Shown in pieces: positions 1-64,000 of a stretch of 64,000 bases of DNA. Below the pieces are notes generated by a model. The model did not search any database. It saw only the letters and a list, made by a program, of their open reading frames with translations, and was not told the origin of the DNA. Position 1 is the first letter of the stretch. Each line of letters starts with the position of its first letter. Position numbers and translations under genes: made by a program. The stretch spans positions 52,392 through 116,391 of the forward strand of contig LGEZ01000001.1 of NCBI GenBank assembly GCA_001508005.1, in the 5' to 3' direction. The DNA is from Clostridia bacterium 41_269 (GTDB lineage: Bacteria > Bacillota > DTU086).

Positions 1-300
1 GTAATGCCGAATAGGTTTAAATGCTCTTTTTCAACTACCATTTCCACTTCTGCCCTTCCATCCTCCAGCTTAAGAAGCTTTATTCCGAGAAACTGGGGAT
101 AACGGTCTTCTAAGAACTTTTCCTTCAGTTCAGCAATTATTTTATTTTCCATCCTACCATTCCTCCTATTAGCTTAAATCTTTCAAAATTATAGCAGATA
201 AATTGGAGATGTAGAAGGCTTTAGTTTTATCAAGAAGAATAAATTAAATTGAAAATCTTTAACAATGAACATTTATAATTAATTGTAAAATGCCGAAATA

Positions 301-1674
301 ATGTTAGAGAAAATTAAAGCGGGCGGCTTTAAAATGAAGAAATTCCTGTTTTTTTTAACTGCTTTTTTAATAACTTCTTTTATACTCCTGTGGATTTTAC
401 CTGTAATGGGCGATTTTGAAAGGGATCCAGGGATAGAAAGCCCTATGGCTTTTATGGCTTTGGAAAGCGAAAACTTTCCCCATTACAGTATTGAAGCTAT
501 CTATTCTCAAGGGAAAATTTACGGGGAAGAAGAAATTGTTTACACGAATATAACAGGGCAAACATTGAAGCATCTGTTTTTTATGCTTCCGGCATCCGCT
601 GCAGCTCCTGGGGGAGAGATAAAAGTTTACAGCGTTTTTGTTAATGATTATCCCGTAGAATGGGAAGCCAAGAATACATATTTGGTGGTTTATCTGCCCT
701 TAGAACTAAATCCCTATGAAAAGTGCAGGGTCAGCATTTCTTTTGACACCATGGTTCCCCAAGGCCCCTACAGATTGGGCAGGTGGAACGGTACTTCAAT
801 GCTTACCTGCTGGTATCCTGCCGTCCCCATTAATTGGGATGTGGTGGTTCCCAGCAGTTTTGGTGAGCCGTATTCTTTTTTATCAGCCACTTATGAGCTT
901 AAAATTTCCGTTGATCCTTCTTTAATGGTTTTAAGCGGTCTCAACAAATTGAACTGCTCCTTTGACGGCAGCAGGAAAGTGTACACCTTTTCATCTGATA
1001 AACCCATCCGTGATGCTTCCTTGGTGGTGGGAAACTTTAATATCAAAAACCACAAAGTGGGCAGTAAAAATATTATCTATGCATATAAAACCTATGATTA
1101 TAATATTATTAAGTATACCATAGATTCTTTTAAAACCTTTCAAAAATGGTTCGGGGAATACCCATACCAGAAACTGGTTCTCGTTGATGTCCCTTTGAAG
1201 GGTTTTAGGGGAATGGAGTATGGAGGCATTCTGTTTTTTAGTACCATAAAACGTCCCGATCCTTTTACGGTGGTTCATGAAGTGGCTCATCAGTGGTGGT
1301 ATGGGCTGGTGGGAAATGATCAGGACAAAGAGTCCTGGATAGACGAAGGGCTGGCTAACTACAGCGCTCTTCTCTATATAGAAGAAAGAATGGGGAAAAA
1401 GGAGTATTTATCCCGCATAAAATCCCTTGAGAGCAGAGCAATGGGGGTTAATGAACCCAAAGAACTTGATCTTTCCCATTATACCTCAAGCAGTCACTAT
1501 CATTTGAATGCTTATGTAAGGGGAGCGTTATTTTGGCATGATGTGCGGGTTAAACTGGGAGAAAGGAAAAAACTGATACATATACTTGGAGGGATACAGC
1601 ACAGCTTCATACACGGACACATCACATGGGGTGAGATAAAGAACATTTTGGAAAAAGAAAATATTTTCATTTGA
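301..1674 (+). CDS. Membrane-anchored M1-family (gluzincin) zinc metallopeptidase. At 457 aa it is short for this family. The true start may be ATG 334 (MKKFLFF...).
   Basis: The exact HEXXH-X18-E motif is present (HEVAHQWWYGLVGNDQDKESWIDEG). An N-terminal hydrophobic segment follows Met334. Confidence 0.6.
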   Translation: MLEKIKAGGFKMKKFLFFLTAFLITSFILLWILPVMGDFERDPGIESPMAFMALESENFPHYSIEAIYSQGKIYGEEEIVYTNITGQTLKHLFFMLPASAAAPGGEIKVYSVFVNDYPVEWEAKNTYLVVYLPLELNPYEKCRVSISFDTMVPQGPYRLGRWNGTSMLTCWYPAVPINWDVVVPSSFGEPYSFLSATYELKISVDPSLMVLSGLNKLNCSFDGSRKVYTFSSDKPIRDASLVVGNFNIKNHKVGSKNIIYAYKTYDYNIIKYTIDSFKTFQKWFGEYPYQKLVLVDVPLKGFRGMEYGGILFFSTIKRPDPFTVVHEVAHQWWYGLVGNDQDKESWIDEGLANYSALLYIEERMGKKEYLSRIKSLESRAMGVNEPKELDLSHYTSSSHYHLNAYVRGALFWHDVRVKLGERKKLIHILGGIQHSFIHGHITWGEIKNILEKENIFI

Positions 1675-1754
1675 GTCCTTTGAAGTTATGGAGGATTTAC
1701 TATTTCTTTTATGGAATTAAAAAACATAGACAACAGTAAGAAGGGGGTATTATA

Positions 1755-1880
1755 GTGTCCCAATACGTATGTATGGTTTGTAATTATATATATTATGAAA
1801 GAGAGGGAAAAGCTTTCGAAGATCTGCCTGAGGATTGGGTTTGTCCCCAGTGCGGTGCTCCAAAAACTCATTTTCAGTAA
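1755..1880 (+). CDS. Rubredoxin-like protein, compact 41-aa form
   Basis: The manual translation is [41 protein letters not shown], with two CxxC knuckles (CMVC and CPQCG). An AAGGGGG Shine-Dalgarno lies 5 nt upstream of GTG. The gene is absent from the ORF track because it is under 60 aa. Confidence 0.65.
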
Positions 1881-2002
1881 AGTTTTAGGGAGACCCGGCT
1901 TTTGGTCGGGTCTTTTTGTTCAGCAGGTTTATAATCAGTTAGTTATATTTGATATAATACTTGACAAAGGAAATAATATTAAAATTTTGGAAAGGGGAAA
2001 AT

Positions 2003-3298
2003 ATGTCGGGTTTTTTGGATGCTGTTGGAAAGGAAGAGGGAAAGCGAGCTCTACTTGTAACCCTTCAGCTTCCTGGGGATTCTAAGGAGAAAATAGAAAT
2101 TTCTTTGGAAGAACTTAAAGGTCTTGTGGAAACTGCAGGGTGCACCGCTGTTGGATATGAAGTTCAGAAAAGAGATTCACCCTGTGCTTCACTTTTTTTG
2201 GGAAAGGGAAAGGCATTAGAGCTGGAAGAACGGAGAAAAGCTGGGGAATTTGATATGCTGGTTTTTAACCATGATCTTTCTCCTACACAGCAGAGAAATC
2301 TTGAGGATATAATTCAGTGCCCCATAATTGACAGGACGACTCTTATTTTGGATATATTTGCTCAGCGGGCTAAAACTAAAGAGGCAAAACTTCAAGTTGA
2401 GCTGGCTCAGCTGCAGTACAGGCTTCCCCGTCTTACAGGTAGGGGAACTGCTTTAAACAGACTTGGAGGTGGAATTGGTACCAGAGGGCCAGGTTTGACT
2501 AAACTGGAAGTTGATAGGAGAAAAATTAGAGACAGAATAGCCTATATAACAAGGGAACTTAAAAAAATAGAAAAACATAGACGCCTAATAAGAAAGCGCA
2601 GATTGTCCCGGGATGTCCCTGTGGTTGCGCTGACTGGATATACCAATGTGGGTAAAAGTACCCTACATGATGTGCTTTCGGGTTCAGGAACCTATGCCGA
2701 TGACCGTTTATTTGCAACCCTTGATTCTACTGCCAGAAAAGTTGTTCCAAAATGCGGAGAGCCTTATGTTTTAATTGATACCGTTGGGTTTATTCGTGAT
2801 CTTCCTCCAAAATTGGTAGCTGCTTTCAGATCTACCCTGGAAGAGCTCCAGTATAGCGACCTTCTGCTGCATGTGGTGGACAGCACCAGTAAAGATATTG
2901 ATCAGGAAATTGAGCTGGTAGAAAAGGTACTGGGCGAACTGGAAGTTTTAGAAAAGCCCAGGATACTTGTATTTAATAAAATTGATAAGATAAAGGGAAC
3001 ATTACCAAAGGTTTCCCATGGAGCGCAAAAAGAAGTTTACATTTCAGCCCTAAAGGGAATTGGTATTGAGGAATTAAACAAGGTCATTCAGGAAGAAATA
3101 AGCAGGGATAGGGAAGAAATGGAAGTATTTATTTCCTATGAGAAGTTTGAGATCCTTGATTTAGTCTATAAAGAAGGAGTTGTGCTGGAACAGAAACCAC
3201 AGGAGAATGGTATCTTTTTAAAAGTTGTTTTGAAAAAAGCAGCTGCCGGCAAAATAAAAAAAGAATTGGGTGAAAAAACTTCAACTTCTTCTGTATAG
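2003..3298 (+). CDS. hflX: GTPase HflX
   Basis: The HflX N-domain signature (DRTTLILDIFAQRAKTKEAKLQVELAQLQY) and G-domain motifs (GYTNVGKST, DTVGF, NKID) are present. A GGAAAGGGG RBS precedes ATG 2003, although the ORF opens at 1961. Confidence 0.85.
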   Translation: MSGFLDAVGKEEGKRALLVTLQLPGDSKEKIEISLEELKGLVETAGCTAVGYEVQKRDSPCASLFLGKGKALELEERRKAGEFDMLVFNHDLSPTQQRNLEDIIQCPIIDRTTLILDIFAQRAKTKEAKLQVELAQLQYRLPRLTGRGTALNRLGGGIGTRGPGLTKLEVDRRKIRDRIAYITRELKKIEKHRRLIRKRRLSRDVPVVALTGYTNVGKSTLHDVLSGSGTYADDRLFATLDSTARKVVPKCGEPYVLIDTVGFIRDLPPKLVAAFRSTLEELQYSDLLLHVVDSTSKDIDQEIELVEKVLGELEVLEKPRILVFNKIDKIKGTLPKVSHGAQKEVYISALKGIGIEELNKVIQEEISRDREEMEVFISYEKFEILDLVYKEGVVLEQKPQENGIFLKVVLKKAAAGKIKKELGEKTSTSSV

Positions 3299-3345
3299 GA
3301 GTGGGATCATATTGGAAATAAAGGAAACTGGGCTTATAAGGCTGT

Positions 3346-4148
3346 ACATGGCAAATCTTGAACAGCATTTTGTTCTAAAAAGAGCTTTTGCTCTTGCTCT
3401 TATTCTCATTTTAACTTTAAATTTTCTTTTAATTTTTTTATCAGGAAATGTAAAATTAAACCTTCTGCTTTTTACGGTACTTATATATGCAGGCATATAT
3501 TTTGTCCTTGGGGAGTTTATTACAGGTTTTATTGCTTTTAGGTCTCCAGAGGTAATTGCCGGAAGAGTTTCCAGGCAGAGGCTTAATTTAAAGGATGATA
3601 CTGATGCGGGAGAGTTAATATATTACGCTTTTAAAAAATTTCGAAATGGAAACATTGAAGAGTGCCGTGAGGCTCTCAGCAAATTTTTTGCGCTGAAATA
3701 TCTACCCATGGAAATGATAAGGTTTGCCTATCTTATACTGGCAGATTCTTATCTAGAAGAAGACAAATCAGGAAGAGCTCTGAAAATTTTAAAGGATCAC
3801 ATAGTAAAAAAGGATTCTTCAGATAGTATAAGTCAGTTTATTTACGGCAGGGCTTTTTTTGAACAGGGAATATATGACAAAGCTTTACAGGCTCTTGAAC
3901 AGTCATGGGAACACTTTTTATCAAGGAATTTTGGGGTTCCTAATATTTTTCCTTCCAGATTAAAAAACAGCGAACTTAAAACTGTTTACCGCGGCACATT
4001 GGAAGTTTTTATTCCTTATTACCTGGCAAAAGCTTATTTAATGCTGGGGAATAGAAAAAAGGCTGCAGACTTTTTTAGAACTGCTGTTGTTTTATGCAGA
4101 AATAAACACCTAAGACCCCTGCTGAAAAAAAGTTTTAACTCTATGTAG
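3346..4148 (+). CDS. Hypothetical membrane-anchored protein with TPR-like helical repeats. The start is uncertain because the ORF opens at 3270, overlapping the hflX 3' end.
   Basis: Long ORF. Two N-terminal hydrophobic helices are followed by an alpha-helical repeat region. No recognisable catalytic motif. Confidence 0.4.
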
Positions 4149-4223
4149 TTTTAAAAAAGGATATTTTATATCCTTGTAGAACAAAAGTAGGTATCCACAG
4201 ATTATTTTGGGGAGGTGTAGAGA

Positions 4224-4343
4224 ATGAAAATGAAAAAGGGCGACAGGCTGGTATGCACCATCTGCGGCAATAAAATTGAGTTTCTTGAGGACGGCGAAGG
4301 ACCCATTGTATGCTGCGGCCAGGATATGGAACCAGCATCCTAA
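4224..4343 (+). CDS. Desulforedoxin (Dx) mini-protein, 39 aa
   Basis: The translation is MKMKKGDRLVCTICGNKIEFLEDGEGPIVCCGQDMEPAS, with the diagnostic CxxCG...CCG desulforedoxin ligand pattern. A GGGGAGGTG RBS is present. Not in the ORF track because it is under 60 aa. Confidence 0.7.
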   Translation: MKMKKGDRLVCTICGNKIEFLEDGEGPIVCCGQDMEPAS

Positions 4344-4376
4344 GGTTTCACAGCAGTGATAATAATTGACTTCTTT

Positions 4377-4405
4377 AAAAAGCCCACAGCAAGTGGGCTT
4401 TTTAT
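4377..4405. terminator. Bidirectional rho-independent terminator between convergent genes
   Basis: The hairpin AAAAGCCCAC-agcaa-GTGGGCTTTT is flanked by T/A runs on both strands. Confidence 0.7.
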
Positions 4406-4413
4406 GAATAGAG

Positions 4414-4734
4414 TTATTTCTCTTTTTGTTTTTTTGGGCTGAAATAATCTTTTAATTTCCTGAACATAACTGAATTGGCAGCGTAGTATACTTTTCCATC
4501 AATGTACACTTTTTCGTGCCAATCGCTGTACATAACGGGAACCTCACCGTCTCCCACGGGCTCGTTCCCTTCAAGAAGTTCTGACTCAAAAAGAAAATAA
4601 TTTTCAGGATCAGCATCAAAAATATTTTCCCTTTGAGGGAGAAGAGCGATGCTGTTTTTGTGGGAAAAGTTTATTCCATCTTTGGAGAGATAAAGCCTTT
4701 CGTGCTGTTCTAAATTTGAAATGGAATACCTCAT
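4414..4734 (-). CDS. Hypothetical protein, 106 aa
   Basis: A clean ORF convergent with the desulforedoxin gene and sharing its terminator. No motif recognised. Confidence 0.4.
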   Translation of the reverse strand: MRYSISNLEQHERLYLSKDGINFSHKNSIALLPQRENIFDADPENYFLFESELLEGNEPVGDGEVPVMYSDWHEKVYIDGKVYYAANSVMFRKLKDYFSPKKQKEK

Positions 4735-4904
4735 ATTGTGTTTTCCTCCAGAAGTTCTGCAGCTGAAAATCTTCTTGTATTTTTTCTTGGTATGAATGTA
4801 TTTTTTCTAATATAAAATATGCAATATACCCTTTATTTTTGAAAGAATATTTAAATTTTTTGGCGGGTTTTCAAGGGTTTTTGCCGACCGCAGGAGGTAA
4901 TAAA

Positions 4905-5348
4905 ATGTTCCGCATTTCCACAAAGGGATCCTACGGCCTCCGTGCTGTTCTTGACATTGCTAAAAACAGCAGGGGAAAGCCTGTTCCTCTAAAGGATATA
5001 GCTGAACGCCAGGAAATTTCGGAGGGGTATCTTGAACAGCTTTTGACTGTTCTTCGCAGAGCAGGAATTGTGAAAAGCATAAGGGGACAGAGCGGAGGTT
5101 TTATATTGGCAAAAAAACCTCAAGACATTTCCGTGGGAGAAATTATCCGTGTTTTGGAGGGTCCCATTGCACCTATGGACTGCGTTGAGGATGGCACTTA
5201 TCCTTCCTGTGATAACATAAACCAATGTGTTTTAAGGCTGGTCTGGTTGAGATTAAAGGAAAGGATAGAAGAAGCAGTGGATACTATTACCATTGAAGAT
5301 CTTTGTTCGGAGGCTGGGCAGAAACAGCAGGGTAAAAAGGATCAGTGA
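4905..5348 (+). CDS. Rrf2-family transcriptional regulator (IscR/RsrR-like) carrying a C-terminal Cys cluster
   Basis: The N-terminal wHTH matches Rrf2 (MFRISTKGSYGLRAVLDIAKNS...LKDIAERQEISEGYLEQLL). The protein also has CVEDGTYPSCDNINQC cysteines. An AGGAGG RBS sits 7 nt before ATG 4905. Confidence 0.8.
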   Translation: MFRISTKGSYGLRAVLDIAKNSRGKPVPLKDIAERQEISEGYLEQLLTVLRRAGIVKSIRGQSGGFILAKKPQDISVGEIIRVLEGPIAPMDCVEDGTYPSCDNINQCVLRLVWLRLKERIEEAVDTITIEDLCSEAGQKQQGKKDQ

Positions 5349-5505
5349 AAATCTTAGTATAAATCTTAACATAATCGGCTTTTTATTTGGTTTTTTTTAA
5401 AACTACTATAAAGGTTGACTATGTATAATTTATTGGATTATAATTAGTACGGGTATTTAAAAGACATGAAAGGCGCTGCTGGCTTAAAAAGGGGGGGGTG
5501 AAACC

Positions 5506-5694
5506 GTGGCAACTGAAAAGGATCAAAAATATGAATGCCAAGAATGCGGCAATGTAGTTAAAGTGGTTGAAGCTGGAGATGGTATGCTGTACTGCTGTGA
5601 CGTTCCAATGAAGCTCATCCGTGAAAAGCAGGCAACTTCTGCAGATTTCATGAATGCATTTGGTCCTGATTTCAAAAAGAGAACTCTGCAGTAA
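5506..5694 (+). CDS. Dx-domain (desulforedoxin-like) protein with a 27-aa C-terminal tail. It has no SOR centre II.
   Basis: YECQECGNVVKVVEAGDGMLYCCDVPM carries the CxxCG...CC Dx motif. The tail KLIREKQATSADFMNAFGPDFKKRTLQ has no His ligands. A G-rich RBS precedes the GTG start. Confidence 0.6.
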   Translation: MATEKDQKYECQECGNVVKVVEAGDGMLYCCDVPMKLIREKQATSADFMNAFGPDFKKRTLQ

Positions 5695-5786
5695 TTGTGT
5701 TCTTTGATGAAGCATAAGATAAGAGATGTAATTATCTGTGCGGCATTTAATTGATTTTTGTTTTTTGTTTAATTTTTGTGCTGATA

Positions 5787-5820
5787 GGTGCTGGTGATTT
5801 CACCAGCACTTTTATTTTTT
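5787..5820 (+). terminator. Rho-independent terminator
   Basis: GGTGCTGGTGA-ttt-CACCAGCAC is followed by TTTTATTTTTT. Confidence 0.75.
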
Positions 5821-5927
5821 GATAATTTTTTAATTTTATGTAAAGTATTGTGTTTTTTCTTTTTGGAGGAAAAAAGCACCAGGTAACAAAAGAATATAAG
5901 TAATCAAGGTTTAGGTGGGATGCTGCT

Positions 5928-8900
5928 GTGAGCCTGCGCTTAATTGTTGGGAGAGCGGGAACGGGAAAGACAAGGTACTGTGTAGAAAGCTTTGTTAAAG
6001 AGCTTATTGAAAGGCCTATGGGACCATCTCTGATACTGTTGGTTCCAGAACAGGCTACATTTCAGATGGAGCACCAGCTTATAAAAAGGGGGATCAAAGG
6101 ATTTATTCGGGGTCAGGTTCTCAGTTTCCGAAGACTGGCATATCGGGTGTTTCAGGAGGTTGGAGGCGCAAACAAAAAGCCCATTGATGAGGTTGGCAAA
6201 AGCATGCTGCTTCGCCGTATAATTCAGCAGAAAAAAAATGCTTTAGAACTTTTTCAGAATTCCAGCTTTGAACCCGGTTTTATTGATTCCCTATTGGCTT
6301 TATTTTCCGAACTTCATTCTTATAACCTCAGTCCTAAAATGCTTGATCTATGCCAGAAGATGCTGGAGGAGAAAAAGGGACAGAAAATACTCAGGAGCAA
6401 AATTCATGATTTGTGCCTGATATACCAGGAATTAATTAAAGAATTAGAAGGGCTGTATACTGATCCCGATGATTATCTCACTCAGCTGAGCAGTAAGTTG
6501 GATAAATCAGCATTTATCAGAGATGCACGAATTTGGGTAGATGGTTTTGCGGGCTTTACTCCTCAGGAATACGATGTTTTGAAAAAACTGATGATTTATG
6601 GGGATAAGGTAGAGATAACTTTATGCTTGGACGGCAGAGAACTGGACAGAGAATATACGGAAGAATATCTTTTTCACCGTACAAGGGAAACTTATGACAG
6701 GCTGATGGAGCTGGCACAGCGGGAAGGAATTGAAGTAGAGGATCCCTTGATTCTAGATTCATCCCAAACACCTGAAAGGTTTAAAAATGCCCCATCGTTG
6801 GCCCACTTAGAACGGGAATTTTCCCGCAGTATTCCGCAAAAATACAGCGGCGTTCCCGAAAACATAAAGCTGGTATCTGCCGTTAATCTGCGGGCAGAGG
6901 TGGAAGCCTGTGCTGGAGAAATTATAAGCCTCTGCAGGGATAAGGGGTATAGGTGGAGGGATATAAGTATAATTTTAAGGAATGTGGAGCCTTACGAAGA
7001 CCTAATTAAGGAAATTTTTGAGCAGTACGGTATTCCCTTTTTTATAGACAGGAAAAAGAAGCTGGGTTACCACCCTGCTGCGGAACTTATAAGATCAGCT
7101 TTGGATATAGTAATAAATGACTGGCCTTATGAAGCTGTCTTCAGATTTTTGAAGACGGATTTGGCCCGAGTTGAAAGGGATGCCGTTGATATTCTTGAAA
7201 ATTATGTCTTATCCAAGGGTATTAGGGGCAGGGAAAATTGGCTTAAAAAAGGGTGGCTTCATGATATTTTAAACAGATCTTCTACGGATGTGGAAAATAA
7301 AGCTCTTTATGAACTTGATGGAGTTATAGATATTTTGGCTGATTTTGACCACAGCTTTAAGGAAGCCTCAAATGCCGTAGATATGACGATATCGATTTTT
7401 AACCTTCTTATAAATCTTAATGTTTCAGAAACTCTTGAAAAATGGAGACAGGAAGCTGTAGATAGAGGAGATCTTCTTACAGCACAAGAGCATTCCCAGG
7501 TCTGGAACAGAATAATAAGCCTTCTGGACCAAATTGTGGAGATAGTGGGTTCACGAAAATTGAAAGCTGTGGAATATTATGAAATTATAAATTCCGGGCT
7601 GGAAGCATTGAGGTTTAAACTGATACCCCCAAGCCTTGATCAGGTTTTTGTGGCTTCTATTGAGCGTTCCCGCCATCCCGAAGTAAAAGCTTCCTTTGTT
7701 TTGGGGGCTAATGAGGGAGTTTTTCCGGCAAAAATTGATGAGGATGTGCTGCTCACCGATGCTGAGAGGAAATATTTAAAAAATGCTGTAGAAATTGAAC
7801 TTGCTCCTCCCAGTTCCCTAAGAATTGTTCAAGAGCAGTATTTAGCATATATAGCCCTGACTAGGCCCAGTGAGTTCTTATGGGTCAGCTATTCTTTGTC
7901 AGGAAAAGACGGAAGGACTGGGCTGCCTTCAGTGATAGTATCAACCTTAAAGGATATCTTTCCTGCTTTGGAAGAAGAGACTGCAGCGGGGGAACCTTTT
8001 GAATGGGAGCAGCTGAAGAAGAGCCTAAGTTCCAAGAATGCTGTTTTAAGGGTTCTGCTTAAAAAATTAAGGAACCGCTGCCGGATCAGTGAATGGGAAA
8101 GTTATTGGATTGAAGCTTTAAGGTGGTTTTTAGAGGACTCTGAAAGACGCAGCAGGTATCGTAAGCTTTTTGAAAGCCTGTTTTTTGTTAACAATGAGGC
8201 AGATCTTTCCCCTTCCTTGATACATCGACTTTACGGTTCTGAACTTCATGGGGGCATATCCAGTATGGAAGATTTTGCAGCCTGCCCCTTTGCCTATTTT
8301 TTAAAGAGAACCCTGAATCTTAAACCAAGGGAGGAATACATGTTTTCACCTGCTCACAGGGGTACCCTTTTCCATGAAGCCTTAAGGTTATTTGTGGAGC
8401 ATCTGCTGGAAAAGGAAATTGATTGGGAAACTTTGGATGAAAGAGAGGCTGAAGAAATCATAGATAACATCTGCGACGGTTTGATACCCAGTGTCAACAG
8501 CCGGATACTGCTGAGTTCACACAGCATGTCTCAGGCGGCAGAGGATATGCGCAAGACTTTAAAGAAGGCTGCCTGCATATTATGCCATCAGTTGAAGATG
8601 GGATCTTTTAAACCTGTGGGAGTAGAAATTTCCTTTGGAGAGGGAGAAAAGCTTGAGCCTTTGGTGATTGAGCTTAATAACGGGCGCAGGTTTTTCCTAA
8701 GGGGAAGAATAGATAGAATTGATCTAGCGGAACACAATGGAAAATTGTTTGTAAGAGTTTTGGACTATAAAAGCAGTTCCAGAAACTTTAAGCTTTACAA
8801 TTTGTATCATGGGCTGGAGCTCCAGCTGATGGCCTATCTGTCTTTAGTTGTTGAAAAGGGAGAAGAGTTATTTGGGCGAACTGTTTTTCCTGCAGGCATT

Positions 8901-9386
8901 CTTTACTTTACCGTAGAAAGTTCCATGAGGCGGGGAATAAAACCCCTGGATGAAGGGGAGCTTGAGAGAAACTTTAGAAAAGAGTTTAGAATGACAGGCC
9001 TTTTGCTAGAAGATAGGGAAGTTTTACGGCTTATGGATAGGGACTCCCAGGGGAACTCTGATATTATTCCCGTAGTTTTTACCAAAGAAGGAATCGGCAA
9101 AAATTCAAGTGTTGCTTCATATGAGCAGTTTAGCACTTTAATGTCCTTTACTAAAAGAAAACTGGCTCAGCTAGCTCAAAGAATTTTAGATGGAGAGGTG
9201 TCCATTTATCCCTACCGCTGTCGTGAAGAAACTGCATGCAATAGCATGAACTGCGAATACAGTTCCGTCTGTTTGTTTGATCCCCTTTTGGGCAATTTTT
9301 ACCGGAATATTTTACCCGAAAAAAATGAGAGAATTTTAAGGCGAATTTATGAAGAAATGGGTGAGGGAAATGGGAGAAGTGGGTAA
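5928..9386 (+). CDS. addB: ATP-dependent helicase/nuclease subunit B (AddB/RexB) with a C-terminal Fe-S nuclease domain
   Basis: N-terminal Walker A (GRAGTGKT). Length 1152 aa. C-terminal Cys cluster CREETACNSMNCEYSSVC. The gene is followed immediately by addA. Confidence 0.85.
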   Translation: MSLRLIVGRAGTGKTRYCVESFVKELIERPMGPSLILLVPEQATFQMEHQLIKRGIKGFIRGQVLSFRRLAYRVFQEVGGANKKPIDEVGKSMLLRRIIQQKKNALELFQNSSFEPGFIDSLLALFSELHSYNLSPKMLDLCQKMLEEKKGQKILRSKIHDLCLIYQELIKELEGLYTDPDDYLTQLSSKLDKSAFIRDARIWVDGFAGFTPQEYDVLKKLMIYGDKVEITLCLDGRELDREYTEEYLFHRTRETYDRLMELAQREGIEVEDPLILDSSQTPERFKNAPSLAHLEREFSRSIPQKYSGVPENIKLVSAVNLRAEVEACAGEIISLCRDKGYRWRDISIILRNVEPYEDLIKEIFEQYGIPFFIDRKKKLGYHPAAELIRSALDIVINDWPYEAVFRFLKTDLARVERDAVDILENYVLSKGIRGRENWLKKGWLHDILNRSSTDVENKALYELDGVIDILADFDHSFKEASNAVDMTISIFNLLINLNVSETLEKWRQEAVDRGDLLTAQEHSQVWNRIISLLDQIVEIVGSRKLKAVEYYEIINSGLEALRFKLIPPSLDQVFVASIERSRHPEVKASFVLGANEGVFPAKIDEDVLLTDAERKYLKNAVEIELAPPSSLRIVQEQYLAYIALTRPSEFLWVSYSLSGKDGRTGLPSVIVSTLKDIFPALEEETAAGEPFEWEQLKKSLSSKNAVLRVLLKKLRNRCRISEWESYWIEALRWFLEDSERRSRYRKLFESLFFVNNEADLSPSLIHRLYGSELHGGISSMEDFAACPFAYFLKRTLNLKPREEYMFSPAHRGTLFHEALRLFVEHLLEKEIDWETLDEREAEEIIDNICDGLIPSVNSRILLSSHSMSQAAEDMRKTLKKAACILCHQLKMGSFKPVGVEISFGEGEKLEPLVIELNNGRRFFLRGRIDRIDLAEHNGKLFVRVLDYKSSSRNFKLYNLYHGLELQLMAYLSLVVEKGEELFGRTVFPAGILYFTVESSMRRGIKPLDEGELERNFRKEFRMTGLLLEDREVLRLMDRDSQGNSDIIPVVFTKEGIGKNSSVASYEQFSTLMSFTKRKLAQLAQRILDGEVSIYPYRCREETACNSMNCEYSSVCLFDPLLGNFYRNILPEKNERILRRIYEEMGEGNGRSG

Positions 9387-12300
9387 TACAGCTATTCCAG
9401 AACCTTGGGACTATAATCAGTGGGAAGCAATTACTCAAAAAGGTACAAATATTTTAGTTTCTGCAGGTGCTGGGGCAGGAAAAACTGCAGTGCTGGTTGA
9501 GCGCATCATCAGGAGGATTGTTGATCCCGAAGATCCCCTGCGGGTTGATAATTTACTAGTGGTTACCTTTACCGAGGCTGCTGCAGCGGAAATGCGGGAG
9601 CGTATAGCTGGGGCATTAAAGGAAAGATTGCGAGATGATCCAGGAAATCATTACCTTTACAGGCAGTTTTTAACCCTGGAGAGTGCTGATATTTCAACTA
9701 TCCACTCCTTCTGCGCTAAAGTTGTAAGAAAATACTTTTATCTTTTGGGTATTGATCCTCAGTTTGATGTTTTGGATGAAATTCAGACACAGATGCTGAA
9801 AGAGGAAGTGGTGGATAGCCTTTTTGAACGCTGGTATGGGGATGATATAAAAGGAAAAAAGCTCGCTTCTTTAAGGGAGCATTATGGGGGAAGGGATGAT
9901 TCCAATTTAAAAGAAGCAGTTCTGCGCATATATGATCTTTCCAGGAGTCAGCCTTTTCCTGAAAAGTGGCTTAACGGTATAAAGAAGTTTTATGAGTCTC
10001 CGGATCCGGAGTTTTTCACCCAGGAGGAAATAGCGGAAATTGTACTTCAGCAGGTGATCATTGAACTGGCCCATGGGCTTGAGCTTATTATCAGAGCAGT
10101 TAAAACAGCATCTTTGCCAAGCGGTCCTGCTGGATACCTGGATACCCTAAATGATGATATGGAAAGGCTGAAAAGACTTTTAACTCTGGCTCAAGAAGGT
10201 GATTTTGACGGCCTTTTTGAAGGCTTTTTGTCCATTGATTTTCCCCAGTTGAAGCCCCAAAAAAGAGGCGAGGCAGACGAAAAGCTTAAGAAAAGAGTAC
10301 AGGAGCTGAGGCAGGAAGCTAAGAATATTGTTTTTTCTATTAGAGATAGATATTTTTCTCGTACTCCAGAGGAATATGCTGATGAAATGAAAGAACTGGG
10401 TTGCTTTGCAGAAACCCTGGTGGAATTGGTAATGGAATTCGGCAGGGATTTTGACAGCGCAAAAAGGGAAATGGGCTGCCTTGATTTCAGCGATTTGGAA
10501 CATTACTGTCTTAAAGTGCTCATAAAAGACGAAGAGGGGGAAAACCCAACTCCTTCTGAGGCTGCCGAGGAGATTAGAAACCACTATGAAGAAGTTTTGG
10601 TTGATGAATATCAGGATACCAATTCCATTCAGGACTTTCTCTTGAGTTTGGTATCAAAGCCCAAGAACAACAACCTTTTTATGGTGGGAGATGTAAAACA
10701 GAGCATATATCGTTTTAGGCTGGCTGAACCGGAGCTTTTTCTGGAGAAGTACAGCAGGTATTCAGATGGTCAGGAAGAAGGAAGAAAAATTGACCTTAAC
10801 TTCAACTACCGTAGCCGAAAGGAGATCATAGACTGTGTAAATTTCATATTTAAACAGATTATGACCCCTGCAGTGGGCGAAATTAAATATGACAGCAGTG
10901 CAGAGCTTAAATGCGGAATGGAATACCCGGCTTTTGAACTAGTGGAATCCGAAAACTCCATAGAAAAAAGGAAAACAGGGGAAAAGAAAAAGGCCAGAGT
11001 TTTAAATGAACCCGTGGAGCTCCATATTATTGAGCGCAGAAGAGATGGCGATTTTTCCGATGATGAGGAGATGCAGTTATGGAAAAATATAGAAAAAGAA
11101 GCTCTGGTGATAGGTAGAAGAATTAAGGATCTAGTGGAAGGGGAAGCCTATTTTGTCTACGATAGAGGTAAAAAGGAATACCGAAGGCTTTCCTACAAAG
11201 ATATTGCTGTTTTAATTAGGGCTGCAAAGGGTAAAGTACCCTATATGGTGGACATTTTGAGGCGCATGGGAATACCGGTGTATGCAGATCTGGACACAGG
11301 ATTTTTTGAGGCTCCAGAGGTTAAAGTTATTCTTTCTTTGCTGGAGATAATTGATAATCCCAGGCAGGATATTCCCCTTGCAGCAGTGCTTCGTTCTCCA
11401 ATAGTTGGTTTAAAAGCAGAAGATATGGCTGAAATTAGGCTTTTTAAAACCCAGGGAGATTATATAGATGCTGTTAGAAAAGCTGCTCTGCATGGGGAAA
11501 AGGAACTTTCCAGCCGTTTGAGGGATTTTTTAAATCATCTTGAAGAATGGAGAACCCTTGCCCGCAGGGGGTGCCTCTATGATCTAATACTGGACATATA
11601 CAGAACTACGGGATATTACGAATATGTGGGGGGCCTCCCTTTTGGCTCTCAGCGCCAGGCTAACTTGAGCTTTTTATTGGATCAGGCTCGCAGCTTTGAA
11701 AACCGTTTTGGACAGGGGCTTACGGGTTTTCTGAAGCACATAAGACAGATAATGTTGGGAACCGTAGACCTGGGCAGAGCTCGAGAACTGGGATCAGAAG
11801 AGGATGCTGTGCAGGTGATGAGCATCCATAAAAGCAAGGGACTTGAATTTCCTGTGGTATTTATTGCTGATTTAGGGAGCCGTTTAAATCAGGGAAATAG
11901 GATACTTAACGATATTATATTCCACAGAAAATATGGGCTGGGTTTGATGATTGTTGATCCTAAAAGGGACTATAAATATCCTTCTCTTATTTACAGCTGT
12001 ATTGATTTCATTAGTAAAAGGGAAGAACTGGCTGAGGAGCTTAGAATTTTGTATGTAGCTATGACCCGGGCCAGAGAAAAACTTATTTTGGTAGGTTCAG
12101 CCTGGGATTTAGAGGCAAAAAGTCGGCTGTGGTGTGATCAGATCTTCTGCGAAGATTGGGAGCTTCCTGATTATTTTCTAGCTGGTGCAGGAAGCAGGCT
12201 GGACTGGATTTGTGCAGCCCTTGCCAGACACAAACTAGGTGAACCCTTAAGAAGGTGTGCTGGCATAGAGGACTTTACATCATTTGCCCCGGTATATAAT

Positions 12301-13170
12301 GACTCTTCTAAGTGGCAGATTACTTTATGGGATGCTGAAGAAGGCGAGGAACTGCCGGATCTAGGAGAAGAAACTGACGGGAGTTTCCTGAAAGACTTTG
12401 AAAATTTGGTTCAAAGAGTTAGTGAAACGGACATAAATGAAAATTTGTATGAAGAAATAAATAAGATAATGGACTGGAAATATCCCTACAAAAAGCTTTC
12501 AGAGAAAGCCGCAAAAGCTGCAATAAGGGATCTTAAGCATCGCTTTAATGTTTGGGAAGAGTTGGATGTTGAGGAGGTAAACCTTTCCCCATTAGTGGAA
12601 AGACCTGCTTTTTTGGGTGAAAGAAAGGAGGCTTCGGCAGCGGAAAGGGGAATCGCTGTCCATGCAGTTTTTCAACATCTTGACCTTACGAAAAAGCTAG
12701 ACAGCAGCGGCATAGCCTTACAGATAAAGGAAATGGTGGAGGAGGAAATTCTTTCTCCAAAAGAGGCAGCTCTTGTGAACCCAGATGAAATTGCCGCGTT
12801 TTTCCGCACCCCTTTGGGGAAAAGACTCCTTACAAAGGCTCCCTTTGGAGTTTTTCGAGAGGTTCCTTTTACTTTAGGACTGCCTGCTGAAGAAGTATAT
12901 TCCGATCTTTCTAAAAAGGAATCCCAAGGGGAAAAAGTGGTGGTTCAAGGGGTTATTGACTGTGTAATTGAAGAAGAGGACGGCTTTATACTTATTGATT
13001 TTAAAAGCGATGATGTTGCAGATCCTGAAAAGCTGAAAAAAAAGATAGATGAATATAGTGTGCAGCTTGCTTTTTATGCTGAAGCTCTGAGAAGTATATG
13101 GAATAAACCGGTTAAAGAGGCTTATCTGTACTTTTTATCGGTGGAAAAAGCAGTAGAGATAAAAGTTTAA
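9349..13170 (+). CDS. addA: ATP-dependent helicase/nuclease subunit A (AddA; UvrD-like helicase plus RecB nuclease domain)
   Basis: Walker A (GAGAGKT), UvrD/PcrA helicase motifs, 1273 aa, and a C-terminal PD-(D/E)xK nuclease region (GVIDCVIEE...DFKSD). Its start overlaps the addB end. Confidence 0.85.
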   Translation: MKKWVREMGEVGNTAIPEPWDYNQWEAITQKGTNILVSAGAGAGKTAVLVERIIRRIVDPEDPLRVDNLLVVTFTEAAAAEMRERIAGALKERLRDDPGNHYLYRQFLTLESADISTIHSFCAKVVRKYFYLLGIDPQFDVLDEIQTQMLKEEVVDSLFERWYGDDIKGKKLASLREHYGGRDDSNLKEAVLRIYDLSRSQPFPEKWLNGIKKFYESPDPEFFTQEEIAEIVLQQVIIELAHGLELIIRAVKTASLPSGPAGYLDTLNDDMERLKRLLTLAQEGDFDGLFEGFLSIDFPQLKPQKRGEADEKLKKRVQELRQEAKNIVFSIRDRYFSRTPEEYADEMKELGCFAETLVELVMEFGRDFDSAKREMGCLDFSDLEHYCLKVLIKDEEGENPTPSEAAEEIRNHYEEVLVDEYQDTNSIQDFLLSLVSKPKNNNLFMVGDVKQSIYRFRLAEPELFLEKYSRYSDGQEEGRKIDLNFNYRSRKEIIDCVNFIFKQIMTPAVGEIKYDSSAELKCGMEYPAFELVESENSIEKRKTGEKKKARVLNEPVELHIIERRRDGDFSDDEEMQLWKNIEKEALVIGRRIKDLVEGEAYFVYDRGKKEYRRLSYKDIAVLIRAAKGKVPYMVDILRRMGIPVYADLDTGFFEAPEVKVILSLLEIIDNPRQDIPLAAVLRSPIVGLKAEDMAEIRLFKTQGDYIDAVRKAALHGEKELSSRLRDFLNHLEEWRTLARRGCLYDLILDIYRTTGYYEYVGGLPFGSQRQANLSFLLDQARSFENRFGQGLTGFLKHIRQIMLGTVDLGRARELGSEEDAVQVMSIHKSKGLEFPVVFIADLGSRLNQGNRILNDIIFHRKYGLGLMIVDPKRDYKYPSLIYSCIDFISKREELAEELRILYVAMTRAREKLILVGSAWDLEAKSRLWCDQIFCEDWELPDYFLAGAGSRLDWICAALARHKLGEPLRRCAGIEDFTSFAPVYNDSSKWQITLWDAEEGEELPDLGEETDGSFLKDFENLVQRVSETDINENLYEEINKIMDWKYPYKKLSEKAAKAAIRDLKHRFNVWEELDVEEVNLSPLVERPAFLGERKEASAAERGIAVHAVFQHLDLTKKLDSSGIALQIKEMVEEEILSPKEAALVNPDEIAAFFRTPLGKRLLTKAPFGVFREVPFTLGLPAEEVYSDLSKKESQGEKVVVQGVIDCVIEEEDGFILIDFKSDDVADPEKLKKKIDEYSVQLAFYAEALRSIWNKPVKEAYLYFLSVEKAVEIKV

Positions 13171-13326
13171 GTTATTAGAAATTTACATAATATTACAATT
13201 ATTTTTTTAAAAAAAATTTATTTCAAATACAAACTTCGACATGTTTTTTATTTCAATAAAGTTATTATTATATACACACAGTAAATTTTCAGAATTTGTT
13301 AGATATTGGAGAGGGGGCTGGGGGAA

Positions 13327-14531
13327 ATGTTAGAAAATACAACAATTATTTTAATAATTGGCGCAGCTTGGGTATTTTTTTTACTAAATATCATCATTTT
13401 TCACTTTTTTGGGAAGAGACGGAGTTTATTATCATTAGTTAATGGACAAAATTCTGAAAACTGGATTTTGATGAAAATACTTCGTGCTGTTTTAAAGAGT
13501 GAAAACCTAAGCTGTATAGCTGTTGATGCTGAGGGAAAGATATCTTTAGTAAATCCTGCAGCAAAAAAAATATTTAATAATGCTTTAAAGGGAAGGCATT
13601 ATGAAGAAGTATTTCCAGAAACTACAGGTTTAAATGATTTAATTGGAAGGGTTCTTATTGGTGGAGAAAGTTTTTACGAGGAAATTAAGATAAATTTAGA
13701 AGAAAAAGATTATTTTCTGCATATAATCTTTGAAGCCGTAAAGGACAGGCATGGAAAAACTTCAGGGGCTGTATTGTTTTTCAAAGATATAACAGAAGAA
13801 AAGGCAAGGGAATTGGCAGATAGAGAGGAAGAGAAGCTTACTGCAGTGAAACAGCTTGCAGCTGGGGTAGCCCATGAAATGAGGCAGCCCTTAACCGTGA
13901 TTAAAGGTTTTGCTCAGCTTTTACAGAAGGAAGTTGGTGACAGCGTTAAGTTAAACAGCTTCTGCCGGGTGATTGTTAATGAAATGGACAGGATGAACGA
14001 AATCATTGCGGATTTTATTGAATTGGCAACCCCCCCTGTTTGTCTACATCGAAAATTTCATTGAACAAAATTGTCCAGGATTGTGCTTTGATCATAAAAG
14101 ATAGGTGTCAGGAAAAAGATATCAAAGTTAAGCTTAAACTGGCAAAATTTCTTCCGGAAATTGAGGCTGATGAAGCAAAGATAAAGCAGGCAATGATGAG
14201 TATTATTGATAATGCGCTGGATGCGATGGAAGGAAAAAGAGGAGGTATTTTAACCTTTGCCACTGGGCGGGAAAAGAATGGAGTTTTTCTATCCATTACC
14301 GATACAGGAACAGGAATTCCAGAAAAACGCATTTCTAAGGTACTGGAACCCTTTTATTCTACCAAAAATAACGGGTCAGGTCTTGGGCTGAGTGTTGCCA
14401 AAAGTATAATGGAACAGCACAGTGGAGAATTGGAAATAAAATCTCAGGTGGGGAAGGGCACCACAGTAAAGCTTAAATTTCCCCGTTTTTTCTGCTGGGC
14501 TCAAAATTATTTGTTAGTTGAAGACCTTTAA
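13327..14531 (+). CDS. Orphan sensor histidine kinase (TM, PAS, HisKA, HATPase_c). It is interrupted by a frameshift in a C7 homopolymer at 14030-14036, so the ORF track shows two pieces (13306..14064 and 14040..14531).
   Basis: The H-box VAHEMRQPLTVIKGFAQLL sits upstream of the C-run. The N/G1/G2 boxes (IIDNALDAM, DTGTGIP, GSGLGLSV) sit downstream in the adjacent frame. Inserting one C restores a continuous kinase through ...ELATPPCLSTSKISLNKIVQD... Confidence 0.75.
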
Positions 14532-14659
14532 TCAAGAGGGATCATTACTTAGCTTACTTAACTACAGATGTTGCCGGGAAGAATTGTATTGTTGGAATCA
14601 AGTCTTTGTGATAAATTAGATCATAGACAGAGAAAAAAAGAATCAAGGGGGTAGGGAAA

Positions 14660-14920
14660 GTGAGTGAAAAAGTTCCTGACAAGATTGTTGAGGAACTAAG
14701 GAAAGCTGCCCGTTCAGGGGATTTAAAAGCCTTTGGTAAGGCAATAAACAGAAACAAGCGTGATCTTCCAGAGGATATACTTGAAGCAGCGGAAGATCAT
14801 AGGGTTTTAAAGGAAACCATGAGGCTTATTAATAAAAACATGGCTGAAATATACAGTGAAGGTGTTAGGCTTAACATGAAGTGCTGTGGTGAAGAAGAGG
14901 AAGAAAGGACCAAACATTAA
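14660..14920 (+). CDS. Hypothetical small acidic protein, 86 aa
   Basis: The ORF has a GTG start behind an AAGGGGGTAGGG RBS and is followed by a terminator. No motif recognised. Confidence 0.4.
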   Translation: MSEKVPDKIVEELRKAARSGDLKAFGKAINRNKRDLPEDILEAAEDHRVLKETMRLINKNMAEIYSEGVRLNMKCCGEEEEERTKH

Positions 14921-14924
14921 AAGA

Positions 14925-14958
14925 GAAGCCCGGTTTTATATTGAACCGGGCTTTATTA
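14925..14958 (+). terminator. Rho-independent terminator
   Basis: GAAGCCCGGTT-ttatattg-AACCGGGCTTT hairpin. Confidence 0.6.
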
Positions 14959-15016
14959 TGGAAAAAGGCAGTAATTTCCTGATATAAAATATTCAAAAAT
15001 TCCACAAACTGAGTTT

Positions 15017-15421
15017 GTGATTGCAAGAGCAGCAGTATATGGAATATTAGGCTTGACAGCGGAAATACTGTGGACGGGTTTGGGCTCCCTTATGGCGGGA
15101 GACCCCAGCCTTAGAAGCCACACATATCTGTGGATGTTTCCCATTTACAGCTTGGCCGTTTTTTTGGAGCCCATTCATGACCGCATAAGAAATCATTTTT
15201 GGTTTTTTAGGGGATTAACATATATGTCTTTGTTCTTTGCCGGGGAGTATATAACGGGACTGCTGTTAAAGCTTTTGATCGGCCTGTGCCCCTGGCATTA
15301 CAGCTCACCCCTTGCGGTTAACGGCTTAATACGTTTGGATTACGGCCCAGCGTGGTTTGCGGCAGGCTTAATTTTTGAGAAGGTGCATGATTTTCTTATT
15401 TTAAGGATTTTTTCTAAATAA
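15017..15421 (+). CDS. Small integral membrane protein with 4 predicted TM helices, possibly of the ABC-transporter type IV / DUF family
   Basis: Hydrophobic helices with conserved-looking W/P residues. No catalytic motif. Confidence 0.4.
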   Translation: MIARAAVYGILGLTAEILWTGLGSLMAGDPSLRSHTYLWMFPIYSLAVFLEPIHDRIRNHFWFFRGLTYMSLFFAGEYITGLLLKLLIGLCPWHYSSPLAVNGLIRLDYGPAWFAAGLIFEKVHDFLILRIFSK

Positions 15422-15637
15422 AATTTTAAAAAATTGGAATAAAGCACGCCCAATATAACCAGAATATTCTTGGGGGTAGTTAGGCGGGAAAAACTCATCT
15501 TGCGAACCATATGGCCGCCCTGCAGCTGCCCCCTTTTGTTTTTTTAAATAAAAATTTAATCTCTATTAAAAAAGCTCATTGCCTTAGAATGAGTGATATG
15601 GTAGATTAATAAGAAATATTCTGGGGGAGGGAGCGGT

Positions 15638-17286
15638 ATGGAACACGAACACAATATGACTGACTATACCCAATGTTATAAAAATTTCCGGCTTGATGTT
15701 CCGGAGTACTATAATTTTGCTGTGGATGTAGTAGATAAATGGGCAGAAAAAGGGAACAAGCCGGCTCTTTTTTGCGTTGATGATAATGGGAATGAAATTC
15801 GTTATACATTTGGAGACCTAAAAGAAAAGTCCGATAGAGTCGGGGCAATGCTGCAGAGAATTGGGGTAGAAAAAAGAGATGGGATATTTATTATGCTGCC
15901 CAGAATACCCCAGTGGTGGGAAATTATTCTGGGGATATTAAAAGTGGGAGCTGTGGCCATGCCTGGTACGGTGCAGCTGATGCCCAGAGACATTGCTTAT
16001 AGAATTAAGATAAGCGAAGCAAAGGTGGCAGTAACGGATCTGGAAAATGCTCCGAAAATAGATGAAATTAAAGATCAATGCCCTCAACTGAAGACACTGA
16101 TTCTTGTAGGGGGCAGAAGACCCGGCTGGATAAGTTATTCAGACGAAATTAAAAAATACGAAAGCTTTACTCCTGTAAAGACAAAATCTTCAGACAATGC
16201 CATTCTATACTTTACATCAGGAACCACCGGGTATCCAAAAATGGTTCTGCATACCCATGCCAGCTATCCCCTTGCTCACATGATTACAGGAAAATATTGA
16301 CTTGATCTAAAGCCTGAGGACCGCCACTGGAATGTATCTGACAATGGTTGGGCAAAGGCTGCATGGAGCAGTCTTTTCGGGCCATGGCATATGGGTTCCG
16401 AGGTATTTGTACATAATACCAAAGGTCGTTTTAACCCAAAACGCACCTTGGAGCTAGTAGAGAAGTACAAAATTACTACCCTGTGTGCTCCTCCCACAGC
16501 ATATAGGCTCTTTGTCTTTGAGAACCTGTCATCCTATGATTTTAGCTCCCTTAGGCACTGCGTCAGCGCAGGAGAACCTTTGAACCCTGAAGTTATATCC
16601 ATATGGGAAAAACATACGGGATTAAAAATTTATGACGGCTACGGGCAGACAGAAACCGTTGTTTTGGTGGCCAATTTTCCATGTATGGAAATTAAACCGG
16701 GATCCATGGGAAAACCTGTTCCGGGATTTAAGGTAGACATTATAGATGATGATGGTGTTCCCCTTCCCAGAGGAGAAGAGGGTAATATTGCCGTGGATGT
16801 TTCTGAAAGCAGGCCTGTGGGCATGTTTAAAGAGTACTGGAAAGATCCCGAGGGCACAGAGAAGTGCTTTAAAAACGGCTGGTATCTGACCGGAGACAGG
16901 GCATACAAGGATGAAGATGGATATTTCTGGTTTGTGGGTCGTGCTGACGATGTTATTATCAGTGCTGGATACAGGATAGGGCCCTTTGAGGTGGAAAGTG
17001 CTTTAGTGGAGCATCCTGCGGTTGTGGAGGCGGCAGTGGTAGGTTCGCCGGATCCGGTGAGGGGGAAATTGTGAAGGCTTTTATAATCCTTGCAGATGAA
17101 TATGAGCCCACTGAGGAATTAGCAAAAGAGATACAGGAGTTTGTGAAATCAAACACTGCTCCATATAAATATCCCCGGGAGATTGAATTTGTAAAAAGTC
17201 TTCCCAAAACCATAAGTGGAAAAATACAGCGGGCAAAATTAAGGGAGGAAGAAAGGAGAAGGAAGCTATACTCAGATAAAGATTAG
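15638..17286 (+). pseudogene. Medium-chain acyl-CoA synthetase (AMP-forming, ACSM/MACS-like). The reading frame is broken by an in-frame TGA at 16298-16300, at a conserved Trp position, and by a one-base deletion in a G-run at 17061-17065.
   Basis: The AMP-binding motif YFTSGTTGYPKMVLHTHASYP is followed by KY-TGA-LDLKPEDRHWNVSDNGWAKAAW, where homologs have YWLDL. The C-terminal piece, ...PDPVRG / EIVKAFIIL...[13 protein letters not shown], is restored by adding one G. Confidence 0.75.
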
Positions 17287-17293
17287 TATAATT

Positions 17294-17322
17294 AAGGCCC
17301 GGCTTTTATACCGGGCTTTTTG
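17294..17322. terminator. Bidirectional rho-independent terminator
   Basis: AAGGCCCGG-cttttata-CCGGGCTTTTT sits between convergent genes. Confidence 0.7.
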
Positions 17323-17325
17323 CTT

Positions 17326-17676
17326 CTACTGTTGTGACTGGTTTGGAACATCCAGCCCTGTAACATTTATATCCACTGCCAGCACCTTTAAACCTGTGAC
17401 CTTTTCAACCTCTTCAATTACCTTTTCCTGTATCCTGCTGCAGACCTCGGGAATATTAACACCGTACTTAACCACAACTTTAATTTCAATGACAACCCCT
17501 TCATCTGTCTGTTCAACCTTTATTCCCTTAGTCCACTGCTTCTTTCCGAACCTTTCTGCTATTCCATTGGTTATTCTTGTGGGAAAAGTAATTTCCTCAA
17601 TTTCCTGGGCGGCATTTAAAGCAATGGCTGCGATTACCTCATCTGAGATAATGTGGCTTCCCTTTATTTCACTCAA
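17326..17676 (-). CDS. Asp23/Gls24-family alkaline-shock (envelope stress) protein
   Basis: Typical Asp23 sequence (ISDEVIAAIALNAAQEIEE...GVVIEIKVVVKYGVNIPEVCSRIQEKV). 116 aa. Confidence 0.8.
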   Translation of the reverse strand: MSEIKGSHIISDEVIAAIALNAAQEIEEITFPTRITNGIAERFGKKQWTKGIKVEQTDEGVVIEIKVVVKYGVNIPEVCSRIQEKVIEEVEKVTGLKVLAVDINVTGLDVPNQSQQ

Positions 17677-17753
17677 CTAAAGAGCCCTCCTTAAAAGCAT
17701 TTTTTAACCCTACATTTATCTAATTTAATTTTAGCATATGATGGAATTTTTAT

Positions 17754-18644
17754 TTATCCTGCTTTTAACTGTTTTTTGAGTAAAAGCAGGGAAGCCTCTA
17801 ACTGTTCCAGATCAGTATATTTTGTATTGAGCTGGAGAAATTCGTCTGCATACTTTTCCAAACCCAGCTTCTTTAACATTTTTTTAAGCTTTGTCTTGGC
17901 TCCCTGATCGCTTGGTACAGACTGGAGGGCGGCAAGAAAGTGCAGTATTGCATGCCAATTTTGGTTTTTAAGCGTCAGAAGATCTGCGATCTTCTTATGG
18001 AGGCGGCACTGTCTCTGGTAAGTATTGGAAAACGGCTTTGCCATTTCATAATATTTCCAAGCTCTGTTGAGGTTTCCGCATCTTAGACAACTGTCTCCAG
18101 CCCGAATGAGGCTGTCGTAGTCGAGGCATCCATATTTTTCTGCAACGGGGATAATGAAGCTGTATGCTTCGGCAGCTTTTTTAAAATCTTTTAGTTTATA
18201 GTAAGAGAAAGCCCGGAATATGTAAGCCAATAATATCTGCTTGAACAGTTTAGGGGGGCATTTATCCTCAACGGTTTTAAGTATTTTATAGGCTTTTTCG
18301 TTGGAAGAGTTTTGAATAATCTCCTTTTCCAAAGCAGGAATGGCCGTTTCTTCAAGGACTTCTTTACAGGGATTATTACTTTCAGATACAATATTTAATC
18401 CTTTCTGAAGCACTTCAAAAGCTCTATTGAACTGACCTGTGTGAATAAGGCATTCACCGTAATATTTATATAATTTTAATAATTCATGGGATGAGCTACC
18501 CATTTCTTTTTCTGCTGAAGGAATAAGCTTCTCCAGCAGATCCAGGGCTTTATGGTATCTATTAAGCTGCATCAATTGGAAGATTTTTTCCTTTGAGGGG
18601 GCTTCATTTTTATTTCCTCCTTTTTTGCTCTTTGACAAAAACAT
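17754..18644 (-). CDS. Hypothetical TPR-repeat protein
   Basis: A 296-aa ORF with repeated helical hairpins. It has its own upstream region after a terminator. No other motif. Confidence 0.4.
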   Translation of the reverse strand: MFLSKSKKGGNKNEAPSKEKIFQLMQLNRYHKALDLLEKLIPSAEKEMGSSSHELLKLYKYYGECLIHTGQFNRAFEVLQKGLNIVSESNNPCKEVLEETAIPALEKEIIQNSSNEKAYKILKTVEDKCPPKLFKQILLAYIFRAFSYYKLKDFKKAAEAYSFIIPVAEKYGCLDYDSLIRAGDSCLRCGNLNRAWKYYEMAKPFSNTYQRQCRLHKKIADLLTLKNQNWHAILHFLAALQSVPSDQGAKTKLKKMLKKLGLEKYADEFLQLNTKYTDLEQLEASLLLLKKQLKAG

Positions 18645-18788
18645 TTTTTACCCTCCCATATTTTCAAAGGTGGATTTCTTTATTTCTTTTCAACCTCTCC
18701 ATTAAAATTTCCTTTAAAATTCCAAAACTAGACAAAAATACCAAAAAACCAGAAAAAAAATTAGCAGATAAACATTTTTCTGCTTTTT

Positions 18789-19253
18789 TCAGGAAGTTAT
18801 TTCTTTTAAAACGGCTTCGATTATTTGTGGTACAGCTTTTTTTACGGGTTCCGATAGCTTCATTTTAAATGGAGTTAGGTCTTTTGCTTCAACTCCGATA
18901 ATTATGATTTCTTCAGGTGTTCTGTCTGGAAAAAGTTTTTTTGCCATTTCTAATATTTGCTTAATTTCCAATCTGTGCAGGCTTATGCTTTTTTCACATT
19001 TTTCCAGTTCCCTGGGCTTTAGGCGATAAACCTTTCCTGGAGGTCCATGGCCCTTTACTGCGTCTACTATTATGACCTTTTTGGTATTTTGTATTAAATC
19101 AAGAAGGCTTAAGGGGTTATTCCCTGCTTCCACAGCCTCTACATTTCGGGGCAGTTTCAGCTTTTTTAGTTCTCCAATAATATAAGCCCCCACGCCGTCA
19201 TCGGAGGCGAGGGGGTTGCCGCAGCCGATAATTTTTATTTTTTCGGTTTTCAT
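18789..19253 (-). CDS. [NiFe] hydrogenase maturation endopeptidase (HyaD/HycI/FrhD family)
   Basis: The IGCGNPLASDDGVGAYI motif is present. The gene is 2 nt downstream of the large-subunit gene, whose C-terminus ends DPCFSCSAH + FLKINIRER (the cleaved extension). Confidence 0.8.
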   Translation of the reverse strand: MKTEKIKIIGCGNPLASDDGVGAYIIGELKKLKLPRNVEAVEAGNNPLSLLDLIQNTKKVIIVDAVKGHGPPGKVYRLKPRELEKCEKSISLHRLEIKQILEMAKKLFPDRTPEEIIIIGVEAKDLTPFKMKLSEPVKKAVPQIIEAVLKEITS

Positions 19254-19255
19254 AA

Positions 19256-20545
19256 TTATCTTTCCCTTATATTTATTTTCAAAAAATGGGCTGAGCAGGA
19301 AAAGCAGGGATCATATGCTCTCACCAGCATTTCGCATTTGAGCTGTATTTCCTCTTTTGGGAGGGAAATAAATTTGGGTACGAACTCTTTTAGATCGTTT
19401 TCTATATTGAAGGCGTTGTGAGCAGTGGGGGAGACAATATCAGCTTCTACGATTTCTCCTTTTTTATTTATTTTATACGAATGGTACAGAAGACCTCGGG
19501 GTGCTTCTCCAATTCCGAAACCCGTTCCATCTTTGGGAACAGCTGGGATCTGTTCAGCTTTCAGCTTAAGATCTTCCAGGAGATCAATGCATGTTTCTAT
19601 GCTGTGAACCACTTCCACTGCCCTGGCCGGAATGCTGTAAAATGGATTCATTGAAGGAAACTTAAGTCCGTTTCGTTCAGCAGCCCTGCGGGCTTCCCCA
19701 GCTAAAAGGTCGTAGTTCAAGTTTACCCTTGCCAGGGGACCCACCATAAAGGACGATCTACCTTTAACGAAGGAATGCAGAGCATTGGAGTGGGACACAT
19801 GGACTTCATGGATGTTTTTGCGATATTCATTTTTTTTGAATTTAAGCCCTTTGTTTGAAGCTATAAATCCGCTTATAATGGGATATTCCTGAGGAGGAGA
19901 AGTAAGGGCAACATATTCAAAATCCCTTGTGAAATCAGGCAGTTCAATTTGGGCGGCTATCTCAACCATGTTTTGGGCGTCCTTTCTTGCCTCTTTAAAC
20001 CTTTTGATAAGGTCCTTTATCACGTCCCTGGGAGGGACATGGGTAAAACCTCCTACCACTGGAGTCACTGGGTGCACTTCTCTTCCCCCGATAGCTACTG
20101 TTAAGTCATTTCCCAGCCTTTTAAGTCGGAGAGCCTGCTCCACCAGTTCCCTATGTTCAGGAATCATGTCCAGTACGCTTTGGTATCCGAAATAGTCAGG
20201 AAGTGCCAGCATATAGGTGTGTAAAGTGTGGCTTTGTATCCACTGGCTCAATGCAAGAAGCTTCCTAAGGCGCATGGTTTCTCCGCTGGGGACGATTTCC
20301 AGAGCGTCTTCTATGGCCTGAATTGATGTGAGTATGTGGGAAACGGGGCATATTCCGCAGATCCTTGCGGCAATTTCAGGCACTTCATCAAATTTTCTTC
20401 CTATTAAAAAACTTTCAAAAAATCTTGCAGGCTCAAAAACATTAAGCTTAAGGTCTACAATTTCTCCATTGGAAACTGTTATATCCAGTGCTGCTTCTCC
20501 TTCGACCCGTGCCATATAATCCACTTTTATTTTTTTCTCATTCAC
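19256..20545 (-). CDS. [NiFe] hydrogenase large (alpha) subunit, group 3b (sulfhydrogenase-like)
   Basis: The N-terminal RICGICPVSH and C-terminal DPCFSCSAH Ni-Fe ligand motifs are present. 429 aa. It sits in a beta-gamma-delta-alpha gene order. Confidence 0.85.
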   Translation of the reverse strand: MNEKKIKVDYMARVEGEAALDITVSNGEIVDLKLNVFEPARFFESFLIGRKFDEVPEIAARICGICPVSHILTSIQAIEDALEIVPSGETMRLRKLLALSQWIQSHTLHTYMLALPDYFGYQSVLDMIPEHRELVEQALRLKRLGNDLTVAIGGREVHPVTPVVGGFTHVPPRDVIKDLIKRFKEARKDAQNMVEIAAQIELPDFTRDFEYVALTSPPQEYPIISGFIASNKGLKFKKNEYRKNIHEVHVSHSNALHSFVKGRSSFMVGPLARVNLNYDLLAGEARRAAERNGLKFPSMNPFYSIPARAVEVVHSIETCIDLLEDLKLKAEQIPAVPKDGTGFGIGEAPRGLLYHSYKINKKGEIVEADIVSPTAHNAFNIENDLKEFVPKFISLPKEEIQLKCEMLVRAYDPCFSCSAHFLKINIRER

Positions 20546-21303
20546 CTTACTCCAGCTCCTTCTTTAAAAGCCTGAGTTTCTCCGGCGTATTTAATAAATT
20601 TTAATCTAACTTCTTCGGGAGTAAGCCCGTATTCCATCATGGTTCTGGCAAGGGAAGAGGTATTGGGGTCGCTGGCAGGTCCTCTGCATCCTTCGCAGGC
20701 TCTGTGCTTTGAAGGACAGAGAGCGCCGCATCCAGCGCTTGTAACGGGTCCCATGCATACTTTCCCTTCAGTCAAAAAGATGCAGGGATATTCTCGAAGT
20801 TTGCATTCCACACATACGCTGTGGGGCCGTAAATTGGGCTTAATTTCCATAAGAGTGCTTTTAACCACTTCCACAAACTCATTTTTATCTATGGGGCAGC
20901 CCTTAACGTAAGCGTCCACCTTTACATATTGGTCAATCCCATAGGCTTTTGTGGAGTGAACAGCTGTTAAATCGGTATAAACCCTTTCTTCCAGCTCCCG
21001 TTGGGGCTTGTGGTTTTTTATTGATGCTATTCCTCCGTAACATGCGCAGGAGCCCAAAGCCACGAGGATTCTGCATTGTTCTCTGATTTCTTTGATTTTT
21101 ATAATTTCCTCAGTGCTGGTAACTGCTCCTTCCACAAAGCCTATGTCAAAGGGACCTTTTCCATAATTCCTGCTGGCCATAGGGAAATAGGCTATGTCAA
21201 TAAGTTTTAAAAGCTCCAGGAGCTCTTTTTCCAGATTGAGGATCTGAAGCTGGCATCCTGCATCTGAAGTAAACTTAAAAATTCCTACCGTAGGTTTTTT
21301 CAT
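20542..21303 (-). CDS. [NiFe] hydrogenase small (delta) subunit
   Basis: MKKPTVGIFKFTSDAGCQ...ALGSCACYGG plus C-terminal Fe-S Cys clusters. The ATG at 21303 is preceded by an AGGGGGAA RBS, although the ORF opens at 21342. Confidence 0.8.
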   Translation of the reverse strand: MKKPTVGIFKFTSDAGCQLQILNLEKELLELLKLIDIAYFPMASRNYGKGPFDIGFVEGAVTSTEEIIKIKEIREQCRILVALGSCACYGGIASIKNHKPQRELEERVYTDLTAVHSTKAYGIDQYVKVDAYVKGCPIDKNEFVEVVKSTLMEIKPNLRPHSVCVECKLREYPCIFLTEGKVCMGPVTSAGCGALCPSKHRACEGCRGPASDPNTSSLARTMMEYGLTPEEVRLKFIKYAGETQAFKEGAGVR

Positions 21304-21314
21304 CAAAATTCCCC

Positions 21315-22157
21315 CTAAAATATCTTTTCGGTAAGGTTGCACAGCTCAAAATAGCTGAAGACAGGGCCGTCTTGGCAGACAAACTTAGGCCCAATTTGGC
21401 ACAGCCCGCATTTTGATATTCCGCAGTTCATTCTTCTTTCCATGGAAAGATAAATATCTTTATCTTTAAACCCCATTTCAAGGAGCTTTTGCACCGAAAA
21501 TTTCATCATTATTTCAGGACCGCAAATTAAAACTGCGGTTTCAGTGGGATTGAGGCTTATTTTATCAAACAGTAAAGTGACCACTCCTACGTCGTGTTCC
21601 CATTCCATTCCTTCAGGAACTGAGTCCACCGTCAAAAGAAGCCGGGTATGGGGTATTTTTTTCCACTCATCATATTCCCTTCTATACAGGCAGTCCCCGG
21701 GAGTGCGGGCACCATAAAGAATTTCCATTTTGCCGTAGTTTTCTCTTTCATTTTTTATTGAATAAATAACGGGGCGTAAGGGAGCTAGACCGATGCCTCC
21801 AGCAATAATGAGTATATTTTTATCCTGAATTTTATCCATGGGCCAACCATTACCATAAGGCCCCCTGGCTCCGAAGGTATCGCCTACGCAGAGCTTAGTG
21901 ATTGCACCGGTAACGTTTCCCACCCTGCGTATGGTATGGCTGAAATACTCCTTTTCGCCTGGATCTGAACTTATGGATAAAGGGGCTTCTCCAACCCCCA
22001 GCACTGTAAGCATGTTGAACTGACCTGGCTTAAAGGAAAATTTATTTCGGACTTCATCATCCACAAAGGTAAGCTTTATGGTTTTGGTATCCTTGGTTTC
22101 TTCAGTGACATCAATGATCTTTACCATGGAAGGCATATATGGATTACTACTGCTCAA
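21315..22157 (-). CDS. Hydrogenase gamma subunit (FAD/NAD(P)-binding oxidoreductase with a C-terminal [2Fe-2S] cluster, sulfhydrogenase HydG-like)
   Basis: Ferredoxin-NADP reductase-like fold signatures (LIIAGGIGLAPL) plus CGISKCGLCQIG...C. The probable TTG start overlaps the stop of the beta gene. Confidence 0.7.
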   Translation of the reverse strand: MSSSNPYMPSMVKIIDVTEETKDTKTIKLTFVDDEVRNKFSFKPGQFNMLTVLGVGEAPLSISSDPGEKEYFSHTIRRVGNVTGAITKLCVGDTFGARGPYGNGWPMDKIQDKNILIIAGGIGLAPLRPVIYSIKNERENYGKMEILYGARTPGDCLYRREYDEWKKIPHTRLLLTVDSVPEGMEWEHDVGVVTLLFDKISLNPTETAVLICGPEIMMKFSVQKLLEMGFKDKDIYLSMERRMNCGISKCGLCQIGPKFVCQDGPVFSYFELCNLTEKIF

Positions 22158-23229
22158 TGGGCTCCCCCCTTAACTCTGCTATAATTTTGCGAGGGTCTAT
22201 TTTTTTGAGGCAGAATCTAATACATCTTCCGCATCCTACACAGCCTCTGATATAGTACTGATGTTCAAAGGAGTAGAGCTTATGATAGACCCTCTGTTTT
22301 ATCCGAGCAGCCCGCTCGCTTCGGAAATTGACGCCCAAAGCAACCTCTGCAAACTCCAACAGCATGCACGAATCCCATACCCGCTGCCGTTCGCCGCTTT
22401 TTAAAGTCAGATCCACTTTGTCGATAATGGTGAAGCAGTAGCAGGTGGGACAGACAATGGTGCAGGAACCGCAGGCAAGGCACTCTTCCTTTAGATTTTC
22501 CCAAAGGGGATGGTTTATATTTTGCTCCAGGAGCTCGGCTATATCTTCTGTATCCATTTTACTACTGATTTTATTTTCGATTATTTCCAGCTTGGCATTT
22601 TTGAGTCTATGGTATTCCATTAAAATGGAACTGTCGGTGCTTAAAGCATCAGCATATCGGCTGAGAATTTCCCTTCCCCGGGCACTGCCGATTTCAACTA
22701 GGTAATTGCCTCCTAGGGTGGTTATCAGAAGGTCAAATCCGCTGTCTATTCTAGGTCCTGTACCAAAGCTGGTGCAGTAGCACGCTTCATGGGCATCGCT
22801 GCAGGTTAGGGCTATAATGATGGAATTTTTTCTTCTCTTCATGTAATAGGGATCTTCATATCTTTTTGTAAAAACCTTATCCAGTATTTCTATTGCTCTA
22901 ACATCACAGGGATGGAGGCCTAGAAGAATCTGGCTCTTTTCTACAACATCTTTATTTTCATTGATAATTTTCCCTCCATCTTCAAAGGAAAAAAGAATTT
23001 CAAAAGGCTTGTGGAGAAATTTTTTGGGTGATATTTGGGTTGTTTCGTAGTCCCAGGCAATGTCTTGGGGATTTTCTACTTTTTCAAATACGACCAGTTT
23101 TTCTCCTTTAATGGGGGCATATACTTCGTAGTAAGCTGAAAGTTTCCTGATAAATTCATTCATGCCGTTCGGGGATAAAAGACGAGAGTTTTCTATCAAA
23201 ACCGAAATTTCATTTTCTTTCTGCAGCAT
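22147..23229 (-). CDS. Hydrogenase beta subunit (4Fe-4S ferredoxin-domain electron-transfer subunit, HydB-like)
   Basis: Two ferredoxin-type clusters (CLACGSCTIVCPTCYC and CVGCGRCIRFC). 360 aa. First gene of the operon. Confidence 0.7.
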   Translation of the reverse strand: MLQKENEISVLIENSRLLSPNGMNEFIRKLSAYYEVYAPIKGEKLVVFEKVENPQDIAWDYETTQISPKKFLHKPFEILFSFEDGGKIINENKDVVEKSQILLGLHPCDVRAIEILDKVFTKRYEDPYYMKRRKNSIIIALTCSDAHEACYCTSFGTGPRIDSGFDLLITTLGGNYLVEIGSARGREILSRYADALSTDSSILMEYHRLKNAKLEIIENKISSKMDTEDIAELLEQNINHPLWENLKEECLACGSCTIVCPTCYCFTIIDKVDLTLKSGERQRVWDSCMLLEFAEVALGVNFRSERAARIKQRVYHKLYSFEHQYYIRGCVGCGRCIRFCLKKIDPRKIIAELRGEPIEQ

Positions 23230-23384
23230 TTAATTGATAACCTCCTAAACAAAAAATAAAAATAATAATTATTGAATAATTTATAGAAGGACCTTCCCCA
23301 AGGGTCCCATTACATCATAATAAAAATGGGACATTTTTTCTGCGTTTTTTTCTGGAGGGAGAAGAAAAATATGTTCATTCTAAT

Positions 23385-24029
23385 TTATTTTATTTTTTTT
23401 CTGATGTAATGACTGCACCAATTTTTTAGAGTGCAGAGGGAGCATTTAGGATTTCTTGCGGTGCAGATGTTTCTTCCGTGGTAGATAAGCCAGTGGTGCA
23501 GTTTAGACCACAGATCTTTTTTAACAGCCTTCATAAGATCCTTTTCTGTACCCAGGGGTGTGCTGCTTTGAGCCAATCCCAGTCGGTTTGCCACTCTAAA
23601 AACGTGGGTATCCACAGCAATGGCGTCCTTTCCAAAACCGCTGCTTAAAACCACATTAGCTGTTTTTCTTCCCACACCGGGAAGTTTTATAAGGCTTTCA
23701 AAATCCGAAGGAACTTCTCCGTTGTACTTTTTGGCTAAAATTCTACATGCTGCGATAATATTTCTGCTTTTGTTTCTGTAAAGTCCGCATCCTTTGATTT
23801 CTTTTTCCAGTTCCTCAGGCTTTAGGGCTGCAAAATCTGCTGCGGTGGAATATTTTTTAAAAAGGTTTTTTGTAATTTTGTTGACCTGTTTATCCGTTGT
23901 CTGTGCAGATAGAATTGCGGCAATAAGAAGCTCAAAGGGATTGGAGTATTCCAGGGCTGTTCCTGCATTGGGATACAGCTTTTCCAGCTCTTTTATAATG
24001 TTTTCAACTTTTTCCTTGTCCAGTGTCAA
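23385..24029 (-). CDS. nth: Endonuclease III (DNA glycosylase/AP lyase, Nth)
   Basis: HhH-GPD motif (LPGVGRKTANVVL) and the C-terminal [4Fe-4S] loop CTARNPKCSLCTLKNWC. Confidence 0.85.
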   Translation of the reverse strand: MTLDKEKVENIIKELEKLYPNAGTALEYSNPFELLIAAILSAQTTDKQVNKITKNLFKKYSTAADFAALKPEELEKEIKGCGLYRNKSRNIIAACRILAKKYNGEVPSDFESLIKLPGVGRKTANVVLSSGFGKDAIAVDTHVFRVANRLGLAQSSTPLGTEKDLMKAVKKDLWSKLHHWLIYHGRNICTARNPKCSLCTLKNWCSHYIRKKIK

Positions 24030-24288
24030 AGATAATCACCGTGTACCCTTTACTATCTTCAATATTTTATAATTAAATTTTTAATTTGTATATACAATTT
24101 ACCTTAATTTTGATGCACATTTGGTTAAAAAAGTATAACATTTTTATTTAATTATAAGTTTTTAGAAAAAAGAAAGCTGCTTTATTGACATCAGCTCCTA
24201 TGTAAATTTAAATTTAATTAAAAGAATGAATCTCTTTGGAATAAATGGAAAAATCTACAAGAAAGAGCTTTTTGATTGGGGGATAATT

Positions 24289-26097
24289 ATGTCAAAAGAA
24301 AATTTTGAGAATTTAGAAAATGCTCCAATAAAGAACGGGACCGTTAGAATTGAAAAAGGTAAAGTTGTGGTCAAAGATCCCGAAGGAAAAGGAAAACCAG
24401 CGGCCATCGCGCCTGGTTTAAATGTTGATGTATATGTGGATGGAAAGAAGATAACCCAAAAAACGGAAGTTACAACAAAAAACAGAATCGAAGTGGTCCC
24501 GGCTGTTATTCCTCCTCAGCAGGAGATAAAAATTAGAGTTGATAAGGATAAAATGAAAGCATATCTTTCCATAACATACATACCCGGCAGAACATATGAA
24601 ATAGAAGACAGCTGGGAAACAAGGGAGCTGATTATAGAAGCCGTAAAATATAAGGAGCAGCTGTTGGACCCTCCCACTTTGGATGAGATTATGAAAGCTT
24701 TATCAGAGAAGGGGATAGTGTATGGTATAAGCCGAGAAGCCATTGCCGAGGCTGTATCCACCAGGGATGGTCGGGAGGTTGTGGTTGCTTCGGGCGTCCC
24801 TCCTGTCAAAGGAAGAGACGCTTTTATAGAGCTTTGTTATGAAAAGATGTTTAAAAGAAAAAATGAGGATTCCCTTTGGGTTGATACCCTTGATTATGGA
24901 AAAATAATTTCCGTTGAAGCCGGCACGGTAATAGCCAGAAAAATTCCTCCTGAGCCGGGAACCCCGGGGATAAATGTGTTTGGAGAGAAAATAGATCCTC
25001 CTCCACCAAAGGATTTGGAACTCAAAGCTGGAAATGGAGTGGAGATAAGAAACAATGGGCTTGAAGCAGTGGCTCTGATAAATGGTCGCCCGGAAGTCAG
25101 AGGCAGTAATGTATTTATATCGCCTGTACATACGGTTTACAAAGATGTGGGGAAAGAAACGGGTAATATTTATTTTAAAGGGGATGTTGTAATAGAAGGA
25201 AATGTTTCGGACGGTATGACGGTAAAAGCTTCGGGAAATGTTACTGTCAAAGGTTCCGCTGCCCACTGTCATATTTCTGCGGGCGGGAATGTTGTAGTGA
25301 ACAGAAGTGTGATTGGGGGTACCATTAAGGCAGGGGATAAAGGTGTTAAGCTTTACTCCATTAGAGAAAAGCTGCTTTCTTTAAGCAGTGAAGTGGAAAA
25401 AGTGGTGGATGTGGCATGCAGGCTTGCTGAGAATCCAAAATTTATCAGAAGACCTGAGGTGGAAAAATACGGTATTGGAGTTGGGCTGAAGCTTTTATTT
25501 GACACTAAATTTTTTGATATCCAGGAGAAATTTAGGAAATTCTATAAAGAAATAATGGGCATGGAAGAAAATGCAGCGGAAAGATATTTAGGTAAGGGAT
25601 TTGTATTGTTTTTAAATAGGGCTAAGGAAGTAATAACAGGGCGAGGAGCCCTGGAACTCAAATCTGTGGAAAGAATCAAAGGATTTGCTTCTGACTTCAG
25701 AGAAACTGTTGCTGAGGCAGTTGCAGAAATAGAGCGTTCCCTTAAAAACAGGTCCAGCATAACCGTAGGATATGCTCAGCATTCTATTCTGGAGGCTGCA
25801 GGGGATGTGATAATTACAGGCAGGGGTGCCTACAATACAAAAATTTATGCCGGAGGCAATGTGGTGGTTAAAAACGAAAGGGGCTTTTTTAGAGGTGGGG
25901 AAATTGTATCCGAAGGAAGCGTGGAAATATATGAGCTGGGATCTGCAGGGGGTGCAGTGACTTTTGTTTCCGTACCAGCAGGGCAGAAAATAAAATATAC
26001 GGTGGTTCATTCAGGGGTTAGGCTTAAAGTTGGTTCTACTATTAAAAAGTTTGAAATGAAGATAGGGGATTTGGAAGACCAGGAAAGAAGAAAATAA
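24289..26097 (+). CDS. DUF342/FapA-like (flagellar-assembly-protein-A family) protein. The ORF opens at 24226.
   Basis: Repetitive beta-helix-like G-N-V-x-V segments (ISAGGNVVVNRSVIGGTIKAGD; IYAGGNVVVKNERGFFRGGEIVSEGSVEIYELGSAGG) typical of DUF342. A GGGGGA RBS precedes ATG 24289. Confidence 0.55.
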   Translation: MSKENFENLENAPIKNGTVRIEKGKVVVKDPEGKGKPAAIAPGLNVDVYVDGKKITQKTEVTTKNRIEVVPAVIPPQQEIKIRVDKDKMKAYLSITYIPGRTYEIEDSWETRELIIEAVKYKEQLLDPPTLDEIMKALSEKGIVYGISREAIAEAVSTRDGREVVVASGVPPVKGRDAFIELCYEKMFKRKNEDSLWVDTLDYGKIISVEAGTVIARKIPPEPGTPGINVFGEKIDPPPPKDLELKAGNGVEIRNNGLEAVALINGRPEVRGSNVFISPVHTVYKDVGKETGNIYFKGDVVIEGNVSDGMTVKASGNVTVKGSAAHCHISAGGNVVVNRSVIGGTIKAGDKGVKLYSIREKLLSLSSEVEKVVDVACRLAENPKFIRRPEVEKYGIGVGLKLLFDTKFFDIQEKFRKFYKEIMGMEENAAERYLGKGFVLFLNRAKEVITGRGALELKSVERIKGFASDFRETVAEAVAEIERSLKNRSSITVGYAQHSILEAAGDVIITGRGAYNTKIYAGGNVVVKNERGFFRGGEIVSEGSVEIYELGSAGGAVTFVSVPAGQKIKYTVVHSGVRLKVGSTIKKFEMKIGDLEDQERRK

Positions 26098-26127
26098 CTC
26101 CGGAGAAGTCCGGAGTTATTTCTTTTT
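26095..26127. terminator. Bidirectional rho-independent terminator
   Basis: TAACTCCGGA-gaagt-CCGGAGTTA followed by TTTCTTTTT, between convergent genes. Confidence 0.7.
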
Positions 26128-27189
26128 CAATTCTTCTACCCTTTTTATAATAACCTGGGTTATTTCATTTAATACGTCCTGCCCCTGACCTCCTCTAAGG
26201 GTCACAGGATTACCGTCATCGCTTTTCTCACGGATTTCAGGCACCAGGGGTATTCGCCCCAGTATGGGGGCATTAAGGCTTTTAGCCATTCCTTCAGTTT
26301 CCCCTTTGCCGAAAATCCTGTATTCTTTACCGCAGTTGGGGCAGGTAAAAAAGGACATGTTTTCCACTATACCCAGAATTTTAACGTTTACCTCTTTGGC
26401 CATAAATCCTATCCTTCCTGCAATATGAGAAGCCGATGCCTGAGGCGTGGTAATTACCAGAAGAAATGAGTTGGGAAGCATATTCATTACGCTTAAAGGT
26501 GCATCTCCTGTTCCCGGCGGGAGGTCTACAAAGAGATAGTCCAGATTTCCCCAATCCACTTCCAGGATAAACTGCTTCAGCACCCCACCTATAACAGGAC
26601 CTCTCCATATAATGGGCCTGTCCCCATTATCTATAAAACTGCCCACAGATATGACTTTTACTCCGTTTCTTTCCAATGGTATCATTTTATTGTTTCTTCC
26701 CTGAACCCTTAAACCCTCCAGTCCCACTAGGCGGGGAATGCTGAAACCATAAAAATCAGCATCCAGTATTCCCACATTAAAGCCCAGCTTTCCTGCGGCA
26801 AAGGCAAAATTTGCGGTTAAGGTTGATTTTCCAACTCCTCCCTTACCGCTGCCCACCAGAACCACATTTGTATTTTTGAAAACCTGGGCTATCTTTTCCA
26901 TATCCAGATTGAAGAATATTCTCTTTTTCATCTCAGGGGACATTTCACCAAAAATAACTTCTACCTCTTTTATCCCTTCAATTTCTAAAACTGCCTGCTC
27001 CACATCAGATTTAATTTTGTTTTTTAAAGGGCATCCCTTTGTGGTAAGGACAATTTTTATCTTAGCTGAACCTCCCTCTGCCTCCACTTCTTCCACCATA
27101 CCCAACTCAACTAAACTTTTTTTAAGCTCAGGATCCTGAACCTTTTCCAAAGCTTTATAAATTTTTTCTTTTAAATCCATAGAAGTCAC
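26116..27189 (-). CDS. apbC: Mrp/NBP35-family Fe-S cluster carrier ATPase (ApbC) with an N-terminal DUF59/MIP18 domain
   Basis: Deviant Walker A GKGGVGKST, the CPNC Fe-S motif, and an N-terminal DUF59 (KVQDPELKKSLVELGMV). Confidence 0.85.
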   Translation of the reverse strand: MTSMDLKEKIYKALEKVQDPELKKSLVELGMVEEVEAEGGSAKIKIVLTTKGCPLKNKIKSDVEQAVLEIEGIKEVEVIFGEMSPEMKKRIFFNLDMEKIAQVFKNTNVVLVGSGKGGVGKSTLTANFAFAAGKLGFNVGILDADFYGFSIPRLVGLEGLRVQGRNNKMIPLERNGVKVISVGSFIDNGDRPIIWRGPVIGGVLKQFILEVDWGNLDYLFVDLPPGTGDAPLSVMNMLPNSFLLVITTPQASASHIAGRIGFMAKEVNVKILGIVENMSFFTCPNCGKEYRIFGKGETEGMAKSLNAPILGRIPLVPEIREKSDDGNPVTLRGGQGQDVLNEITQVIIKRVEELKKK

Positions 27190-27410
27190 CCCACCCGTTT
27201 GTTAATATGTATCCTGCCCCTGCTCAGCAGCTTTGCCGGCTATTTTAATAGATACCCTTATTAGGCTCTCATTATTTCTGCTTTTTTTCAAAGGGGAAAA
27301 ATAACAGCAATTAAAGGTAGGGATGGGTTTTACGATGAATATCGCTCTAAAAACGGGGAAAATACTTTTTTGAATATTTTGATGGCTTTTCCTTTATAAA
27401 TCTACAATAA

Positions 27411-27439
27411 TTGTTATTGACTGGCATCTGTGCTATAAT
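27411..27439 (+). promoter_or_regulatory. Sigma-A-type promoter for degS
   Basis: TTGTTA-N17-tgcTATAAT (extended -10) sits 30 nt upstream of the degS start. Confidence 0.5.
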
Positions 27440-27468
27440 CAGGGTATGGAATAGAGGTGGCTAAAATA

Positions 27469-28614
27469 ATGTTGGATATAAATGTTCTTGACAAGATATT
27501 GAGGGAAACTGTAGAAAATATAAGAAAAAGCCAGGAACAGATTTTCAGCATTGCGGAAAATGCTCGGGAGGAATGTGAGCGCGTAAGGCTTGAACTGGAA
27601 GATGTCAAACAGAAAACATCTTTGGTTATTGAACAAGTAGACAGCTTGGAAAAAAGGGAAAAACTGGCTCGAATCAGATTGGCCCAGGTAAGCAAAAATT
27701 TTAACAAATACGGAGAAGAGGACATTAAAAATACTTATGAGAATGCCAAAAATCTTCAGATAGAGCTGGCACTTTTGAGAGAAAAAGAAAAGCAGCTAAA
27801 GGAAAAGCGATACGAGCTTGAAGTGCGCTATAGAAGACTTAAAAAAACCGTTGAAAAGGCTGAAAATCTTATTTCCCAGATAGGGATTGCCCTTGATTTC
27901 TTGGAAAACAATTTAGAAAATGTATGGGAAGAGATAGAGAAGCTTCAGGAAAGGGAAAAAACGGTTTATGCAATAATAAGGGCCCAGGAGGAAGAAAGGC
28001 TTCGCATAGCCAGGGAAATTCATGATGGTCCCGCTCAATCCCTAGCTAATATGGTAATGCAAGCTGAATATTGTCAGAAACTTCTGGAAATACGACCGGA
28101 AGATGCTGTAAAAGAGCTTGCTCTTCTTAAAGAAACCGCAAGGGCAAATCTTGAAAGCATTAGGAAAATAATTTTTGCTTTGAGGCCCATGGATCTTGAC
28201 GACCTTGGCCTTGTACCTGCGGTCAAAAGATTTTTAAATGAATTAGGCTGCAGCAGTGGTTTAGTTGTGGAGTTCAAATTTGTGGGACGAGACTGCAGAT
28301 ATTCATCCGCGATTGAGGTTGCGGTTTTTAGAATTATTCAAGAGGCTGTTAATAACGCGGTTAAGCACTCAAAAGCCTCGACCTTGAGGGTGGTTTTGGA
28401 AACCCAGCCTTCTATGATTGCGGCGATTATAAGAGATGATGGTATTGGATTTGATGAGAGCAATATCAAAGAAGACAGCTACGGCATAAAAGGAATGCGT
28501 GAGCGCACAGCTCTTTTGAACGGAGATATAAAAATCAGCAGCTGGCCCGGGAGGGGGACAGAAATAATGGTTAAAATTCCCGTACAGGAGGAGGAGCTTT
28601 GTGGAGCCAATTAG
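27469..28614 (+). CDS. degS: Cytoplasmic sensor histidine kinase DegS (HisKA_3 class)
   Basis: No TM segment. N-terminal coiled coil. H-box REIHDGPAQSLANMVMQAEY. HATPase_c motifs. Paired with a NarL-type response regulator. Confidence 0.8.
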   Translation: MLDINVLDKILRETVENIRKSQEQIFSIAENAREECERVRLELEDVKQKTSLVIEQVDSLEKREKLARIRLAQVSKNFNKYGEEDIKNTYENAKNLQIELALLREKEKQLKEKRYELEVRYRRLKKTVEKAENLISQIGIALDFLENNLENVWEEIEKLQEREKTVYAIIRAQEEERLRIAREIHDGPAQSLANMVMQAEYCQKLLEIRPEDAVKELALLKETARANLESIRKIIFALRPMDLDDLGLVPAVKRFLNELGCSSGLVVEFKFVGRDCRYSSAIEVAVFRIIQEAVNNAVKHSKASTLRVVLETQPSMIAAIIRDDGIGFDESNIKEDSYGIKGMRERTALLNGDIKISSWPGRGTEIMVKIPVQEEELCGAN

Positions 28615-29251
28615 GGTTTTTGTTGTTGATGATCACCCCCTGGTCAGAAAAGGGATATTAAAGATTTTGAGCTTGGAAAAGGAATTTGAAATAGTAGGAG
28701 AAGCCGGTACTGGAGAGGAAGCGTTAAGGCTGATAAAGGAGGCTAAACCGGATGTAATTCTTCTTGATCTCAATCTTCCCGATATAACAGGGATTGAAGT
28801 ATGTAGGCAGATAAAAAAGGTGTACCCTGAGGGAAGGGTTATTGCCCTTACTATTTACGATGACGAGACGCACGTTATTGAAAGCGTAAAAGCTGGGGTT
28901 ATTGGTTATTTGCCCAAAGATGTGGAACCGGATACATTTATAGAAGCTGTAAAATTTGCTGCTAATGGCAGATCCTACTTTCACCCAAGCATAGCGGGTA
29001 AAGTCATTAATGACTACGAGAGGCTCTGTACAAGTCTTGAGGCAGGCCGAAAGAGCAGAAGTCTTCTTACTGCCAGGGAAATTGAAGTGTTGTCCTTGGC
29101 CGCGAAGGGTTATACGAACAAAAATATAGCAAAGGAGCTTTTTATTAGCGAAAAAACCGTTAAAAACCATATGACAAATATTTTTAGAAAATTGGAGGTT
29201 AAGGATAGGACGGAAGCGGTGGTTTATGCCATACGGGAAAGGTTGATTTAA
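28601..29251 (+). CDS. degU: Response regulator DegU (REC plus LuxR/NarL HTH)
   Basis: REC domain (VFVVDDHPL...DLNLPD) and C-terminal LuxR HTH (LTAREIEVLSLAAKGYTNKNIAKELFISEKTVKNH). Confidence 0.8.
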   Translation: MEPIRVFVVDDHPLVRKGILKILSLEKEFEIVGEAGTGEEALRLIKEAKPDVILLDLNLPDITGIEVCRQIKKVYPEGRVIALTIYDDETHVIESVKAGVIGYLPKDVEPDTFIEAVKFAANGRSYFHPSIAGKVINDYERLCTSLEAGRKSRSLLTAREIEVLSLAAKGYTNKNIAKELFISEKTVKNHMTNIFRKLEVKDRTEAVVYAIRERLI

Positions 29252-29285
29252 AAGTATTTTAAAGATATAAATTTGACACATAAAT

Positions 29286-29329
29286 GGGACTTTGTTCTTC
29301 AAATGGGAACAAAGTCCCATTTTGTTTTT
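29286..29329 (+). terminator. Strong rho-independent terminator after degU
   Basis: GGGACTTTGTTC-ttcaaatg-GGAACAAAGTCCC followed by ATTTTGTTTTT. Confidence 0.85.
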
Positions 29330-29428
29330 AGGATATTTGCTGCTTAAAAACGGTAAAACTGTCGGATTTTCGGTTTTTTTATAAGATGCTAAATTTAAAT
29401 CAACAAGACTGCCGGGGGGTGGATTTTA

Positions 29429-29602
29429 ATGCTGAACATTTTAAAGAGATTGTGGGTTGAAGAGGAAGGGCAGGGTTTAAGTGAGTACGGTTTAATTTTA
29501 GCCCTAGTTGCCATAGCGGTTGTAGCTGTTCTGGGACTTTTGGGAGGCAACCTTAGTAATATATTTGATCAAATTGCAAGTAAACTTAATATTGGCGGCT
29601 GA
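29429..29602 (+). CDS. flp: Flp-family type IVb pilin (Tad pilus major subunit), 57 aa
   Basis: The translation is MLNILKRLWVEEEGQGLSEYGLILALVAIAVVAVLGLLGGNL..., containing the Flp motif (G/XXXXEY prepilin-peptidase site followed by a hydrophobic helix). A GGGGGGTGG RBS is present. Absent from the ORF track because it is under 60 aa. Confidence 0.8.
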   Translation: MLNILKRLWVEEEGQGLSEYGLILALVAIAVVAVLGLLGGNLSNIFDQIASKLNIGG

Positions 29603-29640
29603 TGTTGAATATAAGTATCACTTTTTCATACTATCCTGCC

Positions 29641-29696
29641 TTATTATGGCCAGCAGCTGCTTAGAAAAAATACATAACCGCTGCTGGCCATAATAA
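29641..29696 (+). promoter_or_regulatory. Perfect 17-bp inverted repeat (hairpin) between the flp pilin gene and tadV; a candidate attenuator or processing site
   Basis: TTATTATGGCCAGCAGC, a 22-nt loop, then GCTGCTGGCCATAATAA. No T-tract follows. Confidence 0.6.
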
Positions 29697-29702
29697 GCGA
29701 AA

Positions 29703-30254
29703 GTGGTGATTGATGTGTTGTTTCTTAATACAGTTTTAATATTTATGCTTTTAATTTCGCTCTACACAGACATTGTAGAGCGAAAAATTTATAACTGGAC
29801 CACCATTCCTGCTGCTGTTTTGGGAGTGATCCTAAATTTTCTTGCCGACGGTGCTCCAGGGCTTAAAACAAGCCTCATGGGGCTTTTAACGGGGCTGGCA
29901 GTTTTTCTTCTGCCGTTTTTGTTGGGAGGAATGGGAGCGGGAGATGTTAAGCTGATGGGAGCAATTGGGGCTTTAAAAGGTCCCTTTTTCGTTTTTCAGG
30001 TAGCCCTTTATTCCGCCGTTGCTGGGGGCATAATTGCCTTGGCAGTCCTTGTTTATCAAAGGGAACTCGGTGCAGCGTTAAAGAGGATAAGAACTGCGTT
30101 TATACTGCTGTTTTCTGGAAGTTTTTGCTGTAGGGGATTACAAAATCAATTGGAAGTTACCGATGCTGGTCGCAGTTCATTTCCTTATGCTTTGGCAATT
30201 GCCAGCGGAATATTAACAGCTTTTGCAGTGGGGGGAGGTCCATGGCTGCCTTAA
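29703..30254 (+). CDS. Prepilin peptidase TadV/CpaA (A24 family)
   Basis: Polytopic membrane protein with the catalytic-Asp context LISLYTDIVERKIYNW and a G-rich second motif. It immediately follows flp. Confidence 0.75.
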   Translation: MVIDVLFLNTVLIFMLLISLYTDIVERKIYNWTTIPAAVLGVILNFLADGAPGLKTSLMGLLTGLAVFLLPFLLGGMGAGDVKLMGAIGALKGPFFVFQVALYSAVAGGIIALAVLVYQRELGAALKRIRTAFILLFSGSFCCRGLQNQLEVTDAGRSSFPYALAIASGILTAFAVGGGPWLP

Positions 30255-30640
30255 GATTTTTTGCCAGAGATTGCAGAGGTCAAGCCCTTGTTGAGCTGGC
30301 AATGGTAATTCCCATACTCTTAATGCTTCTGTTTGGAGTAATCGAATTTGGTCGCATATTCAATGCTTACCTGATGGTAAATCAAGCATCCAGAGAGGGT
30401 GCCCGAATAGCTGCTGTGGGAGGCAGTGATGAAGAAATAACCATGACGGTTGAAAACTTCTTAGCGCCCCTTGAAACTCAAAAAGTAAAAATTCTGATAG
30501 AACCCCAGGAAGAAAGAATAAGCGGGGAGGGAGTTAGTGTTACTGTTGAATATCAAGTTGATATTATAGCGCCTATTATTTCCAGCATAGTTCCCGACCC
30601 CTTTAATGTTTCTGCAACTACAGTTATGAGGGTGGAATAA
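30242..30640 (+). CDS. TadE-like minor pilin / pseudopilin
   Basis: The N-terminus QALVELAMVIPILLMLLFGVIEFGRIF is the TadE motif. Confidence 0.7.
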   Translation: MAALRFFARDCRGQALVELAMVIPILLMLLFGVIEFGRIFNAYLMVNQASREGARIAAVGGSDEEITMTVENFLAPLETQKVKILIEPQEERISGEGVSVTVEYQVDIIAPIISSIVPDPFNVSATTVMRVE

Positions 30641-30653
30641 AGGATAGGGGCTG

Positions 30654-31595
30654 GTGGTTAAAGTGCCTAAGGCAGTTAGGAAGCTTATAAGTGAAGAAAA
30701 GGGCAGTGCTGTTGTGGTTTTGGCTTTGGCTATGGTTGCCCTTATAGGATTTGCTGCCTTGGTAATAGATGTAGGATTGCTGTTTGCCGAACGTACAAAG
30801 ATGCTTGCCGCAGCGGATGCAAGTGCCATGGCAGGGGTACAGGATATTTTTTCCTCGGAGCAAAAAGCGGAGGTGTCTGCCGAAGAGTACATTGAAAAAA
30901 ATGGTTTTGCTTCGTCTTATTTTGAAATAAATGCTGATGCTGAAGAAAGGACAGTTGCAGTGAAGGGGAAAAAACTTGTCTCACTGTTTTTTGCACGGAT
31001 TTTTGATGAAGAAGCAGCTTTTGTATCTGCAGAAGCAAAAGCTCGTGCGGAGGGGCTTGTCAAGGCATCAGGGGTTGTCCCTTTGGGCATAGAGGAACAG
31101 CCCCTTGTAAAGGGGCAGCTATATACGTTAAAAATTGCTGCTCCTCCCACAGTTAGAGGGGGAACCTTTGGCGCTCTCTCCCTTGGGGGTACAGGGGCAG
31201 ACAGATACAGGGAGAATTTGAAATATGGGTATGACAAGCCAATTTCGGTAGGAGATATCATTGACACGGAAACAGGAAACATGGCTAACCCCACAAGAAC
31301 GGCAGTGGAATATCGAATGCAAAGCTGCAACCATGTTCCCCAGTGCACCCATGAACATTACGAAAGAGGCTGTCCGCGTATAGTAATAGTTCCAGTTTAT
31401 GAGCCCTATTTGATTGAGGGGCAGCAGTTAAAAAAAGTGGTCGTAAAAGGGTTTGCTGCTTTTCTTCTGGATGGACAGACTAAGGTTGGAACGGATTGCT
31501 ATATAAGGGGATATTTTATTGATTATGTCTTTAAGGGAGAAACTGATGATACCCAAGGAGATTATGGAGCTTATGGAGTTAAGCTTATCCAATAG
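30654..31595 (+). CDS. TadG/TadE-like pilus assembly protein
   Basis: N-terminal EKGSAVVVLALAMVALIGFAALVIDVGLLF, of the TadE/G family, followed by a larger extracellular domain. Confidence 0.6.
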   Translation: MVKVPKAVRKLISEEKGSAVVVLALAMVALIGFAALVIDVGLLFAERTKMLAAADASAMAGVQDIFSSEQKAEVSAEEYIEKNGFASSYFEINADAEERTVAVKGKKLVSLFFARIFDEEAAFVSAEAKARAEGLVKASGVVPLGIEEQPLVKGQLYTLKIAAPPTVRGGTFGALSLGGTGADRYRENLKYGYDKPISVGDIIDTETGNMANPTRTAVEYRMQSCNHVPQCTHEHYERGCPRIVIVPVYEPYLIEGQQLKKVVVKGFAAFLLDGQTKVGTDCYIRGYFIDYVFKGETDDTQGDYGAYGVKLIQ

Positions 31596-31630
31596 GGGAG
31601 CCCAAAAGTAGAAATGGAGGCATATCTGCC

Positions 31631-32359
31631 ATGGGTGGGAGAAAAATTTTAATTTTTGCAGTTTTTTTAAGTCTCGTCACAGCAGGAAGTATTTATTATT
31701 ATTTAATACAGTTAAAAACGGGAGCAGGTGATAGTGATTATAAGACCGTGATAGTGGCAGCGGAAGATGTCCCAAAAAATACCTTAATAAAAAGGGAAAT
31801 GCTAAAAAAAATCAGGATTCCAGGTGAGTACGTCGATCCCAATGCTGTAACAAATATTGGAGAAGTGGTGGGGAAAATATCTTCTGTGCCCATTTTCAGG
31901 GGGCAGCAGATAAACAGAAAAGTTCTTGTTGCCATGGGAGATTACAGCAAAGGGCTCTCTTATAGAGTGCCTCAAGGTAAGAGGGCTGTATCGGTGGCGG
32001 TTAACGAGGTTTCCGGGGTGTCAGGACTGATTATTCCAGGTGATCGAGTAGATGTTGTTGCTACATTAGATATTGGCAGCGGTCAGTATGATATATCTCA
32101 GACGGGGTTTGTTTTGCAAAATGTTGAAGTGCTTGCTGTGGGGAAAAAGCTTGATGTTGAACAGGAGAATTTAGGGGAAAAAGCGGAAGGCAGCAGTGTT
32201 GAAAAAACAGTAACTTTAGCGGTTATTCCGAAGGAAGCTCAGTCGCTGGTGCTTGCTTCCGAAAAGGGAGTTATAAGGCTTCTCTTAAGATCACCAGTGG
32301 ATAAGGGAAGGGTAAACATAAATGAATTGCGCTTACAGGACTTTATTACCAGGAGGTGA
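31631..32359 (+). CDS. cpaB: Flp pilus assembly protein CpaB/RcpC (SAF domain)
   Basis: Signal anchor plus a SAF-like domain (KTVIVAAEDVPKNTLIKREML). Position within the tad operon. Confidence 0.7.
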   Translation: MGGRKILIFAVFLSLVTAGSIYYYLIQLKTGAGDSDYKTVIVAAEDVPKNTLIKREMLKKIRIPGEYVDPNAVTNIGEVVGKISSVPIFRGQQINRKVLVAMGDYSKGLSYRVPQGKRAVSVAVNEVSGVSGLIIPGDRVDVVATLDIGSGQYDISQTGFVLQNVEVLAVGKKLDVEQENLGEKAEGSSVEKTVTLAVIPKEAQSLVLASEKGVIRLLLRSPVDKGRVNINELRLQDFITRR

Positions 32360-32364
32360 GAGGG

Positions 32365-33552
32365 ATGCCCGTAAAGGTACTTATAGTAGATGACGTTGCG
32401 GAAACCAGGGATAACGTAAAAAGGCTGCTCAGCTTGGAACCTGATATTCAGGTTGTAGGTGAAGCTTCTAACGGCAGGGAGGCTGTTAGTGAGGTTGCAA
32501 GGCTTCAGCCAGATATAGTTCTCATGGATATAAACATGCCCATTATGGACGGTATATCCGCTACTGAGCAGATATGCCTTCAGAAATCCGGCGCTTCTGT
32601 CATAATTATGTCAGTTCAGGGGGAAGTTGAATATTTAAAAAAAGCAATGCTTGCCGGAGCAAGGGATTATGTTGTAAAGCCCTTTTCCAATGATGAGCTT
32701 GTGGATGCTATCAAACGTGTTTACAACCTTGAGATGAAAAAACGTAACGGCATTATTCGCAGAGCTGTTGATAGTGAACCCCGAATAATATCTGTATTTG
32801 GAACTAAAGGCGGTGTTGGAAAAACAACAGTTGCAGTAAATTTGGCTATTGCTTTGAAGGAAATTACCAACACCGAAGTTGCCCTTGTGGATTTTGACCT
32901 TCAGTTTGGTGATGTGGCTGCTGCTTTGAATATCCTTCCTCGCCGGACAATTGCAGAATTGGTTCAGGAAACGGTAGAGTTTGATTTGGGGCTTTTGGAA
33001 AGCTACATGCTCACTCACAAACAAAGTGGGGTAAGGGTTTTGTGTTCACCTATTAAACCTGAACATTCTGAATTGGTTACACAAAACCATGCGGAGCAGA
33101 TTTTAAAACTACTTAAAAAATCATATAAGTTCGTTATTGTTGATACTCCTTCTTATTTTTCAGATCCGTGTCTTGCTTCGCTGGAAATAAGCAGTCAAAT
33201 TCTAATGGTTGTCACTCCCGATTTGTTGGCGCTGAAAAATGCGAAGTTGGCTCTTAATATAATGGAATCTTTAAAAATGAAAGACAAGGTTGAATTTATT
33301 CTCAATAAAGCTTCCGATGCAACGGGCATTAAGCTTGAAGATATAGAACATGCTCTGGACAAAAGGATATGGGCAAGCATATCTACTAACGTCAAAACCG
33401 CTACAGGGGCGATAAATAAAGGTATTCCCTTTGTAATAAGTCAGGCTGGTTCAAATCTTTCAGAGGATGTTTTTAATATGGCAAGGTTGTTAGTTCAAGG
33501 AAAACCTGCACAAAAGACTCCAAAAGTGCGACTGCTTACGGGAATTTTTTAA
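32365..33552 (+). CDS. cpaE: CpaE/TadZ-type pilus assembly ATPase with an N-terminal response-regulator receiver (REC) domain
   Basis: REC (VLIVDDVAETRD...DINMPIMDG) fused to a ParA/MinD-like deviant Walker A (GTKGGVGKTT). A GGAGGTGAGAGGG RBS precedes ATG 32365. Confidence 0.75.
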   Translation: MPVKVLIVDDVAETRDNVKRLLSLEPDIQVVGEASNGREAVSEVARLQPDIVLMDINMPIMDGISATEQICLQKSGASVIIMSVQGEVEYLKKAMLAGARDYVVKPFSNDELVDAIKRVYNLEMKKRNGIIRRAVDSEPRIISVFGTKGGVGKTTVAVNLAIALKEITNTEVALVDFDLQFGDVAAALNILPRRTIAELVQETVEFDLGLLESYMLTHKQSGVRVLCSPIKPEHSELVTQNHAEQILKLLKKSYKFVIVDTPSYFSDPCLASLEISSQILMVVTPDLLALKNAKLALNIMESLKMKDKVEFILNKASDATGIKLEDIEHALDKRIWASISTNVKTATGAINKGIPFVISQAGSNLSEDVFNMARLLVQGKPAQKTPKVRLLTGIF

Positions 33553-33570
33553 AGAACGGGGGTGGCTTTT

Positions 33571-34938
33571 ATGTCCCTGCTTCAGAGACTTGAAAAGGAA
33601 AAGGGATCAACGGTCATTGCGGCAGAAAGCAAAGTACAGGAAATATCTCCTGATCCATACCGTCAGTTAAAAACTAAGGTTCATTATAGGTTGATCGAAG
33701 AGCTGGAAAGCAGTTCCGAACAAATGGAAGAAAACAAAGAAGAGATTGAGGATCGGGTCAGGAAGTTAGCACTGGAAATTTTGGAACAGGAGGCCGATTT
33801 TGTCCCCCGCAGTGATAAGTATAGAATAGTTGAGGAGATGATTGATGAGGTTTTGGGATATGGGCCCATAACTCCCTTAATAAACGACGACACCATAACG
33901 GAAATCATGGTTAATGGTCCTTATGACATTTATGTGGAAAGAAAAGGAAAAATTGAGAAAGTTAAGGCTAGCTTCAGGGACAATGAACATGTCTTGACTA
34001 TTATAGAGAAAATTGTCGCTCCCCTTGGGCGCCGCATTGATGAGAGTATGCCCATGGTTGATGCCAGGCTTCCGGACGGCTCGAGAGTCAATGCAATAAT
34101 TCCTCCTTTGTCCTTAATAGGTCCTTGCATAACCGTAAGAAAGTTCTCAAAGGATCCCTATACTATGAAAGATCTTATAAAATTTGGGACGCTGACATCA
34201 GAAATGGCAAAGCTTCTTGAGGGGTGCGTAAAATCTAGGCTCAATATAATTGTGTCTGGGGGTACTGGAGCGGGGAAAACCACCCTTTTGAACTGCCTAT
34301 CTGCTTATATTCCCGCTGATGAAAGAATTATTACCATTGAGGATGCTGCAGAACTTCAGCTAAATCAGCCTCATGTAGTGCCTTTGGAGACCAGGCCTCC
34401 TAACATTGAAGGCAAAGGAGCGGTTACAATAAGGGATCTTGTTCGCAATGCCCTGCGTATGCGCCCCAATAGGATCGTTGTGGGAGAAGTAAGGGGAGGA
34501 GAAGCTTTGGACATGCTGCAAGCAATGAATACGGGGCATGATGGTTCAATTACTACGGGTCACGCCAATTCTCCCAGAGATATGCTGTCAAGGTTGGAAA
34601 CTATGGTTCTTATGGCGGGCATGGATCTTCCTGTGAGGGCTATGAGGGAGCAGATTGCTGGTGCCATAGATATTATTGTTCAGGTAAGCCGCTTCCGTGA
34701 CGGCTCCAGAAAGGTTACCCATATTACCGAGGTTTTGGGTCTGGAAGGAGATACCATAGTTACTCAGGATATTTTCCGCTTTGTGCAGGAAGGGATTGAT
34801 CGCGAAGGCAGGATAGTTGGTAAATTTACTGCCACGGGAATCGTTCCGAAATTCAAAGAAAAACTTATAAATAACGGATTTGTTATTCCCGACGATTTGT
34901 TTGTTCCCCTTAACGGTATTAGGGGTGAGTATTCATGA
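33571..34938 (+). CDS. cpaF: Tad secretion ATPase CpaF/TadA (VirB11/GspE superfamily)
   Basis: Walker [10 protein letters not shown], with Asp and His boxes. The RBS GGGGGTGG is 5 nt before ATG 33571. Confidence 0.85.
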
Positions 34939-35891
34939 ATCTTTGGGTGCCCGTTGCCTTAACCTTTGTTACCACTGCATTATGGGTGCTTTTTGTCCAT
35001 GACCTTACAACAAAAAGACGCAGAGAAATTATAAAAAGAATAAATGAGCAGATAGATTATTACGGAAAACAGCAAACCAAGAAAAAAACCTCAGCTACCT
35101 TTAAAGAAGTTCTTCGGCAAATAAGCCGAATATTTGCGGCTCGCAGAATTGCCGTCAAAGTTGAGAGCAGGCTGGTAAAAGCTGGTATTCCTCTTAAAGG
35201 AGAAGAAGGTTTGACGTTGTGGCTTCTTTCAGCAGTGGGTTTTGGTTTTGCCGGCTTTATGATGACGGGAGATTTTGCCTATGCTGTTCTTTTAGGAATT
35301 TTGGGTTCGATCCTGCCTTGGCTTTTTGTAAACAGCTCTATCAATAAGCGCCTTAAAAAACTGGATGCCCAATTAGGGAGTGCCCTTACAATTATGTCCA
35401 ATTCTCTCCGTGCGGGCTTCAGCTTTCTGCAGACTGTAGAATTGGTGAGCAAAGAGATGCCCGATCCCATTGCTTCTGAATTTCGCCGCATGCTTAGGGA
35501 AATGCATTTGGGAACTTCTACCGAACAGGCTTTGATTAATTTAAGTAAAAGGATCGGAAGCAAGGATATTGACCTTGTAGTGACTGCGGTACTTATTCAA
35601 AGGCAGGTGGGGGGCAATTTAGCTGAAGTGCTGGATAATATATCAAATACTATAAGAGAAAGGATCCGTGTGGCAGGAGAAGTAAAAACTCTAACTGCCC
35701 AGGGAAGAATTTCAGGAATAATAATCGGACTTCTTCCGGTTTTTATTGCTTTGGTGCTTTTTATAATCAATAGGGAATATATTATTTCACTGTTTACTGA
35801 TAGAAGGGGAGTAATAATGCTGTCTGTGGGTTTGATTCTGCAGGTTTTAGGGTTGCTGGTAATAAGAAGGATAGTAGATATAAAGCTTTGA
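34935..35891 (+). CDS. tadB: Tad pilus inner-membrane platform protein TadB (GspF-like)
   Basis: T2SSF-like domain with TM helices, translationally coupled to cpaF. Confidence 0.75.
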   Translation: MNLWVPVALTFVTTALWVLFVHDLTTKRRREIIKRINEQIDYYGKQQTKKKTSATFKEVLRQISRIFAARRIAVKVESRLVKAGIPLKGEEGLTLWLLSAVGFGFAGFMMTGDFAYAVLLGILGSILPWLFVNSSINKRLKKLDAQLGSALTIMSNSLRAGFSFLQTVELVSKEMPDPIASEFRRMLREMHLGTSTEQALINLSKRIGSKDIDLVVTAVLIQRQVGGNLAEVLDNISNTIRERIRVAGEVKTLTAQGRISGIIIGLLPVFIALVLFIINREYIISLFTDRRGVIMLSVGLILQVLGLLVIRRIVDIKL

Positions 35892-35961
35892 GAAAAGGAT
35901 TGTAACCCCTTGTAAAAGGAGTTGTTTGCGATGGAATTTAATTTACTAGTAATTTTTTTTC

Positions 35962-36867
35962 TTGCTTTTCTCAGTACTTTTTTTTTTAACGATGGCTCTT
36001 TATGAGATTTTTGTTCAAGATAGAATGGTTGTAAAACACAGAATCATGGAATATGTAAGCAAAGAAGTGGTAGAAGATGCAGTTAAGGAAGAATTGAGCA
36101 AACCTTTAAAGGAAAGGATTTTTAAACCGTTCATTAAAAAACTGTCAGAGGTATTTGAAAGGTTTTTGCCTAGGGGATCTCAGGAGAATTTAAGAGAAAA
36201 GCTAATTATGGCTGGCAATCCCGGCAATTTGAGCCCCAATGAATTTTATACAATAAGATATACGATTACTTTCCTTTTTGGAATTGGAGCGGCTTTGGCA
36301 GGGAGGTATTTCCACTTCAATATTTTTAGAACCGGTGCACTATTTGTGCTTTTTGCTGCAGTGGGCTATATGCTTCCTGAATTGTATTTAATTAGAAGGA
36401 AACAAAGAAGGGCTCTTGAGATTGCTAAGACTTTACCTGACGTGCTTGATCTCCTTACTGTCAGTGTGGAAGCTGGCCTTGGCTTTGACGCTGCGTTGGC
36501 AAAGGTAGTGGAAAAAATGGACGGTATAATTTCCATTGAATTTTCCCGGGTGCTTCAGGAAATCAGAATGGGAAAGCCGCGGAGAGAAGCTTTGAGAGAT
36601 CTCAGCAGAAGGACGGGGGCAGAGGATCTGAATAATTTTATAAGTTCCTTGATTCAAGCAGATCAGCTGGGGGTCAGCATCGCAAATGTTTTAAGGATTC
36701 AGTCAAGGGAAATAAGGCAGAAGAGGCGGCAAATGGCTGAAGAAAAAGCAATGAAAGCTCCCGTCAAAATGGTTATCCCCCTTGTTTTGTTTATTTTCCC
36801 TACAGTATTTATAGTTGTTCTTGGTCCCGCCCTTTTGAGGATTTTCGATGTATTCCTTGCTAGATAA
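35962..36867 (+). CDS. tadC: Tad pilus inner-membrane platform protein TadC (GspF-like). Its true start may be ATG 35931 if the T10 run at 35978-35987 is really T11.
   Basis: T2SSF-like domain. The TTG start at 35962 lacks an RBS, whereas ATG 35931 has AAAGGAG 9 nt upstream but terminates after a T10 run. Confidence 0.7.
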   Translation: MLFSVLFFLTMALYEIFVQDRMVVKHRIMEYVSKEVVEDAVKEELSKPLKERIFKPFIKKLSEVFERFLPRGSQENLREKLIMAGNPGNLSPNEFYTIRYTITFLFGIGAALAGRYFHFNIFRTGALFVLFAAVGYMLPELYLIRRKQRRALEIAKTLPDVLDLLTVSVEAGLGFDAALAKVVEKMDGIISIEFSRVLQEIRMGKPRREALRDLSRRTGAEDLNNFISSLIQADQLGVSIANVLRIQSREIRQKRRQMAEEKAMKAPVKMVIPLVLFIFPTVFIVVLGPALLRIFDVFLAR

Positions 36868-37064
36868 AGTTTTTTTCCTTTGTTTTAACTTCTGTCTTAG
36901 CCAAGACTAATTTTTTATCATTAAAGGATTTTTTTGCAAAAAATAGAAATATGTAAAATGTTTTAAGCCTTCCAAAGACAGCAGCCCTTATTAATTTTTT
37001 CACGGCAGACTTTGGCTGTCTTAAATACCTTCTTTTTTGTTTTCTGAGGAGGGGGTAGGGTATT

Positions 37065-37324
37065 TGAAATCCAGCTCTGGCAGGTTTAAAAGCTGCTATC
37101 AGTGTGTAGCTCTGCTCAGCTGTTTTCCTTATACGAAACTGGATAGGGAGGAGGCGAAAGAAATAGCAGCTTCCTGCACAAAGCCCTACAAGGGCATTAC
37201 AACGGATGTTGTTGAAGTTAAGGGACAGAGTAGAGGCATGAGCCGTAAAAAGGCGTTCAAATATTCCCAGCAGGGTAAAGCCAAATGGATAGGCAGGGAC
37301 CGCATTGAACTCTACTTGGATTAA
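37065..37324 (+). CDS. Hypothetical small basic protein with a CxxC motif. TTG start.
   Basis: A GAGGAGGGGG RBS precedes TTG 37065. 86 aa, CYQC...C. No family recognised. Confidence 0.35.
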
Positions 37325-37344
37325 CCAGGGGAGGGGGAATAAAT

Positions 37345-39564
37345 TTGGAAGAGGGTAAAATTTTATCCTTTTCGGGTCTTAGGGGAAAACTGACGGCTGT
37401 TTTTTTGCTGACTGCCATTGTTCCCCTAGTTGTATTAGCAGTCATAGGATTAAGGGAATATTCCAAAAACTTGACTTCGGAAATAATGAAGGGATACGAA
37501 GAAAGGGCTGAAGGGATATTCAACTGCATAGAAATGACCATCAATGAAGGCAGGAAAACCGTGGAGGTAATTGCAGCTTCGCCCCAAATAAGGGACTGCC
37601 TTACGGCTGCGGCAGGTGCTGCAGAGGAGGCGGGGCTGACCAGCATGGGCGTTGAAGAGATTGAGAGTGCCATGAAGGGGAAAAGCCTGGATGTTCCCGG
37701 AAGGAGCAGCGTAAATCTTTATCTTAAAGAAATAGTCGACACGTCAAAAGGAAAGTTTTCAGAACTCTTCATCACTGGTAAATACGGCAATACCGTTGCT
37801 TTTTCAGGCAGGACTTCCGACTTTGTTCAAAAGGATGAAGAATGGTGGCAGGAGGCTTTTTCAAAAGGCGAATATGTGGGCAATGTGGAGTATGACGATT
37901 CTGCTGGTACTTATGCAGTGCGCATTGCCCTTGCCATAAAGGATGCAGGGGGATCAACCATCGGGGTTATCAGCAGTGCTTTCAACTATTCCGTAATATT
38001 GGCTGTGCTGGATGAAGCTGTGGCGGACATTACCCAGGGGGAAGCTTTTTTGGTGGATCATCAGGGAATGCTCCTGGGGGATACATCTTCCGGACATAAA
38101 GATATTTTAACCAGAAATCTTTTAGAAGAAAAAGGCTCCCTAGGGGAGCAGGTTCTCAAAAATTCAAAGGAAAAAGGTTCCCTTATTTTAAAGGGTAAAG
38201 GCGGAGAAGAATACATCACAGGTTTTGTTAAGAAAAAAGCTGTCAGTGGGTTTGAAGATTTAAACTGGGCAGCGGTGGTTTCCGTTCCCACAAAAGTTGT
38301 TCTTGCACCTGTGGCAGCTATGCGCAATATGGTAATAATTTTAGCATTGGTTTTTGCTGTATTGATCTTTATTGCTGGAAACCTGCTCATCCGCAGAATA
38401 ACCGATCCCATAGTTAAACTGGCAGAAGAAGCCGAAAGGATCAGCAGGGGAGATTTTACAGCTGCCCTTTCAGTGGAAGACCTGGGCAGTGATGAACTGG
38501 GTATTCTTGCCCGATCTTTTGGCGCAATGCTGGAAAATATAAAAGATATAATAATGCGGACCAGGGAAATGGCAGAAAAAACTGCCGGTTCAGCCCGGGA
38601 CCTAAGCGCAGCTGCGGAAGAAAATACCAGAGGGGCTGAGGAGATTGCTGTCACTGTTCAGGAAATTTCCCAGTCTGCTTCTAAGCAGAACGAGATGGCT
38701 GAAAACGTTTTGAATTCCATCAACCAGAGGGCTGAATTTATAAATCAGCTTGCTTTAAGTGCTAAGTCCGTTTCAGATTCTGCAGAGGAAGCAGCAGGTA
38801 AAGCGGAAACGGGTAACAAATCCATAGCCACCGCTGTAAGGCAGATGAATTCCATAAACAGAGTGGTAAAGCAGTCTGCTGATGAAGTTTTTCAGCTGGG
38901 AGAAAGGGCTAAACATATCGGAAAAATTGTTGATACCATTACCGACATAGCTGAGCAGACCAATCTTCTTGCTTTGAATGCTGCCATTGAAGCGGCTAGG
39001 GCTGGAGAGCAGGGCAGGGGATTTGCTGTGGTAGCGGACGAAGTGCGTAAGCTTGCAGAGGAATCCTCTCAGGCTGCTGAAGAGATAGGCAGGCTTATCA
39101 ATGAGATCCAGAAGGATATTCTGGAAGCTGTGGAAGCTATTGAATCAGGAATTGGAGAAGTGGAAACGGGCATGAAGGCTATGGGAGAGGCTGGAAAAGC
39201 CTTCCAGGAAATTCGCAGATCCATTAAAAATATATCAGAGCAGGCGCGGATGTCTGCCGAGGCAGCTCAGGAGCTGGATCAGGGAAGTGCGCTGTTCCAG
39301 GAAGCTGTGGAGGGTGTGGTTAAATTTACTCGGGAGACTGCTGCAGGCACTCAGAATGTGGCAGCGGTTACAGAGGAACAGACTGCTTCTATGGAGGAAG
39401 TTGCTTCTGCTGCCAATACCCTTTCTGAAATGGCAGAAAACCTCATAAAATTTCTTGAGGAGTTTAAGCTTCAGGTCCATGAAATTGAAGAAAGTGAGTC
39501 AGAAAGCGTGGAGAATAAAGAAACATCTCAAGATTCAAATGGTATAAACGAAAATCATAATTAG
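37345..39564 (+). CDS. Methyl-accepting chemotaxis protein (Cache-type periplasmic sensor, HAMP, MA domain)
   Basis: Two TM segments flank a roughly 280-aa sensor. A HAMP domain is followed by a conserved signalling domain ([32 protein letters not shown]). Confidence 0.85.
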
Positions 39565-39698
39565 GCTTGATATAGAAGATTATGAGGTAAAAATAAAATC
39601 TGTGTAAAAACGACAGTATGGGCAGGAAATAAAAAATATCAGTGGAAAAGGTTAACTGCCCTCTATTTTTTAAACTAATTGAAAGAGGTGTATGGGGA

Positions 39699-40214
39699 AT
39701 GGAGGAAAAAAAGAAAGATACAGCGGGAGAAGAGCAGCTGGTTGTTTTTACTCTGGCAAATGAAACCTACGCCATAGATATTTCCGCGGTTAACGAAATA
39801 ATAAGAATGCAGGATATAACTGAAGTTCCAAGAACCCCGGATTTTGTAGAGGGGGTAATCAACTTAAGGGGAAGAATTGTTCCTGTTATAGACTTAAGAA
39901 AGCGCTTTGGACTTGAAGCAGCAGAGAAAACCCAGGCTTCCAGAATCATTGTGGTGGAAATGGATGATGTCACTGTGGGCATGATAGTGGATTCCGTTTC
40001 CGAAGTGCTGAGGCTTCCCAAAGAAAACATTGAGCCCACTCCCCCAATGGTTTCAGGGGTAGACTCCGCATATCTTAGGGGTGTTGGAAAGTGGAACGAC
40101 CGCCTTATAATACTCCTTGATGTCAATAAAGTTCTGTATAAAGATGAAAAAGAAGAGATGAATCAGGCTTTAGAAGAAGCGTCTGCTGCTGTGGATGACG
40201 GTGGTGGCAGGTAA
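39699..40214 (+). CDS. cheW: Chemotaxis coupling protein CheW
   Basis: CheW domain (QLVVFTLANETYAIDISAVNEII...VINLRGRIVPVIDLRKRFG). An AAGAGGTG RBS sits 8 nt before ATG 39699. Confidence 0.85.
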   Translation: MEEKKKDTAGEEQLVVFTLANETYAIDISAVNEIIRMQDITEVPRTPDFVEGVINLRGRIVPVIDLRKRFGLEAAEKTQASRIIVVEMDDVTVGMIVDSVSEVLRLPKENIEPTPPMVSGVDSAYLRGVGKWNDRLIILLDVNKVLYKDEKEEMNQALEEASAAVDDGGGR

Positions 40215-42388
40215 TGAGCGACTTTGATATGTCTCAATATCTCAACCTTTTTTTGGAAGAAGCTGAAGAGCAGCTGCAGCTTTTAGATGAAGGGCTTATC
40301 CTTTTGGAACAGGATAGGCAGAATCGGGATCTTTTAAACCAGATTTTCAGGGCTGCCCACACTATTAAAGGTTCTGCAGCTTCCATGGGGTTTGATAAAA
40401 TAGCCGTTCTTACCCACAGCATGGAAAACGTACTTGACAGATTCAGGAACGGGGAGCTGGAGGTAACTCAGGAAGTTGTGGATGTTCTTCTGGAATGTTT
40501 GGATGCTCTCCAGGCATTAAAGGAAGAAATCATTGAACAAAAGGATAAAATCGACATATCCGGGCTTTTGAAAAAGCTTCAGACTCTGCAGGAAATGGAA
40601 GCACCAGAAAAAAATGAGGATAGGGTTGCCCTTTCAAGCCCACAGGAAAGCGGAGAAAAGGAAGAAAATGCTGCATCAGCTTCTGAAACTGAGCTTATCT
40701 TAAACGAAACGGAAAAAATAGTGCTTAAAAGCGCTTTGGAAAAAGGCTACAAAAGCTACCACATAATTGTTGATTTAGAACCGAACTGCGTTATGAAGTC
40801 CGTTCGAGCTTATCTTGTCTTCAATAGTTTGGAAAAAATTGGTGAGATAATAAAAACTGTTCCAACCACTGAAGAAATAGAAGAAGAGAAATTTGACTAC
40901 TGCTTCGAGCTCATACTGGTGACCCAGGAATCCCTGGAAAAAGTAAAGAACACTGTGCTGTCCATAAGTGAAATCCGAAACGTGTCAGTAAGGGAATTTC
41001 CAAAGCTTGAAGACTTAAATGGCGAACAGGCAGCGAATCAATCGGAGGAAAAGACGGTTAAAGAAAAAACCGAAGCCGTTGGTTTTGAAAAAATAAAAGA
41101 AAAAACAGAAGGGTTAACTACTGATGACTCATCAAGGGCACAGAAGATCAGCAGCGGCAGTGGCGGAGCAGATAATAAGAGGATAAGCCAGACTGTAAGG
41201 GTTGATGTGAACAGGCTGGATAAGCTCCTTAACCTTGTGGGGGAGCTGGTGATCGAAAAGTCCAGGCTGGAATCCGTGGGGGAAAGCATCAGGGACACCC
41301 TGGGAGGAGGGGATCTTACCGATTCCCTGGAGGAGATTTCCCTGCACATAGGCCGCCTAAGCGGCGAGCTTCAGGAAGAGATAATGCGCGCCCGCATGTT
41401 CCCCATTGAGCAGGTCTTCAACCGCTTTCCCAGGATGGTAAGGGACCTGGCAAGGAAGTTCAGAAAAGAGATAAACTTCATCGTTGAGGGTAAAGAAACG
41501 GAGCTGGACCGCACCGTGATTGAGGAGATTGGCGATCCCCTGATTCACCTTTTGAGAAACGCCATAGATCACGGCATTGAGCCTCCGGAGGAAAGGAAAA
41601 AGCTGGGAAAACCCCCGGCGGGAACGGTGCGTTTGAGAGCTTTTCATCAGGAAAATCAGATCGTTATTACCGTGGAAGATGACGGTAGGGGAATGGATCT
41701 CGAAAAAATTAAAGAAAAGGCCGTAAAGAAAGGCCTAATCACCCCTGAGGCGGCAGAAAAGCTGACGGATCAGGAGGCGCTTAACCTAATCTTCATTCCC
41801 GGTTTTTCCACAGCGGAAAAGGTGAGCGATGTTTCCGGCCGCGGCGTGGGGATGGATATTGTTAAAAGCCACATCGAGAAAATAAACGGCATCATGGATA
41901 TAAGCACCAAAAAGGGTACGGGAACGAAATTTACCATTAAGCTGCCCTTAACCCTGGTGATCAACAGGTCCCTTCTTATCAGGCATCGTGGAAGGATGTT
42001 TGCCTTCCCTTTGGCAAATGTGGTGGAAATTGTTGAGGTTAAGGAAGAAGAAATCCAGTACATGCAGCAGCAGAGGGTTGTCTTTATCAGGGACAGCTTC
42101 CTGCCCCTCTTTGATCTGGAATTTCTTTTGGGAGAAAGGGCAGAAAAAGACCACAGCTCTCAGGGGCAGGATGGACTGCTCTCTGTGGTTGTTGTGGGAG
42201 TTTCTGAGAGAAGAGTGGGTATAGTGGTGGAAGAGCTGATAGGGGAACAAGAGATTGTGATCAAGTCCCTTGGGAATTATATAGGGGATGTTCCCGGTCT
42301 TGCGGGAGCTACCATCCTGGGTGACGGAAGCGTTGCTTTAATTCTTGATGTTAGAGGTTTAATTGAAGGATCGGGAGTGGAAAAATGA
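40214..42388 (+). CDS. cheA: Chemotaxis histidine kinase CheA
   Basis: Hpt domain with the phospho-His (HTIKGSAASMGF), dimerisation domain, HATPase, and C-terminal CheW-like domain. 724 aa. Confidence 0.9.
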   Translation: MSDFDMSQYLNLFLEEAEEQLQLLDEGLILLEQDRQNRDLLNQIFRAAHTIKGSAASMGFDKIAVLTHSMENVLDRFRNGELEVTQEVVDVLLECLDALQALKEEIIEQKDKIDISGLLKKLQTLQEMEAPEKNEDRVALSSPQESGEKEENAASASETELILNETEKIVLKSALEKGYKSYHIIVDLEPNCVMKSVRAYLVFNSLEKIGEIIKTVPTTEEIEEEKFDYCFELILVTQESLEKVKNTVLSISEIRNVSVREFPKLEDLNGEQAANQSEEKTVKEKTEAVGFEKIKEKTEGLTTDDSSRAQKISSGSGGADNKRISQTVRVDVNRLDKLLNLVGELVIEKSRLESVGESIRDTLGGGDLTDSLEEISLHIGRLSGELQEEIMRARMFPIEQVFNRFPRMVRDLARKFRKEINFIVEGKETELDRTVIEEIGDPLIHLLRNAIDHGIEPPEERKKLGKPPAGTVRLRAFHQENQIVITVEDDGRGMDLEKIKEKAVKKGLITPEAAEKLTDQEALNLIFIPGFSTAEKVSDVSGRGVGMDIVKSHIEKINGIMDISTKKGTGTKFTIKLPLTLVINRSLLIRHRGRMFAFPLANVVEIVEVKEEEIQYMQQQRVVFIRDSFLPLFDLEFLLGERAEKDHSSQGQDGLLSVVVVGVSERRVGIVVEELIGEQEIVIKSLGNYIGDVPGLAGATILGDGSVALILDVRGLIEGSGVEK

Positions 42389-43434
42389 CCACAGGTCCCA
42401 TTAAAGTTTTCATCGTTGATGATTCTGCCTTTATGAGACAGATGATAGCGCTGATGCTGGAAAAGGATCCCCACATTAAAGTGGTGGGGAGGGCGAGAAA
42501 CGGAAAGGAAGCCCTTGAAAAAATTCCTTCGGCAAAGCCCGATGTAGTAACTATGGACGTAGAAATGCCCGTTATGGACGGGCTTCAGACTCTCACCCGC
42601 CTGATGGAAGTTTATCCTGTTCCGGTAGTGATGGTGAGCTCCCTCACCCATGAGGGGGCCCTTACCACCATTAGGGCGCTGGAGTTGGGTGCCGTAGATT
42701 TTATTCCCAAGCCGTCCAAGGGAAGTGAAATCGGCGAAATTGCCCAGTCCCTTGTGGGAAAAATAAAGCTTGCGTCCACTGTGGATGTCAGAGCTGGGAT
42801 AAAGGGCATAAGGCGGGTACCGCTTTCTGGGGATAAGGAAAGGGATAAAATTGTTCCCGGCAGTATAGAAGCAGTGGTCATAGGCACCTCCACAGGCGGC
42901 CCCGCGGCTCTGCAGCAGGTGGTTCCCAAACTGCCCCAAGACTCTCCGCCGGTGATCATAGTCCAGCACATGCCCAAAGGGTTCACCAAAGCCCTTGCCG
43001 AGCGCCTGGACCGCAGCAGCGTGCTTGCAGTGAAGGAAGCGGAGGATGGCGATGTTCTAAAGAGGGGCACTGCCCTTGTAGCTCCCGCAGGAAAGCAGAT
43101 GGTATTTCAAAGAAGGGCAGGAGGAGTATCTGTCCATTTAACGGAAGAATCCCCTGTCCCTACGCTTTTCAAACCATCAGTGGATGTGGTGATGCTTTCT
43201 GCAGCGGAAATTTTTAAAGATAAGGTGCTGGGAGTCGTCATGACTGGCATGGGAAGCGACGGCGTGCGGGGGCTGAAAAAAATTAAAGAATATGGAGGAA
43301 AAGCTTTGGCTGAATCTGAAGAAACCTGCATCGTTTACGGCATGCCCAAATCTGCCGTTGAAGCGGGAGTGGTGGATGAAATTCAGCCCCTTTACCGCCT
43401 GGCTGAAAGGATTTCAGAAATTGCTGCCGGCTGA
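42385..43434 (+). CDS. cheB: Chemotaxis response regulator protein-glutamate methylesterase CheB
   Basis: REC domain plus methylesterase domain (VIGTSTGGPAAL...HMPKGFT). Confidence 0.9.
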   Translation: MTTGPIKVFIVDDSAFMRQMIALMLEKDPHIKVVGRARNGKEALEKIPSAKPDVVTMDVEMPVMDGLQTLTRLMEVYPVPVVMVSSLTHEGALTTIRALELGAVDFIPKPSKGSEIGEIAQSLVGKIKLASTVDVRAGIKGIRRVPLSGDKERDKIVPGSIEAVVIGTSTGGPAALQQVVPKLPQDSPPVIIVQHMPKGFTKALAERLDRSSVLAVKEAEDGDVLKRGTALVAPAGKQMVFQRRAGGVSVHLTEESPVPTLFKPSVDVVMLSAAEIFKDKVLGVVMTGMGSDGVRGLKKIKEYGGKALAESEETCIVYGMPKSAVEAGVVDEIQPLYRLAERISEIAAG

Positions 43435-43482
43435 GCCCAAGCTTAAAAAGCGCATACCGTTTGGCTGTAGGCAGAGTGCAAT

Positions 43483-43510
43483 CCCCTTTTTGGGGGCTGA
43501 TTTTTTTATT
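43483..43510 (+). terminator. Weak candidate terminator after cheB
   Basis: CCCC-ttttt-GGGG hairpin followed by a T-rich tract. Weak. Confidence 0.3.
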
Positions 43511-43524
43511 TTTTCTTATTTTGA

Positions 43525-43551
43525 TAAAGTTTTTCTTATGTGTGCCGATAA
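43525..43551 (+). promoter_or_regulatory. Sigma-28 (SigD/FliA) promoter for the flgM late flagellar operon
   Basis: TAAAGTTT-N11-GCCGATAA is an exact match to the sigma-28 consensus and sits about 50 nt upstream of flgM. Confidence 0.8.
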
Positions 43552-43599
43552 CCTTTATAGAGACTGAAGATGTAAGAAATCTTAAGTTGGGTGATAGCG

Positions 43600-43899
43600 G
43601 TGAAAATAGGTGGAATAAATGGGCGGCAGGTTACAGGAATATACAGGCAGAGCCATGTCCAGGGGAAAAATACAACTGACAGAACTGTCGCTGCAGATAA
43701 GGATGTAGCTGATATTTCTGTTGAGGCTCTTGAAATACAGCGGCTTGCGAAAAAGGCGCTGGAAATGGAAGATATAAGGGCAGAAAAGGTTGAAGATTTA
43801 AAGAAGAAGATCGCTTCTGGGGAATACAAGATTGATTCAGCTCGCTTAGCGGAGAGACTTGTTGAATTCCTAAAAAACAAAGTGGAGGACCTCCTATGA
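43600..43899 (+). CDS. flgM: Anti-sigma-28 factor FlgM
   Basis: Translation MKIGGINGRQ...DVADISVEAL...GEYKIDSARLAERLVEFL from a GTG start behind a GGGTGA RBS. It sits downstream of the sigma-28 promoter and upstream of flgN-flgK-flgL. Confidence 0.75.
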   Translation: MKIGGINGRQVTGIYRQSHVQGKNTTDRTVAADKDVADISVEALEIQRLAKKALEMEDIRAEKVEDLKKKIASGEYKIDSARLAERLVEFLKNKVEDLL

Positions 43900-44405
43900 A
43901 GGGTATTGTAGAGGACCTTATTGGAATAACTTTGAAGCAGATTAGGTGTGTAAATGAGCTTATAAAGCTTGCAGAAGAAGAAACTGAAGCCCTTAAAAAG
44001 AATGATGTGCCGTTTCTTTCTAAGCTCTGCGTCAAAATGAATGAAGCGGCTCAAAAACTCTTGGAGCTTGAAGGGGAAAGGATGCAGGCTTGTGAAAAGC
44101 TTGCATCTTTTTTAGGTATTCCTGGGGACGCTCCATTCAGCGAGCTTAAAAAGGCTTTGTCCCAAAATGGCCAGGGTTCATTTGAAGAAATCGAGGAGCT
44201 GGTTGAAAAAACGGAGAGTTTGAAGCGGGCGTACGGCAGACTTCAGGATCAGAACAGACTTAACAGGCAGCTCCTTAAGCAGTCTTTGAGCTATATAAGA
44301 GGCCTTGAGGAAACCCTGGGTTTGCGAAAAGGGTCCATTTATGGAAAGGATGGGGAATACGAACGGATTTCAGAAGAGGGCACCCTCTTAAATAGGGAAG
44401 TTTGA
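43896..44405 (+). CDS. flgN: Flagellar export chaperone FlgN-like protein
   Basis: Position between flgM and flgK. Helical 169-aa protein, translationally coupled. Confidence 0.6.
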   Translation: MKGIVEDLIGITLKQIRCVNELIKLAEEETEALKKNDVPFLSKLCVKMNEAAQKLLELEGERMQACEKLASFLGIPGDAPFSELKKALSQNGQGSFEEIEELVEKTESLKRAYGRLQDQNRLNRQLLKQSLSYIRGLEETLGLRKGSIYGKDGEYERISEEGTLLNREV

Positions 44406-44421
44406 GAAAGGCGGTGGCTGT

Positions 44422-45951
44422 ATGACTTCGACTTTCAGCGGATTCAGCATATCTTTAAGGGCCCTTATGTCCCAAAAGCTCATGCTTGACATAGCGGCTC
44501 ACAACGTTGCCAACGCAAGCACCCCTGGCTTTACCCGCCAGAGAGGTGTATTGGAAACGACACCACCCCTTCCATATCCTTCCATTAGTAGTTCAAATCT
44601 GGTGGGGCAGATTGGCACAGGTGTAGATGTGGTAAGGGTGGAAAGGCTCAGAAATGAATTTCTCGATGTCCAGAGGAGAAAGGAGATCCACACGCGGGGA
44701 CAGTGGGCCATAAAAAGGGATACTTTAGAACAGATTGAAGTTATATTTTTGGAACCTACGGACACGGGTCTTAGTTCTCTTTTGAACGAGTTCTGGAGCA
44801 GCTGGCAGGAACTTAGCAAGAATCCCGAAAGCTTGGCGGTCAGGACCACTGTTAAAGAAACAGCTGCTGCCCTTGCAGACGCCATACGCCATACTTACCA
44901 GCAGCTTAAAGACTTGTCAGACGATATAGACAATATGATTAAAATAAACGTGCGGAATATAAATTCCTTGGCAACCCAAATTGACCGTCTTAACAAGCAG
45001 ATAAAGGCTGCAAAGGGTGCGGGTTTTGAACCCAATGATCTTTATGACCAAAGGGACAAACTGGTGGATGAGCTAGCTGAGCTCATTGATTTTAAATATA
45101 AAGTAAATGATGACGGCACGATGGACATTTATTTATATAACGAAAAGGATGAATCCTATTCAGCAAGGCTTGTGGATGGGATAGAAGGCCACACCAATAC
45201 CCTTAAAACTGCGGACTATACTTCGGGGAAAACAGTAATACTTTGGGATTCCTACATATCTGCAGAGCCGTCAGGAAGCACCCCAGCAGCGGGGGATGTT
45301 CTTGGCGTGAGTGACGATACTGATAAGAGGGCAATTTCCGACGGCAAACTTAAGGGTCTTTTTGATGCAAGGGATGTGCTTTTAAAAGGATACATGGAAA
45401 CTTTAAATTCTTTTGCCTTAGGGCTTATAAATGTTATCAATGAGTACCACAAAAACGGCTATGACCTAAACGGTAATGCCGGTGGAGAGTTTTTTTCCGG
45501 AACGGGAGCCACTGACATTACAATTTCAGATAACATAGAAAGTGACGTTTCAAGAATTGCTGCTGCGCTTTACAGTGAAACCATACCAGGCGACGGCTCA
45601 AATGCTCTTAGGATTGCAGAGCTTCAAAGCACAAGGCTTTTTTACGACAGCAGTGCGGGAGAGCTTCGTCTGCCGGGAGGAGGTGAAATGGGCAACACAT
45701 CCTTTGAGGATTTCTACAACAACCTTATTTCCAGCTTAGGCGTTGCCACAAACGAAAGCCAGCGCATGTTGGAAAACCAAGAAGCCCTTGTAGACCAGCT
45801 TAATAATTTGAAAGAAAACATCTCAGGGGTATCCATCGATGAAGAAGTGGCCTACATGCTTCAGTACCTAAGGGCTTATCAGGCTGCTGCCAGGTTTATG
45901 ACCGCCATGGACGAAATCCTCGATACTCTTATCAATAGAACCGCCGTTTAA
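44422..45951 (+). CDS. flgK: Flagellar hook-associated protein 1 FlgK
   Basis: N-terminal flagellar rod/hook domain (LMLDIAAHNVANASTPGFTRQ) and conserved C-terminus. 509 aa. Confidence 0.9.
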   Translation: MTSTFSGFSISLRALMSQKLMLDIAAHNVANASTPGFTRQRGVLETTPPLPYPSISSSNLVGQIGTGVDVVRVERLRNEFLDVQRRKEIHTRGQWAIKRDTLEQIEVIFLEPTDTGLSSLLNEFWSSWQELSKNPESLAVRTTVKETAAALADAIRHTYQQLKDLSDDIDNMIKINVRNINSLATQIDRLNKQIKAAKGAGFEPNDLYDQRDKLVDELAELIDFKYKVNDDGTMDIYLYNEKDESYSARLVDGIEGHTNTLKTADYTSGKTVILWDSYISAEPSGSTPAAGDVLGVSDDTDKRAISDGKLKGLFDARDVLLKGYMETLNSFALGLINVINEYHKNGYDLNGNAGGEFFSGTGATDITISDNIESDVSRIAAALYSETIPGDGSNALRIAELQSTRLFYDSSAGELRLPGGGEMGNTSFEDFYNNLISSLGVATNESQRMLENQEALVDQLNNLKENISGVSIDEEVAYMLQYLRAYQAAARFMTAMDEILDTLINRTAV

Positions 45952-45969
45952 AAATAGGGGGGATTCAAA

Positions 45970-47100
45970 ATGCGGGTAACCAACAACATGCTCACCACAA
46001 CGGTGCTTAGGAATTTGAACCGAAATCTAAAAAGGCTTAACACCTATATGGAGCAGCTTTCTTCGGGAAAAACCGTAAACAGGCCATCGGACAATCCCGT
46101 TTACGTATCCCGAATAATGCGCCTCCAGAGCATGATAAAGAATCAGGAAAAGTACCAGCAGAACATGGAAGATGCCCAGGGCTTTGTGGACATGTCTGAG
46201 ACGGCTTTGGGAAACCTAAGCGATATTTTGAACAGGACGAGGGAACTTACCGTATACGGAGCCAACGGCACCCTTTCAGAAGAGGATCGGGAAACCCTAG
46301 CGGCGGAAGTGGATGAGCTGATAAATGAGGTTGTGGAGGTGGCCAACAGCAGCTATGAGGGAAGATACGTCTTCGGCGGGCACAAAACCACAAAAGCGCC
46401 TTTTGTGCGGATTGGTGCAATTACCAGTGCAACGGTGAGCGGGAGCATTTCTGGTGTATATACTCTTACTTTTAGAGTTGATGGAACGGCGGTTTTAAGG
46501 GATTCTCAGAATAATGTCGTTGCCACGGCAGTTTACAATAATAATACAGCTGAAACTTTGGTTTTTAATGTGGCTGGAAGCCAGCTTTCTGTCGAAAAGG
46601 ATGCTTTGGACATAGCAGGATACATGTTTAGCCTTGAAATTGAAAATTCTAATGCTTTGGCTAGCGAAGTTGCCTATAGGGGAGATTCCGGCTACCTTGA
46701 ATGGGAGGTTGCCCAGGGGGTGACTATGTCCGTTAATCTCCCGGGGGACCAGGTTTTTTTAAGGGGTGGAGTATTTCTTGCTTTAGAGAAAGTTTTAAAA
46801 GCCCTTAGGGATAATAATGCACAGGAACTTTCGGGAAGCGCATTGCAAAAGTTGGACCAGGCCTCCGAAGGGATACTTTCTTCAAGGGCCGTTTTGGGCG
46901 CCAAAAGCAACAGGCTTGCCGTATCCATTGAAAGGGCTTCCCAGTTCAGCTTGAGCCTGACGGAAATTTTGTCAAAGATTGAGGATGTGGATCTTGCCGC
47001 TGCCAGCATGGAGTTTTCGACGGCGGAAAACGTATACAGGGCTGCTCTTTTCACGGGCACCCAGGTGCTTCTGCCCACACTTTTGGATTATCTGGGGTGA
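45970..47100 (+). CDS. flgL: Flagellar hook-associated protein 3 FlgL
   Basis: Flagellin-like N-domain (RVTNNMLTTTVLRNLNRNLKRLNTYMEQLSSGK...NRPSDNP) and C-domain. 376 aa. Confidence 0.85.
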   Translation: MRVTNNMLTTTVLRNLNRNLKRLNTYMEQLSSGKTVNRPSDNPVYVSRIMRLQSMIKNQEKYQQNMEDAQGFVDMSETALGNLSDILNRTRELTVYGANGTLSEEDRETLAAEVDELINEVVEVANSSYEGRYVFGGHKTTKAPFVRIGAITSATVSGSISGVYTLTFRVDGTAVLRDSQNNVVATAVYNNNTAETLVFNVAGSQLSVEKDALDIAGYMFSLEIENSNALASEVAYRGDSGYLEWEVAQGVTMSVNLPGDQVFLRGGVFLALEKVLKALRDNNAQELSGSALQKLDQASEGILSSRAVLGAKSNRLAVSIERASQFSLSLTEILSKIEDVDLAAASMEFSTAENVYRAALFTGTQVLLPTLLDYLG

Positions 47101-47106
47101 TTTAAG

Positions 47107-47568
47107 ATGAAAGTGGAAACCTCTCGCTTTGGCTGTATAGAAGTGGATGAAGATAAGATAATATATTTTCCGTGGGGCATCCCGGGTTTTGAAGATTTAA
47201 AAAAATATTTTCTTGTTCCTGTTAATGAAAATCCATTTTTTACATGGCTTCAGTCCTTTGATGATCCCAACGTTGCCTTTTTACTGGTTGATCCTTTTTT
47301 GTTTTTTGAAGGGTATGAAGTGGAACTTACGGAGGATGTTAAGAAGGAACTTGAGATTGAGGATCGAAAAGATATAATAATCCAGGCTGTCACCAATATC
47401 CCTAAAACAGGAGTGGAAAATGCCACAGCGAATTTAGTGGGGCCTATTGTTATAAATGTTAGGAAACGCCTCGGCAGGCAGGTTATCCTTCAGGATGTGC
47501 CCTACGGCATAAAACACCTTCTTTTTCCCAAGAAAAAGGAAGGGGACCGCAGAATTGCTGCCGGATAA
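47107..47568 (+). CDS. fliW: Flagellar assembly factor FliW
   Basis: DUF180/FliW sequence (IYFPWGIPGFEDLKKYFLVP...FLLVDPF), directly upstream of csrA. Confidence 0.85.
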   Translation: MKVETSRFGCIEVDEDKIIYFPWGIPGFEDLKKYFLVPVNENPFFTWLQSFDDPNVAFLLVDPFLFFEGYEVELTEDVKKELEIEDRKDIIIQAVTNIPKTGVENATANLVGPIVINVRKRLGRQVILQDVPYGIKHLLFPKKKEGDRRIAAG

Positions 47569-47599
47569 ATTACTGAGTGAAATGGGGCGGGTGCAAAAG

Positions 47600-47840
47600 A
47601 ATGCTCGTGCTGACGAGAAAAAAAAACGAAACCGTAGTTATCGGCAGCGATATTTTTGTTACTGTGGTGGATGTTGACGGCGATAAGGTTAAACTCGGTA
47701 TTAATGCGCCTAGAGATATCTCCATATACCGTAAAGAAATTTATGATGCCATTGTTAGGGAAAATGTTTCCGCTTCAATGGCACAGCCTGAAGATGTAGA
47801 ACATATTATAAAACTTTCCAGGATTCAGCAAAAAGAGTAA
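47600..47840 (+). CDS. csrA: Carbon storage regulator CsrA
   Basis: [15 protein letters not shown]...[17 protein letters not shown], with an RBS before ATG 47600. Canonical position after fliW. Confidence 0.9.
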
Positions 47841-47882
47841 AAATTCCGGTTTAATGCTACGGAAAGGGGCACTTGTATTCCT

Positions 47883-50800
47883 ATGAGAAGAAAGAGAAGC
47901 CGGCTGGAATCACTGGGTTTTTTTATTTTTTTAACTGTAGTTTCCTTGTTTTGTCTATTAAATTTTGGTCCTTTTTGCGCCTATGGGGAGGAAACCCTCA
48001 GCATCGTTTCTGTTACTCCAGATAAAGTCAGCAACGATGGGGGACAGATTATAACCATTAAGGGAACGGGCTTTATGACCGGAATGAAGATCTACTTCAA
48101 CGATGTGCAGGTGGGCCCCGGCAGTATCAGCATTAAACTCAGCAGTATAGGATATGATACGGCAGAAGTGGTGGCTCCTCCCGGTAATACGGGTTATGTG
48201 AAAATAAAAGTGGAAGATCCCTCCAACCCAGATAATTATGCCGTTCTGTTAAACGCTTTTTGGTATCAAAGCACCCCCACCATAACCGGCATAAGTCCAA
48301 ATTCCGGCTCCACTGTGGGAGGAACGGTCATAACCATAACGGGAAGCGAGTTTGGTGAAGCCGGTTCCATGGGAAACAGCATAGAACTGTACATCGGTTC
48401 TACGCGGGTTCAGAATGTTACACTTGTCAATTCCACAACCATAACGGCGGTTACTCCTCCTTCAACCTTAGGGCCAAAGTCCATAACCCTGATAAATGCT
48501 GACGGCGGTACCTGCACGGTTCCTTCGACTTCTGCCAATGCATTTACATATGTTCCCAGCAGCCCAAGCATTACATCGGTATCCCCTTCGTACGGACCCA
48601 CCCTTGGGGGCACTGAGCTTACAATAACCGGGCAGGAATTCAGCGAAAACGCCAAGGTTAAAATAGGTGAGCACTGGGCGCAGACGGTAACCTATGTAAG
48701 CAGTACAAAGCTCATTGCCACAGCTCCTGCTTCTGAAAATGTGGGATTTGCGGACGTTTTGGTGGAAAACCCTGACGGTCAGACGGCCGTATTGGACGAT
48801 GCCTTTGAATATATAGCGGTTCCGGTTGTACAAAATATCACTCCCAACTATGGTCTTCCCGGTGAAGACAGGACAAGCAATCCCGTCGTCATCACCGGAG
48901 CAAACTTTGACCCTAGTGGGGTTAATGTGTACTTTGGCGGAAAAGAAGCTCAGGTTAATCTCAGCACTCTTACCAGCACGAGGATAGAAATAACGAAGCT
49001 TCCGGACGTTACGCCCGGAACGGTGGATGTAAAGGTTGTTAATTTCAGGAATTCGAGAGAAGAATACACCTTAAAAAGAGGATTTACTTTTAAAACTCAA
49101 ACGAGTCAGCCCGAGATTTACAGCATTGATCCCAATTCTGGAAGCACCGAGGAATATACGAGGGTAACCATTAAGGGTAAGGAGCTTCTTACCGGGGCAA
49201 CACTGTACGTAGGCGGTGAGCCGGTTCCCCTTGACGATGCGGAGTTCATAAGCACAAGCGAAGTGAAGGTGACCATTCCCCCATCGTCCAAAACTGGTGC
49301 CAAGGATGTAAAATGGGTTAACTACGACGGCGGAGAAGATACTTTAGAAAGCGGATTTATCCACATAAGACCAGAGGAACAGGTAAAAATAACGAGCGTT
49401 ACGCCCAACAGGGGGCCCGAGGACGAGCATACGCCCATAACCATAAGCGGTGTGAACTTCATGGATCCAAATGATCCCGATTTTGTCAGCTGTACCGTTA
49501 CCATAGGCGACGTGCTCGTTTTGGATTTGGAGTGGGTTGACAGCAGGACTTTAAGAGCAAAAACGCCCCTTGGCTATGTCAGGGAAGGGGAAACGGAAAC
49601 TTCCTGGGACGTTGTCATCGTGCAGGTTTACAAAGACAGCGAAGGGAATGAGATAGTCCAGAAATACGTTTTTGCAAACGGCTTTACTTATGTGCTTCCG
49701 GGAAGCAACCCCACAATAGCTGAGGTTTATGATTACGAAACCTTTAGGAAGAGTCATATAACCGTTAATTCCGGTCCCCTCTCGGGAGGAAACAGGGCAG
49801 TCATTGTTGGTACCGATTTCCGCACCCAAGGGTCAACCCTTCCGAAAGTTGAATTCGGCACGGGTTACAGCTGGCGCGAAGCTCAGGTACTTCAGGTGAT
49901 AACCATTTCTTCGTCCCAGAGCGAGCCGGATTACGAAAGGGGAATTCCTGCATACGAGAGCGGTGTGAAGGAAATGGCGCTTGTTGTGGAAGTGCCTGAA
50001 GGTTTTTCCACGGGAAGCGTTGATGTTAGGGTAACCAACCCGGATTTGGGAACGGCAGTTCTTAAAAACGGCTGGATTTATAAGGTGTGCAGCCTCAACG
50101 TGACCGCCATCACACCGAACAGAGGTCCCGTGACGGGCGGTATCGTGGTGGTGATAAGCGGTGCCAACTTTACCGAAGATTACTCCCTCTGGGTCAAATT
50201 TGTTCACAACTATGGAGACGGTTCAACTGATACCACCGTTGTGGAGAACATTATCGAGATCAGGGACAGCGCTGTAAGGTTTTACCTTCCCAGAAGCATT
50301 GAGGGTTTAAAAGACGTAGTTGTTTACAACCGCTTTGGAGAGAGAACATTAAAGAACGCTTTTACCTACTATGCTCCTTTAAGCACCCCTTCCATTTCTT
50401 CTGTTACTCCCAGTTCGGGCTCTTCTCTGGGCGGGGACACGGTTGTTATAACTGGTGAGGACTTCAGGGAAGGGGCTGTGGTTACCATAGGCGGAAGGGA
50501 AGCCACGGTTGTCAATGTGACATGGGATACCATTGAAATAATAACTCCTTCCGGCACCCCGGGCTTAAAAGATGTGGCAGTGAGAAATCCCGACGGCGGA
50601 TATGTGGTGCTGAAGGAGGGATTTAAATATATAAGCAGTCCCGAAGTGATCTCCGTACAGCCTTCCGTGGTTAGCGCATCGGGAGGCACCATCGTGACCA
50701 TAAAAGGAAAGCAGTTTTACAGCGGGGCTTCCGTGTATTTCAAAAGAGGGGAAGCTTTACTTCAAGCTCCTGACGTAAAGGTTGCTGACGAGAATACTAT

Positions 50801-53800
50801 TATAGCAAGGGTTCCTGCCGGAGATACAGGGACCTACGATGTAATTGTGAGAAACGTAGACTATGATGTGGGCACTGGCTTTGGGGAAGGAGTTTTAGAA
50901 GACGGTATTACTTTTTATGAACCGCCGTCCCTTCTGCCTGAAGTTGAAGGGGTTTACCCCAATTCTGCCTCTGAGGGAGGAGGAATTCCTGCTGTTGTAA
51001 CGGGGCAGAATTTTCAGCCGGGAGCAGTGGTATATTTCGGTCTTGAAGAAGCAAGGGTTCTGGAATATTTAGGCAGTGAAAGCATCAAAGTGCTTGTTCC
51101 TTCTAATTCTGAAGGAGAGTATTACATTACGGTAACGAACCCTGATGGCGGAACGGGAGTATCTGAAAGTGCCCTTTTCACATACAAAAAGGCTGTGACC
51201 TATCCTGAAATTATAAGCATTTCGCCTTCCGCGGGAAGCGTTGAGGGAAGCACATTTGTGGTGATAAGGGGCAAAAACTTTCGCACTGGAGCTGTGGTTT
51301 ACTTTGGAAGCCGGGAGGCATCTTCTGTGGTCGTTTCCCTTGAGGATACATCTGCTGGAATATATAAGATTACCTGTTTTACGCCTCCGGGATCCGTGGG
51401 CTTCGTTGATGTTATTGTTATGAATCCTCCAAGTTCTTACGGTGTGGCAGTTTTTGAGGACGGCTTTGAGTACAGGAGGCCTGCCAGCAGTCCCAAAATA
51501 AACTCCGTTATGCCTCCCAGCGGTCCCACTACAGGAGGCACTAAGGTTACCATTAAGGGAAGCGATTTTAGGACAGGAGTTAAAATATATTTTGACGGAA
51601 TATTGGCCCAAAGCGTAACCCTTGTGGATTCGGAAACCATAACTGCAGTTTCTCCGGCTCACGGTGCGGGAAAGGTTGCCGTGACTGTGGTTAATTACGA
51701 TGGGGGTTCCGATACTTACGGCGACAGCGCCGATGAGCTGGGATTTACCTATGCGCTACCCGCAAGCAGTCCCGAAGTGCACTCTGTGGATCCCAAATAC
51801 GGGCCTTCCTGGAAGGAAACCTGGGTAACCATATACGGCTTGGATTTCAGACCAGGGGCTAAGGTTTACTTCGGCTTTTTGGAATCTTCCCAAGTGGAAT
51901 ACATTGACTATCAAACTTTGCGTGCCCTTGCCCCTGCCCAGCCGAAAAGCACTGTTGACGTTACTGTGGTGAACGAAGATTATGGGACGGGCACTTTAAA
52001 GAACGCTTTTACATACAGGAGCTCGGCTCCCGAGATTGAATCAATTGCTCCGGAATTGGGAGACAAAAACGGCGGATACGAAGCTGTTATATACGGCAGT
52101 GAGTTTATCGTTGAATATGATGGAAGCGGAGAAACTATAGTCCTGTGCCCAAGAGTTTACTTTGAGCAGGGGACATTGAGGGCTGAAGCTGAAGTTCTTG
52201 TGGGTTCGGATTCGCAGTCGCTTTTAATTGTGGTTCCTGCTGCCCCAGGTGGTATTATTGGCTATTACGATGTGAGGGTGGTAAATCCCGATGGATCAGA
52301 AGCTGTCCTAAGCAAAGGATTTAAATACACGGTTTCCGCAAGCAGTCCCACAATAACTGGAGTTGAACCTCAAAAGGGTATTGTTTTGGGCGGCACCCCC
52401 ATAAAAATTTACGGTTCCGATTTCAGGGGTGAGGCTTTGGTTTTCATTGGAGGAAAGAAAGCTTTAAACGTTGTTGTGGTAAGTGAAGGATTAATAAGAG
52501 CGGTTACTCCGCCGCACAGTGCAGGCAAAAAAGACATTACCGTTGTCAATTACGACGGTGGCCGCTATACATTGGAAGATGCCTTTGAGTACGGCATGCC
52601 TTTAAGCGAGCCCATAATAACAAAAATTGAGCCTTCCAAGGGGCCCAGCACAGGAGGAACAAAAATTACCGTCACAGGAAGGGATTTTAGAGCCAATGCA
52701 TCCCTGTACATTGGCGGAGAGCCCTGTACTGATGTAGTGGTTGTGGATTACAAAACCATTACGGCAGTGACTCCTCCAGGAGAAGTGGGTAAGGCAGACG
52801 TTATAGTAATAAACGAAGACCTGGGCACAGCGGTTCTTCCAGGAGGATTTACCTACATTTATGTAGAGCCTCCAGTAGTTGAATCCGTGATTCCAAACCG
52901 AGGGCCCACTACGGGAGGTACCGAAATCATCATATCAGGAAGTAACTTTAAAAAAGGTGCCGTGGTCTATATAGGGGAAGCAAAAGCCGAAGTGAGAGAG
53001 GTTTCTTCTGATAAGATAACTGCGGTTACTCCTGCAGGAGGTCCAGGCTGGCATGATGTGATTGTGATTAATACGGACGGGGGAAAAGGAGTTCTTGAGG
53101 ATGCCTTTTACTACTACGAGCCAAGGACGGAACCTAGCACACCGAGCTGGCTTAAAGCGGAAGCCTTCGACGAGCGGACGGTGAAACTTTCTTGGGGAGA
53201 GGCAAAATTTGCTAACTACTTTGAAGTTTACGTCAGGGAAAAGGGAGACAACATCTTTAGATTTGTCGATCAAACGAAGAATGACGTTCACGAGTACTAT
53301 GTTACGGGACTGAAGCCTGGTACCCTGTATGTTTTTAAGGTGAGGGCTGTCAATGAGCTGGGTATTTCCCAGTTTACAGATACCGCTGAAGCAAGAACAA
53401 AATCTGGTGATGCTGATGAAGAAGCTGAAGAGGATAAAGAGAAGGCTCAGGAAAGGGTAAGGATAGAACACGGCCAGAATTCGGTTTTTGTCATCATACC
53501 CGGTGATAAGGCTCTTAAAAGAGAGGACTATATCTTTGATTTCAGCGGTGCTTCATATTACGGTGTAAAAACTTTTGTGCTGCAGGTCAGCGCGGATGCT
53601 GCAGGGGATATTGCAAAGGAAGTGACTGTGAGACTCAGCGGTGCGGAAATTACATTGCCCCCTGTGCTTTGGAACCTTTCTGAAGTGAAGTCTTTAAAGA
53701 GTTCGGATAGAAAAAATGCTCTTATCCGATTTAGGGTGTCCGATGCGGGGTACAGGGATGTAGAAAGCGCCCTTTCGGTTTTGCCCAAAGGGGCAAAGAT

Positions 53801-54053
53801 TGCAGGTAGAGCCCTTGCCGTAAGCGTAGACGTATGGAACAGAGGAGTGGTTCTGAAGCCTGCTGTTTACCCTGCTTCCATAAAAGTATTGTTTAAGATG
53901 GCTTCAACTTCATATTCATATGGCAGCTCCCTTTCTATATTAAGGTACGATACGTCGGGGAGCTGGCGTTATGATACTCAAGCGGTTGCTTCAACCTCGG
54001 GCGTTTATACCTATACGAAAGTCCCGGCAACACTTCTTCCTGTTTACCGGTAG
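47883..54053 (+). CDS. Giant secreted cell-surface protein, 2056 aa. Signal peptide, about 18 tandem IPT/TIG (Ig-like) domains, one fibronectin type III domain and an acidic Glu/Asp-rich segment. No SLH or LPXTG anchor.
   Basis: The N-terminal signal peptide is MRRKRSRLESLGFFIFLTVVSLFCLL. A roughly 100-aa repeat unit of the form I-T/S-x-[IV]-x-P-x-x-G-P/S-x-x-GGT-x-[IV]-T-I-x-G-x-x-F recurs about 18 times. The FN3 domain is LSWGEAKFANYFEVYV...YVFKVRAVN. The gene is co-directional with csrA and only 42 nt downstream, with no terminator between. Confidence 0.8.
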   Translation: MRRKRSRLESLGFFIFLTVVSLFCLLNFGPFCAYGEETLSIVSVTPDKVSNDGGQIITIKGTGFMTGMKIYFNDVQVGPGSISIKLSSIGYDTAEVVAPPGNTGYVKIKVEDPSNPDNYAVLLNAFWYQSTPTITGISPNSGSTVGGTVITITGSEFGEAGSMGNSIELYIGSTRVQNVTLVNSTTITAVTPPSTLGPKSITLINADGGTCTVPSTSANAFTYVPSSPSITSVSPSYGPTLGGTELTITGQEFSENAKVKIGEHWAQTVTYVSSTKLIATAPASENVGFADVLVENPDGQTAVLDDAFEYIAVPVVQNITPNYGLPGEDRTSNPVVITGANFDPSGVNVYFGGKEAQVNLSTLTSTRIEITKLPDVTPGTVDVKVVNFRNSREEYTLKRGFTFKTQTSQPEIYSIDPNSGSTEEYTRVTIKGKELLTGATLYVGGEPVPLDDAEFISTSEVKVTIPPSSKTGAKDVKWVNYDGGEDTLESGFIHIRPEEQVKITSVTPNRGPEDEHTPITISGVNFMDPNDPDFVSCTVTIGDVLVLDLEWVDSRTLRAKTPLGYVREGETETSWDVVIVQVYKDSEGNEIVQKYVFANGFTYVLPGSNPTIAEVYDYETFRKSHITVNSGPLSGGNRAVIVGTDFRTQGSTLPKVEFGTGYSWREAQVLQVITISSSQSEPDYERGIPAYESGVKEMALVVEVPEGFSTGSVDVRVTNPDLGTAVLKNGWIYKVCSLNVTAITPNRGPVTGGIVVVISGANFTEDYSLWVKFVHNYGDGSTDTTVVENIIEIRDSAVRFYLPRSIEGLKDVVVYNRFGERTLKNAFTYYAPLSTPSISSVTPSSGSSLGGDTVVITGEDFREGAVVTIGGREATVVNVTWDTIEIITPSGTPGLKDVAVRNPDGGYVVLKEGFKYISSPEVISVQPSVVSASGGTIVTIKGKQFYSGASVYFKRGEALLQAPDVKVADENTIIARVPAGDTGTYDVIVRNVDYDVGTGFGEGVLEDGITFYEPPSLLPEVEGVYPNSASEGGGIPAVVTGQNFQPGAVVYFGLEEARVLEYLGSESIKVLVPSNSEGEYYITVTNPDGGTGVSESALFTYKKAVTYPEIISISPSAGSVEGSTFVVIRGKNFRTGAVVYFGSREASSVVVSLEDTSAGIYKITCFTPPGSVGFVDVIVMNPPSSYGVAVFEDGFEYRRPASSPKINSVMPPSGPTTGGTKVTIKGSDFRTGVKIYFDGILAQSVTLVDSETITAVSPAHGAGKVAVTVVNYDGGSDTYGDSADELGFTYALPASSPEVHSVDPKYGPSWKETWVTIYGLDFRPGAKVYFGFLESSQVEYIDYQTLRALAPAQPKSTVDVTVVNEDYGTGTLKNAFTYRSSAPEIESIAPELGDKNGGYEAVIYGSEFIVEYDGSGETIVLCPRVYFEQGTLRAEAEVLVGSDSQSLLIVVPAAPGGIIGYYDVRVVNPDGSEAVLSKGFKYTVSASSPTITGVEPQKGIVLGGTPIKIYGSDFRGEALVFIGGKKALNVVVVSEGLIRAVTPPHSAGKKDITVVNYDGGRYTLEDAFEYGMPLSEPIITKIEPSKGPSTGGTKITVTGRDFRANASLYIGGEPCTDVVVVDYKTITAVTPPGEVGKADVIVINEDLGTAVLPGGFTYIYVEPPVVESVIPNRGPTTGGTEIIISGSNFKKGAVVYIGEAKAEVREVSSDKITAVTPAGGPGWHDVIVINTDGGKGVLEDAFYYYEPRTEPSTPSWLKAEAFDERTVKLSWGEAKFANYFEVYVREKGDNIFRFVDQTKNDVHEYYVTGLKPGTLYVFKVRAVNELGISQFTDTAEARTKSGDADEEAEEDKEKAQERVRIEHGQNSVFVIIPGDKALKREDYIFDFSGASYYGVKTFVLQVSADAAGDIAKEVTVRLSGAEITLPPVLWNLSEVKSLKSSDRKNALIRFRVSDAGYRDVESALSVLPKGAKIAGRALAVSVDVWNRGVVLKPAVYPASIKVLFKMASTSYSYGSSLSILRYDTSGSWRYDTQAVASTSGVYTYTKVPATLLPVYR

Positions 54054-54076
54054 CGGCAAAATTATCTTCAAGGGAG

Positions 54077-56590
54077 ATGGGCAGGGTGAAAGCAAAGAAT
54101 TTTAAAGTCTTTTTCACGGCTTTTGTTTTACTTGCGATATTCTGGTGCGGGGAGTTTTTCCTTGAGGCAGAGGTTGCAGAAGGCACTTCATATACCCAGT
54201 ATAGAGGTGTAAGCTACGGAGAAAAGTACCTCTCTGCCATAAAGTTTAGGGACGTGGGAAGTCACTGGGCCAAGGTGCCTATATATCGCTCTGCTGCACA
54301 GGGCCTGATATTCGGATACGGCAGCGGGTATTTCCGCCCGAATTCTCCCGTTACTAGAGAAGAAGCTGCTGCCATGCTTGTGCGCTTAAAGGGAGTAGGC
54401 GGAGATGACCTCCAAAATAATGGGGGTACAGGGGGTTCATGGGCATCTCCCCATCTTCAGGTTGCCTTGGATGAGGGCATCATAACAGAGCAGGAAAAAA
54501 GTGCAATGGAAAAAAATCCGGGAAGATATGCCCAAAGACAGCAGGTGGCAGCTTGGGCGGCAAAAGTTCTTGAATTGGAGCCCGACTACAGCATAGGATA
54601 TCAGCTTCTCCGTTCCTTTAAGGACTGGCAGAAAATAACTTCGGAATACACTCCCTTTGTAGCCGCTTCTGTAAGGGAAGGGGTTTTTGCCGGCAGTGCA
54701 TCTGGCTACTTTAAGCCCAATGCTTCTATATCTAGGGGAGAGATGGCTGCGGTTTTGGACAGGCTGAGCCAACGACTGGCTGAAGATAGGGGGTTGGTTT
54801 TTGCTGAGGGCAAGGTAACGGGAAGCGAGGCGTATTGGGAGGAAACTCCATCGGGACGGAAAAAGAAGGTTGAAGTTATGGTGCAGAAGAGCTCCGGAGA
54901 AACGGTGCTCATAAAAAGCGGCGGAACTGACGGGGATTACCCCGTATACAGAGGAGGAAAGCTGGGACTCAGTGATCTGCTGAAGAGCGGGGATTACGTA
55001 AAAATGGTCCTCACGGAAAACGGAGAGGTGCTTTTCGTCGAGGTTTCCGCATCAGCCTCTCGGGCGCTTACGGGCACTTTTGTGGGGCTTGACCTTGACG
55101 GAAAGAAAATCTACATAAGGGATTTCCAAGGTAAAGATCTTGTTCTTCCCATTCAGTTGCCCCTGGGGGTTACCATAAACGGAATGGGGGTTGAGCCGCA
55201 GGACCTGATTCCCGGGCAGGAGGTTTCCCTAACCGTTAAAGGAGGGGCTGTCACGGCAGTTGCGGGAATCCTTGACAAGATTCCCGATATTTATGGTGAG
55301 AGCCGCAGGGAAGTGGTTGAGGGAGTTGTCAAAAATGTGAGCTCCTCCGGGGATGAGATAACCGTTGCCTCCGGAAACAGACAGCTGACTTTTAGAATTG
55401 ATTCCCGAACTGCCGTAATTAAGAGGGGAACTCCCTACTCTCCCAAGTGGATAAAAGCAGGGGACAGCGTCAAGGTACAAACGGTGGGCGGCGGATATGC
55501 TTCAAGGGTTGAAGTGTTTTCGGGTGAAAAAACGGCTGCAGGCATTATTAGGGGAAGAATTGAGGGTGTCAGCTCATCTTCGGGAAGGATTGTTTTAAGC
55601 GGCGTGGAAAGATATTTTTACGGCGGATGGTACGCTGACACGGGCTCCCTCGTTCTTAAAGTTTCACCCAATGCAGAGATTTACGATATAAGCGGGCGCG
55701 TAGATGTCAACTGGCTCGAGAAGTCTGCAGCGGGAAGGGAGATTTACGCTGTTATTGCTGAAAGCTTTGGATCGCCGGAAGCCCAGAGCATTTATGTAAA
55801 GAGCGGATACTCGGAAAGCAGAAGCGGACTTGTGGACGAAATTGACTTTTCTACTGCCCGTATGTACCTTGAAGACGGATTCGGCGGCATAATCATCGGT
55901 CCGCAGACTTCGGTGGTGCGAAACGGCAGGCTTATAAGCGTGGAAGATGTGGAGGAAGGGGCTTCCGTTTTTGTGGAAACCGACAGGGTTTCTGGAGAGG
56001 AGTACGGTGCCTTCATCCTTTGGGATGATTTCATACCGACAGGGTGGAGCTTAATAAGGGGTGAAATAGATGAAGTGGACGACGGAGAAATAACGTTGAG
56101 CTCCTACAGCTTATTTGACGACAATGATTGGGACGAGCCCAGTTCCTCTTCAAAAGATAGAGATCTTGAAGTTTCAACAGAGGCTGTGATCATCGACGCT
56201 GTAGATCCTCAAAACCCCAAAACACTGGAACCCGAAGACTTCTTCTACACCAGGTTTACAAGTGATTATGAAAACAAATTTGCCGTTGCTCTTGTGTACG
56301 ATGATCTCGTAAAGGGATTGGTCATTTTGGATGGTGAGCCTAGCGGTGATAGAACCAGCATCGGCGTGGTCAGTTCCGCTTCGGGCGGTAAAATAAATAT
56401 CGATAGGGTTAGGGACTGGAGCTCGCCCGTTGGGGAGTGGAAGGTAAACCGTTATTCCGTAAGCCTCAGTATAAAGGGGGCAGCCGTAGTGAGAAAGGGA
56501 GAGGTTTATGCAGGCACGGGTGTGCGCTCCGGAGACACCGTTTTCGTGCTTCATGATATGAACAGCGTTCATGTGGTATTCGTTCAGTGA
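54077..56590 (+). CDS. SLH-domain cell-wall-anchored protein (three N-terminal SLH modules plus repeated small beta-domains). The start may be GTG 54086.
   Basis: SLH motifs (FRDVGSHWAKVPIYRSAAQGLIFGYGSGYFRPNSPVTREEAAAMLVRL; ...ISRGEMAAVLDRL) follow a signal-anchor N-terminus. 837 aa. Confidence 0.75.
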   Translation: MGRVKAKNFKVFFTAFVLLAIFWCGEFFLEAEVAEGTSYTQYRGVSYGEKYLSAIKFRDVGSHWAKVPIYRSAAQGLIFGYGSGYFRPNSPVTREEAAAMLVRLKGVGGDDLQNNGGTGGSWASPHLQVALDEGIITEQEKSAMEKNPGRYAQRQQVAAWAAKVLELEPDYSIGYQLLRSFKDWQKITSEYTPFVAASVREGVFAGSASGYFKPNASISRGEMAAVLDRLSQRLAEDRGLVFAEGKVTGSEAYWEETPSGRKKKVEVMVQKSSGETVLIKSGGTDGDYPVYRGGKLGLSDLLKSGDYVKMVLTENGEVLFVEVSASASRALTGTFVGLDLDGKKIYIRDFQGKDLVLPIQLPLGVTINGMGVEPQDLIPGQEVSLTVKGGAVTAVAGILDKIPDIYGESRREVVEGVVKNVSSSGDEITVASGNRQLTFRIDSRTAVIKRGTPYSPKWIKAGDSVKVQTVGGGYASRVEVFSGEKTAAGIIRGRIEGVSSSSGRIVLSGVERYFYGGWYADTGSLVLKVSPNAEIYDISGRVDVNWLEKSAAGREIYAVIAESFGSPEAQSIYVKSGYSESRSGLVDEIDFSTARMYLEDGFGGIIIGPQTSVVRNGRLISVEDVEEGASVFVETDRVSGEEYGAFILWDDFIPTGWSLIRGEIDEVDDGEITLSSYSLFDDNDWDEPSSSSKDRDLEVSTEAVIIDAVDPQNPKTLEPEDFFYTRFTSDYENKFAVALVYDDLVKGLVILDGEPSGDRTSIGVVSSASGGKINIDRVRDWSSPVGEWKVNRYSVSLSIKGAAVVRKGEVYAGTGVRSGDTVFVLHDMNSVHVVFVQ

Positions 56591-56602
56591 TTGGGGTGGT
56601 AA

Positions 56603-58183
56603 ATGTTGATTTGTGCGCTGTCAAAGGTGAAAAAATTGGCGTCTTATGCTCTGATTTTCTTTATCGGAATTTATGCGGTTTTTCTCGGTACACCTGGAGC
56701 TTTTGCCGCGGAGGACCCCAGAAACACCGAAGGGGGAGTGTACAACGACAGCGAGTATCAGGAAATTCTTTTCATCACGGGTAAGCCAGTAATTCTTAAA
56801 GGCACCGTAAAGTCCAGCGGAGGAGCGGGACGCAGCGGCAGGGGCACTTATACGTCTTCGGTCAACTTTACTTTGGAAAATGCCGATGAGGGTATAAAAC
56901 TTACCCGCAGGATATCCTTCACAACCACGGAGGAGAAAAGGGACAGGCAAACTGTGACCGTGACGAAGGTTAATTCCTTTTCCGAGTCCATAAAGGTTGG
57001 GGAGCGAACCTACACCCTTAAAGATTTTACCTTCAGCAAATCCGTCATCACCGATGACAGACCTGCGGTGGACTACTTTTCTGGAAACTGGAGCGCCAGA
57101 AAGGTTTACGAAACCGACAAAGGTGCTGGGCAGCTTGTGGTGGATATAATCGGCGAGACCGTAGGCTACGACAGCTTCTGGGGAAGCACCGAAACCCAAA
57201 GGGTATCGGGGAGCCTGAACTTTGAGGGGAAGGTTACTGTTGGTGAAGCCGTGTATGAAGACGAGTGGGGTGGTACCTTTGCCTTTGACGCAACCTACAA
57301 CAGAATCAAGGAAGTTACCTATGAAGAAAACGATCCTCAGTACATAAGCTTTCCCGGCGGATTCGTTCTCACGGAAAACACCGACCACTACGTGAGGTAT
57401 ACTGCAAGGCTTCCCGAGTTTGACGAAAGCGGTATTTCTACGAGCGGATGGGAGCAGTATTCGGGCAGTTTGAGCCTGTCAGGTGCTCCCTCATACAAGA
57501 GGCTTCCTACTCACTACTTCAGGGATATGGGAAGCCACTGGGCAAGAAGCGATGCGGAACTGCTCTACGGTCTCGGAGTGCTGGACAGGGGAGAATATTT
57601 CGGTCCCACTGTGCCCATGACCCGTGGAGAATTTGCTCGCATGCTGGCAAGGGCGCTGGGGCTGGTTTCTTCGGATGAGGGAAGTGCACAGAACGGCAGG
57701 ACCGTTAAAAGAACCATAGGTGTGAGTCTTCCTTGGGGCGGATTCGGCGGAACGGCAGGCCGTGAGGAAGAGAAGCTTTTCCACGATGTCCCCAGCGACC
57801 ACCCCTATTACAGTGAAATTAAAGCCGTGTACGAAAGCGGCATCATAAAGGGTACGGGAAACGGTTATTTCTCTCCGGGAGAGAAGCTTACCAGGGCACA
57901 GGCTTTGACCATATTCATAAGGGCTCTAGGGTTTGACCACATTCCCCTTGCTTCGTACCTTCTGGATGCTTACAGGGATGCTTCCCAGATTCCCAAATGG
58001 GCTGTAAATTCCGTTTTTCTGGCAGCGGAAATAGGGCTGGTGGAAGGAAACAGTTACGGGTACCTCCTTCCCAACAGCGTCCTCACCAGAGCGGAAGCTG
58101 CTTCCCTTCTTACCAGGTTTATAACATACATGCAGAAGGATTTGAGGACAGAGTACAGGGACAGGCTGCTGGGCTACCGCTGA
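56603..58183 (+). CDS. Secreted protein with three C-terminal SLH modules
   Basis: Signal peptide (ASYALIFFIGIYAVFLGTPGAFAAE). C-terminal SLH motifs (FRDMGSHWARSDAELLYGLGVLDRG...TRGEFARMLARAL; FHDVPSDHPYY...TRAQALTIFIRAL; ...TRAEAASLLTRF). Confidence 0.75.
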   Translation: MLICALSKVKKLASYALIFFIGIYAVFLGTPGAFAAEDPRNTEGGVYNDSEYQEILFITGKPVILKGTVKSSGGAGRSGRGTYTSSVNFTLENADEGIKLTRRISFTTTEEKRDRQTVTVTKVNSFSESIKVGERTYTLKDFTFSKSVITDDRPAVDYFSGNWSARKVYETDKGAGQLVVDIIGETVGYDSFWGSTETQRVSGSLNFEGKVTVGEAVYEDEWGGTFAFDATYNRIKEVTYEENDPQYISFPGGFVLTENTDHYVRYTARLPEFDESGISTSGWEQYSGSLSLSGAPSYKRLPTHYFRDMGSHWARSDAELLYGLGVLDRGEYFGPTVPMTRGEFARMLARALGLVSSDEGSAQNGRTVKRTIGVSLPWGGFGGTAGREEEKLFHDVPSDHPYYSEIKAVYESGIIKGTGNGYFSPGEKLTRAQALTIFIRALGFDHIPLASYLLDAYRDASQIPKWAVNSVFLAAEIGLVEGNSYGYLLPNSVLTRAEAASLLTRFITYMQKDLRTEYRDRLLGYR

Positions 58184-58195
58184 TACCGAAAAGTC

Positions 58196-58236
58196 AAAGA
58201 GCCCCGAAGTATTTTTTTCGTCGGGGCTCTTTTTTA
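58196..58236 (+). terminator. Rho-independent terminator ending the flgM...SLH transcription unit
   Basis: AAAGAGCCCCGA-agtattttttt-CGTCGGGGCTCTTT followed by TTTT. Confidence 0.8.
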
Positions 58237-58251
58237 GGAAGAAGCCCCTTC

Positions 58252-58281
58252 TTGACATCGAACATATGTTCCCTGTATAAT
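58252..58281 (+). promoter_or_regulatory. Sigma-A promoter with an embedded LexA (Cheo/SOS) box
   Basis: TTGACA-N18-TATAAT. The spacer contains CGAACATATGTTCC (58259-58272), matching the Gram-positive LexA box consensus CGAAC-N4-GTTCG. Confidence 0.75.
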
Positions 58282-58320
58282 TGCTTTGGGAAGTCATATT
58301 AAGGGAGGGGGAGAAGAGGG

Positions 58321-58628
58321 TGAGGGGCAATACCCTTTGGGAGGGGCACAGGGTCGTAGTTTCCGAGCTCAGGCAGGGCATAGCCCGAACCAAAAGGGAG
58401 GCGGAGGCTGAAGACCCGCCCTTTCTGCCCGATGAAAGAATTGCGGAGATTGAGACGGTCTTAAGGGAAGCCGCCTCTGCCCAAAGGCCTGTGGAGGTAA
58501 CCTATTTCAACGGAGAGAAAAGGGTGAAAGTTTTGGCGAAAAAAGTTTCCTTTCCCGGAAACGGCGTGGTGCAGCTGGATGCCGTAAGGGTTCACTACAC
58601 CATGATAACCGATGCCCGCTTTTGTTAA
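58321..58628 (+). CDS. YolD-like protein (SOS-mutagenesis accessory family), orphan with no adjacent Y-family polymerase
   Basis: VRGNTLWEG...LPDERIAEIETVLREA...VEVTYFNGEK...VQLDAVRVHYTMI parallels the B. subtilis YolD layout (RGNIKW ... EE..L.E ... V.VKLYNG ... F.DIVSI). An AGGGAGGGGGAG RBS precedes GTG 58321. A LexA box lies in its promoter. Confidence 0.5.
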
Positions 58629-58698
58629 TGCCGTCGGGCAGGAATTTTGTGCACGGCATAGAAAAGGTAATCGTAATTAGATTTTGGGAGGGGATTTT

Positions 58699-59463
58699 TT
58701 GAATCTTCTTGAAGTAAGAAATCTGACCCTTAAAAAGGGAGAAAACGAAATACTCAAAAAGGTCAATCTGATCCTTGAACCTGGTGAAGTCCATGCGGTT
58801 ATCGGTCCCAACGGTGCCGGCAAAAGCAGCCTTGCCTATACCATTATGGGCCTTGAGGGTTACAGTCCAAAAGAAGGCAAGATTTTCTTTGAAGGAGAAG
58901 ATATCACAAACCTTCCCATAAACGAAAGGGCCAAAAGGGGCCTTACCCTTGCATGGCAGGAGCCCGCACGCTTTGAAGGTATTACCGTGGAGCAGTATTT
59001 AAAAATAAGCACCAACGGGTCCAAGCAGTACAGTTCCAGTGGTATTGAGCTTCCCCGGCTGACGCCCGAGGAAGCTCTTCTGAAGGTCGCCCTTAATCCC
59101 GAAAAGTACCTTAAGAGAAAGGTGGACAAAGGTTTAAGCGGCGGCGAAAGAAAGCGCGTGGAACTTGCATCCATCCTGCTCATGCGCCCCAAAGCCGTGA
59201 TTTTGGACGAGCCTGATTCGGGAATTGACACGGTGGCCATTGAGAAAATTTTTGAGATAATAGAGGAGTTTAAGAGACTCGGGATCGGGGTGCTTCTCAT
59301 TACCCACTCCCACAAAATGCTGGAAGCGGCTGACTGCGCTACCCTCCTTTGTTCCGGTTTTGTGGTCAAAACGGGGTCCCCTGAGGAAGCGGCGGAATAC
59401 TACAACGTCCGGTGCCTTCCCTGCCCCAGTGAAGTGTATCCCCAGGAGGAGGAAAAGATATGA
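58699..59463 (+). CDS. sufC: Fe-S cluster assembly ATPase SufC
   Basis: ABC ATPase with Walker A GPNGAGKSS, signature LSGGERKR and Walker B ILDEPDSGID. The SufC-typical N-terminus LLEVRNLTL follows TTG 58699 behind a GGGAGGGG RBS. Confidence 0.8.
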   Translation: MNLLEVRNLTLKKGENEILKKVNLILEPGEVHAVIGPNGAGKSSLAYTIMGLEGYSPKEGKIFFEGEDITNLPINERAKRGLTLAWQEPARFEGITVEQYLKISTNGSKQYSSSGIELPRLTPEEALLKVALNPEKYLKRKVDKGLSGGERKRVELASILLMRPKAVILDEPDSGIDTVAIEKIFEIIEEFKRLGIGVLLITHSHKMLEAADCATLLCSGFVVKTGSPEEAAEYYNVRCLPCPSEVYPQEEEKI

Positions 59464-60398
59464 ACGATTTTGAAAAAATGGTGGAAGCGTACGAAAGCTC
59501 AGGGGGACAGCCTGAAGCATTCAAGGACAGCGATGTTGCCCACCTGGTGGTTGCCGAAAACAGAGTCCTTGGGGCTCACCTTGTCCCGGGGCTGAACATG
59601 GACGTGGAAGAAACCGAAAAGGGGATAAGGGCGCTTTTGGTTGTTGAAGAGGGGGCGAAAATAAAGAAACCTGTTCACCTGTGCTTTGGGGTCCTCCCTG
59701 AAGAAGGAATCCAGCGGATAGAAATGCGGGTTGAAGTAAAGGACGGCGGGAGCGTATCCGTAACTGCCCACTGCGTTTTTCCCAATGCGGTTAAGGTAAA
59801 GCATCTGATGGATGCGGAAATAGTGGTTGGAAATAATGCCAGGTACGAATACCGAGAAACCCACTTTCATGGAAACTTCGGCGGCGTTGAGGTTATCCCC
59901 AGGGCGAAAATAGTCCTTGGGGAGAACAGCGCATTGAAGTCTTTCTTCGGTTTGCCGAAGGGAAGGGCAGGTGTGGTGGATATTGACTACGATGCCGAGG
60001 TCGGCGCCAATTCTGTTATGGAGCTTTTGGCAAGGGTGAACGGTTACGGAAACGACAGGATTAAGATCAGGGAAGCGGGCTGCCTGAAGGGCGACGGCTC
60101 CAGGGGGCTCCTTGAGAGCAAAATCGCCCTGAAGGACGAAGCCCGGGCTGAGGTTTTCAATGAGATTGTTGCCCTTGGCGCAAAGGCGTGGGGACACGTA
60201 GACTGCACGGAGATCATAAGGGACAGGGCCTTTGCCAAAGCCGTTCCCGTAGTGGACGTGCGCCACCCAGAAGCAAGGGTCACCCACGAAGCTGCCATAG
60301 GCGGCGTGAACAAGACCCAGCTGGAGACCCTCATGGCAAGGGGGCTTTCTGAGGAGGAAGCTACGGAGATGATCGTTCAGGGGCTTCTTCAGGGCTGA
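59460..60398 (+). CDS. SufB/SufD-family Fe-S cluster assembly scaffold protein (short form)
   Basis: The SufBD beta-helix C-terminal region is present. The gene is translationally coupled to sufC. 312 aa. Confidence 0.65.
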   Translation: MNDFEKMVEAYESSGGQPEAFKDSDVAHLVVAENRVLGAHLVPGLNMDVEETEKGIRALLVVEEGAKIKKPVHLCFGVLPEEGIQRIEMRVEVKDGGSVSVTAHCVFPNAVKVKHLMDAEIVVGNNARYEYRETHFHGNFGGVEVIPRAKIVLGENSALKSFFGLPKGRAGVVDIDYDAEVGANSVMELLARVNGYGNDRIKIREAGCLKGDGSRGLLESKIALKDEARAEVFNEIVALGAKAWGHVDCTEIIRDRAFAKAVPVVDVRHPEARVTHEAAIGGVNKTQLETLMARGLSEEEATEMIVQGLLQG

Positions 60399-60487
60399 TT
60401 GTTTTATCTCTCTAAGAATCAAAGGAAAGCTTCTAAACGTGCCGGCTCAAAAAAAAAGGCTTTGGGTTTTTTGTTCCCAAAGCCCCT

Positions 60488-60766
60488 TTACCTTTCTATC
60501 CTGAAGCCGCAAAAATCACCTGTGGGTTCTTTCCACTCTGTCTCTATTCCCGTGATGTGCCCCACTCCGCTGTTTTCTATTACTTCCAGCAGTTTATTTA
60601 AAGCCTCAGGCTCTCCTTCTGCTGTTATTTCTACCCTTCCGTCGTCGAGATTCTTAACGAATCCCGTAAGCCCGAGGCTTTCGGCGGCACTGCGCACGAA
60701 GTACCTCATCCCAACACCCTGTACTCTGCCTTGCAGGTACGCACAAAGCCTCTTTTTTTCTTCCAC
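60488..60766 (-). CDS. acyP: Acylphosphatase
   Basis: Acylphosphatase signature (VQGVGMRYF...GFVKNLDDGRVEI). 92 aa. Confidence 0.8.
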   Translation of the reverse strand: MEEKKRLCAYLQGRVQGVGMRYFVRSAAESLGLTGFVKNLDDGRVEITAEGEPEALNKLLEVIENSGVGHITGIETEWKEPTGDFCGFRIER

Positions 60767-60833
60767 TGCCTATACCCCCTCTTTACAATTATATTTTTCC
60801 TAAAAAAATTCGTCAAAATTTTCCCCTTTCCCC

Positions 60834-60861
60834 TAAAGAATGGTTTTCCCCTTTCCGATAT
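60834..60861 (+). promoter_or_regulatory. Sigma-D/sigma-28 promoter for flagellin
   Basis: TAAA-N17-CCGATAT lies about 95 nt upstream of the flagellin ATG. Confidence 0.65.
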
Positions 60862-60914
60862 GAGAAATAGAGAAGCTTCTCTATGCCTTTCCCAGCGGCC
60901 GCGAGGAAAGGAAT

Positions 60915-60954
60915 CGGCATGGATGCCGAAATAAAAAATTCAGGGAGGAATGGG
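60915..60954 (+). promoter_or_regulatory. Candidate CsrA binding sites in the flagellin leader (GGA-loop hairpin plus a GGA-containing Shine-Dalgarno)
   Basis: CGGCA-TGGA-TGCCG hairpin with GGA in the loop (60915-60928), and AGGGAGGAATG at the RBS (60941-60951). The arrangement resembles the BS1/BS2 sites of the B. subtilis hag leader. Confidence 0.5.
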
Positions 60955-60955
60955 A

Positions 60956-62221
60956 ATGAGAATTAACCACAATATCTCAGCGTTAAACACCTATCGTCAG
61001 TTGTCGATTAACAACTCGATGGCGGCTAAGTCGCTGGAGAAATTGTCCTCGGGCCTCAGGATCAACCGTGCTGGCGATGACGCGGCGGGCCTGGCCATCA
61101 GCGAGAAGATGCGGGCGCAGATTCGCGGGCTGGAGATGGCTTCCAAGAATGCCCAAGATGCTATCTCGCTCATCCAAACAGCAGAGGGCGCACTGAACGA
61201 AACCCACTCCATCCTGCAGCGGATGCGGGAACTGGCCGTCCAATCAGCCAGCGATACGAATACCGCCGTTGACCGGTCGGAAATACAGAAAGAAATAGAT
61301 CAGCTTGCACAAGAACTTGCCCGGATTGGCAATACTACCGAATTCAACACCCAGAAACTCTTGAATGGCACTTTCAAGGGAACCTTCCACATAGGAGCCA
61401 ATGAAAATCAGAACCTTTCACTGCAGATTAAAGATATGAGAGGTTATGCCCTGGGTGTAGTGGGTGATGTGACCTATACTGCTACTGGAACGGTTACTAA
61501 TACAAACAATAGCTTCAGCGCTGGCACCTACGCGGTAAAGTACGACTCCGCTAACAACAAATACCAGCTCGTTGACAGCAACGGTCTAGTGATTGCCGAA
61601 AGTAGTGATGGTGAGACATACACTGCCAAAGCTAACACTAGCGACACGATTCAGTTCGCAGATAAAGTTATCAGCGGTACGGTGACAATTTCCACCGATG
61701 GTACCAATTGGACGGCCACCGGAACCGCGACAGTAACCAACCAAGGATTGGAAGCTGGGACATACACTTATATTAAATCAACGGGCGAGCTTAAGGACTC
61801 CAGCGGCCAAGTCGTCGCCAAATCCTCGGATGGTCAAACCTTTAAAGATGCAGCCGGAAACACGCTCTTTACTTTAGGTGCAGCTGTTACTGCCGATACC
61901 ACATTTGAAGTGAAGGGAGTCGACGTATCGAGTCAGCAAACGGCCAATAATGCCATTACCACCATCAATAACGCCATCGAGAAAGTATCTGCCGAGCGCT
62001 CCAAGCTGGGCGCCTACCAGAACCGCCTGGAGCACACTATCAACAACCTGGGCACTGCTTCCGAAAACCTAACCGCTGCCGAGTCCCGCATCCGCGACGT
62101 GGATATGGCCAAGGAAATGATGGAGTTCACCAAGCTCAATATCCTCCAGCAGGCAGCAACGGCCATGCTCGCCCAGGCCAACATGCAGCCGCAGATGGTC
62201 CTCCAACTCCTCGGTCGGTAA
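60956..62221 (+). CDS. hag: Flagellin (FliC/Hag)
   Basis: MRINHNISALNTYRQL...GLRINRAGDDAAGLAISEKMRAQIRGL N-domain and conserved C-domain (QNRLEHTINNL...ILQQAATAMLAQANMQPQMVLQLL). The ATG at 60956 sits behind a GGAGG RBS. The coding sequence is markedly GC-rich relative to the genome. Confidence 0.9.
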   Translation: MRINHNISALNTYRQLSINNSMAAKSLEKLSSGLRINRAGDDAAGLAISEKMRAQIRGLEMASKNAQDAISLIQTAEGALNETHSILQRMRELAVQSASDTNTAVDRSEIQKEIDQLAQELARIGNTTEFNTQKLLNGTFKGTFHIGANENQNLSLQIKDMRGYALGVVGDVTYTATGTVTNTNNSFSAGTYAVKYDSANNKYQLVDSNGLVIAESSDGETYTAKANTSDTIQFADKVISGTVTISTDGTNWTATGTATVTNQGLEAGTYTYIKSTGELKDSSGQVVAKSSDGQTFKDAAGNTLFTLGAAVTADTTFEVKGVDVSSQQTANNAITTINNAIEKVSAERSKLGAYQNRLEHTINNLGTASENLTAAESRIRDVDMAKEMMEFTKLNILQQAATAMLAQANMQPQMVLQLLGR

Positions 62222-62232
62222 GCGAACTAGGC

Positions 62233-62280
62233 GACAGGGGCAGGGTGGTATTGCCATCCTGCCCCTGCTCTTCTTTTTTT
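62233..62280 (+). terminator. Rho-independent terminator after flagellin
   Basis: AGGGGCAGG-gtggtattgccatc-CTGCCCCTG followed by CTCTTCTTTTTTT. Confidence 0.8.
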
Positions 62281-63006
62281 AGCTTCAAATTGTATGGTAT
62301 AAGTCAGGTTAACCAGCAAAGGGTAAGGCTGGGGGGGAGCTCGTAAAGTCTTGAGATAGTGGGGGGTGTGCAAATGGAATATCGTTATATGAACCTTTTG
62401 ACTACGTCGGTGTTCAAAAACCTTTTAAGTGGATAATGAGAAACCTTGATAAGGGTGTTGTTGAGCTTTTTCATAAGGAAAAAATTGTCCGCATTGTGGG
62501 AGTTGTATCTAAATATTACTGCTGCTGTATTCAAGAAGAATGGGATGGGTTGCTACAATATCTTGAGGAAAATAGGAAATAAAATAGACGGAACAAGTGT
62601 TGCGTACTTGGGACATAATGGCGGGTTAATATAGATGTAAGTGTAAAAAATGTAATTCAGAATACTTTATAATAGTTAATGCTGAAAACTTGTAAGATCC
62701 AAAATATGAAATAGTGAGGGTTGAAATGAGACAATGTTGTAGTTGTTATCGCAGATATAAAGGTAGCAATTTCAGGAGAAATTGAGTTTTACTATTGATT
62801 TTAAAAAGCGTTCTTTGTTGTGTGATAAAAATAAAAGAAGCAGGTATTAAATGAAAGGGAAGATAGAGAGTAAAAATTTAGTGAAGATAAAACGGGAATG
62901 TTTATGGAGTTTATTATCGAGCTTTTTGATAATTTTCATGATACGGGACATGGTTCTTCTGCAGTGGATGCAATGATGGATGCGTTATCATGACGGGGAC
63001 AACTAA

Positions 63007-63050
63007 TAAAAAGGGGCGGTTTATCTGCGTGCGGAAGAAAGCCGCCCCTT
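63007..63050 (-). terminator. Rho-independent terminator of the adhE-like gene (minus strand)
   Basis: On the minus strand: GGGGCGG-ctttcttccgcacgcagataaac-CCGCCCC followed by TTTTTATT. Confidence 0.65.
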
Positions 63051-63081
63051 GATGATTCTTTGGTTTTTTTAAAGCGCGCTT

Positions 63082-64000
63082 TTATTTTTTTATAAGCTCC
63101 GGTCCGTAGGCTCTGCGGAGGAGGTCTTCAAGTTCGTGTATCAGGGGCATCCTGGGGTTGGTTACCGTTGTCTGGTCTTCAAGGGCTTTTTCGGCCATCA
63201 TGGGTATTTTGCTTTCGTACTCCCGGGCATCAACGCCGCATTGGGCTATGGTATCTGGGACGTCCAGTTCACGGATGAGCTTTTGCACGGCTTCAATGAG
63301 GTTTGAAACCCCTTCTTTTGGGCTTGCAGCCGGAAGTCCCAGGTACCGGGCGATTTCCTGGTAGCGTTCCGGGGCTTTGTAATGCTCGTACTTGGGCCAT
63401 GCCGTTACCTTAGAAGGCACGGAAGCGTTGTACTCTATGACGTGGGGAAGGAGGATGGCGTTTGCCCTTCCATGGGGTATGTCGAACTCCCCACCGATTT
63501 TATGGGCAAGGGCGTGGTTTATACCCAAGAAAGCGTTGGTGAAGGCCATCCCCGCTATTGTCGAGGCGTTGTGCATTTTTTCCCGCGCTTCCGCGTCATC
63601 GGGGTTGTGGTACACCCTTGGCAGGTAGCGGAACACTATTTCAATTGCTTTCAATGCCAGCCCGTCCGTAAAGTCGGAAGCCATTACCGAGACGTAGGCT
63701 TCTATCGCATGGGTGAGGACGTCAAGCCCAGTATCTGCCGTAAGGTTTTTTGGCATGCTCATTACCAGTTCAGGATCGATTATAGCCACGTCAGGGGTAA
63801 GCTCGTAGTCTGCTATGGGATACTTTATGTCCCTTCCTTTATCAGTTATGACGGCGAAGGCGGACACTTCGGAACCGCTTCCGCTTGTGGTGGGTATTGC
63901 CACAAGCCTTGTTTTCCTAGCCACCCGGGGGTATTTGTACGTTCTTTTGCGTATATCGAGGAACTTTAGCTTCATGAAATCAAATTTAACTTCCGGGTGC
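63082..64000 (-). CDS. adhE: Iron-containing alcohol dehydrogenase domain of an AdhE-type (bifunctional aldehyde-alcohol dehydrogenase) gene. Only the 3' part is in this window; the gene continues beyond the window end.
   Basis: LKFLDIRKRTYKYPRVARKTRLVAIPTTSGSGSEV...GINHALAHKIGGEFDIPHGRANAILLPHVIEYNA...TNPRMPLIHEL parallels the E. coli AdhE ADH-domain and linker (LRFMDIRKRIYKFPKMGVKAKMIAVTTTSGTGSEV...). The minus-strand frame stays open to the window edge. Confidence 0.75.
   Translation of the reverse strand, partial: HPEVKFDFMKLKFLDIRKRTYKYPRVARKTRLVAIPTTSGSGSEVSAFAVITDKGRDIKYPIADYELTPDVAIIDPELVMSMPKNLTADTGLDVLTHAIEAYVSVMASDFTDGLALKAIEIVFRYLPRVYHNPDDAEAREKMHNASTIAGMAFTNAFLGINHALAHKIGGEFDIPHGRANAILLPHVIEYNASVPSKVTAWPKYEHYKAPERYQEIARYLGLPAASPKEGVSNLIEAVQKLIRELDVPDTIAQCGVDAREYESKIPMMAEKALEDQTTVTNPRMPLIHELEDLLRRAYGPELIKK

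Follow-up and report, generated by a model that had tools for sequence, protein, structure and literature searches.

The flagellin gene hag of Clostridia bacterium 41_269 is best explained as a mosaic coding sequence that came from a cross-taxon pool of alleles and was swapped into the native promoter and leader frame, a reading to which we give a probability of about 80%. Judged by protein and by synonymous positions alike, hag resembles genes of Neomoorellaceae and Desulfofundulus far more than do its syntenic neighbours in the window (the whole stretch of 64,000 nucleotides that was analysed, in which all positions are counted). An initial annotation had proposed that the coding region was replaced horizontally within a resident regulatory frame. 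This proposal is upheld on grounds of its own, namely the discordance with the neighbouring genes, the borders of similarity, and the alignment of promoter and leader with the true relatives, loci L086 and L091; the GC3 richness on which it had been based is not specific to hag in this region. The replacement had also been called recent, which is true in a relative sense, as per-domain dS to the nearest alleles (0.4-0.5) is about the depth of the split from the sister lineage L086.

Gene, setting and presumed control

hag is an intact flagellin open reading frame (60950/60956-62221, + strand) in a flagellar region, with cheA, cheB, flgN, flgK, flgL, fliW and csrA on its 5' side and flaG, fliD, fliS, flgB, flgC, fliE and fliF on its 3' side of the same contig. 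Its immediate flanks are acyP upstream and adhE downstream, and the 13 kb between csrA and hag encode a 2056-aa TIG-domain protein, two SLH proteins, a YolD-like protein, a SufCD-like ABC pair and an acylphosphatase. The start at 60956, favoured by the initial annotation, is likelier than that at 60950, since GGAGG (60944-60948) lies 7 nt 5' of it and homologues begin with MRINHN. The protein carries the Pfam domains Flagellin_N (PF00669, residues 5-142, E 1.4e-47, 161.7 bits against a cut-off of 26.6) and Flagellin_C (PF00700, residues 337-421, E 7.2e-32), and its AlphaFold model (mean pLDDT 82) has helices at residues 2-127 and 327-420 and a beta-rich centre, i.e., the D0/D1 coiled-coil fold with a central domain inserted in the hairpin. 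All top Foldseek matches of the model are flagellar filaments, as are the best solved relatives. For genome annotation hag is simply a flagellin, and it is probably a functional filament gene of this uncultured thermophilic bacterium, its product being predicted to form the filament. The 860-nt spacer on its 3' side shows neither a recognisable gene nor a flagellin relic and has no match in Rfam, the Rfam search of 60300-63200 gave no credible match, and no mobile-element genes were found flanking hag in the window.

A search of the 64 kb for SigD-type patterns returned two matches (0.34 expected), the promoter of hag (Table 1) and a second at 43525, upstream of flgM. The hag promoter, TAAA-N16-TCCGATAT, has one mismatch to the SigD consensus (TAAA-N14-16-GCCGATAT), and both its -35 and its -10 element are kept in L086 and L091. 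This promoter would drive transcription of hag, and the leader, whose 5' end was placed from the position of the -10 element, is predicted to form three hairpins. By sequence pattern, the UGGA loop of the hairpin at 60914-60929 is of the CsrA site 1 type and the Shine-Dalgarno sequence AGGGAGGA (60942-60949) of the CsrA site 2 type. All three hairpins are retained in L086 and L091, with 7 of 22 pairs changed on both sides yet still paired. Promoter and CsrA-site leader had been taken as native, and both do align with the true relatives. A leader with GGA sites in a hairpin loop and at the ribosome-binding site would fit the FliW-CsrA-Hag partner switch, and fliW and csrA, 13 kb upstream, are the presumed regulators of hag translation.

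Work by Mukherjee and colleagues from 2011 is said to describe the Bacillus subtilis hag gene, its SigD promoter and the FliW-CsrA-Hag partner switch. The window resembles that system in the SigD-type -35 and -10 elements, in the GGA of a hairpin loop together with a GGA at the Shine-Dalgarno sequence, and in having fliW and csrA downstream of flgK and flgL. Unlike in B. subtilis, hag lies 13 kb from csrA, and its product bears an additional surface domain, about 155 aa long, that is missing from Hag of B. subtilis 168.

Table 1 Coordinates of hag, its parts and its putative control elements in the window.
Feature	Position	Strand	Remarks
fliW	47107-47568	+	Pfam FliW, E 6e-40
csrA	47601-47843	+	reading frame and similarity to csrA of L082, L003 and L023
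SigD (sigma-28)-type promoter of hag	60834-60861	+	TAAA 60834-60837, 16-nt spacer, TCCGATAT 60854-60861
Predicted 5' UTR of hag, about 88 nt	60868-60955	+	three hairpins (RNA fold centroid): 60868-60883, 60886-60911, 60914-60929
hag CDS	60956-62221	+	421 aa, 423 aa if the start is 60950; coordinates include the stop codon
N-terminal D0/D1 coding, residues 3-170	60956-61459	+	nearest Thermanaeromonas sp. C210: 98% aa, 92% nt, dS 0.41
Central repeat unit 1	61466-61699	+	about residues 173-250; seven-strand beta unit; self-alignment and strand pattern in models
Central repeat unit 2	61700-61939	+	about residues 251-330; nearest Neomoorella thermoacetica allele
C-terminal D1/D0 coding, residues 331-423	61940-62218	+	apparently itself mosaic
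DNA similarity to Neomoorella thermoacetica hag locus	60916-62197	+	82.6% over 1291 nt (blastn)
Block common to window and Thermanaeromonas	60953-62221	+	blastn
Intrinsic terminator	62235-62277	+	15-bp stem, then T run (terminator scan)

Ancestry of hag against its neighbours and along its length

The flagellar genes in synteny with hag were taken as an internal control for the history of the organism. Against the syntenic flagellin of Neomoorella thermoacetica, hag is 88% identical in amino acids and 82% in nucleotides, with third positions at 66% and a dS of 0.74, whereas CheA, CheB, FlgK, FlgL, FliW and CsrA are 46-67% identical in amino acids to their counterparts at that locus. For these neighbours (cheA through csrA), third positions agree at 26-39% and dS exceeds 3 or is undefined, so that only hag, and none of its seven syntenic neighbours, has a dS below saturation. 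A similar disparity is seen at the metagenome locus L088, where the flagellin is 84% identical versus 48% for CheA, 43% for FliD, 42% for FliS and 38% for FliW, and blastn of 59400-63900 against L082 and L084 finds similarity only in hag.

On the side of descent, the window can be aligned in promoter, leader hairpins and flanking genes with L086 (FlgK 92%) and L091 (SufCD 68%). The latter was the one useful relative from a metagenome scan with the SufD-like neighbour; it holds, at the same site after its SufCD-like genes, an allele that is 61% identical to the window's, and 39% identical in the centre, with a GC3 of 0.41. Between the window and L086, dS of flgK and flgL is about 0.5. The L086 contig, from JGI sample 3300012949, ends 125 nt into hag, so the comparison with the sister lineage covers 41 codons. 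In this fragment 40 residues are identical to the window's but only 14 of 40 codons are, versus an average codon identity of about 0.66 for neighbouring genes (binomial p = 6e-5); codon identity of csrA between the two is as low as that of hag. Synonymous sites are saturated between the window's hag and this short fragment, which is nearest L091, and the corresponding stretch of the window is 90% identical in nucleotides to Thermanaeromonas. Among the best 120 homologues, the N-terminus of the L086 flagellin has no match.

The nearest relative changes along the gene. In its 5' part hag is 87-99% identical in nucleotides to the Thermanaeromonas allele, including a perfect run of 107 nt (61253-61359). 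The centre is 83% identical in amino acids to Neomoorella thermoacetica (dS 0.52), most segments of a sliding identity profile over residues 235-331 being 82-86% identical in nucleotides and those over residues 260-301 65-72%. For the block of residues 326-423, dS is lowest to L088 (0.52); in the sliding profile, L088 and Neomoorella come closest as far as about residue 376, and Thermanaeromonas does so (89-91% nt) from about residue 362 onward to the end. The other per-domain pairings give dS values of 0.8-1.1, against lowest values of 0.41, 0.52 and 0.52 for the three parts. By these comparisons hag is apparently a mosaic, with its 5' 570 nt and last 180 nt Thermanaeromonas-like, its centre Neomoorella-like, and residues 332-376 nearest L088 and Neomoorella. 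Such a make-up implies that the window's hag received several pieces.

Within the mosaic, the surface domain of about 155 aa, carried on the D0/D1 helical core, is built from two beta units in tandem, each about 78 aa long. The initial annotation had noticed two related central segments, and these are real: the Smith-Waterman score between units 1 and 2 is 108 versus 34.1±6.2 for 2000 shuffles, none of which reached it (z = 12), and the units have matching seven-strand patterns in the AlphaFold model, where pLDDT in the centre is about 90-92. At the DNA level the units are 51% identical, repeat searches inside hag (repeat finder, TRF) yielded short chance matches and no tandem array, and Pfam matches in the centre are weak (unit 1, DUF1508/YegP-like, E 0.018). 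This two-unit architecture is common to a family of flagellins of about 420 aa in thermophilic and other Firmicutes, with a self-similarity z above 5 in 38 of 64 members. Unit 1 of hag scores a median of 146 against unit 1 of other proteins and 84 against their unit 2, and in a comparison over 63 homologues similarity is higher between orthologous than between paralogous units. The duplication thus appears to be ancient and to predate a family that spans Bacilli, Clostridia and Negativicutes; tying it to the replacement event, as had been done, does not hold for a feature that is evidently ancestral to the whole family. The best solved relative, the 328-aa flagellin of Bacillus amyloliquefaciens (PDB 8jmv, PMC10657474; sequence E 4e-108, Foldseek E 6e-24), has a short single central unit that aligns to unit 2.

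By composition alone hag does not stand out: its GC3 of 0.61 falls inside the range of the genes from 40 kb onward (0.45-0.63, except fliW at 0.38 and csrA at 0.36; e.g., SufD-like 0.62, YolD 0.63, FliS 0.63, AdhE 0.56-0.59), and GC is about 47-52% all through the right-hand third of the window. The description of the gene as compositionally foreign is not borne out in this neighbourhood. Relative to the value predicted from local flank GC, GC3 of hag lies at +1.0 sd (regression over 53 loci), and its z-score ranges from +1.0 to +2.4 with the background chosen. The ends of hag are indeed richer in GC3 than the centre, as had been claimed (residues 1-170, GC 0.51 and GC3 0.62; residues 171-325, GC3 0.50; residues 326-423, GC 0.57 and GC3 0.77), but this is a generic pattern, found in other Firmicutes flagellin genes for the N end in 48 of 52 and for the C end in 52 of 52. 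The contrast between ends and centre is therefore a general property of flagellin genes, and a GC3-rich flagellin in an AT-richer genome is by itself no evidence of foreign origin. Gene-level GC3 was dropped as an outlier test for a foreign hag, since the neighbours have the same values. In codon usage (Karlin B), hag stands at 0.20-0.22 from its foreign counterparts and 0.28 from Neomoorella flagellar genes, versus 0.37 from its own flagellar genes, 0.39 from AdhE and 0.51 from left-hand genes of the window. All members of the hag family avoid AGR and ATA codons, and because the syntenic relative's flagellin does so as well, part of this codon signal may reflect expression level; part of it is common to flagellins in general.

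Alternative histories of the gene

It is unlikely that the window's lineage or a close relative was the source and Neomoorella, Thermanaeromonas and Desulfofundulus the recipients. Such a course would accord with the setting of the gene in those hosts, where it lies among restriction-modification, toxin-antitoxin, IS66 or prophage genes and, in Thermanaeromonas and for the D. kuznetsovii copy, outside the flagellar cluster, and with the record of the Neomoorella allele in a single genome. Against it, the window's hag and the fragment of its sister L086, which is closest to L091, do not agree at synonymous sites; hag also exceeds the L091 allele in GC3 (0.61 versus 0.41), and fits Neomoorella genes better in codon usage than its own genome; moreover, the mosaic implies receipt of several pieces by the window's gene.

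Vertical descent only, in which purifying selection and common codon preference in a strongly conserved, strongly expressed flagellin would keep protein and third positions similar to those of distant taxa, is very improbable. It would draw on the D0/D1 regions, which are 79-98% identical across the family, and on the general GC3 richness of the ends and the family-wide avoidance of AGR and ATA codons. Yet it is the variable centre, which normally evolves fastest, that is 83% identical to Neomoorella but only 39% to the syntenic L091 allele. Third-position identity to the close alleles is 0.72-0.80, far above the family baseline obtained as a codon-bias control with more distant members (0.41-0.55 for the ends, 0.27-0.41 for the centre). 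Nor would vertical descent account for a finite dS in hag beside saturation in all seven syntenic neighbours, or for a nearest relative that changes along the gene.

That another organism's flagellin reads were joined in through conserved gene ends during metagenome assembly is hardly credible: flagellin ends are conserved enough to mislead assemblers and the contig is of metagenome origin, but the identical protein and flanks (SufD-like, AcyP and hag, with adhE in the longer ones) are present in a JGI contig, two NCBI MAG assemblies and the Logan assembly of SRR1977357, and the junction between leader and coding sequence is continuous, the leader being homologous to those of the relatives. 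As the SufD-AcyP-hag-adhE join recurs in four assemblies, it is not an assembly error, and since some of these may share reads, the recurrence speaks for independence of assemblers rather than of samples.

Allele pool, possible vehicle and known systems

Under the replacement reading, incoming allele DNA would most likely have recombined homologously within the conserved D0/D1-coding ends, thereby replacing the resident coding sequence, while the promoter and leader native to the lineage stayed. Related alleles, 79-88% identical in amino acids, occur in Neomoorella, Thermanaeromonas, Desulfofundulus, Caldicoprobacter and metagenome organisms, and in other hosts the alleles are flanked by mobile genes. 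The contexts in the closest hosts were obtained by exact protein look-up, which gave no record for the Caldicoprobacter allele; a contig scan with hag returned mostly relatives of 45-65% identity (best 80 loci, GTDB representatives of the closest hosts not among them). The 82% allele of D. kuznetsovii adjoins its own csrA in an IMG/VR provirus of strain DSM 6115 (CP002770, about 1,103,458-1,144,246) with integrase, endolysin-type amidase and holin. This provirus holds the full module of endolysin-type amidase, csrA, hag and orf97, a decayed copy of which is found in Thermanaeromonas, the two having in common a 2.3-kb block that includes a truncated copy of that amidase.

The position of alleles beside csrA in the Desulfofundulus prophage and in the decayed Thermanaeromonas copy suggests a phage vehicle; at least some members of the pool may travel beside csrA on temperate phage DNA, which would be a plausible route. 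In collections of sequenced phages and plasmids we found no close allele, the best full-length plasmid match being 57% and phage matches covering conserved ends only. More tentatively, and on balance doubtfully, the window's hag could belong to a cross-order pool of flagellin cassettes among thermophilic anaerobic Firmicutes that is spread at least partly by temperate csrA-hag phages and overwrites chromosomal hag genes (here and in L088) by recombination in their conserved ends; the phage csrA could silence the host flagellin during expression of the phage flagellin. If true, this would be a Firmicutes counterpart of the flagellar remodelling by TldR-FliC^P in Enterobacter prophages. In that system, the Enterobacter prophage FR-phi encodes a phage flagellin with a linked repressor, and csrA-tldR-fliC loci are present in gut Clostridia (PMC13418256). 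The hag family is similar in having alleles beside csrA, a flagellin-specific repressor gene, in the predicted prophage of D. kuznetsovii and in Thermanaeromonas. It differs in that no TnpB/TldR-like gene is found by Pfam among the neighbouring open reading frames and that the window's hag is without phage genes, allele similarity being the only link.

Horizontal exchange of flagellin genes is an accepted explanation for flagellin diversity, and interspecies transfer is already known. To our knowledge, donors and crossover limits have rarely been visible so far. One known case is the exchange of flagellin variable regions through fliC in E. coli and Salmonella (Hu & Reeves 2020, PMC7018530). 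As in fliC exchange, the history of the flagellin allele differs from that of the rest of the genome, the conserved ends would be the recombination targets, and the exposed centre is most unlike the lineage's own allele. Unlike in fliC exchange, the hag locus has identified close counterparts (79-88% aa, dS 0.4-0.7) in other families and orders, one can see where similarity stops, at the edges of the gene as well as inside it, and the hosts are environmental thermophilic anaerobes rather than enteric bacteria. The hag locus thereby offers a clean example from environmental thermophiles, in which the resident promoter and leader appear to be retained, the coding sequence is apparently a mosaic of alleles now present in other orders, and some of these alleles lie on prophage DNA beside csrA. 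Antigenic variation does not readily suggest itself as a driver in a thermophile from an oil reservoir.

Discordance of hag with its neighbours in sequence similarity

The window belongs to a 233-kb JGI metagenome contig, and the flagellin it encodes, which carries Pfam Flagellin_N (residues 5-142, E 1.4e-47) and Flagellin_C (residues 337-421, E 7.2e-32), is by function an ordinary one. A start codon at 60956 appears likelier than one at 60950, because GGAGG (60944-60948) lies 7 nt upstream and the homologues open with MRINHN. Database entries for the MAGs 'Clostridia bacterium 41_269' and 'Peptococcaceae bacterium' contain an identical protein. Full-length homologues (62-88% identity), alignable throughout the centre, are spread over many genera, including Neomoorella thermoacetica (88%), Thermanaeromonas sp. 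C210 (86%), Desulfofundulus (82-83%), Caldicoprobacter (80%), Fervidicola, Hydrogenibacillus, Geobacillus, Thermoanaerobacter and Thermosinus. Since the Neomoorella locus is syntenic with the window, running from cheA through csrA and then hag, the gene and its neighbours can be compared directly. For hag, the third-position identity to Neomoorella is 0.66 and dS is 0.74, whereas CheA, CheB, FlgK, FlgL, FliW and CsrA reach only 46-67% amino acid identity, with third-position identities of 0.26-0.39 and dS above 3 or undefined; a seventh neighbour, FlgN, is 28% identical with undefined dS. Against a metagenome locus (L088), hag is 84% identical and CheA, CheB, FliW, CsrA, FliD and FliS are 38-55% identical. 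In both comparisons hag is far closer to these distant genomes than its syntenic neighbours are. Shared codon bias does not account for this closeness: third-position identity reaches 0.72-0.80 to the close alleles, whereas comparison with more distant family members gives 0.41-0.55 for the ends and 0.27-0.41 for the centre.

Coordinates of features in the window and in compared loci (window positions unless a locus is named)
Feature	Position	Detail
hag ORF	60950-62221 (+)	flagellin
SigD-type promoter of hag	60834-60861	TAAA-N16-TCCGATAT; aligns with L086 and L091
Third leader hairpin	60914-60929	GGA in loop
Perfect run, hag vs Thermanaeromonas	61253-61359	107 nt
DUF1508/YegP match	61565-61651	residues ~206-234, unit 1
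cheA, cheB, flgN, flgK, flgL, fliW, csrA	40-47.8 kb	upstream of hag
Second exact SigD-type match	43525-43550	TAAA-N16-GCCGATA; directly upstream of probable flgM-flgN-flgK-flgL-fliW-csrA operon
fliW/csrA	47107-47843	compared with L086:5109-5843
13-kb block		between csrA and hag: 2056-aa TIG-domain protein, two SLH proteins, YolD-like protein, SufCD-like ABC pair, acylphosphatase
TIG/SLH block	47883-58183	csrA to YolD-like gene, 10.3 kb; the large protein is TIG/fn3
AT-rich spacer	62278-63081	hag terminator to adhE 3' end, ~800 nt
adhE		next gene after hag, opposite strand
flaG, fliD, fliS, flgB, flgC, fliE, fliF		beyond adhE, downstream of hag
Two apparently split genes	13306-14531 and 15638-17074	histidine kinase; AMP-binding enzyme
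D. kuznetsovii csrA-hag region	L174:4833-21257 (CP002770)	IMG/VR UViG_2515154209_000002 (L175), predicted provirus
Thermanaeromonas sp. C210 csrA-hag module	L084:9309-11630	
Thermanaeromonas 111-nt stretch	L084:12162-12270	72% identical to hag 3' end (62113-62223)

Probable replacement within a resident regulatory frame

The organism's real relatives were found by a FlgK search, giving the sister lineage L086 (FlgK 92%; nucleotide identity 83% over 41989-47819 and 79.5% over 58247-60766) and L087 (FlgK 68%), and through the SufD-like gene, giving L091 (SufC and SufD 68%, same gene order as the window). The hag leader, with three hairpins and a Shine-Dalgarno sequence, aligns with L086 and L091, some pairs of its hairpins being altered on both sides yet still paired. 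Judged from these alignments, the promoter and leader are native to the lineage. Upstream of hag, Neomoorella, Thermanaeromonas and L088 have at most the final ~40 nt in common with the window, and DNA similarity is limited to 60916-62197 for Neomoorella and to 60953-62221 for Thermanaeromonas. At the same site L091 has a flagellin 61% identical to hag (centre 39%; GC3 0.41). The L086 contig stops 41 codons into hag; 40 residues are identical but codons are identical at 14/40 (binomial p = 6e-5 against 0.66), compared with neighbour-gene codon identities of 0.57-0.83, except for csrA at 0.37. The dS of this fragment to the window is saturated, and the same stretch is 90% identical in nucleotides to Thermanaeromonas.

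With dS saturated in the neighbours, similarity ending at the gene borders and a promoter and leader that align with relatives, the proposal of a horizontal replacement of the hag coding sequence, with the resident regulatory frame left in place, holds on evidence independent of composition. The exchange had been supposed recent, but it is not very recent: dS to L086 for the vertically inherited CheB, FlgK, FlgL and YolD is 0.33-0.58, which makes it roughly as old as the L086 split. In a check against assembly artefacts, the SufD-AcyP-hag-(adhE) join was found in four assemblies (the JGI contig, GCA_003510095.1 [395-kb contig], GCA_001507705.1 and the Logan assembly of SRR1977357), some of which may have reads in common. 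Flagellin exchange among species is already established (Hu & Reeves 2020, PMC7018530), and the hag locus is an unusually legible new case of it.

Going further than the initial annotation, the domain comparisons indicate that hag is a mosaic from an allele pool common to several orders. The lowest dS is to Thermanaeromonas for the N-terminal domain (0.41), to Neomoorella for the centre (0.52) and to L088 for the C-terminal domain (0.52), the remaining pairings giving 0.8-1.1. In nucleotides, hag matches Thermanaeromonas at 87-99% over residues 3-192; the match drops to 53-62% for residues 235-301 and is ~90% for residues 362-421.

A phage is a possible vehicle for the window's hag. D. kuznetsovii DSM 6115 carries a csrA of its own and, 140 nt after it, an 82% allele. 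An endolysin-type amidase lies on one side and, on the other, a block encoding a holin and large beta-propeller (tail-like) proteins, with an integrase 4 kb away; IMG/VR lists the region as a predicted 40.8-kb provirus (100% sequence identity on checking). Thermanaeromonas has in common with it a 2.3-kb block (77% nucleotide identity) comprising a truncated 83-aa amidase copy, csrA, hag and the downstream 97-aa ORF in frameshifted form. The chromosomal hag of L088 is 92.8% identical in nucleotides to the prophage allele, a similarity confined to the coding sequence. In the csrA-hag pair, a phage may be carrying a flagellin together with a dedicated translational repressor. In Enterobacter, TldR-FliC^P is a known pairing of phage-encoded flagellin and flagellin repressor, and csrA-tldR-fliC loci are known from gut Clostridia (PMC13418256). 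Unlike in these systems, no TldR-like gene was seen here. No close allele was found in sequenced-phage and plasmid collections, so the phage link to the window's hag is drawn from allele similarity. The 111-nt stretch in Thermanaeromonas, which lies ~900 nt beyond the hag of that genome, may be what is left of the end of another flagellin gene.

Elsewhere in the locus, fliW and csrA are 78% and 65% identical in amino acids to those of L086 (dS 1.5 and saturated; GC3 0.38 and 0.36 vs 0.55 and 0.56), in contrast to flgK/flgL (88-92%, dS about 0.5); these hag regulators, too, may have undergone exchange, or they may be evolving fast. The TIG/SLH block is present in L087 and partly in L091 but missing from the closer relative L086, where the YolD-like gene directly follows csrA; it is an insertion or deletion polymorphism within the flagellar locus. 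Neither a credible ORF nor an Rfam match was found in the spacer after hag, and it resembles no fetched locus. Far upstream, a PAS/HisKA histidine kinase and its HATPase_c domain appear to be separated into overlapping ORFs, and an AMP-binding enzyme appears to be divided between two ORFs with 90 nt between them; these may be frameshifts, pseudogenes or assembly errors.

Base composition and codon usage

Composition as evidence for a foreign hag is suggestive only. The gene had been called compositionally foreign, but its GC3 of 0.61 lies within the range of genes from 40 kb onward (0.45-0.63, except fliW and csrA), including the nearby SufD-like gene (0.62), YolD (0.63), FliS (0.63), FlaG2 (0.64) and AdhE (0.56-0.59). 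Its GC3-rich ends are real (0.62 and 0.77, vs 0.50 in the centre) but generic to flagellins, since GC3 exceeds that of the centre at the N end in 48/52 and at the C end in 52/52 Firmicutes flagellin genes (53 other loci taken). Across these loci flagellin GC3 correlates with flank GC (r = 0.75), and hag lies +1.0 sd (±10-kb flank) or +1.9 sd (window) from the regression, or +2.4 sd if the genome GC is 41%, a value inferred from the MAG name.

Codon choice is more telling. By Karlin's codon-bias distance, hag lies closest to the alleles of Thermanaeromonas and Neomoorella (0.20-0.22), followed by the flagellar genes of Neomoorella (0.28). Its distance to the 13 flagellar genes of its own genome is 0.37; AdhE, a native gene that is likely highly expressed, is at 0.39, and genes in the left part of the window are at 0.51. 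Codon usage is thus nearest to foreign alleles; AGR and ATA codons are, however, also scarce in the L091 flagellin, so the signal is partly a flagellin or expression effect. The window itself has a compositional step at ~40 kb, from 38-43% GC (GC3 0.29-0.49) over 1-40000 to ~47-52% over 40000-64000 and the contig downstream (chemotaxis, flagellar, S-layer, adhE). L086 and L087 are likewise ~50% GC across the flagellar region, indicating that the step is old in the lineage.

The duplicated central domain

The internal duplication is real but ancestral. Smith-Waterman alignment of its two segments scores 108 (vs 34.1±6.2 in 2000 shuffles), and AlphaFold models show two successive seven-strand units in the centre (pLDDT ~90 in the whole model, 92 for the domain modelled alone). 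No DNA tandem repeat was found within hag; aligned codons of the units are 51% identical in nucleotides, and 9/27 identical residues use the same codon. Central self-similarity exceeds z = 5 in 38/64 family members. Compared with the units of other proteins, the window's unit 1 has a median score of 146 with unit 1 and 84 with unit 2, and its unit 2 scores 175 and 79 with like and unlike units, respectively, so the duplication is older than the family. The best solved relative, the B. amyloliquefaciens flagellin 8jmv (328 aa), apparently has one unit, matching unit 2, whereas hag has two. Each repeat unit has the core motif Y-x-L-x-D-S-x-G-x-V-[IV]-A-x-S-x-D-G, which matches Pfam DUF1508/YegP weakly (E 0.018), and the homologue P0065 has a precomputed PF07411 match.
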